Part shown: positions 1-64,000 of the stretch, piece by piece
Position numbering within the stretch: position 1 is the first letter of the stretch
Layout: each line of letters opens with the position of its first letter
Assembly: GCF_037042905.1 (NCBI RefSeq)
Contig: NC_087251.1
Location: 41,356,001 to 41,420,000, forward strand
Direction: 5' to 3'
Source of the DNA: Lytechinus pictus
Taxonomy: Eukaryota
Length of the DNA stretch: 64,000 nt
Notes under the pieces: model-generated
Databases searched by the model: none
Told to the model about the DNA's origin: nothing
What the model saw: the letters and a program-made list of their open reading frames with translations, nothing else
Translations under genes and position numbers: made by a program

Positions 1-846
1 GAAGTATAGTCATACAAAACAGTTAAAAATTAATAACAAAAAGATGGTGCTAAGATACTCTAAGATGTGCAAAATTGTAAGCTTTTATTTGGATTTTTGC
101 TTTCTGTCATAGCTATTTCTTGTCACTAAATTACGTACTCCTGGTTTGATAGTTGTGAGAAAAAAAATTAAATTTACTTCTTATACTGTTTAATCTATAA
201 ATATCTGTGCCATCATTGTTTAATTTAAATAATATTTCAATGATTCTAAACATCGGGAAAAAATCACATATCCAAGAAGATATTTTTAAGAAAGTCTTTA
301 TTAGCAGTGCTTTGGTCGAGTCACTACTTACTGAGTTCATGACCATTATGTGTTGGTAATCTCAGGAAAATTCTTGATCTGATGAAAAATTTATTCAAGG
401 CCGGTAATTTCAATTATTTTTTGTGAAGTGTTTTGTTATATGCCACATAACAAAACAAAATCGTCTTCCTTGGTAATGTTAGTGAACAGATGCCTTGTGA
501 AATCAACTTTTATTTTCCTTGTATTTTAATTGTAATGTATTGTAAGAATTATTAAGAAATTCATCTTATCTTGAATGACATATGCTGTGTACTTTTTATC
601 CTATAAATTATAAATGTAATAGTAAGATAATAAATTGTAACCTTATTTCTCTTAAGATTGCATGGTCAAAAGTGGCTTTTTGTATGACTTTCTTTTTGTG
701 CAAAGATATAAAAATACCATATCAAAAACGGTTTTTAAATCATGTATAGAATGAATCATTATGTGCTGTTGTATTCACTGCAATGTTAACTTGCAATATG
801 TGGGAATAGTCTACAGCTACCTCCCACCCCCCACCCCCCAAAAAAA

Positions 847-1040
847 GATGATAGTGATTATGCTGGTGGTGGTGATGATGATGATGTTGATGAAGATGAT
901 GATGATGATCAAGATGATGATGATGGTGATGGTAATTATGATGATCAAGATGATGATCAAGATGATGATGATTGATGATGATGATGGTGATGGTAGGGGC
1001 CTTGGTTATCATGATGGTGATGACAATGATGAAGAAGAAT
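847..1040 (+). repeat. (ATG/GAT)n imperfect trinucleotide microsatellite
   Basis: Runs of gatgatgat with ggt/aag interruptions. Explains the poly-His and poly-Met ORFs 740..1012, 761..1114 and 972..1178. Confidence 0.95.
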
Positions 1041-1496
1041 ATCGGTTACACAAAGGAAAAAATATTCACACCAGTGGAAGGCATTATAGAATCAAATTTT
1101 TGTTCTTTAATTAAAAAAAATGTTATCCATAAATACAAATCACTTGGCAATCAAGAGAGTGGATTAATCTCTTTTTGACCAGACATAAGCTTGTGTCTTT
1201 ATCAACCCTTAAGCTGCCACATGCATGCCTTATCCAATCATAACACAGAATATGCCTATAATATTCTGTGGCCTGTATTACACATTTGAAAGATTATTAC
1301 ATCCAACATTCTCCAAATGCCCAAAGTTATAGCCATTCTATAAAAAACTGAAATTTCCAGTTACTATATAGGCAAACTGAGAGTTGACATCCTTTCTTTT
1401 AAAACAATGTCAAATTCACACTATAATGATATAACATTAAGAGGGCAAAACTAAAAAAAAAGTGTATTAAAAAAAGTTGAACATATTTTCAAATTG

Positions 1497-1670
1497 TGGG
1501 TTGTAGTGTGCACCTGTAATCCAAAGCTACATGGTGAAGTTACAAATTGATTCACAGGTTTGAGGATTAAGCTATGTAACTTTTTTTGGATGAAACGTTA
1601 AACATTGGCCCTAGATGTAAATCATTCTATTTGATTCATACATGTCTTAAAAAACTAAATTTCACACACA
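1497..1670 (+). repeat. Degenerate interspersed repeat with a 7SL/Alu-like 5' end (possible SINE relic)
   Basis: gggttgtagtgtgcacctgtaatccaaagctac resembles the 7SL 5' motif GGTGGCGCGTGCCTGTAGTCCCAGCTAC, and the stretch ends in a short CA tract. Single copy in the window; 3' boundary approximate. Confidence 0.35.
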
Positions 1671-2105
1671 TTTTTCCAAAATTATCCTTTAGTAATAGGC
1701 TTTCCATGAAGTACTATAAACATCTTTAGATTTGCAGTGCCCCCAGCAATAAGTCGTGAAAAGCGTTATAGTGAAAGTGTTTTTAGTGGAAAGGATTTTA
1801 ATGACAATGGAAGAAAAGTGAGGAAGATTTTACCAAGTTGCATCCCATTTTGGAATACATACTATAGAAAGGAAATGGTGACAGACAGTATTTGCAGTCA
1901 TAACCTGATTAGCCTCAATTAGGATTTAACAAACTATATCTTGTCCAATTTCTACTTCTTACTCAATAATTCACAATGGTCTTCCACAGAAACTATCCAA
2001 TCCTTGAATAGTTTTGGAATCTGCTTCAAACTATCTCACCGTCCTCTGATATGCTATCATTTAGTCATTTTCCAAAGCAGTAAGTTACATAACTGGCCCA
2101 TCTAA

Positions 2106-2462
2106 GGCCCAAGATACACATGCGTCCGGTTTGAAGCAGCCTCCGCAACCGGTCTAAAGTCTATAATTAGGGTGGTGTTACACATACACCAGAAGTAGAC
2201 AAAACGCTTTGAGATTCTTTATCCAGGACGACTATTCAAGTGACACTTGTGCCTGTCTTTTCACGTCGACATTTTCTATTGTTCGTTAGCAATAACTATT
2301 GTTCGCTGTTATACCTTTTTCTACATGTAATTCAGTGGTCAAGCCGCCTTTTAGGTGTACTCAGTCCGGTTCGGCAGTAAAAAATAGTGAGCATATACAG
2401 ATACGTCGAGCCACCTTCGGGCCGGCCTCGGTCCACCTTTCGACGTATGTGTATCTTGGGCC
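2106..2462. mobile_element. PIF/Harbinger-like MITE in the putative COQ6 3' UTR
   Basis: TIRs GGCCCAAGATACACAT / ATGTGTATCTTGGGCC flanked by a TAA duplication (2103-2105, 2463-2465). Confidence 0.8.
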
Positions 2463-2522
2463 TAAGAGTTGTTTCAGCACAGTCCTACTTCAATGCTCAG
2501 TTCATTCAATAGACTCAAAATG

Positions 2523-5500
2523 TCAAGTTGCAGCTGAAGCAATGATGCGGTCTTTGATGGGTCCTAGAGCATTAGTAACTTGTAGTCCTAGACTCCTGAT
2601 AAGCACTGCTGCAGGATTACTGGTCGAGTAGAGTCTCTTGAGGATGTCTATAGTACCCATGACAGGTAGAACATGACGCTGACGCTCTGTCTCATAGTCC
2701 TCAAGATGGGATACAGAACCTATGATATGACAAAAAAATAATGCAACTTAAAGTAACCTGTTCTGCAAACCCTTCACGAGTTAAAGGGATTGTTTCACTT
2801 TGTGAGCAGCTGATTTAAAAAGTTCTCAAACAAGGATGAAAACATGTGTATGAGTGCTTGTATTTATCCTCAAAAACCCTGAAACAGACCACAATATAGG
2901 ATGAAAAAAACTCTAATTTAGACACAAGTAGCAATTTATAAACCTGATTTTGAGAACCATCTGTAAGACGCATTCAGCTTATGCCCAGTTTTTTTCAAAT
3001 TAAAAAGTCTGTTGGATGTGTTGACTGCCTTCTGCTGTGTTTCTCCTATGCACACACTATTATTAGCTCCACTGTACATTCAGTGTACCTTGTACGCACT
3101 GTATGTACATGTAGGTCATATTGGGTTCATCCAGAGTTAAGTGTTGTAGTGTACAGATTGGCTGTATACACATATTCATTGAAACCAACCCCGAATTATT
3201 TTCAAACTTTGGTTTACATCTCCAAAGTTTTGAAATAGTTCCTGCAGATATGATACTTTGAAACTTTTGGGATTGTGTTTTTACACCATAATGTTTATCC
3301 CATTTTTAAGAACCAAAATGAGAATTTTTTTAGATCAGAACAAAGTGAAATGATCACTTTAAGTGGGCTGAATACACAGCCTACAATGGCTTGTGTACTG
3401 AAGGCCAGAAAATTGAAACAGCAAGTTTTAGATGTTCTAGTCTTGTGTGAAGACCCACTTGTTGATTGAAGTTTCTATCAGGGTCTGTGTCTGCAGACTA
3501 CATTTATATAGTGCCTAACACAATTTTTTCTCTTTGTTAGCTCTGCATACTACTATCCTAGCTTTAGCACAATACCTTTCTAAGCAATAACTTCAATTTC
3601 TCACATATAACTTGAAGCATTTAAGTACAATGCTCCAAAGCATGAACAAAAAGTAAACATTTTTGAAAATTGCAAATTGTACATTACCACCAACCCCCAA
3701 AAAATTATTGGATGTACCTCAATCAGCTAAACATTTCTTTCTTCTTGTTGACAAACTTATCCTAAATTACTATTTTACCTTAAATACCAAACATGATAGG
3801 AAATTACCTGAATACAACAACAATAAAAATAAAAAAGTGATAAAGTCTTCCTGCATTTAAAGACAAAGTATGTATATTTCATATCCACACCAAGAGAAAT
3901 CTATAGAAGGTAATTCCGCGGAAGTCAACCTTCCAAAAGTCAAACCTCTTTGAAGTCAGATTTCTCCTAAGATAGAAGAGATTCGTGTGGTCCCAAAAGA
4001 TATTGACTTTGGCAGAGTTACCTGTACATTGGATTTGATCAAGATGGTATACACACTAGTCATGTGAATCATCTTACCAAGATCTTTTCCCATTGAGGCT
4101 GCCTCTGATAGTGTCTTTGTTAGGGATGTTACATCACCAAAACCAAGGTTGATACCTTGACCGGCCAATGGGTGTACTCTGTGAGCTGCGTCTCTGCAAT
4201 GACAATTTTTGATCAAATAATTTACTGAAAGATAATAATAACGGCATATTTACCCAGGGTAGCCACTTCAGTTCCGATAACTGTTCTCCCAGCGGGCCCT
4301 GTAATTATTACCCCAGCTTCAGCACGACTACCTTGATCGGGCGCTCGAGCATTCAAGGAATTTCTTCCTACCGGGTACCCATTCCCCTCACCTGGGTTGA
4401 GTGCAGCACAATGTGGATAAATTTTTTGCCGAAAGAAATTATGCCAAGGCAGGGATTCGAACCCACGACCCTCTGTTTCAAAGTCCAGAGACTAATCCAC
4501 TAGGCCACAATGCTCCACACAAAGAGAGTTGAAATATAACTGGTCCATGTTCTTTTCTTTATCTATATGTGATTCACAAGGGCTATTGAAGTAAGAATCC
4601 AACCTAGTAAGTTTTGCTTCTTGTTATGTCTTGCTTTGGAACTGATTCACAAGTGGGTTTAGCTATGATGGTGTTAGATAATCTGTGGATTAGACCATCT
4701 ACTAGTAGACCAAGTGGGTTTAGCCATGATGGTGTTGGATGATCTGTGAATTAGACCCTCTACTAGTAGACCAAGTGGGTTTAGCCATGATGGTGTTAGA
4801 TAATCTGTGGATTAGACCATCTACTAGTAGACCAAGTGGGTTTAGCCATGATGGTGTTAGATAATCTGTGGATTAGACCATCTACTAGTAGACCAAGTGG
4901 GTTTAGCCATGATGGTGTTGGATGATCTGTGAATTAGACCATCTACTAGTAGACCAAGTGGGTTTAGCCATGATGGTGTTAGATAATCTGTGGATTAGAC
5001 CATCTACTAGTAGACCAAGTGGGTTTAGCCATGATGGTGTTGGATGATCTGTGAATTAGACCCTCTACTAGTAGACCAAGTGGGTTTAGCCATGATGGTG
5101 TTAGATAATCTGTGGATTAGACCATCTACTAGTAGACCAAGTGGGTTTAGCCATGATGGTGTTGGATGATCTGTGGATTAGACCCTCTACTAGTAGACCA
5201 AGTGGGTTTAGCCATGATGGTGTTAGATAATCTGTGGATTAGACCATCTACTAGTAGACCAAGTGGGTTTAGCCATGATGGTGTTGGATGATCTGTGAAT
5301 TAGACCCTCTACTAGTAGACCAAGTGGGTTTAGCCATGATGGTGTTAGACAATCTGTGAATTAGACCATGTGCTAATAGACAAAGTGGGTTTAGCTATGA
5401 TGGTATTAGATAATCTGAGAATAGGACCATCTGCTAGTAGACCTAGTGGGTTTAGCCATGATAGTGTTAGATGATCTGAGAATTAGACCATCTTCAAGTA

Positions 5501-8500
5501 GGCCAAGTGGGTTTAGCCATGATGGTGTTAGACAATCTGTGAATTAGATCGACCATCTGCTTTTAGACCAAGTGGGTTTAAATCTCAGATACATACAGGT
5601 AAAAAATTAATTTCTTAGTTTCGGAGCGACTTTTCATTACCGATGGCCAATATCTGCAACATTGGATGAACAATGAATAAGGACGCTCTTTTTTCAAGGG
5701 CTCTGAGAATTTAAGGGGCAAAATTGCCCCAAGCGTCACGCAATTTTATCCCCAGGCACTTACCCAATAAGAGCCACCCTGTCTGTGATGTACCTTGGAG
5801 CATGGCATAGTCCAAGAGGAAATGATGCTCTACTGCTCGCATCTACCCCAGAGATGCTGGGTGGTAGCTGACGGATGGACGACCCATCGGGTTTAACAGC
5901 CGATAGCAAACCTTCAAACAACTGAGTAGCAGCATCAACAGACTGGTTGTGATGACTATCGTCCCACTGAAACAACAATTGCAGAGAAATGAGGTTTTGG
6001 ATGAATAAGTGCTGTAAGTGTAAGGACTTCAAGAGCTATATCGAGATAATCCTTACCAATTCACATACGAGAGATCTGGGATAGCAAGTGTGTTGAAACA
6101 TTTAAAATTAAGCTAAAAACTTACCTCTATAACTCATTTTATCAATGATATTTTGTTTGATCCCCCCTTCCCTTGTTCACCTTGAGCACCTCTAACGAGT
6201 TGGATATGGCACCTATAAATTGCATTTATTATCATTAATGCAAGGGTTGACCGCCCCCTAAGATTTTTCGCCTAGTGAAAACGAAAAAGAATAGAGAGGA
6301 TACAAAATGGAAGAAATAGGAAGAAAAAAGAAGGAAGAGTATCAAAGAGCAAGGTCAGGACTGGATAACTCCATTTCCTCTTTTATTCTGACAAGGGGAA
6401 AAAATATACCTACAGATCATCCCTTGAGGTCCCCCACCCCTTCAAGATACCAAAATAACCTGGCACTGCCCCTGGATAGCTTACACAACAAAATGAGTGA
6501 CCTGTTCAAACACTCTGGCCCATATTCTGAAGTTGGGTTTAATTTAGACCATGGTCTAACTCTGTGCTAAACTTATGGGAAGCCAAATATGTCAAAATTT
6601 TGTTTACATTGTATGCTTCTAATGTTTACTGTGCTCTTTCTTCATTCTTTAATGGTGAAAACAACTATATTTTTACTCCAACAACTGTATTATTATCCTT
6701 CCCACACAGTTAAGGATGATTTGAGAGTCAAATGCGCTGATACATTGAACCTCTTCTGTTTGAGATTTATGTCACAATTGGCTATCCATAGTTAATCCAC
6801 AACTTTAGACCAGAGTTGAATTTAAACCCGAGTTCAGAATACAGGCCTCCGAATCCATCAAAATGGCACATGGTTGCTAAGTTTACAACTGAAACAATAA
6901 AACACGAGAAAAATATGTCAAATCATAGGCCCGCATTCACAATGGTGGTTTTGGAAACCCACGGTTGAGTCCATGGTCTATGCAGATTTCCTGTATAAAC
7001 TACGCTTCTTTTACCGCGTATTATAAAAAAGTCCAATGCTGATGCACGCTTTTGTCACAGTGCGCCAAATTGACGCCTGTTGCCATGGTTTTCCACGCTA
7101 TTTTATTCATGAGTCCACTGTTTTGAATTGATGAGTCCAATCTTCAAATAGTGGACTCTTGAATGCTATAGCGTATCTAACCATGGTAACAGGCGTCAAA
7201 TTAGCGCACTGTGAAAAAAGCGTGCATCAGCATTGGACATTTTTTATACATGCGCCCGATACGCGCTAAATTAAGAGTAATTTATAAAAGAAATCAGCAT
7301 AAACCATGGATTCAACCGTGGGTTTTCAAAACCATCTTTGTGAATTCGGGCCATTAAGTCTTCTTACAAATGCATTGTTGACAGCCTCTGTGAAGTCATG
7401 CTCATCCATGTTGACTAGTTCCTTGGAATGTTCTTTACTGGTTGACCATACTAAAGAGCTCTGATCATCAGTTAACTAAAGAATTAAAAAAAAAATTAAT
7501 ACCTGAATAAGGCATTCTGGAGACAAGATGTAAACACATATTTTTTTCTGTCTGATTGATAATCTAAACGGAAAATACGTCACAATGGCCCATCAAGAGT
7601 TCAATTGAATGTCATCGGTCCATGATATCCATATTCCACTTTAATCAAACCCAAGCACAAGTCTTGGGTACGTGTAGAGAGATGTTAATGCATTAAGTGT
7701 ATATGCGCGCCATGCATGATGCACGCCTTCATTGTATACACCTTACATCACAATTTATTACTTAGCCAGGATTACTTCATCAAATTCACGAATAATCTAA
7801 ATTCAGAAGTAACAACAGGCAAATACATAAATTGCTACAAATAATAGCTTGAATTACACATCATACAGCTGAAGGCCTATAGGTAATAATAATAATAATA
7901 ATATTGACTGGCTTTAATTTTCGGGAGACACCACAAATATTTCCCTCAGTAGAATCAGATTTTTCCTTATCTATATTCTGTATATGTATTTATTATCTAT
8001 TTATTCTGTATATGCATTTATTATTTATCTATGTACTTTTATTTTATTTATTCATTTATTGATTGAATGATCAATTGATTGATTAATTGATTCATTTATT
8101 TATTCATTTATTAATTCATTTTTTCATTCATCTATTTTCTTTTTATTTCATTTTTATTTCTTTTTTCTTTTTTTTAAATCTAATTATTATCATTGGGGGG
8201 GGGGGGGGGAGCACTTTTGAAACAAACAACACAGAAGCAGGCACTTACTGGTAGCAATGCAATAGGGCCAGACGGGAGAAATCTCTGCCAAGCTACAACA
8301 TTCTCAGTAGGCTGTGATAAAAATATAGAATATAATTGACATGCATTGATTTTACTGAATCATAAATAGTAATTCCTGAATGTAATATGATTGTCAAAAC
8401 CCCCCAAAATCTGTGTAATATCCTACATCTCCATACAATGTCCTGTATAAATGAAATTAGGTAGTCAATAGTACTCTTTTCCAAATCCAATTCTTAGGAA

Positions 8501-11500
8501 TGAATATTTTCATGATAGTAAAATTTATCGCAAAAACCATCCATATTTGGAAAGAGCTGGGAAGCGTTTCATGAAAGGACTTGTCGAATGTGTTATCTGA
8601 CAAGTCCTGCTTTCTTCTGTTAGCGGATGAATAATGTTGATAAAACGCTCTCCTGGGAAATATTGGAATTATCTTAAAATAAATAAATATAAACTGTTCT
8701 TGCATAGCACATGTCCACTTCTTAAGCCTCCCTTAAATTTCACCCACCTCGATTAAATGAGTAACCCCACCTATTCCCCTAAGACCTCAGTACTACTCAA
8801 TATACATTTTAAATTGGTCAACTTGTTTCCCAACACATACAGCCTTTAACCCAAACAAGAAATTAAGTGATAGAAGAGAATAATGAATAATTGTTAACCC
8901 CCCCTGAACATTGCAAATCAGTTACCTCTGCAAGTTGAAGTGTAGCTACCATACCCCATTGGTCATAGTCCCACCCCATTTCATTTCTTGTTTTTAGATA
9001 ATTGTTATAATCGCCTCTGAACATTGCAATCAGTTACCTCTGCAAATTGAAGAGTAGCTACCACACCCCATTGGTCATAGTCCCATCTCATTTCATTTCT
9101 TGTTTTTAGATAATTGTTATAATCGCCTCTGAACATTGCAATCAGTTACCTCTGCAAGTTGAAGTGTAGCTACCACACCCCATTGGTCATAGTCCCATCC
9201 TATCTCTTTGAGTCCAGCCAGTCTCCTGACACCAGACCTTGCTCCATCTGCTCCTATGACCAGCCTGGTCTTGATGATGCTATCATCATCGAGGTGAAGC
9301 TGAGCCCAACTCTCCTCTTCAAACAATCCTTGGGGTGGAATCTGGATGGAGTTCAGTCTACGAAGACAAAAAGAACATCAAATATTTAACTGCTGTACAG
9401 CCAAACTATTTACGACATTTGGAGCCATCTAGTACTATCCATTGCGGTTACTTTCATAACAGTTGATGCCTTCGAGGAGCCTGCCCTTTCCATCATATGA
9501 GGGTCAGAACCTCCAGTAGGTTTCAGGGTGCTGTAAGCCCTGGGAGCATTGCTTTCACTAGTAGTTCAAATTTTTTGCTCTAATTCCAATTGATATATCA
9601 ATTGTTAATTTGCATCAGAAATTTAAAATTGATTGCAAATATTTTCTTGGGACACCCCCTTAGTAAAACGACCCCCTCACCTGCTATTAAAGGGGAAGTT
9701 TACCTAGAAGAAAAGTTTGTTGTAAAAAAAAAACAGAAAAAAATAATTAAAAATATTGGTGAAGGTTTGAGGAAAATCCATTAAACAATAAGAAAGTTAT
9801 TAGAATTTAAAGTTTGGGATTTGTGACGTCATAAACGAGCAGCTGCCCCTTATGTTGTGTAATATTAAATATGCAAATTAAAAAAGTTTTTTAATGGTTC
9901 GTGATGACTTATTTTTGTTTTATTTTTAGAAACGGTTGTGAAATGATTCATCTATTGATATACTGAAGGTACAGTAAAAACCATTTTAAATTTTCTTAGA
10001 AAATGACATTTCATTGATTTTTTTACCATAACCATGTAGTAAAGCTGCTCCACATATGGCGTCACAAAAAAAAAATTAGAATTCTAATAACTTTTAATTC
10101 TTTGATGGATGTTTCTCAAACCTTTGGCATATTTTTTAATTATTTTTTCTGCTATTTCTAAAATAAACTTTTCGTCAAGGTGAACTTCCCCTTTAAACCA
10201 GAATAGAAAAATCATAGTAAACATAGTCACAAACCTCTTCTCATACTGCACTTCAACGTTGGCTTTTACCTCTCGAAGCTGTCTGGAGAGGGCAGCATTT
10301 GTGATGTCATTCTCCACAACGTAAGCGAGGTCTTCCGATAGGTCGACTGATTGGTTGAATGTAATGAGGGCATCAGAACAAGCATCCCAGACCTGCATCC
10401 TTCGAAATGGTTTAACTCTCATCTCGGTCATGTGACGCCATGCTCCTACATCTGCATACATGTAAAGTGAATATAATTATAAACATAACATCGTAACCAG
10501 AGATGCCAAGTTCACAGACCTGGGCCCCATCTTACAAAAAGTTGCGATAGATCTGATCAATGGCAACTATGGAAAGCCAGCAACATCAACATCTATTATG
10601 CATGTTTGTTCAAAATATTTTCTAACTACACCTGTATGATGTACATTCGTGCATTCATTGTTTTCTTGAAAATTTGCTGTGCTTCTCTTTGTTTACAAAA
10701 GACATTGTGCAAATTTCCTGCAGAAAAATTATGACACTGATGGATTTCCATAGAGTTACGATCGATTGCAACAATCGTAACTGTTTGTATGACGGGGCCC
10801 AGCTATGTGTGAGATTTTCTGGGGCTTGAGGTCACAGGAATTGTGTATAATACATAGGGGGCTAGGCTGTGATGTATGCGTGAGAAAGAGATTTGAGGGG
10901 ATGTGCAAGAGACCGTTTTATGGGAGTCTCACTCTCACACATCATGCGTGAGACCTGGGAGTATCTAAGAATTACCAGAGGGGGGAGGCACATGTAAAAA
11001 AAAAATGACTAAAAATGGGAAGGCTATTATCAGATAGTGAGCATTTTCCAGTTAACTTTTGTTGGAAAAAAAAGTCACAAAACAGGCCTTAATAAAGTGG
11101 ATCTCATGCCCCATTTCACATTTGCCACCCCCCCCCCCCCCATCCATGCCTGAATATTATGCAATCTACAGTGATAGATGCTCAAATGTTATATTGGTTT
11201 ATCAGCTAAAAACAATCCCATATTATTCAGGAAGGTTGGTCTAAGCATACAAAAACCTTTAAATGACTCGTTGACAATAAAAGAATGGGTATGTACTATG
11301 TATGAGGTGAATAAAATGTGTTTTCCATATCATAATACGAGCTGTACTAAGATATAGGAAAATAGGCCTATTCTAAATGCTTAAATTTAAGAGTAACACT
11401 TCTATGACAAAAGTAAGCAGAATGAATTCTAGCAAGCTGCATGTGAGGTAAGACCCAACTTAATAAAAAAAGTTAAGATAATTTTCAGAATATTACACTG

Positions 11501-13444
11501 CCAATATCAGAGTTTATACCTCACCTGAAAGAAGTTTGACTGAGTTATGATTGAGAGCACAAACTCTGTTGCTATACTTAGATGGTAGCTCGTTCAACTG
11601 GATAGGTTTCTTTCCCTGTTCTAATAACAGGATCCTATGGTCACCAAGGGATGATTCAAAACCTATTAAAATAAACAAAAAACATGAAAATAAATTATCA
11701 AATATTACCAAAAAAAAACAAAACAAAACTACCGTATGCCTCATTCTGGGTACAAACATTTTCCAAATTTGATACTCCAATCAGAATTCAGTGAAAACAC
11801 TATTATAAATTAATCTCTTAAAAAGAATTTATAATAAAATAATGAATCTTTAATTAGATTTGCAAATTATCAACAAAAAATTCTGTTTATTTTTTTGCTA
11901 GTAGATATCAATAGAGATATTTTCTATGAAACTAAAAAAAAATCTAAATTCATAGACCATAATGTGCAAAATTTGATCTTGATATAGATCTAGTCATGTT
12001 TATCCCAAGTTAAAACTTGAGAATAAATCACAACCCTTGCAAAAGGGGGGGACAATAAATATTGTTTAGCTGGTTCCTGGAATGACGAAAAAAATTATTC
12101 TGGGCAAAAACATTACCATGTAGGCCCGACATAGTTCCAAATAAAAGCCAATTTGACACTTTTTATTTGTAAATTTGAATGCACATAGGAAGTCCACCTG
12201 CTTGGATCCACACCAGCTCTAAAGTTTTGAGTAAAGGTATTAAGGTATTAAACACATTTTCTTAAATTCACCATCTATGAAAACAAATTTCCAAAATTAT
12301 ATTTGCTTCATTGCTTCAAGCTGATGTTTGTTGAATATTTGAATTGAATTTAATTGAATTGAACTGAATCAAATTGAATTGAATAACTTTATTGTCCATA
12401 AAGGAATTTTTCTTACACTGGTTTACACACATGTAGATCTAGATACAATGTACCGTATACACAGAACAAAACAAAAATGGTAATTTGACTTTTCCTTCAA
12501 TGAAATTCTAAGAATAGATGCAAAAAAAAAGATTTAAGTTATAAATCTTTTTTTTTAATATATTTTGTACAAAATTGATAAATTAATCATAATAACCCAT
12601 AAATACCCACCAACATAAAAAGAAAGAAAAAAACTTAATGGAATTAACTTTTAAACTTTATGAAGATTTACATGTAAGGTTTTGTCAATTTGCTATATCT
12701 CAATTATTTTCCTCTTTCAATCTCTGCATAAATAAAAACAAATTAAAATTTAATTTTAAAACTGATACAGTAGATCTATACCATGTGATACCATACACAA
12801 ATCATAAAGCGAATAATCAAAATGAGACATTGATAGGCATGTGTGTGTGTACGTGTGGTGGTGGCTCTGAATTATGTTGCACATTCATAATCATATTTTA
12901 TTGACTAGGCCTAGAGATTATGTTGAAGGAAACTGGATACAAATTACATTAATTGTAAATTGATGCTCACACTAATCCCTCCCAGTCTCCACACACATTT
13001 TAAAAATAACCTTTCATTACCCAAAGCACAAGCCATGGCTTGTCCTGCCATTCCACCTCCAACAATTACAACATCATACAGCTCATCTTCGGACGTTGTC
13101 TGCCAACTTCCAACAACAGGTCTCTTTTTCTTTGGTACAGAATCAACTTTGTTCATCGTCACCATCGTTGCACCCGTCTGTCGAGGGTTATGAACTCCAG
13201 GCCTTATCTCGTTGATGGTGGACAATCCTTTTCCATGATGGTTCCAGGAATTAAAACCTGATATGCATCCATAACATCTGGAACAAAAGACCAGCTTCTG
13301 GGATGAAACTGTTAAACTGCTTGAACAAGTTGCTGGCAGAGAAAAACTGTGTATCTGTTGACCGTGTTGTTGTTGATAAGCACTCCCCCTGGCCCTGGAT
13401 ATTTGTGCAAGAATATAAAGAAGAGGCCTGCGCATCCTGTACAT
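2523..13444 (-). CDS. COQ6: Ubiquinone biosynthesis monooxygenase COQ6 (FAD-dependent, UbiH/COQ6 family), 9 coding exons, 557 aa
   Basis: Exons (minus): 13021-13444, 11525-11662, 10235-10451, 9150-9357, 8249-8311, 7368-7475, 5764-5966, 4078-4193, 2523-2719. All GT-AG, phases consistent, total 1674 nt. Motifs: [12 protein letters not shown] (FAD binding), [72 protein letters not shown]. Confidence 0.96.
2781..3362. mobile_element. TTAA-flanked MITE (Kolobok/T2-like)
   Basis: ttaa-agggattgtttcactttg ... caaagtgaaatgatcact-ttaa; imperfect TIRs with TTAA on both sides. Confidence 0.7.
4232..4516 (-). mobile_element. tRNA-derived SINE in COQ6 intron 7
   Basis: Minus strand: A box TGGCCTAGTGG, B box GGTTCGAATCC, central CACTCAACCCAGGTG...AATGGGTACCCGGTAGGAAG core, (TTA)n tail. 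Head and core are shared with 29048..29297. Confidence 0.85.
4650..5580. repeat. 61-bp minisatellite, about 15 copies, in COQ6 intron 7
   Basis: Unit caagtgggtttagccatgatggtgttagataatctgtggattagaccatctactagtagac starts at 4650, 4711, 4772, 4833 and so on; the last copies are degenerate. Confidence 0.97.
6517..6847. mobile_element. Harbinger-like MITE (GGCC termini), copy 1
   Basis: TIRs ggcccatattctgaagttgggtttaa / ttaaacccgagttcagaatacaggcc. A second, inverted copy lies at 42495..42776. Confidence 0.8.
6928..7352. mobile_element. Foldback (full-length palindromic) MITE with GGCCCG termini
   Basis: ggcccgcattcacaatggtggttttggaaacccacggttga... pairs with ...tcaaccgtgggttttcaaaaccatctttgtgaattcgggcc along nearly its whole length. 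It ends 15 nt from the COQ6 exon 6 donor. Confidence 0.85.
8887..9199 (-). repeat. About 112-bp tandem triplication of the COQ6 exon 4 3' end and splice donor
   Basis: ctgaacattgc(a)aatcagttacctctgcaa...ccccattggtcatagtccca recurs at 8904, 9017 and 9129. Confidence 0.95.
9687..10196. mobile_element. TTAA/AGGGGAA MITE (Kolobok/T2-like), family A
   Basis: ttaa-aggggaagtttacc ... ggtgaacttcccct-ttaa with long imperfect TIRs. A degenerate homologue lies at about 15892..16393. Confidence 0.85.
10522..10800. mobile_element. Harbinger-like MITE (GGGCCCC termini)
   Basis: gggccccatcttacaaaaagttgcgat ... atcgtaactgtttgtatgacggggccc. Confidence 0.75.
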
Positions 13445-13834
13445 TTTGTCTCATGCACTATTGACAGTGTCAGATAAAATAATTGTTCGTTATTTTAATT
13501 CCAATCAGCTATTAAACTGGGAGTTGCTTGGAGGCATTGAAACTGAAAACGATCATTTTCCCGGATCCGAGCTCTGCTTTGCGCTGTGTCTGTCGAGCTA
13601 GGGATCATCTCCTGATCCAATATTTCGCTTGGTGTAAACAATATATAAATATCGAGATATATTGGTTCTGTCTATATTCCATTTAATCTTTGAGGAATAT
13701 CTTACCCAAAAATGTCATTGATTCACGATTTATATTTTTTTAGATGAATATTGAATCCTTATTGGATGAAGCAATTACTTTCATTATATTCCATATTTTG
13801 AGATGATCCCGCAACATCATGTGACTTGATCAAG
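13445..13834. promoter_or_regulatory. Putative bidirectional promoter shared by COQ6 and COMMD1
   Basis: The divergent start codons at 13444 (minus) and 13835 (plus) are separated by only 390 bp. Confidence 0.7.
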
Positions 13835-16782
13835 ATGGCAGATGACGAGGCCACCGCAACAAAACTTTTTGGACTCCTGAATGGCATTGCTAAGCGAGAT
13901 TATCTTGGGATAGGAGATATCACTGATGAATATATGAAAGAAGAACTATTTGCAGATATTTCTAATGAAGAATTCACGACTTTGGTCACCAAATGCAAAA
14001 GCTTGATCAAGGTTAGTAGCCCTCACTTTTTTTCTTTAGTTTAGTTCAGTCCTACGCATTAGAATAGATGTTGTAATATGCATGGTGTACCTATTTCGAA
14101 GTGCTCGGCGCGGCCTCGCCTCGCCCTCGGGCCAGATTTTCTTCGCCCCTCCTCTCCCTTCTCCCCAATGTATATTCTCTACCTCTTCATTTGGTATTAT
14201 TTATGAATGCAGTTTCCCACTGGCCAACTTTGAGCAAATTTCCACATCAGAAATTGTACACAAATGTCACATTTCGAGGTAAATAAAGTCAAATGCACAC
14301 CGGTTTTCCAAAAATATCACGATCGGAAACGGCTGTATACTAATAATTCGGCTTCGATCTCGAACTTCGAAGCCATTGTTTGAATCCTCAGTCAGACATT
14401 GCTTTGCTTGGCTTCACTGTACCGTAATTTTGATATGGATTGATGTTAGCAACCAAATTATGCAAACAAAATGCCGCAGGCGAATCTTTTGGTCGCTTAC
14501 TTTACGGCGAAGCCAATCGAAGCGTGCAATGTCTGACTAAGGTTGATTCAAGCGATGTCCTCAAGATCGAAGCCAAAATACAGCCGTTCCTGATCGCAAT
14601 ATTCATAAAAGTGGTGGGTATATTGACCTTGAAATGTGATCGAGCGACTTGCTATGACATTTGTGAACAATTTCTGGTGGGGAAATTGCTCGAAGTCGGC
14701 CGGTGCAAAACTGCAGGATTATTTTATTTATTTTAAAATTGCTCATTAAAATGTGAGCGTATCGTGAATAGATCATTGATATAAAATGTCATCACTATTT
14801 TATTATCATCATAGTATTATTTTTATTATGATTTTTTTGTAATGAGTACATGTATTATTATTATGATCATCATGAACCAGGTTTATATTCGTAAGAGAAA
14901 AGTGCTAGTTAATTCTCAAAATGAAATTCCTGATCAGGACATTAAATTAATATTCATCTTTGTTATTCTGAACAGAATGTTGTCTCAATTGACATGGATT
15001 TCAACCAGCTTGAGGCTTTCTTAACATCGCAAATGAAAAAGAAAGAAGGTGGGATATCTCAAGTACAGGCAACAGCTTTTACAAAGTTTTGGAGAAACAA
15101 CAGGTCGAAAATACATGAAAAAGTGGTTTCACAGGTAATAATGTATATTTATGTCTACATTTTTTCTCAAAAGATAAACTGGTTAATCAATTAATATTGT
15201 TCAGTGATATTTATTGAAAAAAATATTTTAAAATGTAATCATCAATTTCTCTTTTCTGTGATTTTTTTCTTATTTACTGCAAAGTATTTTTTTTGGTGGG
15301 GTAGCTAAATTCTACAGAACATTTTTATTGCAAGCATGTTTCAATAAAAAAAATGAGAATGGGTTGTTGCAAGTGCATGTATAAAAAAGAACATTTTCAT
15401 GTTTATTGAGTAGTTTTATCTTGTTGAAATCACTCAGTAATTATCAATTCATCATTTCATTAATGCAGTCAATATTTGGAAACACGCTAAAAGATGTCAG
15501 CTGGAGAATCGATATAAAGAGCCAAGCCAAACATATAGACCAAATTAATATGCCAACTGCGATTGTAGAACTCAAACTGGCAAATAATAGTCATATAGAT
15601 AAGGTAAAGTATATTGAGAATATATTTCTACTTTTATCATGGTATCTCAAGTAAAATTATAGGCAAAGTTCAACTTTCAATTCACACTTAATTCATCTGT
15701 CATGACTCAATAGATGTTGTGTATTTTCATTTTTGATTGCATTTGATTTTGTTTTTCAGATTAAACTCCTAGTAGACTCTTTTCGATGATTGATAATTTT
15801 CTTGCTCTTCAAGGTTTGCTGTATTTTATTCCTGTAACTTCATCCCAATCTTTAAAGGTTAATTTATTCTGAATAAAAGAGAGTAATTTATGAGGAAGTT
15901 CACCCTGACAAATAAAAAAACTTATAATTGTAAATAAAGCAGTAAAAATTATAACAAAATATTGGTGAAGGTTTGAGGAAAATCCGTCAAAGATTAGAAA
16001 AGTTATAAGAAGTTTAATTTTTTGATTTGTGACATCATATGTGAGCAGCTTCCCATGTATTGTGAATTAATAAAAAAACAATGAAATGTCATTTTCTCAT
16101 TAAATTGAAAATTGTATATAATTAACCTTAGTATATCAACAGACAAATCATTTCACACTCTCTCCTAGGAGAAAAAAAATTAGTCATCTTGGACCATTAA
16201 CAAAAATGTAAATTCATGCATTTTATATTACATAACATATGGGGCAGCTGCTTGAACATGACGTCACAAATCATAAACTTGAATTTCTAATAACTTAATC
16301 TTTGATGGATTTTCCTAAAATATTTAGATACCAATATTTTCATTATTTTTTCTGGTATTTTTACAACAAACTTTTTTGTTGCCTAAATTTCCTGAATAAC
16401 AGGTATACCGTAATAAAAAAACATTTATTACAAAGAAAAACTTGTTTATTATATTCAAATAACATCAGTACAAAGTAAAGCACAAAGTACAATCAAATTA
16501 AATCATAAAAACAGAACCTACTGGGAAAACTTGTTATATATGATTTGTGTAGGTTCCCAAGAACAAATACAATTCAAGAAATGAATATTATTCTGAACTA
16601 GGCCTTCCTTTCAAAATATATTTACACTATGCTGACAATGGTGGATAACATTTCCTCCTATTTTGTTCCCTGATCCATAGGATCCTGATCATCTTCGGTT
16701 TGAGATGGATGAAAATCAACTCAACCAAGTTATTGGAAATTTGGAGGAGATAGAGAAACAGATCATTGCTCACTGCCAATAG
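13835..16782 (+). CDS. COMMD1: COMM domain-containing protein 1 (copper metabolism MURR1), 4 exons, 190 aa
   Basis: Exons 13835-14011, 14976-15134, 15469-15603, 16681-16782; all phase 0, GT-AG. Protein MADDEATATKLFGLLNGIAKRDYLG...DMDFNQLEAFLTSQMKKKEGGIS...LKDVSWRIDIKSQAKHIDQINMPTAIVELKL...LRFEMDENQLNQVIGNLEEIEKQIIAHCQ*. DMDFNQLEAFLT and WR(I/V)D are COMMD1 hallmarks. Confidence 0.96.
14208..14716. mobile_element. Foldback MITE in COMMD1 intron 1
   Basis: tgcagtttcccactggccaactttgagcaaatttcc pairs with ggaaattgctcgaagtcggccggtgcaaaactgca; inner arms cgatcggaaacggctgtat / atacagccgttcctgatcg. Confidence 0.75.
15892..16393. mobile_element. Degenerate copy of TTAA MITE family A
   Basis: Shares aatattggtgaaggtttgaggaaaatcc and gatttgtgac..catat..gagcagct with 9687..10196; termini eroded. 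Confidence 0.7.
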
Positions 16783-17206
16783 ATTACAGTCTTGCCGAAA
16801 CTCATTAATTATGAAGAGAAAAAATATGTTACATGTATGTAAAAGTAATTTTATATCAAAAGTTATTTTATTCCTAAGTAATGATAACATAAACAGCATA
16901 ATGTACTTTGTACTAATACTTACTGTGGAACATACAGTAAGGTAATGCCTAACATAGATAATTTGACAAATTACCATAGAATCGTAGCTGAGAAAATGAA
17001 TCACACTCTCCAAGATTATTGCTATTTATTTTTAATGCATCAGTCCTTGATATATAAATAACGATTTTTTCTTTCTTGTTCCCATTATACAATGAGAAAT
17101 TATATCAAGACAGAGTTGCTGTGTACACTCTACATCAATGGCCACATTTCTCTTTTATTTCTTTTTTAAAATTCTTTTTAGTTGAGGAAAAGAAGGATGT
17201 GTTTGG

Positions 17207-17780
17207 TTAAAGGTCAAGTCCACCCCAGAAAATGTTGATTTCAATCAATAGAGAAAAATCAAACAAGCATAACGCTGACAATTTTATCAAAATCAGATGG
17301 AAAATAGGAAAGTTACAACAAGACAACGTTTCGCTTATTTTTTACAAATACTTAAATGCACAACTCACTGACATGCAAATTAGAGAGTTGATGATATCCC
17401 TCATTGACTATTGCTTTGGCTTTTTATTGTTTGGATTATACAATATTTCAATTTTTACAGATTTGACAATAAGGACCAACTTGCCTGAACCATAAAATGT
17501 TAAAACAATGGTAATACCACATGTTTAGGGATGAATAAAAAAATTCACAGGACAATGGAGAGAAAAAGATGAATATTTCATATAATAAAATACAAAAGAA
17601 ATTGTGAGTGAGTGAGTGGTTACCTCAGTCCCCTCATTGCATACCGACTAGGATGTGCATATAACTGGTTTGTGAAATTAAGCGATACTTAATGACATAA
17701 CTTTCTTATTTTACACCCGATAGATGAATTTTTCAGTGTTAATCCTTGTTGGATTTTTCTCTTTTAATTCAGATTGATTT
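17207..17780. mobile_element. TTAA/AGGTCAAGTCC MITE, family B, 3'-eroded
   Basis: ttaa-aggtcaagtccacccc start; colinear with 42914..43511. Confidence 0.8.
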
Positions 17781-19378
17781 TAGCTGTTAATGAATTACTC
17801 TAAGGCAACTAAAACATTTGATATGTAACCATGTAAGTGTCATTGATATTTAGATACATGTATTACTAATATTACCTGTTGGTAATCATGGATTTGGATG
17901 TTGTCTTAATCTTTTTTTCTCTTTTGGCATCATTCTTAAAACCAAGTCAACCCCCCCCCTAAAAAATAAATGAATATAATGTAATATTTAAAAAATGTTG
18001 ATCTGACTTTTTGAATCAAGAGGATCCAATAATCAAACATCCAGAACACCAAATATTTCATAAAACGTTTTTACTTTTATATTATGCTTAATTTCTCAAA
18101 ACAAAATATGCAATTAATGGGTTTTATGTAAATGGGAGAGTTGATAATGTCACACACTTACACTCCTTGCTTACACTCACACTTTCTTTTGTATTTTATG
18201 AAATTATTGAAGATGTCGAGAAGCTTGTGGATGAATTATCTGATAATTTACAATAATGGTGATTCCACATGTTCAAGCTAATGTGAAGTTTGTTGTAGGA
18301 GGGAATAACATAATGATATTTTAAAAAATAGTGATTGATATTACCGTACATTATTTGCAAATTATCCATGTTGTGCATATATATAACTGTTTCCAAAAAT
18401 ACTTATAAAAATCTTTTTATTCTTACATTTGATTTTTAATGAAATTAAATTTTTTCTTGAGTTTTTCAAATCATAATTGTTAGTATCAATTTGATCTTTA
18501 GAAATAAAGAGCAAGTTTTGTATGTTTTTCACACTGTAGGCCTATTCATTCCAAAAAAGGTGTACAAATTTTGAGATCACTTTTTTGTGTCTCAATTATT
18601 TTCATCTGTAAGGGTCTATATATTATGTAAGATATATTGTGTCAAACATTTTGTAACAGGGAGAACCAAGAAATCAGTGTCATAGAAGATATATTTTCTG
18701 TGCTCTATAAATTCTAGAATTAAGTAAGTTATAGTTATTATTTTTATCACTTTAAGATTTAAAAAGATATTTGAAGAGCTTATGTAATATGAGTTGTTGA
18801 TTTACAGTACCAATCTAAAATTAACATATGAGGCTATATTTGGAAATGGTATCATTTTTTCTCAAGTGGTTAGGTTTTTTTTGGGGGGTGGGGCTGTTTG
18901 CAATTTTTCATTATATTTCTTGCAAATATTTTTTTAATTGTTGAGATGGTGAGAGTTACAGTTAGTAAAAATAATCTATGGGAATTATTTAATAGCGCAA
19001 ATCTGAGCCATTTTGTTCGAAATTATCACCCAATACATATCAGTTGTCTTGACTTGGAATTGCTTTATGGCCTCAATATAACCTTTGTTTTTAACTGATA
19101 ATATTACTTTATACAAATTTTATTTATGAAACAGTGATAAAATAGTTTTTTGTGTTTTTTTTCCAGTTACATCATGATATGAAAACGTAATGTGATATTG
19201 CAGAAAATATATTGTTTTGTGTTTGTAAATACATTTCATACCTAAAGTATCATGGCTCTTATTAAAACAAATGGTTTCTAAATCAGAAATTGATAGTATA
19301 CTGATTTTGTGTAAAAAATGTTTTAAGGCACTTTTTCAAAAATGAAATATCAGCAATTAAACATACATGCAGTACACA

Positions 19379-19630
19379 GGCGGATCCAGGGGGGCACAGC
19401 CGGCACGTGCCCCCCCCCCCCCCCCTTTGAGAAGCAAAATTAAAATTTGTAATGTAAAAATGCCAATAAAACAGAGGTGTGCCCCCTCTTTTGAAATTTG
19501 AAATTGAAGACAACTTTTTTCAGGTACGAAATATCCTTAATTTGTGGTTGACTTTTTTTTTTTTGCTTGTCAAAATTTTCCTCCGAAAAATTTGCCCCCC
19601 CCCCCTTTGGAAAATCCTGGATCCGCCCCT
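19379..19630. mobile_element. Small GC-terminal MITE with poly-G/poly-C arms
   Basis: ggcggatccagg ... cctggatccgcc TIRs. Related fragments at about 21856, 47100-47332 and 52446. Confidence 0.75.
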
Positions 19631-20120
19631 AATGCAATATGATCTAATTTTAGTGATATGAATGGTAACATTGAAAGGAAAACAATAATATTAATGCAGA
19701 TATCCCCATATCAAGTTGGTTTAATAAAAAGCAAATCAAAGGAGGGAGAAAAACATCAATGAAGGTTGGCGAAAACTCATCAAAAAGTAACGATTATGGA
19801 TTTAAAAGTTTGTACTTTGTGATTTTCAAGTTCAATTCAATTTATTTCATCCATAAAATCATGAATTGTATAAACAAAGTAACATGTATCAATCAAGATG
19901 TAGTCTGATGGTGAAATTGGAGACTAAAATTAAGTAAAAAAAATTGTTGGACATAGTCCCCCAAAATAGAAAAAACACACACATGGTTGTACATGTTACA
20001 TTACAAGACAAATACACACACACACACCCTGACACACATACATAAGTACTTAAATAAGTAATAAGTTAAGTAATGAGTTAAGTGGAATAAGAAGAGACTA
20101 GCTGTCTCTTCAATGAAACC

Positions 20121-20693
20121 TCAAAGGGAAATGAAACCTTTTGAAAATGTGGACTTGTGTGGATACAGAAAAATCAAAGAATAAGAACAAAGAAAATTTG
20201 AGAAAAATCAGACAGATAATGAAAAAGTTATGAACTTTTGAATTTTGCGATCACTATTGCTATGGAGATCCTCGATCCCATGCAATGCGACAAAGATGTG
20301 TGATGTCACATGTGAACAACTTTCCCTTTGGTGGACTATAACATGCCCCCAAAATGTCTCTTTTTGCTCTTTCTTATGGTGATACAAACTCTTTAACCAT
20401 AATGTATTCTTTGAAAATTTGTATTACATGCTCTCCTATAGAAAGAATACAGGATCTATTGATAGATGTGATAAAAGAGGCAGTTTAAGTGAAATATATA
20501 CAAAAAGTACAGGGATAGTTGTTCAGAAGTGACATCACACATCTTTGTTGCATTAATTAGTATTCGCAATATTCAAATGCTCATAACTTTCTCATTATTT
20601 GTCTGTTTTCTTTCAAACTTTCGTTGATCTGTTTCTTTGATATTTCTATTTTCACACAAGCTATCTTGTTCCAAAGGTTTTATTTTCCTTTAA
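20121..20693. mobile_element. TTAA/AGG MITE, family C, copy 1
   Basis: aagggaaatgaaacctttt ... aaaggttttattttcct-ttaa; colinear with 24516..25104. Confidence 0.8.
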
Positions 20694-22160
20694 AAGATGA
20701 CATAGTAGTGCATGACATTAAATTGTTCCAAATACGGGGACCGATGGGTCTAAAAGAGTTGAGTAATAACTGAGATGAAACATATTTTGGTAATGGCATT
20801 TAATACATAAGTGAGTATTATGGGAATGGACAGATTCATTAAGAATAAACATGTTACAAATTATTTTAGGTTGATGATTATTTTTTACATTAAACATTGA
20901 TACACAACCTGACGGACTGTACTATCACGGATGATGATGATGAATTAGGAATGTATATATATCATGACCATGTAACTATAAAGCCCCTATGTAATACTGT
21001 GCTTTTTTCTTAGAAAGTTGCAAATTATTTTGCTTTAACATTATTTTGATATATCATCACACATATTTTTATTATTTGTATGAAAAAAGATACACATTCA
21101 GTCATTGTAACAAGTAGTGTACAGATGAGGGGTGCTTGCCCCCCACAAAAAAAAATCATGACCAAGAAATAGAAAGAGAGGAGGGTGAAATATATTATTT
21201 TCTGAATAGGTAAAAAGTTTTCTCTCTTGCTTTGCTCACTTGCAACATTTTGTCAATTTTGCTCGATATCCCACATCTGGTCCCCTAAAAATTTTGACTC
21301 ATTTCGCCATTGAATTGGCGACCACCCCTTATGGAACTGTTTTTTTTTTATTCCAAAGAATGTACTGCTTAACTCATAAATTGGTGGACTAGTTTGAAAC
21401 AAATAGTTTACAAACTCAAGTTCCTTAGCAATATATACGAAAATCAGCTTGAATTGAGGGAAATTTGGCAAACATGAAAGAAAAAAAGAAGAAGAAAAAC
21501 AGAACAATGAACTTGAAGTTTGAAAGAGATCAGACAGGGAAGAAGAAATTTATGGCTGCTGTTTGATGAAGTATACTCATAAAAGAAAAGGGAAAAAAGG
21601 CAAAAGGTGATTGTAAAACGTCGTATTTGATTTCATATAGGCCTATACCCGGATTGATAATTTACTTTTATTGTAAAGTTTTCATCTTTTCAAATACTGC
21701 ATGATGTTATATTCTTTTTTCTTTTATTTCTTACAAATACAGCTATTATAGGCCCTGATTAAATACATTTATGAAACAGGTCCTGCTGAATGGAAAAAAG
21801 TACTTTGTATGATTTTTATTATATTATTTTGCTTTTGAATAGTCCCTACAATCTGGGGCGGATCCAGGAAATGTGATCCAGGTGGCCCGGCCCCCCCCCC
21901 CCAAAAAAAAAGGTTTTCACCTAAAATTGAAGGTCATTTCGTCCACGAAAAATTAGACAAGCAAAAAAAGGTTCTCACTTACAAAGGGGGGCACACTTGG
22001 GTAAAAACGGCATTTGTAGGCCTACATTGTTAATTGTTATTATGGCTCTCGGGGGCTCTCAAAAGGGATGTGCCCCCAGGGGGGGGGGGGCAAACGGTAT
22101 TTACGATGCTGAGCATTGAGCCAGGGACGTGTCCATGGTTGAGCCGAGACATCGGCCCAT

Positions 22161-22236
22161 TGACCAATCACATTAAGGCCCTTCTATTTGTTTGACCAAT
22201 CACTGGCTTCCTTCGTTTCGAGCGTTCACTTTTGAA
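22161..22236 (+). promoter_or_regulatory. Two CCAAT (NF-Y) boxes 32 bp apart plus a CHR-like TTTGAA upstream of NUSAP1
   Basis: TGACCAATCAC twice (CCAAT at 22164 and 22196), TTTGAA at 22231-22236, and a second TTTGAA at 22339-22344 just before the ATG. Confidence 0.65.
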
Positions 22237-22345
22237 CGCCAGGCGCCGCCAGCCTGCCTGTGTTTACGAATTACGTTCACACGCAAATGAAGCCGCATGA
22301 TTTTGCAAGAACGAGTGGATATCAGCGCGAAATTTTGTTTTGAAA

Positions 22346-25300
22346 ATGTCGAATTTATATGAATTAGAAGTGTTAGCAGGGATGAAGCGGTCGGAGTTAC
22401 AAAAATTGGCAAAACAGCATGGCATCAAAGCTAATATGAAGGTATGTTAACGCAATTTCAAGTTTAAATAATTGCCTGGTCCCATCTACTTCTATTCACG
22501 TCAGAGGGATGAGATTGAAAATGAGAGGCGAGGCCGTGGCCCGTGCGATTCCGTGACCTGACGCGAGCGCGAAGTATGAAGGGGGCCCCATCGCCCCTAA
22601 CCCAGGGAGCCCAGGAGCTTACCGTGTATTTGACCATAGTCACCGGACTAGGGTGATTTAAATTATGGTCTAAAAATATTTCTCCAAATGAATTGTGAAA
22701 ACAGAAAGTACCTAGGCTAGGCCTATACAATTTACAATCATGTTAATGAATTAGCCGACCACGATTATATGGATGAAGCCAGTGAAGGTCTAATGAGTGG
22801 CAGTTTCCTGACATCTGGGCACAAACTGGAACCTCAAAAAAACGAAAATTTCTCTCAGTTCTACTAGTTCTACCCCCGTCTCGATGATCGATCGGCCATT
22901 TTTGTTAAAAATCGTCACAAAATGGCCGATCGAGACGGGGGTAGAAGGAGATAACTTTTCGTTTTTTGAGGTTCCAGTCTGTGCCCAGGTGTCAGGAAAC
23001 TGCCACCTGTTAGACCTTCATCCATATAATCGTGGTAAGTGCATAATTTCTGTTTTCACAATTCATTGGAGAAATATTTAGACCATAAATCACCCTAGTC
23101 CCGTCAGTATGGTCAAATTACACGGTAAGCCCCTGGGCTCCCGCCCACGCAGCCGCAGCTAGCCAGGACTCAGGAGGCTTCTAGAGAGTAAACATTTACT
23201 AACGTATGCTTACTCTCAACGAAGCCAGGAATTCCTTCCCATTCATCTGCACGTACCACCCAAAAACCTGAAACTTTGCCCCCGAGATTAATTCTACTTT
23301 CCTTCAAAAAGATTATCATTTAGCCCTAAATCATGTATGGGATACAACTTCATTTCCGACATTTTATTTTCAAACAAGAATTCATAAAAGAAAAATATTA
23401 TGAAAAAGACGGAAGAGACTTGCCCGATGTTTACGCCGCCATCTTGTTTCCTATTGTTCTTCCCAACGTTACGGACGCACGCGTTGGATTTGTCATTACT
23501 ACAAAAACCCGCTAGTTTACAAAAATATGTTACATTTATTCACAAGATACAAGACTTTTGAAGTTTGAACTTTTTCAATGCCACATCAAAATTATGGTAT
23601 TAACCAAATGTAAACTAAGTAGGTTATTTTGAGCATTTTATTCTCTTTAATTTGATACCAAAATCATTAAAGGGGAATCCAACCCAAATAAAAACTTGTT
23701 TTTATAAGGAAAAGAAAAATCAGACAAGTTGATAGGTGAAAGTTTGAACAATATTGGACAAACAACAAGAAAGTTATGAATTTTTAAAACTTGTAAATAT
23801 TGGTAATCACTATACCCATGGAGACTTCAAATTGGCCGCATATGGGATGTCATAGTGATGTAAGGCAAGGACTACTCTTCCATGTACTCCAGAGTCCAAT
23901 ACATATTATGGCTAAAATGTCATTTTTCCCAAAAGTTTTATTTCAAATAATATTTTTCTTTCATGAGGACATAATACAATATACTACATGGGTTATATTT
24001 GGATTACTGCCCCAGGGGAATGGGTACTTAGGAGAAAACCACAAATTCCTGATAATTAAGTATATGGCCTATGGGAAAGTTGTCCTTGCCCCTTGTCATA
24101 ATTTACTTACACAGTTGCCAATTTGAAATCTACATAGTATTAGTGAATTCAATTTTAAAGCAACTATAACTTTTGTATTGCTTGTCCGATTTCTTTCAAA
24201 GTTCCACCATTCTGTTTCATTTATTTTTCTCCTTGACCACACAGCATTTTATGGCCAAGGCTGGATTCCCCTTTAAATTTGGATAATGGGATCATATGTA
24301 AGAAATTCGATGAACTTAGATTTTTCCCTCAAAACCATGACCATTTTTGGCTGTGTGAATGCGCTGAAAAGGGCGAAATTTTTTGCTCATTGTGCGGTCA
24401 CCCTAATAATATTGATGCATGGACAAGGTGTGAAACCAATGGAAACTGTAAATGTAAGCTGCGTTGTTATAGATGACTTGTAAGGTCATGTTTTTGCACG
24501 AGTTATAGTTTTTACTTAAAGGAGAATGAAACTCTTGGAGCAAGTTAGTTTTTATGAAAGCAGAAAAATCAAAGAATAAGATCAACAAAAGTTTGAGTAA
24601 AATAGGACTAGCAATAGAAGAGTTATGAGCATTTGAATGTCGAGATCACTAATGCTATGGAGATCCACCCATTGGCAATGCGACCAAAATCTGTAATGTC
24701 ACAAATGAACAACTCTCCCCTTTTGGACACTGAAAATATACCCCAAAACATCTCTTTTTGCTCATTCTAATCATATGACAAACGATTCATCAATGATATA
24801 ATGTTGTGAAACCTCTGTACCTCTCATAAAAAAAAAACACCTCACCTTGTGATAGACTCTATAAAAGTGAGAATTTAAGTGAAATAAGTACTAAAGTAAT
24901 GAGGGAGTTGTACGTGTGTGACATCACAGATCTTGGTCGCATTGCCAATGGGAGGATCTACATGGCATTAGTGATCTCGACATTCAAATGCTCATAACTT
25001 TCTTATTATTCATCCAATCTTCCTCAAACTTTCAACAATATGTTTCTTTGATGTTTCTCTTTGATATGGATTCAGCTGGTTTCAACGGTTTCATTCTCCT
25101 TTAATAAAGTGAAAGCTTTTGTCACTCGGCCTCGGAGTGTCAATCCGTTTGATGAGCCCAGATGGCTTGGGTTGGTGTCGTGTACATAGTAGTTAGTGAA
25201 GTGTGATGGAGCCCATATGAATCATCACTAGAGCTGAGGTACAGCATATCGAAACCAATGGCCAATCAGATAATTCCTTCTATCCCCCTTTGTTCAATGA

Positions 25301-28300
25301 ATGCTGTCACTTGCACTGCGACAGCACGTCGTGCTGAATCACTACCGAATACCGATCAATGCATTATTCCTGGGCATGTAAATTACACACAAAAGACAAT
25401 GACCTATTTTCCACTTAAACAATGTTAGATTGAAGAATAATAGGCCTACTGCAACTTACAACAACTTAGTGAAAAATAAAGATCAAATCAGAACTCTTTG
25501 GATTGATAAAATTTGTCTCTTGAACTCTTGAAGTGTTGTTATCGCTGATTGTCAGCATTGAAGCTTTCCTCATTTTGTTGATATCCAGACCGATGGCTTG
25601 ATCAAGGCCCTGGCAGCAGTGGTAGACTCAAACTTAGAAGCAAGCAATAAAATGTCATCGGAAGAAGAAACTACATGTAAATCCTCAGCCTCGTCCACTG
25701 AAGATCAGGTAACTGTGTTGTATAAAAAAAAAAAACATTGAAGATTGTAAATCATATGGGCAATTCCATAAAATATGTACTTCCGACCCCCATATGTGTG
25801 GGAACTTCATGAAATTTTCTGGTCCTTATGACAGTCAGTAATGCTGTCAAATAACCATGGCTTGGTCAGTTTATGAAGTGAAGTGTAAAACTTGAGAAAA
25901 ATGGGGGTCGGATGTACAAAAAGGTTAATTATTTTATGGAATTATCCATGTCAATTATTGAAAAAAAAATCTAACAAAATGGTTAATGTGAAGCAGTCAT
26001 TTTCCATTGATTGATTCTTTATGATTAGAGTTGATAATTAAATAATATCTCTCGGTGTATTTTATATATTTAGAAAACATCTGTAAACTATAGTGATGGT
26101 TATAATATATCCTTTTTTCTTTTCTCATTTTTTGCCATTCCATGATTGTGAAGTGGGTTATCCCCAAAAGAAAGTAGGGATGAAAGTTCCCCCAAAGAAA
26201 ACAAAACTTCTCTCTGTGTATTATTGAATAAAAACTTACATTGCCAGTTATAATGTCTGTTATTTCATCTTGATATCATTTGTCATGTCTTTTTAATATC
26301 TTAGTCTGAAGTTGAAGCTTCTGAGGAGAAACCAAAAAGCGGACGGGGAAGAGGACGGAAGCAGAGGAGAGGACGCAAGGCTATCAAGGAATCACCAGAG
26401 AAAGATCTTAAGAAAGATGTGATTGCCGGCGGTGACAATGATACACTATCATCTGCTACAGAATCAGATAATCAGGTAATTACTATGAAATCACAGAATA
26501 GTTTTAAACTCCTCCCATGTGTTTTTTTTTTGTAATGTATCCGTACGTAAGAGGAGAAATAAACGGACTGATAGGGAGCAAGTTTGTCCAAATTGACCCA
26601 CTCTTGGTCAAAAAGGATCATTTGGAATGTGTAGAAGCAAGAAGGAATAAAAAAAGAGTTTTGTATTGAAGACATTCTAATTCACATCTTGATTTTTTTT
26701 TTTCAAATAAGAAAGCAATTGTTTTGATATTTATTTTTCATTTTAATAAAAAATTAAAAGGGATTTATAGTGTCCTGAAATCTACATTTTGGAAACCTGC
26801 AGGTATCCATATTATAACCCTCCTGACCAAATATTTGGAATATCATAGCAATTGGCTTTGCCAAAATTTGTTAATTCAAGAACGATAGACTCTCTTCCAC
26901 ATCATAACTATTTTCAGGCATACACATTCATATAATCTAGCGATAAATTAGAATATTTACACGCACTTTCTCCTTGCAATGTTGATTGCCATAAACAGAA
27001 GCTTTGGCTTTGTGTCTTGAAATAAGCATATTTTCTTATACATGATGCTTGATATCAAGTTTTTTTTTTATTATTCACAGGCATCAAGTGTTACAGAGGA
27101 TGAGAAGGCTTCCCCAGTCGCCAAGAAGTCTAAAGCAAAGTCGAAAGGGAGAGGAAGAGGCAGGCGAGGGAAGCAGACCAAGGAAGAAGTTTTAGAAGAG
27201 GAAATGGACCTAGTGGTATGCTACTTTGAATTCACTCCAGCAGCTCCGGGGCCCGTTTCACAAAGGACTTGCAACTGTTGTAACTTTGCCATAATGGCAA
27301 CTACCATGGTAACAGGGCTCAGCAGCCAATCAGAATCAAGGGTACCATGGTAGTTGCCATAATGGCAAAGTTACAACAGTTGCAAGTCCTTTATGAAACG
27401 GGGCCCTGGTCTAGATTTTTTTTTTGGGGGGGGGGTATTTATATAGAGGTTCTATCGCTTACTACTTTTTGTAGTAATTTCTTTAAAAGTGTATTATTTC
27501 ACCCAGTGGATATGTTTTGGTGAATTTATGCAGCATGACAAAATTACATAATCACAATCATTTGGTACATAAGTATATTATGATGCATGTGATTATCATT
27601 TAGATGTGTGATATCACAAGAATAGTTTACTTTATTTCACTTTGTTATTAACAAAATCATCCAGGCAAATTGAGCTTTGATCTAGTCAGCAGTTTAAAAG
27701 TGCTTTGTTCATTCTGTATAATAGAAAAGGAATTTTGGTTTAGTATTAAAAATTTAAAAGTTTACTTAATCACAGGTTAACTTGAATATGTCAGCCGCCC
27801 CTAATTTGAATAAATATTCATCCCAAAAGAAGTGGGGTTTTTTTTACCAGATAATGCAAAACATGTCTAATGCAAACATAGTTCTGTTGTCAGAAAAATT
27901 AACTTTGTCATAGTTACCTGTGGTTGCAATGATTTCTTTTCCAGGTTGCTCCATCAGCAGCAGCAGTGACATCCTCTCCAGCAGCCTCAGGAAGACAATC
28001 TAGAAGCTTACAAAGAACGCCTCTCGTCAGTGAACCAACATTACCAACACCACCAAATTCTGGCTCCAGGTAAAGGAACAGACTTCAATCTATCTATTTT
28101 CTTTCTCTTTATCCAAGAATATCAATATAAAATTACCCACTTACAGTGGAATAGTCAGATAATTAAAGAATTTAATGTTTGCATGTATCTGTTCTGTATT
28201 GTTTTTTATCATGAGAAAGAAAACCAATCAATGTAAAAAAAGGTAATATCTATGTCATTTCCCTAAAGTCGGTGTAAACAAATGTTATTTTGAAATGTGA

Positions 28301-31300
28301 GTGAAACAAATTTTCCCAGTGTGGACAATAAAATTGAATTGATTGGGATTGAATCGATAGATTCAGCCTGTTCAGGAAAACTATTTCCATGTGTACTTGA
28401 TTTGGAAACTTGTATCAGTGAGAAAGAGAAAATGGTCTTTGAATACTGAAAAAGAATCTCAAGATCGAATAAGAGAATATAATTTGTTACATTTGTTTCG
28501 ACATGAACCAGACTCGGGTACATGTATGTTCCTTTGTTTTCTGTTTGATATTATTTTTATTATTTGCAAGTGTCTGAACGCTCATATTCTTGTTTAAACT
28601 ATAGCAGGAAAGTCAAGAGAGCAATCAGGCGCACCACGCACACTCCTCAACCAGCAGTCGTCCCTGCTCAAACAACTCTATCTTCACATACCCCTGAACC
28701 TGCCCTGTCTTCCAACAAAAGGTCATCAAGAACAACCCCTCTCACAGCCACTCCCAAGACCACACCAGCAACCATCAAGACCCCAGCTGAAGCCAAGACC
28801 AGAGGGTCAACCGGTAAGAGATCAGCCAGTGGGTCAGCGGGGAGCAAGGCTAAGAAGGTACGGAGAGGAACATTCGACAAGTCACCGGCTAAGGTTGCCG
28901 TCGAAGCACCTAAGAGCAGCAGTTCGCTGAAGGATGAAATCATGGCTGAGATCGACAGGAAGGTCCAGATGCAGGTTGCCAGTAAGTGTGCATAAATTCA
29001 TCAAATTTCATCTTTGCTGGAAGAATCGTTCTTGGTCAATTCAAGGTAGAGGTGCTGTGGCTCAGTGGATAACTCTCTGGACTTTGAACCACAAGGAGTT
29101 TAAATCCCACTGCAGCACTCGCGTCCTTTGGCACTGCATTTATCTACATTTGCCACTCTCCACCCAGGTGTAGTAAATGGGTACCCGGTAGGAAGGAATT
29201 CTTGAATGATCAGGGTAGCCATGATAAAGCAGGGGTAATAGTATGCAGCGCTTAGAAACATTGGTATTAAACGCTATATAAATGTTGCATATTATTAAAT
29301 CATATTGAATCGAAGGAGTCATGGTATAGTAATACTGTATCTGTCTTGATCCTCCGCTCCCAAAAATAAATAGAAAGATAAACAAAAGTATATTAAAAAG
29401 TTTTTACATCAGATTATACAAGATGCAAGGCTCGACATTAGCGGTGGCCCGGGGCCACCAGAAATTCACCTCGGGCAACCATTATTGATAAAATGTTAAG
29501 TTTTGGTGGCCCGAATCGGGCAACCAATAATTTTCAGAATAGCGCAATTTTTCTCCCGATTTTGCACGCATTTATCAACTTTCTACAGTTCAAATTGCAA
29601 CCCAGTTCGTCATGCGCCCTTTTTGTTGATCTACACACAAATACACACACACAAAGTTTGCATATTAGGCCTACAGCTATAGCATACAGTAGCTATTATC
29701 CAGCCAGCTGCGCCGGCCGGCTGGCGTGAGCTTTGCATGAAGCCATATACAGCTGTGCTCTAGCTCTAGATCTAGCTCAGCCTATTCAGACTCCGGGAGC
29801 TGCGATAAAAAATGTTGCTGCTAAGAAATCTTCCACAGAACTTTGAAAATCTGAGTCAAAGTCACATTTTACACCAATGAAATGACATTCTACAGTCTAT
29901 ATTACGAAAATTTGGTGTACCCTGATAATTTGCAAGCATTAAGAAGAGGAATTATGACCTCTCTTTTGACTACAAAAGACCGATTTCCAAATGAATTAAT
30001 ACACATAAAAACACATAGGCAAGTACATCACAGTCCCACGTGTGCATTTGTATGTATGTTGATACTTGGTTTCTTTCGAAGCTGTGTCTTTTCTAGCCAA
30101 AAATAAACAGACAGTTTCTTTCTTTTTTGTTTATAAATGACTTCTTAAACCACTCTTGAGAAAGTAAATACTTTGGGAAGGCATTTCATTGATATGAAAT
30201 GTGAATTTTTCCAACATTTTGGCAAAAATAGGGAAGGACTTTTCTCACACTTTTTTTCCAGATATAACTTTTGCCGTTTTTTTTCTTTCATTTTTTTTTA
30301 CAGTGGTTAAACCATTTATACCCCTTCCCATTGAATATGCCTGATTAAAAAATATGTTTCTACTGAAAATAAAATAATACAAACTAAAGGATTTAAAAAT
30401 AAAAATGTGCCATTCCCAGAAGGTAAGTGAGAATTATTTGCTTGGCTTTTAATTATATTCCAGTCAGAATAGACTGTTGCCACAGCTGTTAAAAAATATT
30501 TGTAATGGCTTCTTAATTTCCCCTTTTCCCCATGTTTATATTAATTTTGTTTTATTCATTTTTCTTTCACTTTCTTTTCTTTTTTTTCTCTCTAAATTTT
30601 TTCTTTTCTTTTTTTCCCTGTTCTTTGTTTTTTTTCTTTCTTTTGTTTTATTTCACTTATTTCTTTTATTATTTTTGTTTTCTTTTTGTAACATACTTTT
30701 TGAAAATTATTTTCATTTGTTTCCCCCTTTTATGCATTGTTCTAATTTTGCAGCATATTTTTCTGTGATTTTCTCCTGCTATAATATGCTGCAAAAGAGA
30801 AAACAGAAATAAACTGGATTTGGGGCCTGCATAATCTAGGTTTTAGGATTCAAAGAGGAAGAAATGAAAAACCATTGTTTTGTACATCTATCTGAGTTTA
30901 CTATGCACTATTTATTTATTTTACCATTATGAGTGTGTGTCTATACAGAGATTTTAAAAAAAGTCCACACAACCTGCGAACAATAAAATTCATTTATTCT
31001 CTTTCAATCATTTCATTTTTACAACGATAGAAACAATTTATATTTTACCACAAGCCAATTAGCAAAGTAAAATAACAGCAAACAAGGTTTACATACAAGA
31101 TGATTAAGTGAAAGTAACTTGGTGGTAGTGGCTGCAGAATTAATATTTCAGAAGTTTGTTTTATTAATTTTTAATGTGTTTCTTTATATTTTTCGGGCCA
31201 CCAAACTTTAATATCGGGCCACCAAAAAAAATTATTTGATGGTTTTGGTGGCCCGAACGGGCCACCACCAAAAAAAGTTAATGTGGAGCCTTGAAGATGA

Positions 31301-34300
31301 ATTATTTACCTCAGTCATATTTCAACTAAGTCAAGCAGATTTATAATGTCCCTAGAGATTTTATTTTTGGACAGTTACCTGTAATATTTTGGTGTACAAA
31401 TAAATATGCATCCAAAATATAAACATGTGAAATCCAAATTGATGAATCTATGATATTCATTCACCTCCGCTCTTTAAGTTTTAGTGGTATCAACTTTAAA
31501 TGAAAGATTATACACTTCCAGTCACAATTCTCACTATTACACTATAAAAGCACTGAACAAAAGATTTGTTTCCCTGAAGCTATTCTCTGTTATTATTGTG
31601 TAATAGTACTTTAAATTGTGACTGATAGTGTATAATCTTTCATTTAAAGTTGATACCACTAAAACTTAAAGAGCGGAGGTGAATGAATATCATAGATTCA
31701 TCAATTTGGATTTCACATGTTTATATTTTGGATGCATATTTATTTGTATACACCTTGTGAATATAAAAAAGTGATACTTCTGAAAGCTGAATTGATGATA
31801 TTTGCTTCAACAAGATAATAAGATTGTAACTTGTTTGCTCTCATCCGCAGAATCTAAGAGTTGTATCCCGACCAGAGCGCAAGCAACGAAGAAGACCCCG
31901 GGCAAGAAAAACTGGTCCAAGACTCATCATGGAGCTCTGGACAAGATGGAATCCATTGATGCCTACCTCGAGAGGAAACAGAAGAGAGCAGAAGCTTTAT
32001 CTGCCACCAAGAAGCAAAAGGTGTGAAAATACACAAGGGCCATGTTGCAAGAAAACATTAGCAAACCGATTGCAGAGTTATGTTTCAAATTTACAATTGA
32101 TATGTTAATTGTAATTGGAACATATTGATTTTTTACTGCTTCTCGTGAGAAGTAGACCAGCAATCAAGTGCAACTTTGCGATTTATCTTAGATTTTTTTT
32201 TTTTTTTACTTGAAACTGGCTTGCAAATTGGTTGCAAGTTTCTTGCAATTCCCTGTAAGGGTTATCATTATCTTGTCTCCTTTAACATGTAGAACAGTGG
32301 AAATGGAAAAGAAGTGAGTTGCATTATGACTGCCCTTCCTCAATCTAAGTAACATGAAGTTGTTGTCCAAATGTTATTCATATAAGCTGATGAATGATGT
32401 GTGTAAACCATGCGATTGGGTACAAACTGAATATCAGATGTTCTGTATCAAATTTATAGATTTGCCTCCAGATAAATCCAGGTTTTTCCTTATTAATTAC
32501 ATTATTTCGCTTATCTTGTTTCTGTCATTTTAATCCTGCTACAGATCCCAGCTGTTGCTAAGCCTGTCCTGAAACCAAAAGGCTTTGACTTTGCCTCCCC
32601 CAAGCCAGGTAACAAGCCCAAGAACTTCAGCTTTGCTTCTCCCAAGCCCACAAAGGCAACCATGCCCACCAATCCCAAGTCGGCTAAGACAGTCTCCTTC
32701 AAGGTTTCCAAGCTTAAAACCCCAAAGAAGGTCACCCTGCCCAGTACCGTGGCTGCTCCCGCCGTCGAGAAGCGTAAGGCTACTCCTGGTGTCCGCAAGT
32801 CAATATCCGCACTGACTCCAAGATCAGTGCCGAGGAGATCGGTTGGAGGGGTGACTCCGGGCAACGAGAGGAAGTCTTTTGGAGGAACCAAGACGCCCTC
32901 AAGGAAATCAGTTGGAGGATTCTGCGCAGGAGATGGCAGGAAGTCACTTGGGGCTGCAAAGACCCCATCCAGGAAATCAGTTGGTGGTAAGGGACAAGTG
33001 CTCAATTATTTTTTTCAAATGTTAAATTTGCTGCCGGTCTCTGAGATAGTAGTCCGTCACCCTACTGACTTGATCAATAACTAAAATTTGATTAGTAGTA
33101 GACAATGATCCCCTTAAATGAAAAGATAACATTTAGTGGATTGCCATTGATCGCGCTAGTACTCCATGAAGTTTGATATCTTACAATAGAATTAGTTTAC
33201 CAGCAAGGAGCATATTTAAAGTAAATCTTACAACGAGTATGAACTAAATGTATTCACAGTGTCGTAATTATATTTCCTGTTTATTGTGCTTGAAGGATTT
33301 GAGAGATACATGTACTAGTAATCTTAGCTGGGTTTTTTTCTTGCATTTACTTTCCATTTAGATTTCATTTATTACTTATATAGTTTCATGTTTTAAGGAA
33401 TTCAGGAAGTATGTTTCCCTTTCATTGGGCATGGCAAGAAAATTGAGAGTAATTGAATGCAAATCAACTACAAATTTGCATAATTTAGTCAGAAGATTTA
33501 CACTTGACTTTGGGATTTTCACTTATTTAGAATATGAAAAAGTTTCCTGAAACTCCCCATTGTTACAGGGGTGTGACAGTTTACCTTTTTAGCTGATTTC
33601 ATCTTTTTTTGTGTACTTTTTTTGTACAAATATAAAGGAGAGTTAGCAATTTCAGCTAGTTCTATTAGTGGTCACTTATATCCCTGATATAAATCTGTCA
33701 CAAATAATATAGTTATTACCAGTGTAATCTAATATTTTTTGCAGGTGCTTTGACTCCGTTTGGCAAGACAGCAATTGCCACATCAGCAACCAAACCCAAG
33801 AACATGTTTGACCTCAAAGCATCTCTGTCCAAGCCTCTTTCATACAAACCCCATTCAGGTAAAATATTTTACAGATCAAGAATAATGATAGTAATGATCA
33901 TAATAATAATATGATTTATATAAAGCAGGGTGCTACATAACTTTTTAGAAGCACTTGCCCAGTTGGGCAAGTAAATTTTTAAATAGTTGGAATATACTTG
34001 CCCAAAAATCTTTTTCACTTGCCCGAAAAAATCCTTGAAATAAAAAAGTTGACCTCTTCAAAAGAAAGTTTTGCGATTTTGTAAACCATTGACCTTTTTC
34101 TCTCTTGACTGATCTACCTTGTTATTACATTTCTTTTTCCAAAGTGATTTTATCTTGCCTGCCACGACCAAAATTAGGGTCAATATCATATCATATCGAC
34201 CCTAATTTTGGTCATTCTACTGTTAGAATTTTTCTTTCCCAATTCGAGCAAGTAGTTTTGGTCTTTATTTCAAAACACTTGCCCGACTCTATTTTTTACT

Positions 34301-35706
34301 TGCCCCGGGCAATCAGGCAAGTACTTATGTAGCACCCTGATATAAAGTGCTAACTGCTAAATCCAATTTGTAGGGAGCGATTGGTGCATAAAGAATTCCT
34401 TCATGCATTTACTTGAATACCTGATAAGACTACAGCTGTACATTATAGGGATGTGTAATACATTTATTTGTAAAGTTTGCTATGATTTTATGGAGAAGTG
34501 ATATGACAAGCAAAATGAATACCTCCAAGCCATTTTTTCATTTAAAATATCTTAAAGTTGAAATATGCAGATATTGATTAATCTTAGCACTTTTAACGCA
34601 GAATTTTAGGCCAAATAGTGTTTTTTTGCCACAATTGAACAAATATTCTTGGAAGTTATCTTTTATTGGAATCTCAGCGTGAAATATTGTACAATTTTTT
34701 GGCACTTCATATTTCAGGCAAGTACAGACAGTACACCTTCATTTCTAATCTAGACTGGACAATACTTCAATAATAAATAAAAAAAGATAAAAATAGAAGA
34801 AAGAAAATTGAAATAAACCTGCTATGTAGACTGTTGAGAACTGTCTTAATAAAAAAGAAAACACTTTTAACACAGAATTTTAGGCCAAATAGTATTTTTT
34901 GCCACAATTGAACTAATATTCTTGGAAGTACAGTTATCTTTTAATGGAATCTCAGCATGAAATATTTTACAATTTTTGGCCCTTCATATTCCAGGCAAGT
35001 ACAGACAGTACTATGGAACACCTTCATTTCTAATCTAGACTGGACAATACCGGTACTTCAATAGTAAATAATTTATTAAAAAAATAGAAGAAAGAAAATT
35101 GGAATAAAGCTGCTATGTAGACTGTAGCGAACTGTCTTAATGATAATAAAAAAAACACTTTACCAACTAAGTATGTAGATGACTATTCCACTCACCATGT
35201 CCATTTATATTCTTTCCCCTAACTCATTCTATATGCCATTGCTATAAAATAAGCTACCTTTCTGCACGTCCAGCACTTTTTTTTCTCCATTTCTGTTTCA
35301 ATACACGGACTGCTCATACCATGATATTTTGAGAGCATGATGATTTTTCATGTAAACCAGGATACAGAGACAAATTGTTTTTAAGAAGGTGCCACGTATA
35401 TAGGCGTCAGATGTACATATTTCGTATAATTCCCAAATGCTTATAACATTATGTCTACGATTATGGTGAATAATGTGTTGTTATTTTTCTTCCTTTGGCC
35501 ATACAGGGAAGCTGAAACCGTTTGCCGAGAGCAAAATCAACAGCACCAACGTGAGGGCTCCTCCTTCCAATGTAGCGACTGCGAAGACGATGATTAAGAA
35601 ACCCGTATTGAAGGGGCGTGATGCGAGGAGGGCGGGTAACATCAAACATCGTACTCAGAAGAGAAATGATAGCTTCATGGCTAACCGGGGTATCACTGGA
35701 TGCTAG
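22346..35706 (+). CDS. NUSAP1: Nucleolar and spindle-associated protein 1-like, 10 exons (about 648 aa) plus a candidate microexon
   Basis: Exons 22346-22441, 25589-25708, 26305-26475, 27081-27215, 27945-28069, 28605/28608-28981, 31851-32020, [32293-32313], 32545-32986, 33745-33858, 35507-35706. GT-AG with consistent phases. N-terminal SAP-like helix [23 protein letters not shown], central [15 protein letters not shown] and C-terminal [22 protein letters not shown] match NuSAP family motifs. The middle exons are low-complexity and less certain. Confidence 0.9.
22605..23142. mobile_element. About 540-bp foldback element in NUSAP1 intron 1
   Basis: gggagcccaggagcttaccgtg... pairs with ...cacggtaagcccctgggctccc almost to the centre near 22910 (gatcggccatttt / aaaatggccgatc). 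Confidence 0.85.
23667..24276. mobile_element. TTAA/AGGGGAATCC MITE, family D, full copy
   Basis: ttaa-aggggaatcca ... tggattcccct-ttaa; a 5'-truncated copy lies at 36365..36984. Confidence 0.88.
24516..25104. mobile_element. TTAA/AGGAGAATGAAAC MITE, family C, copy 2
   Basis: ttaa-aggagaatgaaac ... gtttcattctcct-ttaa with long internal inverted arms. Confidence 0.88.
25756..25949. mobile_element. Small MITE
   Basis: atgggcaattccataaaata / tattttatggaattatccat, with inner tccgaccccca / tgggggtcgga. Confidence 0.65.
27248..27406. mobile_element. Short foldback MITE (GGGCCCGTTTCA termini)
   Basis: Near-perfect palindrome: aaaggacttgcaactgttgtaactttgccat / atggcaaagttacaacagttgcaagtccttt. Confidence 0.85.
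29048..29297 (+). mobile_element. tRNA-derived SINE
   Basis: A box TGGCTCAGTGG, degenerate B box GAGTTTAAATCC, core CCACCCAGGTGTAGTAAATGGGTACCCGGTAGGAAG, tail gcagcgcttagaaac...cgctatataaatg...tattatta. Confidence 0.85.
29426..31293. mobile_element. 1.87-kb non-autonomous DNA transposon
   Basis: TIRs caaggctcgacatta / taatgtggagccttg; subterminal ggtggcccg / cgggccacc repeats at both ends; AAGATG on both flanks; no credible ORF. Confidence 0.8.
31391..31754. repeat. Near-perfect inverted repeat with arms of about 125 bp
   Basis: 31391-31516 is essentially the reverse complement of 31628-31754; weaker pairing continues into the loop. Confidence 0.93.
33926..34339. mobile_element. hAT-like MITE
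   Basis: TIRs CAGGGTGCTACATAA / TTATGTAGCACCCTG, perfect 8-bp TSD ATATAAAG, internal cttgccc / gggcaa subrepeats. Confidence 0.92.
34588..35163. repeat. Tandem direct duplication of about 275-295 bp in the last NUSAP1 intron
   Basis: cacttttaac(g/a)cagaattttaggccaaatagt at 34588 and 34862; cactttta again at 35156. Confidence 0.92.
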
Positions 35707-36364
35707 GATTACCCTCCGTTGCTTTTTAGATGTTATTATGAATTGAAATGAAATTCACCAACAGTTTCTCAAATCTTATTACAAAAAAAACAACAACTGG
35801 GAGCTCTGGGCTATTTCACCACCATTTTTACCCAGATTTTTCCAAGAGCCCCAGAAAACTAAAAAGAGCTCCAAAATTCCCATAAGACTAATTTATGTAA
35901 ACTGTAATGTAATGGAATAAACTTTGGCTGGTGATATCAAAAAGTAGCCTTGGATTATTGTATTTTTTTAAGATCAATCTTTGGCCTGGAACAGACAGAT
36001 GGAGGAAATGGTCGCTTCATACATTGTGTATGGCTTTATTCATCTGAAAGGAAGAGTGTGAAATATGTCACGAAGTGTAGTGGAACGAAAGACAGGCGGT
36101 GAAGATATTTTTATTACTTCCACTATTTAAACGTTTTCCTGTCGTTTTGACTGCTAAATTCTTTTAAACTGTTCTATGTATGCTTCACATTGCTGTTTGT
36201 GAAGTAATGCATGAATGACCTTTTTTAAATTACTGATCAGTGGAATATGAAATGCCAAACGGGAATCCCAAATTTTTTATTAGATTTTTACGAGGTGTAT
36301 CTGTATCGTTCAGTCTGCAAAATACCAGGATTGGCACATCACGCTAACTTGAAGAGCACTCTTA

Positions 36365-36984
36365 AGTAAATATTGGTAATCACTATACCCATGAAGACTT
36401 CAAATTGGCATCATATATAATTTCATAGTGATGAAAGGCAAGGACTACTCTTCCATGTACTCCAATACATAAAATGGCTAAAATGTCATTTTTATTCAAA
36501 AGTTTTACTTCAAACTGTATTTTATTTTTGTTTCATGAAGACATCAAACAATATACTACCAGGGTACTTAGGAGAAAACCACCAATACCTGATAATTAGG
36601 TACATGGCCAACAGGAAAGTTGTCCCTGCCCCTTGTCATAATTTACTTACCCAGTTGAGGCTGCGATGAATGCAAGGAATGCTCCCCAGGGAGTGGAAAT
36701 TGTGCACTTTTCGTGCGGGATTGAAATGAATCCAATGACCGGGGTAATAATATGCTGTAAAGCGCTTTGAGCCATTTCTGGGAAAAGTGCTATATAAAAA
36801 TTGGCTATTATTATTATTATTATTGCCAATTTGAAATTGACATAGTCTTAGGGATCTCAATTCTACAACAGCCATAACTTCCTTATTGCTTGTCCGATTT
36901 CTTTCAAACTTTCACAATTCTGTTTTATTTATTTTTCTTCTTTCCAACACAACATTTTATGACCAAGGCTTGATTTCCATTTAA
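36365..36984. mobile_element. 5'-truncated copy of TTAA MITE family D carrying a nested retroposon 3' end (about 36658-36823)
   Basis: Colinear with 23793..24276 except for an insert of about 165 bp ending aagcgctttgag...gtgctatataaaaattggc(tat)n. Confidence 0.85.
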
Positions 36985-37471
36985 TTTTTTTTTAGATAAC
37001 TTTTCCATTGTATATACAATAAATTTAAAAAAATGATCACTTTAGGCAGAATTTTTCTCCGGATTTTCATTCATTTTGACATCCTGAAAATTTATTTTAA
37101 GAAGAAACTGTAATAAAATATTTTGTAAATGAGCAGAGGGGGTAACTATATTTCATCCTCAAAATGTTATTCTAAAGTTCATAAAAACATGAATAAAAAA
37201 AAAAAAGGAGGTCTGGTTGCTGCGCTATCTCACAGCCAGCAATTTTCATCTTTATTTAAAAATAAACTTCTGTTTTTTATTATATTTAATAGTAGAAGTG
37301 ACCATTAATTGCAGAGTTTCTGAATTGTAAGTAACATTTTTCCCTGAGTTTCCACCTCACACTCTGATGCCAACACAATTATAAATAACTAAATAAATTG
37401 TCGGATAAGATACAGTGGAAAATTGATTTAGATATCATGTGCCAAAGACTTGCTTTTTATCATTAGATCTG

Positions 37472-37631
37472 GTGGGTGTTTCATTAAGCTGTTGGTAAAT
37501 TAAGAGCGACTTTAAGAATGACTGGTGATCCTTTCTTACACGCTAAACCATCGCCTATGGTGTGTATACCATTTACCAATAAAGGATCACCAGTCGTTCT
37601 TATCTTACGAACAGCTTTATGAAACACCCAC
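37472..37631. mobile_element. Harbinger-like MITE with CTG TSD
   Basis: ctg-gtgggtgtttcattaagctgtt ... aacagctttatgaaacacccac-ctg. Confidence 0.82.
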
Positions 37632-38836
37632 CTGTTGTCTTTAAATCTTAAGAATGGAGGATATTTACCTTCTTTTTTTTTTATGTACATTACTATTATT
37701 GTTATTTTGAAAATTTTACTAGATTTGCAGTTAGTTTACAAACTTTTAACCTCTAATTAATTCTTCAATCCAAGATAATTGATTCACGACCTTTTTTAAT
37801 TTGTATAGATTGGCTTGACCTTGAAAATGTCACACACTGACACTGTCCACTCGGGAATATTAACAGTTTGTTCTATATAATATCCTTCCCCCTTTTTATT
37901 GCTCTATGAGAAAACACTATATAGAGATAATTCCCTTGCTTTTGTTCATGATTAAAAGGTCGGGGTATGGCCTACACTTTTTAGGATATGCACTTAAAAT
38001 CAGAAATATTTCCATTTCTCTTGTCTACTACTTTGGAAATCCCTCTACTTCGTGTAAATGTATCATATGTACATTCATAGTTTATATATACAATGTACTT
38101 TCAAATTTGGATGTGCGATGTGCTCACTTATGATGGTAGAATGTTGTAAGTTTTCTTTTTATTTAGAGCACTATAATGAAGTTTGTTTCGTACATGTAAT
38201 TAGAAAATAGAGGTGATATTTAACTCTTTTTTAAATCTGATTGTATGATAATAATAACATTTAGGGGATTTTATTTTAGGATTGGTTTTAATGTTGTTAG
38301 TCATGATAAATGCAGTATGTTCATTTACACATATTGTTAACAGTTATTATGTATTTTACTCCATTCGTATTATTGATAAGGTGATAGTGATTGTTCTTTT
38401 GTACATTTTAATACGATTCATAGGAAAATGTTTTCTATCTTGTTTCTTGTAGTAATACAGTAGTTTCTTTCTCACCAAAATTCTCAAAAACAATTAAATC
38501 ATGTCCCACACATTCTAGACTACACTGTAACATACATGTGCCTGTATTTAGTAGCATTAATGTTCATATGATATGACACTACACATTCTTATTTTCCATT
38601 TTCCCATATATTGTGAAAATGATTGTACATATGTAAAAAATGCACATAGAACAAGATAAATGCAAAATAGCATTTTTGCTTGTAAATAATAAAATAAAGG
38701 CCTTTTTGTACATCCTCCTGGAAAAATAGTACATTGAATTTGCTTATGTCTTGTTTGTATGTATATTGAAGATGAGAATTCAGCAAATGATACATTTTTT
38801 TTTAATTCTCTGATCCAAGCATTATGTGAAGGTATA

Positions 38837-39434
38837 CAGTTGAGGCCAGAAATTTACATACACCCGGGAATTTCAAAGAAAAGTTAACACTTGCCAAACA
38901 TCATAACAGCTACTGTATCTTATAGAATATTTGTGCTATCATGACGAATATGATATCAAACAAATAAGTATTCCATGCCCCTCCATCACATTGCTTTGTC
39001 ATCAGCAGCTGAAAAATATTTAGGTGTCATTTTTCCCAAAAAAGTCTTCATATTTTGGGCAAATTAAAAATAAAAACTTGACAAAAACATTTCAGATTAC
39101 ACTGTTTTGTGCAGTGGTGACATATCATGATAGAAAATGTAATTTAAATCATAGATTTGACATTTCTATATTTCTATGAAACGATGTTTGAAAATATAAA
39201 CAATAGAATACATTTGGAACAAAATTTACTTTTTTCCCTCAAAGAAAATTCCACTTGAAATATACTTTAATCCCAATAGCATATCATGTGAAAGAGCTTA
39301 ATATGCTCTTTTATTTGATACCAAATTCGTCATGGTAGTATTTATATTTCTGAAGATATAGTAAATTTTACGATGTTTGGCATGTGAACAAATTTTACTG
39401 AATTCCGGGTGATGTAAACTTTTGGCCACAACTG
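38837..39434. mobile_element. Tc1/mariner-like MITE
   Basis: TA-cagttgaggccagaaatttacatacacccgg ... ccgggtgatgtaaacttttggccacaactg-TA; CAGT termini and TA TSD. Confidence 0.85.
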
Positions 39435-40075
39435 TATGAGGGATATATTAATTTGTATTTCTGTTATCAGAGATAGAAATTCACAGATTGTCAAGAAAAG
39501 AAACTTCAAAATAATCACTATGCAAATTAGTTGCAAGTATCTGTCACTTTTGTTTCTTACGGAAAGATTATTGTTTGCGTTTTTAGTTTTTGGGGAAATA
39601 TCATGAGATACCATGTCATACTGTTCTAGATTATCTGAGGTCACGACATCCATTTTCTTTTCTGTCAGGTATCGATTAAACCTTTCCACTTCATGCATTC
39701 AACCTATGTACAGGGTAAAATATTCCACTATGTTCAAAGGAGTACAGTCCTAGACTATATCAAATTCCTTATGACCCGGGAAAATCTTTTTTACTTCCTG
39801 GACAAAGTTTGACTTAAGGGTAAAATATTCCATTTTGAGATATGGAATACAGTTGACATTAGTACATGATCAACTATTTCAAAACTTTGGAACAAACAAA
39901 ATCTTTTTTATTTTCATGGCGCATTTCAACTTAGAAGACCCAAATAATACTTTTCAAAATGTAGTCTAAAAAATTTCTTCGACTTAAGAAGTGATTTCAA
40001 TTTTGCAATTAAACCCAAATGCCAGTCCTAACAATCTATCTCAAAGTTTTTCTGTCTTTCTTATTTCTCTCTTAA

Positions 40076-42373
40076 GGACGTTCCACAGTTAAAATGAAGT
40101 CCATGTCATTTTCACCAAATTTTGCAGAGAGTTACTTTGGTATCTATGCATTATGAAAATGCAAAAAATAATATAGGTTCATGTGCTTATTTTTTTTCTA
40201 CGGGTCTCCAAATTCGCCGTATTTGAATGATATGCAATCTTGTGCAATCAAGAGAATTATGCCCCTCTTAGACCTCACGAATTTTCAAATTCGTTTAAAT
40301 CATCTTTACTGAGTGGATACCGCATCAAACTTCATCAAATTTTCAAGATATATTACAAAGTGTATACCAAAGGGTACCAAAGTAAGAGAAAGTCTTTTAA
40401 GTGGTAAAACTATATCTATTTGGAGTCATCAGCGCCCTCATTTGGCAAGAATTGTGCAAAAACTCGGAAAAAGCAAATCTTCAAAGACGTGAATATATTT
40501 TTACTCAAAAATTAAAAAAGTATTTTGTAATCTGCACTTTTTTCAAAATCCATGTCATCTTCATCAAATTCATCCAAATTGTAGAAGAATGCATATCGAA
40601 GGTGTAGGAAAGTTAAAAATATGGGGTCCATGTGCTCGTTTTTTAACTATGAGTGTCCGAAGTGATGCGAGTTGGCATGAAAATCGCCAAAAATGCGCCC
40701 AAAACGTGCAAAAGTCTAATTATGCCGTCTAAAATGCGAATGGTTCCGTAGTTTTGCCCCCGAACACTCAAAATCCATGTCATTTTCATCATACTCTCTA
40801 GATTTGTAGAGAAATATATTCTAAAGGCATTAAAATATTAAAAATATGGGGTCCATGTGCTCGTTTTTAAACTGTCAGTGTCCAAAGTGTTGCGAGTTGG
40901 CTTGAAAATATTGAAATCCACCTAAAATGCGCCGAAAACGTGCAAAAGTCTAATAATACCGTCTAAAATGTGAATGGTTCCGTTGTTTTGCTCCCTAACA
41001 TTCAAAATCCATGTCAATTTCATCCTACTCTCTAGATTTGTAGAGAAATATATTCTTAAGGCATTAAAATATTGAAAACATGGGGTCCATGTGCTCGTTT
41101 TTAAACTATCAGTGTCTAAACGGTTGCGAGTTGGCTTGAAACAGCCCAAAATGCGCCAAAAACACGCACAAGTCTTATAATACCGTCCGAAATGTATAAA
41201 ATAAGAATGGTTCCGTAGTTTTGCTCCCAAACATTCAAAATCCATGTCATTTTCATCATACTCTCTAGATTTGTAGAGGAATATATTTTGAATAAGTTAA
41301 GATATTTAAACTATGGGGTCCATGTGCTCGTTTTCAAATTATCAGTGTCCAAAATATTGTGGGTTGGCTTGAAACAGCCCAAAATGCGCCGAAAACAAGC
41401 AAAATAATGTCTGTTAATACCGTATAAAATGCGAATGGTTCCGTAGTCTTGCTGCCAAACATTGAAAATCCATGTCATTTTCATCATACTTTGCACATAG
41501 ATACTTTAGCATCTGAATATTCCAAATATACAAAAATTTACATGGGTCCATGTGCTTGATTTTTTGCTATAGAGCTTCAAAGTTAACCCAAAATGAATGA
41601 TGTTTTTAATAATTGCGCATCCAAAAGAATTTGGCATTTTTAGACCTCACGAGATCACGATAATAATGAGTTTAAAGCTCTATAACTCAGTCAAAATCCA
41701 TGAAGATTTCATCAAATTTTGCAATATGATTAATAATTGTATCCGTAAGATGGATCATTTATTTATTTTGCTTTCAATTGTTTGCTCATTGAAGTCTTAC
41801 AACACTCTCGTTCTTAAAAATTGCGGGAAAGATATTCAACCTCAAAAAATTCAAATTTCAATAACAAACTTGAGAAGTAAAAAAATGCTGCACTTTAGTC
41901 AAAACCCATGTCATTTTCACCAAAATTTGCCCAAGTTGTAGAGGAAGCTATACCTTAGAGGGGCAAACATTAAAAAATATGGGTTCATGTGCTTGTTTTC
42001 AAACTATCAGCACTCTTATTATAGCAATTTGCTTCTTAAAACACCCGAAAACGCGCCAAAAGCTTTGTATCTATATAATTATGTGAGGAAAAATTCCGAA
42101 CCACTTTTCCATTTATTCATCATACTTTGCAGCACTACAGAGAAACTATTTTGAAATTGTAGAGGAATAAATAAAATGGTCCATGGAATAATTCAAGTTT
42201 ATTAGCTTCATAAAATAACACATCGGATCTGCAGTTAGTGCAGATAAGGAGAAAAATCAGCTCACATATAACCTACAGCTGATTAATCACCAGTTCATCC
42301 ATTGTGACGTCAGCGCGCAGAGTGTAAAATAAGTGCAGATCATGATGCGCACAAACATAACTGTGGAACGTCC
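40076..42373. mobile_element. 2.3-kb TTAA-flanked non-autonomous element filled with about 230-bp tandem subrepeats
   Basis: Perfect 16-bp TIR GGACGTTCCACAGTTA / TAACTGTGGAACGTCC with TTAA on both sides. The motifs ccatgtcattttca and gggtccatgtgctcg recur about every 225-235 bp. Confidence 0.9.
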
Positions 42374-42494
42374 TTAACATCTCTTTCTCTCTGTCCACCA
42401 CTTTCTCTATCTAGTCTACAAGCACAGACCTTTTAATGCATAATGTAGAGGTCTGAAGTAGTGAGACTAGATTCATTATGCACTGTGACACAGA

Positions 42495-42776
42495 GGCCTG
42501 TATTCTGAAGTCGGGTTTAACTTAAACTCGGGTTTAAAGTTGTGGTTTAAGTATGGATAGCCAATTGTTACATAAATCATCAAGGGTAGGGATATCATAT
42601 TTCAGCTCATTTGGCTCTCAAATAATTCACAATTGTCTAGGAAGTATAAATAGATGATTGTCTTCACCATCGGTGAATCAGGACGGGGCACAGTAAACAT
42701 AAGAAACATACAACTTAATAAAAAATTTGACACTTTTGGCTTCCCATACTTTTAGCACTAACTTCAGAATACGGGC
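42495..42776. mobile_element. Harbinger-like MITE, copy 2, nested in an older small element (about 42412-42838)
   Basis: Inverted homologue of 6517..6847. The host has tagtctacaagcacagac / gtctgtgcttacagagta ends, and its right half matches 54892-54978. Confidence 0.78.
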
Positions 42777-42913
42777 AAGAGAGTTTGGCATCTAGTCTCC
42801 ATCCTAGACATGGTATATGAGTCTGTGCTTACAGAGTACCCCTTTCTCTCTCTCTCTTACTCTGCCCTTTTCCCATTCACAATCTCCCCTTCCATTGCTC
42901 CCATTTCCTTTAC

Positions 42914-43511
42914 TTGAAGGTCAAGTCCTTCCCCACCAAATCACAAAATTGTTGTCTTGGATAAAAAGAGAGAAATAAAACAAGCATAACGCTGAAAATT
43001 TCATCAAAATCAGATGTACAATAAGAAAGTTATGACAATTAAGTTTCCCCTATTTTTCACAAAACAAATTAATGCACAACTCAGTGGTATGCAAATGTCT
43101 GAATGAGAGAATCGATGATGCTCCTTACAATTTCTTTTGGTTTTCATTGTTTGAATTTTACAAATATTTCAAATTTTACCGATTTGACAATAATGGCCAT
43201 CTCGACAACCACAAAATGTTAAAACAGTGGCAATTCAACATGTTCAGGAAAGAATAAAACTTTGTTTCACATGAGGAGAAAATCAAAATATTTCGTACAA
43301 TGAAATACAAAATAAAATAGTGAGTGGGTGATGTCATCAGTTCCCTCATTTGCATACTGACCAGGATGTTTTGTGAAATTTAGCATAATTTGAATATGTC
43401 TTAATTTTCTTATTTTACATCTGATTTTGATGAAATTTTCAGTGTTATGCTTTTTGGATTTTTCTCTTTTTATTCAAATTGACTTTTTGTTGGGGTGGAC
43501 TTGTCCTTTAA
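42914..43511. mobile_element. TTAA/AGG MITE, family B, copy 2
   Basis: aggtcaagtccttcccc ... ggggtggacttgtcct-ttaa; colinear with 17207..17780. Confidence 0.83.
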
Positions 43512-46091
43512 TTTCCACCTCCTTTGCTCTGTTTTTTCTACCCCTCTCTGTTTCTTTCTCTTCCCTTCAGTCTCTAAATCATATCCACACACTTCATTAA
43601 ATCACACACCCATTAAAGAATGTTCATAGATGATAAGTCATGCCCATGGAATGCTTTGCCGATCACATTAACATGCAACATAAACTTCAAATAAAAATTC
43701 ACATCATGCATATTGACTATCATTTCAACAGCTGCAAAAAGCATTTTATATATTTAATTTTGATACATGCGGAAACATTTATGTTACAAATGACAACGTT
43801 CTGTTTATTTGATTTTCTAATATTGTAATAAAAATATAAAAGTTTTTAATACAACACATATGTTCTTTTCCTCTCAGGCTTTGTGACATGCTTCGCATCA
43901 AAATAAAGAGTACAAAAAGGTTTTGGTTTACAGCCTCACTTTAACTAAACTATTACCTTTCATGCAACACTCAAAATACAACCAGGCTGCATTCCTGGTT
44001 GTAAGAAAACAAAAGGGCCGATGTAACAAGATAACAAACAGGGTCTGTGGCTTCAAGACTACACAACACTAACAAGCAAACAGGACATGGTGAAGAGAAA
44101 GATAATGAGGGGATTGGAATACCTTATATGGGCATACATATCATGGTACAGTATCTTGTCTTGTTTTTATCTCCAATGACATTTCTAACACCTTTTGAAG
44201 ATGATCAATATTGTTATTGATAATTTTTCTCCTCTAATCTTTTCAAGTTAACCCACAAATTAACCTTTACCTGAACGATTCAAGAAATTAATCAGCAATT
44301 ATGATACACTACACATACTGCATGCACGTCTAAATGAAACATGCATAAATGCATGGTATTACAGTATTAAACACAATCATCTTTTTGTACGTATTTGTTT
44401 CAAATCAATGACAATTCAATTAATTCATTATTGACTACTAAAACGAATCATTTGTAATAACTTTTAATTATGAAGACATTGATTACAACAAATCATTTAT
44501 TTTTTGACAATACAAATGACAAAAACCTTTTCATTATGGTATATGACTGGATCATTTAAAGTAACAGACTATATTTGCAAATGATAAAATGTAAATATTT
44601 GAAATACAAATAGAAAATACTTTTAATGTAGATATCATGCAAAATACTTAAATTCAAACAGCCTTATTGTGTTTCTTTGACCAATAACCAACCAATTTTA
44701 ATTTATTTGTCACAAATCTCAACAAACAAAATAAGTTGAAATTGAATCTCATTTTTATGTCTGATTTATGAAGAAAATATTTCTCTCCCACCTTTGGAAA
44801 CAAAGCTTATTCAATTTTCCTTGATTCATTTATACAGATGAGTTATCACTCTTTCTCTGCTAAAGTGTTTAAATGCAGATCATCTACGGTATGTACTCTG
44901 GCATATATATTGACTGGAATCCATATGAATCTAAAACGAGAGATGCCAAGTGGTAAATCAAATTAGTCTTATCTAAAACACTCCACATTCCCTTGTGAAA
45001 CTGACCTCATTTTGTTGATAAATACACAATCATAATCATAATCCCTATGTGGACTGTGAACAAATCATGTTTAGTACCAGTAAATCATATCAAGGAACTT
45101 GATATGATATGACAGTTGACCTAGATATGGTGAATTCTTAGAATGAAGCTACTAATAGTAATCTACTCAATCATATATAATTTAGCCATTTTCTTTTATA
45201 AACTGCCTTCTTCTTATTCTATTTTACAATTTAAACTCTGATATATTTTATTCTAGAAAATTCTTCTATTATGATCTCACTGCTCGATACCACCTGACTG
45301 AAAGTCTCTCTTCTGATCACAGTTTCAATGTGATATATATATATATATATACATTTCAAGATTCGATCCCCCAAATGGTTGTTTCGATTGAAAGATCAGG
45401 TAAAGAAAGAAGATTGTGAGGCACTAAGATGAAATGATCAGATACAAAATTATTGTAAACATGCAAATGGATTTTGCAATCATGAAACTTCTATTGTCAC
45501 TGGTATTTTGATTGACAGCAAAATTTCTGGATGAAGCTAGATGAAAAAAAAATGCAACAAGAACTGTAATTTGAGTATGCATTATTTCGATTTCATGTGT
45601 AGTGTGATTTTATAATACAATTTCTGATTTCAAATATAATATTAGAAGTCTTGAGAGTTGTCTAAAAACTTAACGCAGTACTGATGGCATAAAACACTGG
45701 CCTTTCATTGTAAACAAGTAGCAGAGTTTTTATTTTGCTTATTACTATTATCTTTCTGAAGTATATGAATTAGCTGATGATTATAGTCTAAATGAATACA
45801 AATAACAAAAAATAACCTACTAATTGAATTAACAAATAATTATCATTTTCCTTTCAATCAATTGAGACTGACATGACAAAGTTTTTTCTCAAAATGTCAA
45901 ATGTTTAATTGAAAACGCCTGAAGGTATCACAATAAACAAAAGTGATGCACATATAAGCACATGAAAAATATACAAGAAAATGCGTAGTTGATTTACTCT
46001 AGGAGGAATCATGAAATCTTATGCTAATTTTGAGAGCACAATATCCTCCTAAAACAAATGAATTGCTCAATGAAATGAACTATAATTCATA

Positions 46092-46468
46092 AACACTAAG
46101 AAATAGGGGGTTCAAATTTGAACCCTGGGGTTTGGTACATTAGCAACACACCAGGGGGTGCTAATGGGTGCAGTTATGCTCATTTTTGCACCTTTAAGGG
46201 TGCAATTAGCTTTAATTAAGCACCCTATAGGGTGCAGAAATGAACCATGTGATAAAAGTTCAAATCTGAACCTTTTTTAATGTCAAGTAGTATGCACCTT
46301 AAAAGGTTCAAAATCTTCAAATTTGCACTCAATAGGCTGAAACAAGCATTTCTTGGTTCAAATAATGATAAAAAGGTCATTTTGCACCTTTTGCCACGAG
46401 GGGTGCAATATTACACCCCTAAATGTTGGTACAAGCATTTCCTTTAGGGTTCAGAATTTCCTAGTGTT
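46092..46468. mobile_element. MITE with AACACTA..AAAT termini and internal GGTGCA/GGTTCA subrepeats
   Basis: aacactaagaaat ... atttcctagtgtt with TA on both flanks; many tgcacc / ggtgca / tgaacc motifs. Superfamily uncertain. Confidence 0.7.
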
Positions 46469-49123
46469 TAGATTTTCTGCTGGAAGAATTTTTATATGCT
46501 AATTTCATGAACATAATGTGATCCTAAAACAACATTGAATGACTCAATGAATGAAGTGGATATGAAGTAGCGGAAAGCAACCACTCCCAGACAGCTTTCC
46601 TCTGTCCAGCCTTGTTATTCAGTGAAGGAAATAAATGTATTCAATGTCAATAGGATTTCAAAGACATGAGTACACCCCTATGGAGGTCACCCAGACAGGA
46701 AGTTTGCTTTGAGAAACGGCGGAAAGAGATGGAGGAATTGATTTCAGAACATCTGTCTGATTTGGTGAAACAGACTGCTTTTATTAGTAAAGCATGCTTG
46801 AAGCCGATTGTTTTGTTTTTTTATATAAAGGAAACATCAGAGGTACATTGATGGGAAGTTTGGTTGGATTGCTTCCATTTCAAATTTAATATGACAAGGC
46901 ATAACTGTAGCTCATTGTTTGGAGTATAAATGCCCTCTCACTATTATAAACAAACATATTTGCAGTTGAAACTACTAGAGCCCCTAGTTTCACTTGATCA
47001 ATATATGAGAACAAATTTTGTATTTCCCTAAATCATGTTGAATCTACACATTTTCCTTCATCATTTCACCCTATAGATCTTACATGCAGACTTTGTCTAC
47101 AGTGGCAGATCAAGGAGTTTGAAATAGAGGGGGTTTGAAGAGCAAATTTGAATTTAAAAAAAGAGGGGGCACAGATCATGACAGATAATTTTTTTTCTTT
47201 ATAGATCTTTTCTTTATACTTAAAGCTTTTTTTTCTTTATAGAGATAGCTTTATCAAAATGTATGTTAAATGGATGAATATTTAAATATAGAAGGGGGAA
47301 TGCTCCCTCCCCCCTTCCCCCACTGGATCCACCAACTTCTGTATTTGTGTAAATGACCTGCAGCGTCCCAGAGGATAGGAGGGAGGAAGAAGCAATTATT
47401 GGAATGGCTTGCCTGGCTGTCTGTCAGGATGTATTAACTCCTACTGTATCTGGGTATCATGTCTTGTAAGATAATAGCTTAATCCTAGCCATTGCAATAG
47501 TAGTACATCAAGTTAAAGTTGAAAGTAAAGTTGAAAATGATATTTGTGATAAAAGGGGACCACAAAATAGCAATAGCTGCTAATTAATCCAGACAGCCTG
47601 TTTCACTGGTTCATGGCATTATGTAGAAATTTTGAAAAAATACATTTTCTTTACTGATTTATTTTTCACAAAATTCACCAAGTGTGACTCCATACAATCC
47701 TTCAATTTCACTTTAGAACATTTTTATGCAAAGTGCCCCCTTGACAAGCTTGGTCGCTTTGCTTCCTCGCTTTTGAGTTTCTTCAAAAAATTTGTATGTG
47801 TCTATGCCCCCCTCCCCCGAAAAAAAAAGATGATGTTAAAATACTGTATTCGTTGAATACTTAGTTATAATTCTATTTCATTTAGGAAGCCACAGATATT
47901 CTTCAAAATAGTATAGAGACCACCATATCATGAAAGTCTATCATTCTTTGATCTTGTGAAAATACACAACAAGAAAGAAGCTTGAAGGCTATTTATTTCT
48001 TTAATGAATCATTGTTAACTTTATAGAGTCAGAATTTATGTCATGGATTTCCCCCTAATAATCTACCTCTTTCCATAGTGTCATGTAATTCTTTTCTTAT
48101 AGATGACGCTAACTACTTCCATTTCAATTCAATAACATATAAAATTGGAAGAATATCATTTCAAGGTTCTCTTCGGCCCATTAAGATCCTAACCGAACAT
48201 AGCACTTGAAAGAAATATTTTTGCGAACCTTTTGAAAAATTATTCATATAAAAGATAATGATTGTTACAAGATGCATAAATATATTTATAACAATGAACA
48301 TCTATGATATAAAAAGAGTTAATGTTGAGATGGAAGAATAGAAAACAAATAAATATACTATATTGAATTAAACAGTATCAAATTAAGGGAAATCATATGT
48401 ACATTATGCTGTGGCTATAATGTTTTATAGGTATGTGAATATAATTATAGAAAGGCAGACAAAAAAGTTGACATCTTTTGACTGCACTCTTTGAAAATGG
48501 TACATTTATGAGCCTCTTTGAAAACATATCTATTAATAATAATATACCTGTATTATACACTTAGGATACATATATCACATAGGCAGCTTAATGAACTATC
48601 TACTGTTTTCTAATCAAACACAGACCGTATATACATCCCCGTCCTCAGCTGAATATAACACTGATAATCGTTTGTTTCCTTGCGTTTGCTTTCGTTTTAA
48701 CAAATATACGGGTTTGAATTGATAAGGATCATCGTTTGAGCGGGCAAATAAATAGCGATGAAAACAACATGTATATCTTTAAAAAATCATGTAACGAAAC
48801 GGGCATTCTGATTTCAATGGTGAAGGTGTGTATAGGATACACAACTTATTGATGGCTCATATGAAATCTGAAAGTGTTGGCAAATTATTGGTTCACATTG
48901 GAAGATTGCAACCCTCTGAATACCCTCAATCAAAAAGTCTAAATCACGAACGTTTAGACGGTAAATCCGTTTCTACATGGTGCTGGAACCTCCTTGATCG
49001 CCAGAAATAGAAGATTGTAGAGATACCAGCTCAGCATTCTGTTAATCCAATCACTTTCCATTGTACTAAACAGACTACAAGTACATCATGCACCCCCACC
49101 ACGCCCCTATCCTACACCCCTAT

Positions 49124-49342
49124 TCAACAGCCAGAGCGCTGGGCAACCATGTTGGTAGCGCAGGTACGGGGAAGGTCCAACCCTCGATGTATAAAGTTCA
49201 CCAGATCGTTACAACCGGGGCAGCAGGGTGGGAACGCGCAGAAGATGGCGTAAAGGATGCCGCACAGGAGACCGATCGGCCAGCCAATCACGAGGAGGAG
49301 GATGATCCAAATAATGCTCCATAACCAGCCGCAGTTTGCCAT
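49124..49342 (-). CDS. Uncharacterised 72-aa hydrophobic Cys-rich membrane microprotein, paralogue 1
   Basis: Single coding exon, accATGG Kozak context, upstream acceptor (ttttttcttacatgcacaccag, exon from 49416), 26/68 ungapped identities by hand count with 56523..56750. Confidence 0.85.
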   Translation of the reverse strand: MANCGWLWSIIWIILLLVIGWPIGLLCGILYAIFCAFPPCCPGCNDLVNFIHRGLDLPRTCATNMVAQRSGC

Positions 49343-49460
49343 GGTAACCAGATGAGAATGATGTCACAACGATTGGATGATGCCAATGGGATTCAGCTTG
49401 TTGTTATGGATGTTGTCTGGTGTGCATGTAAGAAAAAAATAAAGATGGTTAAAATTGTTT

Positions 49461-49612
49461 CAGGGGCTGCAGAAGAGGGGAGAGGGGGGGGGGGCTTCAG
49501 CCCCCCAACTTTTTTCCAAAACCGTGTACAAAAACATAAAAATTACCATACGATTGTGATTTTTTGGATGGTCAGCCCCCCCCCCACTTTGAAAACCGTT
49601 CCGCGGCCCCTG
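49461..49612. mobile_element. Small CAGGGGC...GCCCCTG MITE; inverted relative at about 62303-62508
   Basis: caggggctgcagaa / ttccgcggcccctg termini; tttgaaa...ccc and cgtt(t)ccgcggc segments are shared with the 62.3-62.5 kb copy. Confidence 0.65.
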
Positions 49613-50156
49613 TGTTTTAAAACGATATTGATTTAAATGCACTGTGCGAATGCATGAACAAAAATTAAAAGGGAAGCCCGGCCACTCACTCCACTCTTTC
49701 CCAGCTCGCCCCTAAATATATATCTTACAGTTTCATATATTGGCTTCAATGATAACAAAATAGAGATCTGAAATGAGGTTGTTGTTTTTTTTGCCAATAA
49801 ACAAAAAATACAATAGATACTTTTCAATACTTTATTTTGGCAAATAATATGAACTGTCAGCACCAATTTGCTATCTTGGTTGCTTGCATTTATCTAATTT
49901 CTTTCAATGTATATATATATATATTGAACGAAATTAGATAAATGCAAACAACCTTTGGCAACTTTCTTGTAAATAATAAACAGACTAAAAGAAAGGAAAA
50001 TGTCCCGCCTCCTGGGTCTAGTGGTTAAGGCATTGGCGTTCAGAGGCAGGGACCCCGGTTCAATTCAGAATATGGATGACCGCTCTAAGGGACCTTGAGT
50101 GAAACTGTGCACTATTATCCTCTCATTTTCATTTCTTTCACTATATATATATATAT

Positions 50157-50598
50157 ATATTGTAAAGAAATGAATGAAGAGAACAATGGTAGGCGTAGCT
50201 TAAATCAAGGTTCCCCAGAGCTATCTACCCTTTGGAAAAATTGGTGATGCCGAAAAAATGTCTCTGCCGGGAATCGAACCCGGGCCCCCAGCTTTGAACG
50301 CCGGTGCCTTAATCCAGCTGAGGCATGGCCACCTTCCCCGACAAAGGAAATTATAATTGGTATAGTGTCGAAAATATGTCTATCTGACGGTCAATCGGAT
50401 CAGGGTCGCCCTAGCCACTAACCCGTCTCTGTGGTCTAGTGGTTAAGGCACCGGCGTTCAAAGCTGGGGGCCCGGGTTCGATTCCCGGCAGAGACATTTT
50501 TTCGGCATCACCAATTTTTCCAAAGGGTAGATAGCTCTGGGGAACCTTGATTTAAGCTACGCCTACCATTGTTCTCTTCATTCATTTCTTTACAATAT
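50157..50598. repeat. Perfect 156-bp inverted repeat (50157-50312 / 50443-50598) containing tRNA-like sequence
   Basis: The arms are exact reverse complements by eye, with a 130-bp spacer; the left arm abuts a (TA)n tract. Confidence 0.93.
50425..50496 (+). tRNA. tRNA-like gene with anticodon TCA (opal-suppressor-like; probably repeat-borne, function unproven)
   Basis: Acceptor GTCTCTG/CAGAGAC plus A73; D stem GTCT/AGGC with loop AGTGGTTA; anticodon stem CCGGC/GCTGG with loop GT-TCA-AA; 4-nt variable loop; T stem CCGGG/CCCGG with loop TTCGATT; TTTTTT at 50497-50502. Confidence 0.6.
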
Positions 50599-53500
50599 TT
50601 AAAATAAAAAGAGTTGCCAAAGCTGTTGTACATGTATAACTTCACACATTCATATATATATATATGGTTGATAATTGCATGTGTAATGTAATTCTTGCCC
50701 TCTTCTCTCTATCCCTTCCCAAGTGAGTAAAAAAAAACATTTTCAAACATCCCCATGCATAATGCATTATACACACATGCCTGAAACCAAAACTACTCAA
50801 GTAAATTGCTCCCACTCTCTCCTGGCCAGACCCTGTCATCATCATATAGTCTCTCATTTTAAGGTCAAGTTATGACTCACATATACTCAAGTATCATCAT
50901 CAAGCGATGTATACAGCCATGCAGACAAAGAGTCCCATCCTTTGTAGGAATATATATTAACACCTAGACCTTTACCATCTCATGCAAAGTCAGATTATGA
51001 TTGTGCTTTACTTTTAGGCCTAAGGTATACATAAGAATTAACTTGATTGAAATGATGGAAGATTTTCTTGCTCTGTCCTTGTCAAAATGAAAATATCTTA
51101 AAACATGAGGTATTATCATTTAGCAAATTACCAATACCTGATTATTGCATAAAATTAATGTTGAGTTTGTCTATTACTAGTATATAATCATTCATTCATT
51201 AAACTTAAATTTGTATAAAGCTCCACAGGGATAATAACTTATTGAATACATAGGCATCTATAATCTCAATGCTTCAATATAGAATATCAATTTGAAAACA
51301 AGTGAATAGAAACGATTAAATAGCAGATATATAAGAAGTGATATATATATATCTGCCTTTTAAAAATTCCACTGGCACATGTGGTAATTGATTCTGTGTC
51401 AGAAATATCCTTCCATTGAAAAACAAAATTACTGTGATATTATATTCCCCCAAGCAATGACACAAGATATAACGTATTCCCTACTACAGCAACTGGTCTG
51501 AGTGGAGAAAAGGGTGTGGTACGTTCTAAACTCTCCACCACATGGAAGCGACATTCATGCGAGTTTTCCCGGGCGGGGAGAGTATGCCAGAGAAAGAGCG
51601 CGATGGCGCGGGAAGCAAAAAATACATACACCAAAGCGAAACACACACGAAACCATGCACTTACCACGCACAGCCTTTGAATGAAGTAATCCAAATAAAA
51701 CCTTTCTAGCTTTCCAAAACTCTCAGCAACAATCGAACTGATTGAATAAAATCAGAGAGGTGAAACGAAGAGCAATGGTGTTCGCCTCCAACTGTAAGTT
51801 CTTGAATGGATGTGTTTGACTGGTGATGACAATAAAGCAATTAACCCCTAGACGTAGGCTACTTGCTGAACCAGATGCGGACTCTCTCTCGATTGCTCAG
51901 ATCGTCAGATGATCATCCGAGGGTACTCTCTTCATCTGTTAGATCGGTTGAGAGATTAAAGGGAAGTAGAAATTGCTTCCTACAATAGACTGTATACCGG
52001 GAAGAGCTGCAAGGATTTAGTAAAAGACTTTTTATGATTACTTGCAGCACTTTCATAATTATTTGAAAACGTTCATCATTCCCTCTCTATAGGCCTAGTA
52101 TTTTTCCCCAAAGATGATTCTCTGATTTTAAAAAGTTCTGAACCAATACAATAGTTCTTAATCAAAATTATCAGGGCAATATTTTCCATGATTGAACAGA
52201 GAATTATCGATTACTTAAATGTACATTAACAATTTCAAGGCCAGGGTTTGGGTAGCTGTATATGATTATTACTGAACTTATTTGATTTGACTTGCTTGTT
52301 TTTCGGAGTAATGAAATGGAAAACGATACTCAAAATCAATCAAATAAAGCAGGATGGTATAAGTTTAAAATTATTTATAACATCACAAAGTGAACTTTGC
52401 TCTGTTTGAACTACCGTATATTGCATATTTCACAAACAGAAGCATAGTGGATTCAGGAGGGGCGTGCCTCCCTATTTTATTTCATTTTTTTTTTGGCCTG
52501 AAATTTAAGTAGAGCCTCTGACTAAGTATATGCCTCCCCTTTTTAAGTGGCAGGCCTGAGCTTTTTAATTTCCCTTTTCTGTTTTTAGCGAGAAGCTTTC
52601 ATCCGGGCCTGTGCTTTTGGAATTGTCAGAAAATGGGTCTATATAGTCCCGGTCTCGATCTTCCCCGGCCTGTTTAAAAGAAGAAAAAAGTGCGAACTCT
52701 TCTTTTAGTAAGATTCAACTGTTTTCTGACACTGATATCTGAAATAACATATCTTGCCACCTTGGGATCACGAGTCTAGGTCAAGAGTTGGATAGCAAGG
52801 TGTCGTGTTTTACTAGAAACACAGCATTCTACGGTAGTGAATAGCGTGGGTTTACTATATTGCTTTCATTGTCATTGTCATGATGTTTGCACTATGATAA
52901 ACATTCGCGGGTATATTTTGTATAGGTCCTTGGAGAGTGATGTAGGCCTACTGATACTCAAACACTTCATGATTAGTATGGTGGATAGATACGACATATG
53001 TTTGCAAACTTTTCATCCCCGTTTTCATCACGAAAGTCGAAATGAGAGAAATATATGATATACCGCTAGTACGTGGCACCATGCAGAGAGAGGGGGGGGG
53101 GGCATGGGGCAAACAAACATCCCACCCCTCCTCACTTTCCTTTCCAGCTTCATGCAGATTGCAGAATTACGATTTTTTTGCTTTGCTGTCCACACGAAAT
53201 TTTGTTCATATCCACCCCATTTCCTCCCCATTCCCCCGGCCCCCTCCCCTTTTCATACCAAAAACATTAAAACTCCTTGTGCTACAAATGTATTCACTTA
53301 AAATAAATACAGGCCGACACCTGATTCTGGCAAAACACAATAAAACTAATGCAAAGATCTTAGTTAATTTTTTTTTGGGGGTATTCATATTTTTCAAAAA
53401 TTATTTTTATAAGAAAATATCTCTTTCAAACAGCAAAATATGTATATTTCCTCCCGTTGAAGGTCTACCCTCCCCCGCCCCCCCCCCCACAAAAAAGAGG

Positions 53501-54174
53501 GGGAGGAGAAAATGAATTGAATAATGATAAATAAAATTCTCCTCTAAAATAACTCTTTTCCAAGAACCCCAAATCTCCTGTTCAATTTTCTATTCAGATC
53601 CCCAATGTAATTAACATCGTTCCTTTAAGACAATAACGAGTTCTGTCAACTTCCTCGATAAATCAATGTATATTTTCCTTATATTTTGTCCAGGATATTG
53701 TGGTAGACCATTAAGTTGTCATGGGAACAATATTTCTTACAATCTGGAAATTTAATTATAATGAAAGGACAGAGGAAATTCATTATTGAATCATAAAGAG
53801 TTCCATAACCTCAATATCATGGATTTCTTGTGTGATTGTGAGACATAAATTTATTAATAAATGATGACGTGACAATGAGTGCCGTCATATCTAATAATAC
53901 ATCATAACATGAAATTAATTCAATGTAATGGTGTAAAATAAGGAATTTAAAAATAGCATATATAGCTTGACAGAAATGGCATGAATGCTATAAGGATTTA
54001 ATTTATAACAGTTTTATGATTTTGAGGTCTCATATCAATCTGATCAATAATAATATATTATATATAATTATATGGATTCGAATCTTGTTTGATTTGTTTT
54101 CTTACAGTCAACCATGCAGTGGATTAAAGGTTTTGAGGGCCATACCTCGATACCCCACCCTTCCCCATCCATTT

Positions 54175-54248
54175 ATCTCTCCCTCTCTCATCATTTTGTT
54201 TTCTCTCTCTCCCTCTCTCATCATTTTGTTTTCTCTCTCTCCCTCTCC
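54175..54248. repeat. 30-bp direct tandem repeat (about 2.4 copies)
   Basis: tctctccctctctcatcattttgttttctc repeated in tandem. Confidence 0.85.
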
Positions 54249-56522
54249 ACAATGTCAACATCTCTCTCAACGTATACCATCCCCTCTCGATTCTGTATCG
54301 TCGTCGATCGCGCCATTCCTTGTCTTTCCCCTCGCTGCCATCTTTCGGGTTTTATTTCCCTCTTGAAATTTTAAGCTCTTATTTCTATTATCAAGCGAAT
54401 ACTGGGCAAAACAATAATGATGACAATTAGATCAAATTTTAATGAATTTTGTATAGAGGGATTGTAGCATTTTTCCCATGACCTTTTGATTCGACGGTAT
54501 ACACGTATATCCTACAATAATCTATGTTGGTCTGCTGAGGTGTGTTAGACGGTGGGGGGATGAATCATATCATTTACAACCTGAATGACCCATTTTAGTC
54601 AGATAAGAATTAGGACGAATTCACATTATAATATAACTTTCAAATCAATAATCATTTTATTCAAAATCATGATATTAACAAATTGAAACATATCGTACAC
54701 CATAATTTATTTCATGCGATAGAGGGCAGTCAGTTTCAAACACTATCACCACTCACGGTTACCAATAGTGATCAGTGACCATTAATTCATCGTAGTCTAT
54801 ACAGGTACATACCCTTGCATGGTCTTCGCACGATAATACAGGGTGTGAAGTAGGAGACTACATATTCACCCATGAAAGGTGTTTGCTTCTATACAGACAG
54901 AGCGTTTGGGGTCTAGTCTCCATCCTAGACACGGCATACTTTGTTAAAGTGTCTAATATGAGACTGTGCTTACAGACTACACTAACGTTCGATCTATCAC
55001 CACTGGCGATTGATAACACGTTCCATTGGCATTGGCGATAAAACGTCTGAAACACGTGAAGAGGAATGGTAACATGTCAGTTTATATATGAACATGATTA
55101 TATGTGTATAATACAATACATATTTTGACCTGTGTGTATAATTCAGAACATAATAATGTTCCAACCATGCCAACTGAACCCCCCCCCCCAAAAAAAAAAA
55201 ATAGTAATAATAATAATGAAAATACCAGCAGAACCTACAATGGCGATAGGATTCCACTGATACAAACTGCATGTTATCGACAAACTGTTGTATTACAGAC
55301 TGAAACCAATACTAGTACCTGATACCAGTGTGAGACCCTAAAATTCACCCGTTTGATGTGAAAGAAATTAAAGAAAATGAAAATACCTGAACTAAAATAG
55401 GGCCTATATAAAAGCAGTGAAATGTATCTGTAGGCTATATATTTAAGCATTCATCTTTTAGCTTTTGTTTTTTGTCATTCTCTTTTTCTAGTCATATTAT
55501 TGACTTTGAAATAGACCCCCAAAACAAAATATTTGGTATGAACCACGTGTACTGTATACCTACAATGATATCTATACATGAAATCACGAATAAAAACTTA
55601 TTATGTATACTATACAACATAATATAACTTAGGCGAACTATATGAGATGGAAACAAACATAATTATCAAAAATTTACAAAATGAGGTAAGACTATATAAA
55701 AGAAGGCAGACCATTTTGATGTCAATAATGATCTTATATACTAAGTATAATAACAGTGTACATAAATATGTGCACTGTCTGATTTTCCTCACATTTTCAT
55801 TACGAATATTAATGAGAATAAATTTACTTTATGACATCTAGAAAATCAATTAATTATGATCCACGCACTGATATGACGATAAAGTTCATTATGAATTTAT
55901 GATTGAAAACAGGAAAACATATTCAGACAGGAAATATAATAAGCAATGGACCGGCTCTGGTGTTTAAAAAATACAAATAGATTTGAGAAGTATCATGTGA
56001 CGGGAATGAATACAATATTATATCAGCAGGAATATATGCATACAACAGATACAACCTTCAAAAAACAAATTAATGGTTCTGTAAAGAATTCTTAATATTT
56101 AAAAATTCCATTAAAAGTTTCATCGGTGAATCAGTAAGGATTTTAAAGACCCTCTTCAGAGCTTTAAGTCGTTTTAAGGCTCTTTAGATGATATTTTTAA
56201 GTGCCAATAGTTGATTACAGTATAACATTCTCTAGGGAATGTGTGAGGAAAATGAGGACATTAAACTATTCACTCCCCCAACTAAATCAGCATTTTCATG
56301 AATTATTATTCATTACAATTAATCAATATAATCAAAATGACTACAATTGTAAAAATATTAATATCAAAACAAAATTATCGGCATTGGAGTAATTTGCCGA
56401 AGGAATCTTGAGGGCAAATCAAATGGCTGCAACTAGGGTGAAAGCCTGGACGATGTTGAATTCCAAAGTCTTTTTGCATACTATGACTCTCATGAGCGCA
56501 TCTCGGATGATGACATATAGTT

Positions 56523-56750
56523 TCAACCGCACACTGGTTTCTGGCCAACCATCCCCTCCGCACAGGTTTGAGGTAGCATTACCAGTTTTTGTAAGAGTTC
56601 CATGATGTCTTTGCAGAAGCTAATACACACACCAAACGGCATGATGCATACCCACAACCAGGCTACAAAGAAACCGATGGGCCAACCAAAGAAGATGAGA
56701 ATGATGAACCAGACGATTGCCCACAGAATACCTGCTCCTCCTCCAGCCAT
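56523..56750 (-). CDS. Uncharacterised 75-aa hydrophobic Cys-rich membrane microprotein, paralogue 2
   Basis: Single coding exon, accATGG Kozak context, upstream acceptor ggctttcag (exon from 56825). Conserved pattern LWxIxW...GWPIG...FxxCxxxCxD...LPxTCAxxMVxQxxxC shared with 49124..49342. Confidence 0.87.
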   Translation of the reverse strand: MAGGGAGILWAIVWFIILIFFGWPIGFFVAWLWVCIMPFGVCISFCKDIMELLQKLVMLPQTCAEGMVGQKPVCG

Positions 56751-59700
56751 GGTTAAGCTACCCTTGAGAGATTGGCCACGAGACGATTGTGATTGGGACG
56801 GTCAAGAATTAACAGCCCGGATTATCTGAAAGCCTATATATAGACAACAGAAAAATAAAGAAAATGGATACTGAGTTAACATAATTACTTTGAGCAATTA
56901 AATCATAAAATGAGGGGGCATGACTTGACAAGGGGTCATAAAAATCACGAGAGAGAGAGAGGGGGGGGGGAGAAGAAAAGAAGACCTGTAGAGAATAAAC
57001 ATCTAGGCCTGCATGTAACTTTGCGACAGACCTCAACAATTATTCAAAAAGTACATGTGATTTCACATTTTACCTTAGTTTCATTCCTATATATCATAGT
57101 TCTTGTTCTATTTTTTTCGTTCGGTCTTGGAGCTTTTTGCAAACAGCGGCCCCAAGCACACCAACATAGAGAACAGTGCTGAATGAGAATCCGTGTAAAA
57201 TGTGTAGCATTTTGGCCGCCATCCCAGGGCATCGGGGGGGGGGGGATTGGGTTGGTTGTGATATCCTTTTTTTTTCTTTTGCTGATTTTTTATTTATTTT
57301 GGGGGGGCGCTCGTTTTCCTCCAATGTACTGGTCGATTATGTCCCCGCATCCGTTCAAATGCATGGCATTATTTCAATAATAAATACCACCATTTCTCTT
57401 CTAATTTTCATTAATTCATTAATGACACTCGACCTAAGCTAGGATGTTCCACGTGCATCTTTATTACCCACTATTATTTCACCAAAGGGTCATCTACTCA
57501 CTCACCATTAACCTAATTATTTATGTCAATAACTTACCCTATTGGGTTCGTCAACCAACAACGTCAACGAGATCTATAGTTATTATTCTACTTTTATACA
57601 ATAGATAAGGGCATGTGTGTATATATACCACTTGAGTTGCAGGATTGGCTTACTTGTCCTACTACAAAAATACCGTGGTATGAAATATTAACCATTCGGA
57701 GACCATCAACATCAAGTATATGCACTGGATAATGATCCAATGTACTTGAATGACGGAGATGCCTGGGCTTAGTTCTAACATGGGCCTATTTGGTTGTAAT
57801 GTAGACTGTCTTCTTTTTATGCCGTACATGATATGATATGGCATACAGAAACAGATCACGAACAAGCAATAATAAGTGACAAATAGCTGAAAAGGATGAT
57901 AAAATAAATGCCATGGCTGAATGTATACCTGTGCGAACCGATACTGTTGCATGTACCATAGAGCCCACCAATTTCTACATAATGTCTCTTTTGATCAAAG
58001 AATCAATATCAAAACCACATCATTCATGATAATAACTGAATCTGCACGCTCGTTTCAGAGAAATATGAATATGAAAACACTGTTATCTTCAACGGCGACA
58101 CATTGTCATTGATTTAGCTTACCTTTACGGTTTTCCAAGCTGAATTAATTCCAAAACAAAAACACGACTACGCCCTCACGAAAGGCATTTCAAGCTAAAT
58201 TCATATCCAATTAATCCAACGCTACAAATATCCATTGATAATAAATATATTCACTGACAACGTTCAAGCTGGCAATGAGGTACATGTATGTTTGAACATG
58301 GACTGTAATAGGTCCATGGTTTGAATAGGCAATGGCTACCGTATATGGCCTGACCTCATCAATACATAGTAACAACGTGGTTACGTATCAACAAAGACTC
58401 AATCAAGGTTATCCCCATGGCGCCCGTCGAGGGTATATGCCTATATACTAACAATGAATTCAATATATCTATATTATGAAATCACTTTAGTGGTTATAGT
58501 TAAAAACCCCTACAAACTGCGATTCAAATGAAGAACATAAATATTGCATTTCTATAATATGTTATATCACGTTCTGGAAAAGCATAATAAGGGCCTACCT
58601 AATCTAGCTTCTGCCTACCTATAATCTTATCATCAAAGGGTGAAATTCATAAATAGTTTTTTAAATAACTGTCATCACACCAAGTAGACGATAGTCATTG
58701 CATTTCTCATTTTACCTCCCTCTCCAACACTATATGACCTTTATTTCTACTTCCTTCATATTTTTGTAGTTGTATATAGGTTAATTCCCTCATTATTCAA
58801 GCATACATGCAATATGATCATGAAGTGTGAAATTTCTGATTCAAACTATTTTTTGTTTACATCATTTCTGGTGTGTGTAAATTCAGTAGAGAGGGGGGGG
58901 GGGAGAGATGGTAACCACACGCAATGTATATATATATATATATATATATAAAACACAGAGTGTGATGGAAGAAAATAAGAGAGAGGGTGGTAGTGACTGT
59001 AGAGGGGGACAAGAGGTAGCTTGTACTTTTGTAGGAATGGCTATAGGGAGAGAGAAGAAGAAGGAAGAGAAGAAAAGAGAGAAAAGGGAAAAGAGAGAAC
59101 TCAAAATATTAAACGGGCAAATATAGTTCATGCTAAAGCAGGTATATGACAAATGCTGGAATGTTTTGCTTTGTATAGTTGATGATTTCCGGGGTTGCCA
59201 CAAAGTCAAGCTAAGATTATAGTGGCAACCCCTGCAACCTTCATAGATTGTTTTGTTGTACGACCTTTTTCATATTTTTTTATCATTATTGTTAAATATT
59301 TTGTTATGTGCTATGTATTTTCTTTGTTATTTTGTATATGAAAAGTTGCAGAAACAATAAACGAAATGAAAAAAAAATGAAATGATAATATGATAATTTA
59401 ACACATCATTAAACATGTACATGACCTATTCCGTCAGATCATGTTAACCCGAGCTCCATAGCTCCTCGTCCCATCCGTCCTACATCCCTCCCCCCCCCCC
59501 CTAAATTGACCCAAGACAAAAGTATACAATCTTCACCTTTGGATATCTGAAGTACAGGTATATTTGCCAACAAGCAAGCTACTTTGCACCCCACCCCGGG
59601 ACCTCACCATACCCCCAACACAAGTGACCGAGCCTTTCATTTGAACTGAAAATCTAAAGCATTTTGCTATTCGCATCACCACTAGAAATTATCTGGTTTC

Positions 59701-62700
59701 AATCACAGAAAAGAAGGTAATAAGCGAGCTATTAATTTATTTATTTTTACAACAGGCTGCCGAAAACAGGTTTAATAGTTTTCAAACTACAACCAGGTTT
59801 CAAAGTTCATGGATGTTTTCCTCTTTGATCATGGCACCACAATAATCATTGTCACATGAGTCTTGTGACAGGAACGAAACTACAGTTTATTTCTATATTA
59901 TAAGAGCCCTGGCGTACATAAAGAGTTAAAAACAATGGAAGGGGCACATCAAGGCAAGGGGGAGATTTCAAAATAGGCACAAGCGAGCGAAAACATTGAC
60001 CTCTTTGAATTAAGATTTTAACGATAGATCTTTAAATAATTTTCAAAAAAAATAATTTCATATTTCATCCTTTTTTCCTTTCAATTCGTCCCCCCGGTCG
60101 ATTTTTTTTTGTTTGGGGGGGGGGGGGCAACCAAGCCCCTATCCCCACGCCTGCAAGTAAGAGCCATATAAACCTCGAGATATGTTACCTAATGAAAAAA
60201 ATAATTAATATGTCATGTGACAGGATTCCAGATATAGCAGCGATTAAAAAAAATATATCTGATCATCAGGTGACAATAATGTAAATGGAAGAATATATGA
60301 AACCCTTTTCTTCTTCTTTTATTTTCAAGTTGAATGCTATAGAAGGTCGCATATAACAAATATTGACATTACTCTCTACGCAAATGAAAAAGCCCAAATC
60401 ATGCAATATAGACATGGGCGGAAATTCCAGGGGGCAGGGGGATGCGTCCCCCCTACCCAAAATAGTATATAGGGGGACACAGTTTCTAATGTCCCCCCCC
60501 CCCCCCCCACTAATTTTGGTCTTTAACGATGGAAAGAAATACATCATTCAAAATCGAAATAAAACATGTATTTTGGACGAGATGACCTTACTTTTAGGGG
60601 TGATAACCCCCCTTTTTTTTGGGTGGGGGGGGGGGGGCTTGTCCAACTTTCCAGCCCCTGGTCCCCCTACCTTTGGGGAGAGATTTCTGCCCTTGAATAT
60701 AGAGGAAATTGTTGAATACCTATACCCTTCCATAATCATGATAATCAATCAATTCATTAGGCCAAGACAAACTTGTGAAGCAAATTAATTATTGCCGCCC
60801 TGCTCACTGGATCTAAGCTAAGATCAGATGATCTGTTGAGTAAATGCAGACATGCGAATGACGCTATCAGGGAGGGAAGGAAGTGATTAGGTTATATGCA
60901 GAAACGAGACCTTTCAATGTGCCCTTTACTTTAAAGTGCATTCTGATTCAAGAAAATAATGCTGCTATAGACATTACCCATCCATGACTTAGCAGTTAAT
61001 AGATAGCTATATCACCAACTTCATTTCTTAAAAAAAAAATTATACACCTCTATAATTGTCTGTCTATCATTTCATTTAGTTTCATTTCATTTTGGTACTC
61101 ATTTTTGTTTTCATTTTTGAACTCATGATTATAATTATCAGTATTGCAATATTGTACTCGTGAAATGCCTCTATTATCATTGATCAACTATAGTTTTAAG
61201 GAAGTATTTATGCCGAAGATCTTGAATGGATTGATAATCGCCTTTGGCTTAATCTTTCCCCACACAAAAACGGAATATTAGATAATCAGAAACACGTAAG
61301 TTAAGTGGGATCAGATATTTGATAAACTCTCATGTCCATCTGTCGATGTGTACGAGAGTGCAACAAAATAATATACTTACATAGAAAAATATCATAGTAC
61401 ATAGCGGGCATCTTCAAACACAGTTGTGTTACACATGATACCCTAACAAGCATTCTATCATACCAATAAACATTGAAGCTATATCTCTCAAAATATTTAG
61501 ACTTACAGGAATATATAACATTGACGGTACTATTTCTATTGTTTCTATGGTAAACGAACAATCAGCCAAACCATGGACCTATTAGGTCCATGGTCAAACA
61601 TACAAACTTACAAATGGGTAATCATATAACCTGTAACTATATTTTCCCCGGGCTATTTTCATTTGGTAAAGAATGCTATCTAGATAAACTTGCCCAAACC
61701 GGTGATATAATATAAATGGGAGTTACAGCGTATATAACTGGTATAGTTACAACGTAAAATAAATTATGGACAGCAAAATAAGAAAATGATAGACTGTCGC
61801 ATGTATGAACTCCCTTACCTGAGGTATTTTGATGAATCTCCTAAATCCAATCCGAACCTTTGTGAGACTCAATGAAATGGGTCCTATAAAGCTCGTCCCA
61901 AAGTCCAGGAATGAGGATCCATACAAAGTTGCTAGGTAAAACATAATACACGCATACTCTGATGGGTTGGGCTATAGTATACAACTATTCAAACATGGGC
62001 TCAACTTTATTTAGTTAGAGTTAGACTTGGAAAACAGCCTTTCCTTTTCACCCTATGCAGACACTCCTTAGTTTTTATACACATTAGATGTTTCATTACA
62101 AAGTAATGAAACATTTTCCTTTAATTTCATCAAACAGGATGGAAATTTTAGACAAATACAATATAGCAACAGACGATATCAATGGATAATTTATTTTATT
62201 TTATGGTTATTGGAATGCTCGAATAAAATCTTATGGGGGTTTCCTACTTGACAGAATTAATAAGGTTCTACAGCTGACCTATAAAGATTTTGAAACCTTT
62301 TTTTAATGGTTTTGAAAGGGGGAGTTGAATGTGATGGGGAGGGGGGGGGGGGTGGGCTGAACATAATGCACATAATTTTGGTAATCATTTTCGCATTTTT
62401 GTACATGGATACTGAAAACAGTATAAGGGCTGAAAGCCTGAACGCCCCCCCCCCCCCCCACCACCACCACCATCACCACCACCCTTCCGACCCGTTTCCG
62501 CGGCGCCGGAATAATGATTTCTGTACTGAGCATAGTAATGTAAACAAGGCCTTTGCATTTTGAATTACATATCACTATACACTATTCAGAGATAATGAAC
62601 GTTTCAAAAGATAATCAGTTGAACTGGCGTTTGAACGAAAAGATAATGTAAAAGGTAACACGATCTAGTCAATAGATAACACTATATAAGATTATGTAAC

Positions 62701-64000
62701 AGTTTACACACATCCCGTGTGTAAGATCTGATCGAACATTGCCAGCAAATCGAGGATAGTGCAAGGTTCTCAAAAAAGAAATGTTACAGGGGTGTCTATT
62801 ACATAATTATACTCTAGTATGTTATGGTGTTGACGAATTACTTAAAAATGTGTATTATATTATGGATTACTGGGGTACCTAGGGATAAAAATCACCCCCA
62901 TTCTGCCCCGGTGGCAAACGAGCGTGAAATGCCCCCCCCCCTGATAATAGGTAAAACAAGGGACATGTGACTTGCCCCATAAGACTCCCACTCCACATCC
63001 TGACGAATTGGCGATAGTCAATGTTTAACAGGAATGTTCGATTTTCAAGAAGTGTTGCAATATATATGATAATAAAAAGATATACCTGAATATACCCCGG
63101 GCTGAACGTTCCATAATTTAATAGTGGCAAATGAATATCAAAGTTACATGTGCGTTTTGCTCAAAACACTGGGTTGAATCACAAGTTCTGTATTTGCTTT
63201 CATTGAGTATCATTCTCGATCAACGGATGCTGCAAGTCACTTTTAAAGGGGCTATACACTCTGCCCCATGTTTTTAATAAACAATTCAAGAAAAGTATAA
63301 TCTCTTTGTGTGAACCCCCACTCCCCCCCCCCCCCGAAAAGCTAGCACAAATATTCTATTTCATTCGACCATATTAATAATCATCCAGAATAGACAGGAA
63401 ATAGCGAAATACAATGGATGCATAATAGATAATTTCTTAAACATACCTCAGGGGTATGTTTAAGAAATTAATTTCTGATATGTGTAAAGGATAGGAGAAA
63501 ACAAAAATCTTATTATGAATTCCAATGATGTCTGTGAATAAAATATGTCAGCTTGCATATGATTCACGGCATACATTTTTCTTTGACTCCAGTACAAAAT
63601 AATATTATGCCCCACTCCTCCACCCCTGATATGTGTGTGGTTCTTGGTGTAATACGATGATCAAATGAAACATGTTTTTACACGAAATAATATTGTTAAG
63701 ACGATCTAGGCATAATTAAGCAAACAATTTTTGAAACGATTTCCATTTTTAGTGATTAATTGTAATTTGTATAATCATGTTTTTTTAAAGACTTTTGCCT
63801 TGGAAACAGACTACAAATGTACTTGAAGGCGAAGCGCTGCTCCCATTGAATCAATATTTTATTCTTGATTTGTTTGTAGAGCCATTTGCTCATCGACATC
63901 ATTCAGCTCCAACAGTGAGTCAGGATGCTGTATAGGCCTATCTATCAGCTTTGAATGCAAACATAAATAGATTGTATATACTACCTGTTTGAAAGTTTGT

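Follow-up and report, generated by a model that had tools for sequence, protein, structure and literature searches.

Two short open reading frames, A and B, lie on the minus strand of the 64-kb window (the whole stretch of DNA analysed), and they raise the question of whether such small frames are genes and, if so, what kind of protein they encode. The first part has a plain answer: both are real genes, conserved, transcribed and coding, and the original prediction to this effect is borne out by spliced contigs, strand-specific reads and conservation. The RNA contigs give the two genes one structure, a non-coding first exon spliced to a single coding exon, with the following features.

51665..51915, minus strand: gene A exon 1, non-coding (as far as the RNA contig reaches; without upstream ATG)
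49417..51664, minus strand: gene A 5′-UTR intron (2248 nt, GTAAGT...CCAG)
48039..49416, minus strand: gene A exon 2 (entire CDS with 74-nt leader and 3′ UTR; RNA contig, 0 mismatches)
49124..49342, minus strand: CDS A (72 aa, subfamily A)
61819..61909, minus strand: gene B upstream exon, non-coding (GT donor 61818; first 30 of 89 loose contig letters mapped, far end inferred from the letter count)
56834..61818, minus strand: gene B 5′-UTR intron (4985 nt)
56523..56750, minus strand: CDS B (75 aa, subfamily B; exon start 56833; RNA contig 56523–56835)
55097..56522, minus strand: probable gene B 3′ UTR (separate contig pieces 55097–55786 and 56276–56515)

The splice joints are 51665/49416 in gene A (CT..AC ends) and 61819/56833 in gene B, each supported by one contig, with one raw read in addition for A only. 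The contig and read confirm the acceptor foreseen 74 nt upstream of the ATG of A and its donor at 51664. For B an acceptor 75 nt upstream had been expected, but in the one contig seen the acceptor is the AG of 56835–56834, 83 nt upstream of the ATG, joined to the candidate donor at 61818, and the loose contig end behind 56835 has an exact and unique match at 61821–61850; of another candidate donor, 50880, no use was seen. Within three RNA-seq runs (about 6% of each sampled, at low depth, up to position 57200), the CDS bins had a depth of 0.5–3.7 in the first-mate plus orientation and 0 in the first-mate minus orientation, and the non-repeat intron bins a depth of 0. At the 3′ end of gene A, AATAAA/ATTAAA hexamers occur at about 48005 and 47997. 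A tRNA-derived inverted-repeat element lies inside the 5′-UTR intron of the same gene.

The ungapped register proposed for the two proteins holds, with 26 identities and a local BLOSUM62 score of 153 that none of 5000 shuffles reached (maximum 76), and the motifs GWPIG, FxxCxxxCxD and LPxTCAxxMVxQxxxC, as well as the accATGG start, are found in both. Identity by codon position (33, 45 and 26 of 72 at positions 1, 2 and 3, that is, position 2 > 1 > 3) and the conserved relatives present the purifying pattern that had been claimed, 15 of the 26 identical residues being encoded by different codons. The tandem pair is not supported as a recent duplicate. A tree (FastTree, 76 of 230 family units, comprising named taxa and a hand-picked spread, with SH-like supports from 70 columns) places A with sea cucumber, starfish, mollusc and lamprey proteins and B with mollusc, annelid and nemertean proteins, and, judged from sequence relationships, A and B are anciently diverged paralogues, with an early division of the family into two or more subfamilies in animals. 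A third copy was not found in the window by tblastn. Relatives of A include HOLleu_08845 of Holothuria leucospilota (83% identity) and LOC117307186 of Asterias rubens (81%). The family as a whole amounts to 569 clusters at 50% identity (representatives at E ≤ 1e-3; 243 at 1e-10), 150 of these 569 being listed, and its named members come from, among others, insects, a shark, a teleost, a cobra and a diatom. A prokaryote search, in which 41 stretches fit the pattern, yielded one relative, on eukaryotic-looking DNA. Two units in one chain occur in 6 of 247 family proteins.

In the family profile of 138 sequences, numbered here and throughout as in B, indels are almost absent and a few residues are strongly kept: W14 (99%; 229 of 230 family units), P24 (75%), P38 (84%), C42 (98%), P60 (85%), C63 (64%) and C74 (56%), the total number of cysteines per member ranging from 1 to 10. 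The hydrophobic stretch, put at about 30 residues in the original prediction, is longer, an uncharged run of about 36 (positions 8–43; family median 37); the apolar run reaches residue 43 without a polar cleavage region, and A and B have just 4–7 residues ahead of the apolar helix. The hydrophobic moment is highest at 44–59.

Of the 30 strongest covarying pairs among the 230 units, 19 fall on a single antiparallel ladder (i+j 76–87; 5.3 expected), which runs from 7–70 to 36–46 along the whole length of helix 1 and is seen with both mean-field and pseudolikelihood DCA (15–19 of 30 across four settings), at an effective depth of 58–172 sequences, with the reservation that couplings may also stem from shared ancestry. 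No coupling enrichment was found in plain diagonal bins at i+j 50–63 and 98–110. The AlphaFold model of B (pLDDT 84) consists of helices 5–42, 44–57 and 59–69, and that of A has a pLDDT of 80; helix 1 starts at residue 4–5 in the models, the pTM is only 0.52–0.58, and the fold is not independent of the DCA because the same alignment was used. Covariation and the model of B place the turn at 41–44 and not, as had been supposed, at G-W-P, which forms a kink facing the L-P kink. The hairpin is thus predicted to turn at the near-invariant Cys42, laying a lipophilic helix of about 36 residues antiparallel to a charged-face helix: the off-ladder face of helix 1 has a hydropathy of +2.0 with 1% charged residues, and that of helix 2/3 a hydropathy of −1.2 with 34%. 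Off the ladder, the pairs 41–64 and 41–68 rank second and third and recur in the top 40 of 19 and 20, respectively, of 20 subsamples, and further turn-to-tail pairs are 13–49, 5–46, 9–48, 8–45 and 15–41, in a region that was chosen after looking. These couplings suggest a head-to-tail assembly of copies, and would also fit a single-chain fold-back into a four-helix bundle with both prolines as hinges. A complex prediction for four copies of B, in which the alignment was unused and the protein's own fold uncertain, scored 0.00 and gave no verdict.

Our preferred reading, held tentatively and at somewhat short of an even chance, is that A and B are monotopic membrane scaffolds, probably S-acylated, that work in a caveolin-like manner without being caveolins; of the monotopic hairpin first proposed, the monotopic pose remains the best reading, and the placing of the bend at G-W-P is not supported. 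Helix 1 (about 5–42), lipophilic on all faces, would fold back at Cys42 onto helix 2/3 (44–69), with the G22-W23-P24 kink packed opposite the L59-P60 kink, so that the N-terminal helix, to go by the covariation, would stay in the mature protein as an element of its fold, not be cleaved off as a signal peptide. On its outer face, helix 2/3 would carry K47, D/E51, K55 and E65 over the full length of the hairpin, and since an upright spanning pose would pull these charges through the bilayer, an in-plane pose appears likelier, in which helix 1 would lie amid the acyl chains of one leaflet with the charged face at the headgroups and S-acylated cysteines as a likely extra hold on the membrane. The couplings between the turn (41–49) and the open end (5–15, 61–72) may then represent contacts between protomers, copies probably packing head-to-tail into a small membrane scaffold, and such a wedge or sheet, by analogy with the caveolin disc, could displace the lipids of one leaflet and thereby organise or bend the membrane. 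As a counterpoint to the monotopic pose, an apolar helix of 36 residues can also accommodate a tilted span across the membrane.

It is rather unlikely that the proteins are signal-anchored, membrane-spanning micropeptides acting as small regulatory subunits of a pump, channel or enzyme, for which phospholamban and FXYD are the models. Part of helix 1 would span the bilayer with the amphipathic half on the cytosolic surface, an arrangement to which a short N-terminus ahead of a long apolar helix is suited; the strong retention of surface residues such as W14 (229/230) would suit a fixed partner, and the many paralogues could tune a single target. However, the ladder from 7–70 to 36–46 spans the full helix 1 and therefore keeps the charged-face helix 2/3 beside it throughout, and a partner gene is not evident in the 64-kb window. 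Quite improbable is an oligomeric pore or membrane-edge ring after the fashion of viroporins or NINJ1, in which upright or tilted hairpins would turn the charged face of helix 2/3 to an aqueous lumen or use it to cap a bilayer edge. The division into a lipophilic and a charged face, the kinking of each helix by proline and the possible inter-chain couplings agree with this arrangement, as does the best, sub-threshold structural match of both models, one segment of the channel protein MscK (Z 7.3 and 7.8, rmsd 2.7–2.9, 67–68 residues aligned); yet this match stays under the tool's bar for helical models (Z 8–13) at an identity of 7–10%, hairpin arms of about 35 residues are long for a bilayer span, and Foldseek searches of PDB and viral structures returned nothing at E ≤ 0.001. 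The accessible portion of PMC9653487 holds no description of MscK residues 504–575.

It is very improbable that the proteins are cysteine-rich signalling peptides, secreted and freed of an N-terminal signal by cleavage, which is the proposal made for plant TAXIMIN, the nearest named family by features; the available text describes TAX as a protein of 73–75 aa for which a signal peptide is predicted, the mature peptide having 46 aa (PMC4526920). Covariation of residues 7–26 with 58–72 makes the N-terminal helix a part of the fold, the sequence stays apolar as far as residue 43 and offers no polar region for cleavage, and a cysteine number that varies from 1 to 10 is unlike a fixed disulphide scaffold; for TAXIMIN itself, the same portion of text locates TAX1-Venus at the cell membrane and has cleavage as an in silico prediction only (PMC4526920). 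Chance or decayed frames, for which no support was found although raw-read depth is low, are practically untenable against the spliced contigs, the strand-specific reads, relatives 83% and 79% identical and the codon-position pattern.

The role proposed for A and B as membrane scaffolds is worth comparing with that of caveolin, which shares with the family an all-helical, proline-kinked build with one lipophilic and one polar face, the monotopic pose and self-assembly being, for the A/B family, inferred. Two family members carry the automatic UniRef name 'Caveolin', but the caveolin profile-HMM (Pfam PF01146) matched 0 of 31 proteins at E ≤ 10, 0 of 148 at E ≤ 0.05 and 0 of 10 at E ≤ 10, both labelled members included. 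The accessible part of a caveolin study judges one UniProt 'caveolin' label, in Capsaspora, to be spurious, and describes caveolin as forming amphipathic 11-mer discs with a spoke that is a semicircular arc (PMC12330381), whereas the A/B covariation describes an intra-chain antiparallel hairpin. In A and B there is no room for the caveolin hook and signature motif, because the proteins have 72–75 residues with 4–7 before helix 1; the scaffolding helix has no separate counterpart, and no β-strand is predicted. Reticulon/REEP, which are membrane hairpin proteins, and YccF, an inner-membrane component domain, share the long apolar stretch, but the family turns after this stretch, not within it. 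One member bears the automatic name 'Inner membrane component domain-containing' and the NCBIfam YccF model matched 1 of 138 members (E 0.037), and neither reticulon/REEP nor YccF is among the Pfam matches listed. The family had been called unnamed, and so it stands, with no confident match to any characterised family: Pfam gave no match at curated cutoffs for sets of 2, 31, 148, 138 and 10 proteins (the commonest weak matches, with 25 of 64 families listed, being DUF7248 and DUF6057, 6 of 138 each, best E 0.012 and 0.03), NCBIfam nothing coherent among 138 members, and PDB sequence searches one chance match at E 1.5 and, in a second search, none at E ≤ 10. Structure searches (VIA) with both models returned generic helical hairpins only (Z < 8), with the caveolin fold absent among the best 50 matches.

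In place of the caveolin or reticulon likeness originally predicted, the nearest family by language-model features is plant TAXIMIN (Atlas feature scores 0.85 with 185 shared and 0.82 with 172 shared), rated as a lead only; the Atlas clusters nearest B had no Pfam 38.1 family in common. TAXIMIN is Pfam PF28483; its Arabidopsis members are TAX1 (At2g31090) and TAX2 (At2g20562) (PMC4526920). The Pfam copy used gave no match even to TAX exons and is evidently without a TAXIMIN model. TAXIMIN resembles A and B in length (73–75 aa versus 72 and 75), in strong hydrophobicity, with an uncharged N-terminal run of 45 residues in the TAX protein of locus L007 and a family median of 37, and in layout, where a Cys cluster is followed by an amphipathic helix, then by a proline and a short helix that ends close to P-x-C. 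The C-terminal half of L007 TAX aligns ungapped with the family (C44=C42, E53=D/E51, P62=P60, E67=E65, P74=P72), scoring 15.9 bits at one register and −3.1 at the next offset; this score exceeds all 230 reversed family members (maximum 1.9) and all 10,604 window decoys (maximum 1.4) but is below that of the weakest true family member (35.1). The N-terminal half has no family match, W14, W23-P24, Y33 and P38 being missing in register, and the whole-length HMM score of 1.6 bits is reached by 43 of 2000 full and 305–419 of 2000 local shuffles. hhalign returned a probability of 1.5–1.8% (P about 0.03), the TAX side, one full gene and two second exons, being near-single-sequence. The conserved TAX Cys set is not kept in the family, C44 alone being conserved in register (96%; C45 25%, C47 11%, C40 and C42 2%), with C75 (11%) displaced by one residue from C74 of the family, and the TAX prolines are found at 82% (P62), 42% (P74), 26% (P8), 8% (P43) and 0% (P16). 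The ungapped alignment of the C-terminal half at one register makes the link to TAXIMIN suggestive, at slightly better than an even chance, and the A/B family is possibly its distant relative.

No title or abstract on the A/B family was found in a literature coverage that leaves most subscription journals outside, and the hundreds of divergent clusters, from diatoms to reptiles, have no curated model in the libraries searched. The architecture is cheap to test: a 70-residue hairpin, a near-invariant turn Cys and contacts predicted to run head-to-tail. Should the link to TAXIMIN be real, the covariation would speak for the TAX 'signal peptide' being a structural membrane helix, and the mode of TAX action would become directly testable. 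It is unlikely that the family and TAXIMIN belong to a single superfamily, present across eukaryotes, of minimal monotopic hairpins in caveolin-like amphipathic discs or filaments, TAXIMIN being an uncleaved scaffold and not a secreted signal, and such a superfamily would provide a membrane-scaffolding system for lineages without caveolin. Diatoms and plants are not known to have caveolin. Drosophila is given as a lineage without it in the accessible part of PMC12330381. The genes differ in one further respect, the L007 TAX gene having an intron after 104 coding nt, whereas the CDSs of A and B are uninterrupted and their intron lies in the 5′ UTR.

A and B are real genes of a broad, unnamed family of membrane microproteins with a specific predicted architecture and a putative function. 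The two ORFs lie at the originally predicted positions:

49124–49342, minus strand, ORF A, 72 aa
56523–56750, minus strand, ORF B, 75 aa

The gap-free alignment with 26 identities was re-found; its local score of 153 is double the maximum among 5000 shuffles (76). A tblastn search detected no third copy in the window. Codon positions 1, 2, and 3 are identical at 33, 45, and 26 of 72 sites, respectively, and just 11 of the 26 residues common to A and B share a codon; judged from these two sequences, this is the pattern of purifying selection, as had been predicted.

In gene A, a spliced RNA contig of sequencing run X5 spans 51665–51915 and 48039–49416 with no mismatches, leaving out 2248 nt bounded by CT..AC on the plus strand, and the same joint occurs in one raw read of run X16, so that the candidate donor at 51664 and the acceptor 74 nt before the ATG are confirmed. 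For gene B, a contig covers 56523–56835 and continues for 89 further letters, the first 30 of which match 61821–61850 exactly and uniquely; the donor is therefore 61818, one of the candidates named beforehand, but the contig places the acceptor at the AG at 56835–56834, 83 nt before the ATG and not 75. Neither leader contains an upstream ATG. Across three RNA-seq runs, coverage of the CDS bins is 0.5–3.7-fold with the first mate on the plus strand, which denotes minus-strand RNA in most stranded libraries, and zero with it on the minus strand, while non-repeat intron bins are empty of reads; expression of A and B is low in the sampled runs. At 55522–55786, two X5 contigs lie over the probable 3′ UTR of B, and one of them differs by 15 substitutions and 11 gaps, while no difference is listed for the B CDS.

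A profile built from 23 sequences matched 569 representatives of 50% clusters at E ≤ 1e-3, and 243 at the stricter 1e-10; the best 150 of the 569 were examined. The matches listed include deuterostomes (Holothuria, Asterias, Lampetra, Scyliorhinus, Onychostoma, Naja), arthropods (decapods, lepidopterans, one beetle, and spiders), other animals (Nucella, Lymnaea, Bradybaena, Tegillarca, Elysia, Pinctada, Lamellibrachia, Tubulanus, Opisthorchis), and the diatom Thalassiosira exigua; no bird or mammal is among the names of the 30 proteins looked up. Members are named hypothetical or uncharacterised, except for two labeled 'Caveolin', one 'Inner membrane component', and one spider 'BLTX92'. No member tested reached a Pfam or NCBIfam cut-off, the libraries searched contain no curated model of the family, and the listed titles and abstracts of the literature searches show no paper on it.

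In a FastTree phylogeny (76 units, 70 columns, rooted on the diatom), A joins the Holothuria and Asterias proteins (83 and 81% identity, values that make an echinoderm the probable host; support 0.97), and this group sits inside a clade that also contains proteins of molluscs and lamprey (0.83). B belongs to another clade, together with proteins of molluscs, annelids, and nemerteans (0.94). This 70-column tree thus suggests that the A/B split predates the protostome–deuterostome divergence. As to A–B adjacency in other genomes, the two Tegillarca locus tags, KUTeg_014157 and KUTeg_011008, are far apart. Two units share a chain in 6 of 247 proteins, one of which looks like an exact assembly repeat, and in two 306–317-aa proteins, P0157 (Coccinella) and P0167, the unit follows a Cys-rich region, which we take to be PHD-like. 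Five matches (P0095, P0118, P0158, P0177, and P0181) stop or enter unrelated sequence just past position 47, where some animal lineages may thus have a coding intron that A and B lack. An intact 73-aa member (43% identity to A) lies at 1995–2216 (plus strand) of locus L009, titled Nitrosopumilus sp. Nsub; an acceptor-like AG precedes its ATG by 14 nt, and the surrounding DNA is gene-poor and has simple repeats. This is probably animal host DNA within an archaeal assembly, the host presumably being a sponge.

Across 138 sequences (B numbering), residues 8–43 are essentially uncharged, and residues shared by most members include W14 (99%), W23 (70%), P24 (75%), Y33 (81%), P38 (84%), C42 (98%), P60 (85%), C63 (64%), and C74 (56%). 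The hydrophobic moment is highest over residues 44–59, where positions 47, 51, and 55 are charged, and the core has almost no indels. AlphaFold predicts helices 5–42, 44–57, and 59–69 in B (pLDDT 84) and 4–34, 44–55, and 57–67 in A (pLDDT 80). In the covariation of 230 units (two DCA methods), one antiparallel ladder (7–70, 15–67, 17–63, 22–60, 25–53, 29–56, 33–54, 36–46) holds 19 of the 30 top pairs versus 5.3 expected, and 15–19 across four settings. The hairpin turn is thus at residues 41–44 and not, as first proposed, at G22-W23-P24, which instead forms a kink facing that at L59-P60. Off the ladder, helix 1 is lipophilic (hydropathy +2.0, 1% charged), and helices 2 and 3 are polar (−1.2, 34% charged).

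The most probable pose has the hairpin lying in the plane of a single leaflet and helix 1 embedded between acyl chains; an upright monomeric span fits poorly because each arm has ~35 residues and the second is charged along its length. Two off-ladder pairs, 41–64 and 41–68, rank second and third, persist in subsamples, and link the same hairpin ends as 13–49, 5–46, 9–48, 8–45, and 15–41, although an estimate from helix rise sets turn and open end ~35 Å apart in an extended hairpin. Such couplings would arise if separate chains packed head to tail or if the hairpin folded back into a bundle with hinges at its prolines; the evidence is moderate, since the region was defined after inspection and plain diagonal bins showed no enrichment. 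S-acylation would suit the cysteines better than a fixed disulphide frame, because their number varies (1–10, median 4) and they are fixed at the turn and often also at the C-terminus. We therefore lean, tentatively, toward an in-plane, self-assembling, probably S-acylated membrane scaffold. A signal-anchored regulatory micropeptide is a less probable reading, an oligomer that forms a pore or caps a membrane edge is unlikely, and a secreted peptide is very improbable.

In the scaffold that we prefer, copies would assemble into a flat, amphipathic layer, either a sheet or a disc, and so organise or bend the membrane, by analogy with the caveolin discs described in PMC12330381. The family may work like caveolin, but it is not a caveolin, because the caveolin HMM matched no member tested, including the two so labeled, the hook and signature region are missing, and no strand is predicted; a passage of PMC12330381 judges a similar UniProt 'caveolin' label spurious. 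Structure searches with both models returned generic hairpins only, the top match of each being MscK 504–575 (Z 7.3 and 7.8), under the tool's bar.

The nearest named Atlas family of both paralogues is the plant peptide family TAXIMIN (PF28483; scores of 0.82 on 172 features and 0.85 on 185), which is rated as a lead and accounts for just 3 of the 10 best named matches. A short motif fetched eight TAXIMIN loci, with one full gene model (L007/L008). Against the second exons, the family HMM gave gap-free alignments that place C44 on C42 and P62 on P60 and score 6.4 and 8.6 bits (attained by 6–67 of 2000 shuffles); it gave the whole protein 1.6 bits (43–419 of 2000). The hhalign probability is 1.5–1.8%. 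A position-specific score over columns 34–71, picked after the HMM alignment had been seen, reached 15.9 bits at a single register. The 230 reversed members score at most 1.9 and the 10,604 window decoys at most 1.4, while true members score at least 35.1. The N-terminal signature residues of the family are unmatched in TAXIMIN, as are most TAXIMIN cysteines in the family, and the intron differs from that of A and B. Common descent seems somewhat favored, and we leave the family outside TAXIMIN.

The gene A intron contains 159-nt inverted arms, 99% complementary (50154–50601), that contain a tRNA-like unit (50425–50496; Rfam tRNA 60.9 bits; anticodon UCA by ARAGORN). The one-strand read pile-up at 50337–50650 (to ~24,000-fold), with many mismatched reads with loose ends, suggests that a tRNA-derived repeat family, abundant and transcribed, lies elsewhere in the genome. 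Elsewhere in the window, 3956–13450 (minus strand) holds exons of an FAD-dependent monooxygenase (FAD_binding_3, E 7e-6), presumably COQ6, and 27021–33084 (plus strand) holds exons of a Lys/Pro/Ser/Thr-rich protein that has repeated TPSRKS-type motifs and no convincing Pfam match and may resemble a microtubule-associated protein such as NuSAP.

Follow-up and report, generated by a model that had tools for sequence, protein, structure and literature searches.

A tRNA-like gene lies within nested repeat insertions

The window, the 64,000-nt stretch of Lytechinus pictus DNA analysed here (contig NC_087251.1, positions 41,356,001 to 41,420,000), carries a tRNA-like cloverleaf with anticodon UCA at 50425-50496 on the plus strand. 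Monomer mapping placed it in the direct arm of an insertion of a repeat, subfamily A (50313-50650, plus strand), which covers monomer positions of about 42-58 and then 80-402, with an internal deletion of about 21 nt, and ends in a TA run. Within this arm the cloverleaf is preceded by an antisense leader (50340-50424, plus strand), identified by folding and duplex energies. It is followed by a run of six T (50497-50502), by a conserved stem-loop (50525-50567) with a decayed hammerhead-like core at 50537-50559, recognized by motif and position, and by the 'tail' (50602-50650) between two fixed 3′ ends (monomer about 353 and 400-407), all on the plus strand. The adjoining 5′-inverted truncated arm (50154-50312, minus strand) covers monomer 195-353, stops at the short 3′ end followed by a TA run, and carries tRNA positions 19-72 at 50312-50259. 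It is 99% complementary to 50443-50601 and constitutes a second, 5′-truncated copy on the minus strand.

Next to this insertion lies a decayed, older subfamily B copy (50001-50148, plus strand), whose tRNA remnant at 50007-50066 still has UCA in its loop and which ends in the TA run into which the A element inserted; the (TA)n target tract that separates the two insertions spans 50142-50160. The B insertion also has an inverted tail-bearing arm (49923-50002, minus strand) and a short 3′-end stub (49879-49908, plus strand), and stub and inverted arm together account for a hairpin at 49878-49953. Further TA tracts were found at about 49909-49924 and 50651-50664. The second minus-strand copy, the decayed B member and the antisense nature of the leader were all absent from an earlier sequence-only reading of this DNA.

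Elsewhere in the window, a GC-richer patch 0.8 kb from the element holds a 72-aa ATG-start frame (49127-49342, minus strand) with two hydrophobic Cys/Pro-rich stretches, which looks like an exon of a small membrane protein. The frame at 12944-13444 (minus strand) has a C-terminal motif typical of an FAD-binding exon, which we take to be COQ6-like. Pfam gave no match for three nearby frames, the 72-aa one included, and none for the 12944-13444 frame at E 0.05. There are tandem arrays at 4650-5580, 40543-41490 and 8887-9200 (periods of 61, about 234 and 112 bp, respectively) and long self-complementary stretches at 31392-31751, 6928-7352, 22605-23142, 27248-27406 and 14208-14715, probably MITE-type or PLE (Penelope-like element) fold-back elements.

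The cloverleaf is complete in sequence

The segment 50425-50496 matched Rfam RF00005 on the plus strand with 60.9 bits (gathering threshold 29, E 9.8e-11, model positions 1-71) and no non-standard pairs marked, and ARAGORN called a tRNA at 50425 with anticodon tca. All 21 stem pairs (7/4/5/5) are formed, with G-U pairs at 11-24 and 29-41. The anticodon lies at 50458-50460 with U33 and A37, the discriminator base is A (A73, at 50496), and the Pol III terminator-like T6 run, also present in subfamily B, follows directly. The cloverleaf, A and B boxes, UCA anticodon, U33, A37, discriminator and T6 named in the sequence-only reading are thus all present. Thermodynamic folding of the 72-nt tRNA kept the acceptor, anticodon and T stems and did not keep the D stem (z -2.0); 5 of 200 shuffled sequences folded equally well. 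In the isolated tRNA the probability of the D stem was 0.19 in subfamily A and 0.0 in subfamily B, and the isolated anticodon stem of subfamily B misfolded (probability 0.01).

tRNA-Sec has a UCA anticodon, a UUCAAA loop, a long variable arm and a 9/4 acceptor-T fold. The element shares the anticodon and the UUCAAA loop, but its variable region of 4 nt leaves it without the tRNA-Sec arm, as had been claimed, and its acceptor and T stems are 7/5 rather than 9/4; a tRNA-Sec identity was rejected on these grounds. Compared with the loop of an opal suppressor (pyrimidine 32, U33, purine 37), the element departs at position 32, which is G in both subfamilies. Position 32 is normally a pyrimidine in tRNAs, and is so in the three host tRNA genes compared.

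The repeat is very probably a non-autonomous Penelope-like element

The repeat has a monomer of ~407 bp with no apparent coding frame. Searching the genome (812 Mb, 368 contigs) with a 291-nt query gave 1,387 candidates, and among the 40 scored the full-length matches were 98-100% identical. An exact 34-mer running from the D arm through the anticodon loop matched 1,818 times (control 0), bearing out the claim that a repeat family carries the tRNA, and a pattern that left the anticodon arm free matched 1,981 times. A tandem array on contig C2 has a 406-bp period, with at least 41 units listed. The repeat is a young, protein-less family of roughly 2,000 copies. No relatives were found in metagenome contigs with the strict pattern, nor in viral contigs; four loose-pattern metagenome matches were rejected as relatives, three being unrelated SINE-like heads and one a tRNA-Ile.

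The monomer was mapped on 28 loci, namely the subfamily A loci among 90 after redundant overlaps were dropped, a sample biased to the copies nearest the query. Terminal 3′ ends fell at monomer 350-355 (16) or 400-407 (22, one of them a variant tandem junction) in 38 of 41 cases and elsewhere in 3, defining two fixed 3′ ends about 50 nt apart, and 33 of the 41 reach TA within 3 nt. The 36 5′ ends at these loci were spread over monomer 55 to 363. Many insertions have an inverted 5′-truncated arm, and the tail is frequently confined to one of the two arms. Tandem or 5′-inverted architecture was seen in the window and at loci L006, L013, L014, L016, L017, L020, L026 and L028, and arrays on C11, C18, C4 and C2. 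For subfamily B, a search from the 50001-50148 copy (69 candidates, 40 scored, 30 loci fetched) revealed the same PLE ends as in A. At locus L009 (184-607; C18 near 10290370) an element of 424 bp, bounded by long terminal inverted repeats, sits exactly at an array monomer junction.

Variable 5′ truncation, fixed 3′ ends with an optional tail, tandems and inversions, and insertion into (TA)n, which Neptune, Hydra and Naiad also target, make up PLE architecture of the kind given in section 6 of PMC8557442. In PMC11167929 the tail is explained by two internal reverse transcription (RT) start sites. We conclude that the repeat is very probably a non-autonomous Penelope-like element. A TRIM/Helenus identity was rejected, the 5′ ends being ragged and the flanks being TA runs or inverted arms rather than fixed LTR termini.

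The genome contains intact Neptune-, Hydra- and Poseidon-like elements, named here by domain order and motifs. No sequence shared beyond chance with the monomer was found in 30 GIY-YIG loci and 17 UTR stretches of autonomous elements. A motif search for the hammerhead core CUGAnGA..GAAA was positive in 7 of the 17 UTR stretches, an interrupted core at L101 not being counted. In five families the distance from this core to a 3′ end is 59-81 nt, and two of the five have a longer end as well, giving tails of 36 and 66 nt. In two others, each with a single end seen, the distance is 138 and 159 nt. The seven hammerheads align poorly. Subfamilies A and B have a decayed hammerhead-like motif about 60-65 nt before the short end, with tails of 47-59 nt; position and motif suggest that it is a hammerhead relic. 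The same motif search found no canonical core in A or B on either strand. Rfam hammerhead models matched neither the relic nor the intact Hydra hammerheads, so this test is blind here.

Several related arrangements were also observed. The L062-L073 3′ UTR belongs to a young family of the Neptune-like kind; the motif search found no canonical hammerhead core in its pLTR. At L086 (1094-1298 onward) a subfamily A 3′ end is followed by a short TA run and then by a 5′-truncated Neptune-like copy in the same direction, a junction that fits shared targeting or template switching. A tandem array at G000:C15:1879586-2014742, with a period of about 2.8-3.2 kb, has a 535-aa frame that matches only the RT/thumb half of a Hydra-like protein and is possibly an array of an endonuclease-less PLE. 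The subfamily B monomer start (e.g. L039, L048, L060) has a CUGAUGA word followed by a 16-nt near-palindrome, both absent from A; the word might be a second hammerhead half-core.

Stem pairing is kept between two subfamilies

Consensus monomers of subfamilies A and B, built from 75 and 51 segments, respectively, align end to end. The tRNA is identical at 62 of 72 positions with 0 indels, against 115/162 (71%) upstream and 115/145 (79%) downstream, with 50 gap columns in these flanks. Of the ten tRNA changes, eight fall in stems and every one of these keeps pairing, with double changes at 2-70, 6-66 and 28-42; the search for compensatory stem changes that the sequence-only reading had proposed was thus rewarded. 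All ten changes are transitions, and pairs 6-66 and 28-42 could have arisen by CpG decay on both strands.

In simulated nulls all pairs were kept in 3-16% of cases, and in 0.3-2% when at least eight changes fell in stems; under strong CpG weighting the probability was 11-16%. UCA stayed unchanged between A and B in 47-81% of simulations. In view of these nulls, the comparison of the two subfamilies provides moderate evidence for selection on the fold and no evidence for selection on the UCA anticodon. The anticodon conservation that was to have distinguished a functional tRNA is therefore what chance would be expected to give, and a lineage with UCC has also spread (see below).

An antisense leader and two predicted RNA folds

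In both subfamilies the 85 nt upstream of the tRNA are a degenerate reverse complement of the tRNA plus its downstream flank, minus the anticodon arm. In the window copy, the partners of leader 50340-50424 are the D and T arms, the 3′ strand of the acceptor stem, the T-run and sequence beyond it; the anticodon stem-loop alone is left out. The resulting rod has a predicted energy of -84.3 kcal/mol, with probability 0 for the acceptor, D and T stems. Leader duplexes had energies of -76.0 and -69.6 kcal/mol for cognate partners, -58.1 and -61.0 for crossed partners and -38 and -35 for shuffles, and the sense strand was better than the antisense strand by 13-15. The downstream arm matches its own leader, and position 70 changes in concert with its partner in each of the two folds, cloverleaf and rod.

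In reads from organism C three leader differences are near-fixed, and with them the rod is retained or strengthened (-85.1 to -89.4). Among the variants in these reads (40 of 96 rows, a few rows being peculiar to the reference copy), the flanks (333 nt) held 38 and the tRNA (72 nt) held 2, a weak bias (p 0.03). Counting against the second fold, G-U-compatible differences barely exceeded A-C ones in a rough alignment (11 vs 5), and the isolated anticodon stem of B is mispredicted. These models predict two RNA states, a cloverleaf in a short Pol III transcript and a rod in a long transposition template, and the two folds are supported by covariation. It is probable that the leader originated as a PLE-type fold-back and later became a permanent part of the unit.

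In an unlikely, though still appreciable, alternative, an old tRNA-Gly gene and a fold-back duplicate of it were caught in a PLE monomer as neutral passengers. Selection would then act on the rod and the Pol III boxes only, and the intact acceptor stem would reflect luck and symmetric CpG decay, as the null under strong CpG weighting allows. Individual copies do decay freely, anticodon included: 4 of the first 100 listed of the 1,981 pattern matches have a non-UCA anticodon, 25 of these 100 belonging to one tandem array. However, the double change at 2-70 is not of the CpG kind, position 2 pairs marginally if at all in the rod, and the tRNA is free of indels while its flanks are not.

The pairing also bears on whether the cloverleaf might have replaced the dead hammerhead as punctuation, with RNase P and RNase Z cutting tandem transcripts into unit-length templates in the manner of mascRNA. 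The decayed hammerhead-like core beside a retained cloverleaf is what this would predict, and Rfam detects a weak likeness to mascRNA-menRNA (28.9 bits vs a gathering threshold of 42.5). In folding, however, the probability of the acceptor stem fell from 1.0 without leader to at most 0.01 with 20 nt or more of leader, the anticodon hairpin alone surviving. Furthermore, multimers of at least 40 units exist, and 5′ ends do not pile up at tRNA +1, as detailed below. We regard punctuation by the tRNA as very unlikely.

The UCA anticodon and UGA decoding

Among the three host tRNA genes compared, Gly(UCC) and two Glu, Gly(UCC) was closest to the element (53/72 to B and 49/72 to A), sharing an identical T arm, G1-C72, A73 and, in B, C2-G71. 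The Glu genes reached 44-48. Against B alone the two Glu genes reached 44-45. Some host tRNA outside these three may be the true ancestor. A Glu origin by register shift, which would fit the D loop and T arm, was rejected, Gly(UCC) fitting better overall. On a Gly origin, UCA arose from UCC by C36 to A, accompanied by C32 to G. B and host Gly(UCC) differ at 19 positions, with 6 double changes and all stems closed; the null probability of 0.002, valid only if Gly is the ancestor, argues against the neutral passenger. Host tRNA clusters at G000:C13:22080297-22158142, C16:2592762-2598840 and C17:25857114-25881053 contain 25 Gly(UCC), 11 Glu(UUC) and 18 Glu(CUC) matches.

A search with the UCC anticodon gave 51 matches, of which 26 are host Gly genes and the other 25 have the A body. 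The 11 UCC copies fetched had a mean identity of ~92% and shared variants in 6/8, 5/7 and 4/8 of those covered, a sign of an older side lineage having spread without UCA. By eye, without a tree, UCC looks derived, young A having the B state at two sites.

An active UGA suppressor would require the short Pol III RNA to be matured, charged (most likely with Gly) and able to read UGA, either for a partner ORF or by loosening host termination. The complete cloverleaf with U33, purine 37, A73 and T6 is consistent with this possibility, as are UCA in both subfamilies and a leader that seems built to carry an intact tRNA gene through an RNA stage. There is also a precedent of a kind in some Naiad PLEs of clams and spiders, which PMC8557442 describes as having in-frame UGA, though used with SECIS elements. 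Against it stand G32 in both subfamilies, the anticodon constancy, which is not significant, the spread of the UCC lineage, and the harm that about 2,000 active copies would be expected to do to the host.

Target ORFs gave no encouragement either. The element itself is non-coding, which leaves the proposed readthrough of its own ORFs unsupported. A stop was found in 10 of 142 matches in a GIY-YIG search, 7 of them TGA, and those inspected represent single-copy decay; for instance, a Cys codon present in L096 and L097 is TGA in L095. A candidate programmed TGA at C15:5903404 was rejected as a single-copy Cys-to-TGA change. The best Neptune- and Hydra-like PLE copies have no TGA in their open frames, and none of the best 150 RT matches has more than one TGA. 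A SECIS in the downstream stem was rejected by eye: B has AUGA..GA, but its helix is short and shows no apical AA, and AUGA is missing from A. Suppression of UGA by the element is accordingly quite improbable. The idea that the tRNA primes reverse transcription is not supported either, since PLEs, as described in PMC11167929, use target priming and need no first-strand primer.

Transcripts and 5′ ends

None of the runs listed as holding the sequence was recorded as RNA. In two poly(A) raw-read runs from organism C, 118 and 152 reads of 11 million matched the repeat, on both strands, with no start or end pile-ups and with some reads crossing the monomer junction. Such reads fit passive transcription within host RNAs and say little about a 72-nt Pol III product; their small number and presence on both strands would suit a neutral passenger. 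No CCA-bearing loose end was seen among the poly(A) reads listed, a weak test that counts somewhat against the suppressor. A contig depth peak over the tRNA in run X1 was set aside because contigs of mixed origin were summed and the signal may be DNA.

Copies joined to TA and starting at tRNA +1 numbered 1 in the genome and 0 for a control site, TA-joined ends being rare at any single site. Among the 36 mapped 5′ ends, 3 lie at most 5 nt from +1, two of which are probably one duplicated event. Given the lack of a pile-up at +1, Pol III read-through from this position is probably not the main source of template. Whole-element transcription by Pol III is characteristic of tRNA-derived SINE2 elements, which have A and B boxes and begin at tRNA +1. 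A SINE2 identity was rejected, the element having 176 nt upstream of the tRNA, T6 right after it and no 5′ ends piled at +1. As the boxes and T6 are kept in both subfamilies, the sequence-only reading's separately transcribed Pol III unit stood as a plausible component of the element, and an insulator or promoter role for it is a possibility.

A proposed mechanism

We consider it probable that the element is a PLE carrying a tRNA gene that is masked, cis-acting and de-tuned for decoding. By analogy with known PLE biology, a Neptune- or Hydra-type PLE protein would move the element in trans, nicking (TA)n and starting RT at either of two internal sites in multimeric RNA, which would produce the fixed ends, tail, tandems and 5′ inversions. 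The Pol III gene in the element would derive from tRNA-Gly(UCC). RNA started at +1 and stopped at T6 is predicted to fold as a cloverleaf. Within the long template, the D and T arms, the 3′ strand of the acceptor stem and the U-run would instead be paired with the antisense leader, and RNase P and RNase Z would presumably spare the template as a result.

The tRNA gene is most likely used in cis, as a TFIIIC/Pol III site that may keep each unit open and transcribed. Its short product could be processed as a tRNA and yet be de-tuned by G32 and by A36, where the Gly identity base would be C36; about 2,000 copies could then be tolerated. UCA would then be a by-product of drift rather than a suppressor function. 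Intact stems would not be required, however, if the tRNA gene served as a promoter and nothing more. One rather unlikely extension is that the tRNA is a working cargo hidden by the co-evolving leader and acts in trans once freed, as a weak Gly-inserting UGA suppressor for a partner element, a decoy or a second-strand primer replacing the lost hammerhead. The element bears on two PLE questions, namely the purpose of the hammerhead and the transcription of non-autonomous tandems. It accounts for about 2,000 false tRNA-Sec or suppressor calls in the genome. It also offers a compact natural two-state RNA, cloverleaf versus rod, with covariation in both states.

Relation to known systems

Titles and abstract starts in the open literature revealed no PLE with an intact leader-masked tRNA and no transposon-borne suppressor; subscription journals, Repbase, Dfam or supplements may hold the family. 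If the short RNA were charged, the element would be a eukaryotic transposon with its own recoding tRNA, of which we found no description in that literature.

The nearest precedent for a tRNA plus hammerhead is Sm-alpha/Sj-alpha of schistosomes, high-copy elements with a tRNA-derived part (Gln-TTG) and a hammerhead that cause thousands of false tRNA predictions, according to PMC2770079. By comparison with that description, the present element has a decayed hammerhead, a complete, compensated cloverleaf, an immediate T6 and a leader mask. Helenus/TRIMp3, as presented in PMC10886601, is likewise short and non-autonomous; this retroelement has an internal tRNA-like Pol III promoter and sometimes occurs in tandem arrays. 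It has LTRs, PBS, PPT and 4-5-bp TSDs, however, and mostly lacks a foldable tRNA, whereas our element inserts into (TA)n and shows inversions, tails and ragged 5′ ends.

Non-LTR retrozymes, which are non-autonomous PLE derivatives in animals (PMC7229834; bioRxiv 10.64898/2026.07.22.740005), resemble the element in their non-coding ~400-nt monomer, tandem and dispersed copies, relation to PLEs, strongly self-paired RNA and hammerhead position near the 3′ end. They are defined by an intact type I hammerhead core in every unit and by abundant circular RNA of monomer size. The element differs in its full tRNA gene with T6 and its antisense leader, the word 'tRNA' being absent from the preprint text, and it falls outside the retrozyme definition because neither A nor B has a canonical CUGAnGA..GAAA core. 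The non-autonomous Chlamys PLEs such as MRC1 (PMC8557442, section 10) are also non-coding, with pLTRs and head-to-tail multicopy insertions in microsatellites. They generally share 3′ sequence with an autonomous family, and that section mentions no tRNA. The element thus works like a non-LTR retrozyme or an MRC1-type element without an intact hammerhead, and adds a tRNA-gene-bearing, hammerhead-dead form to the non-autonomous PLEs.
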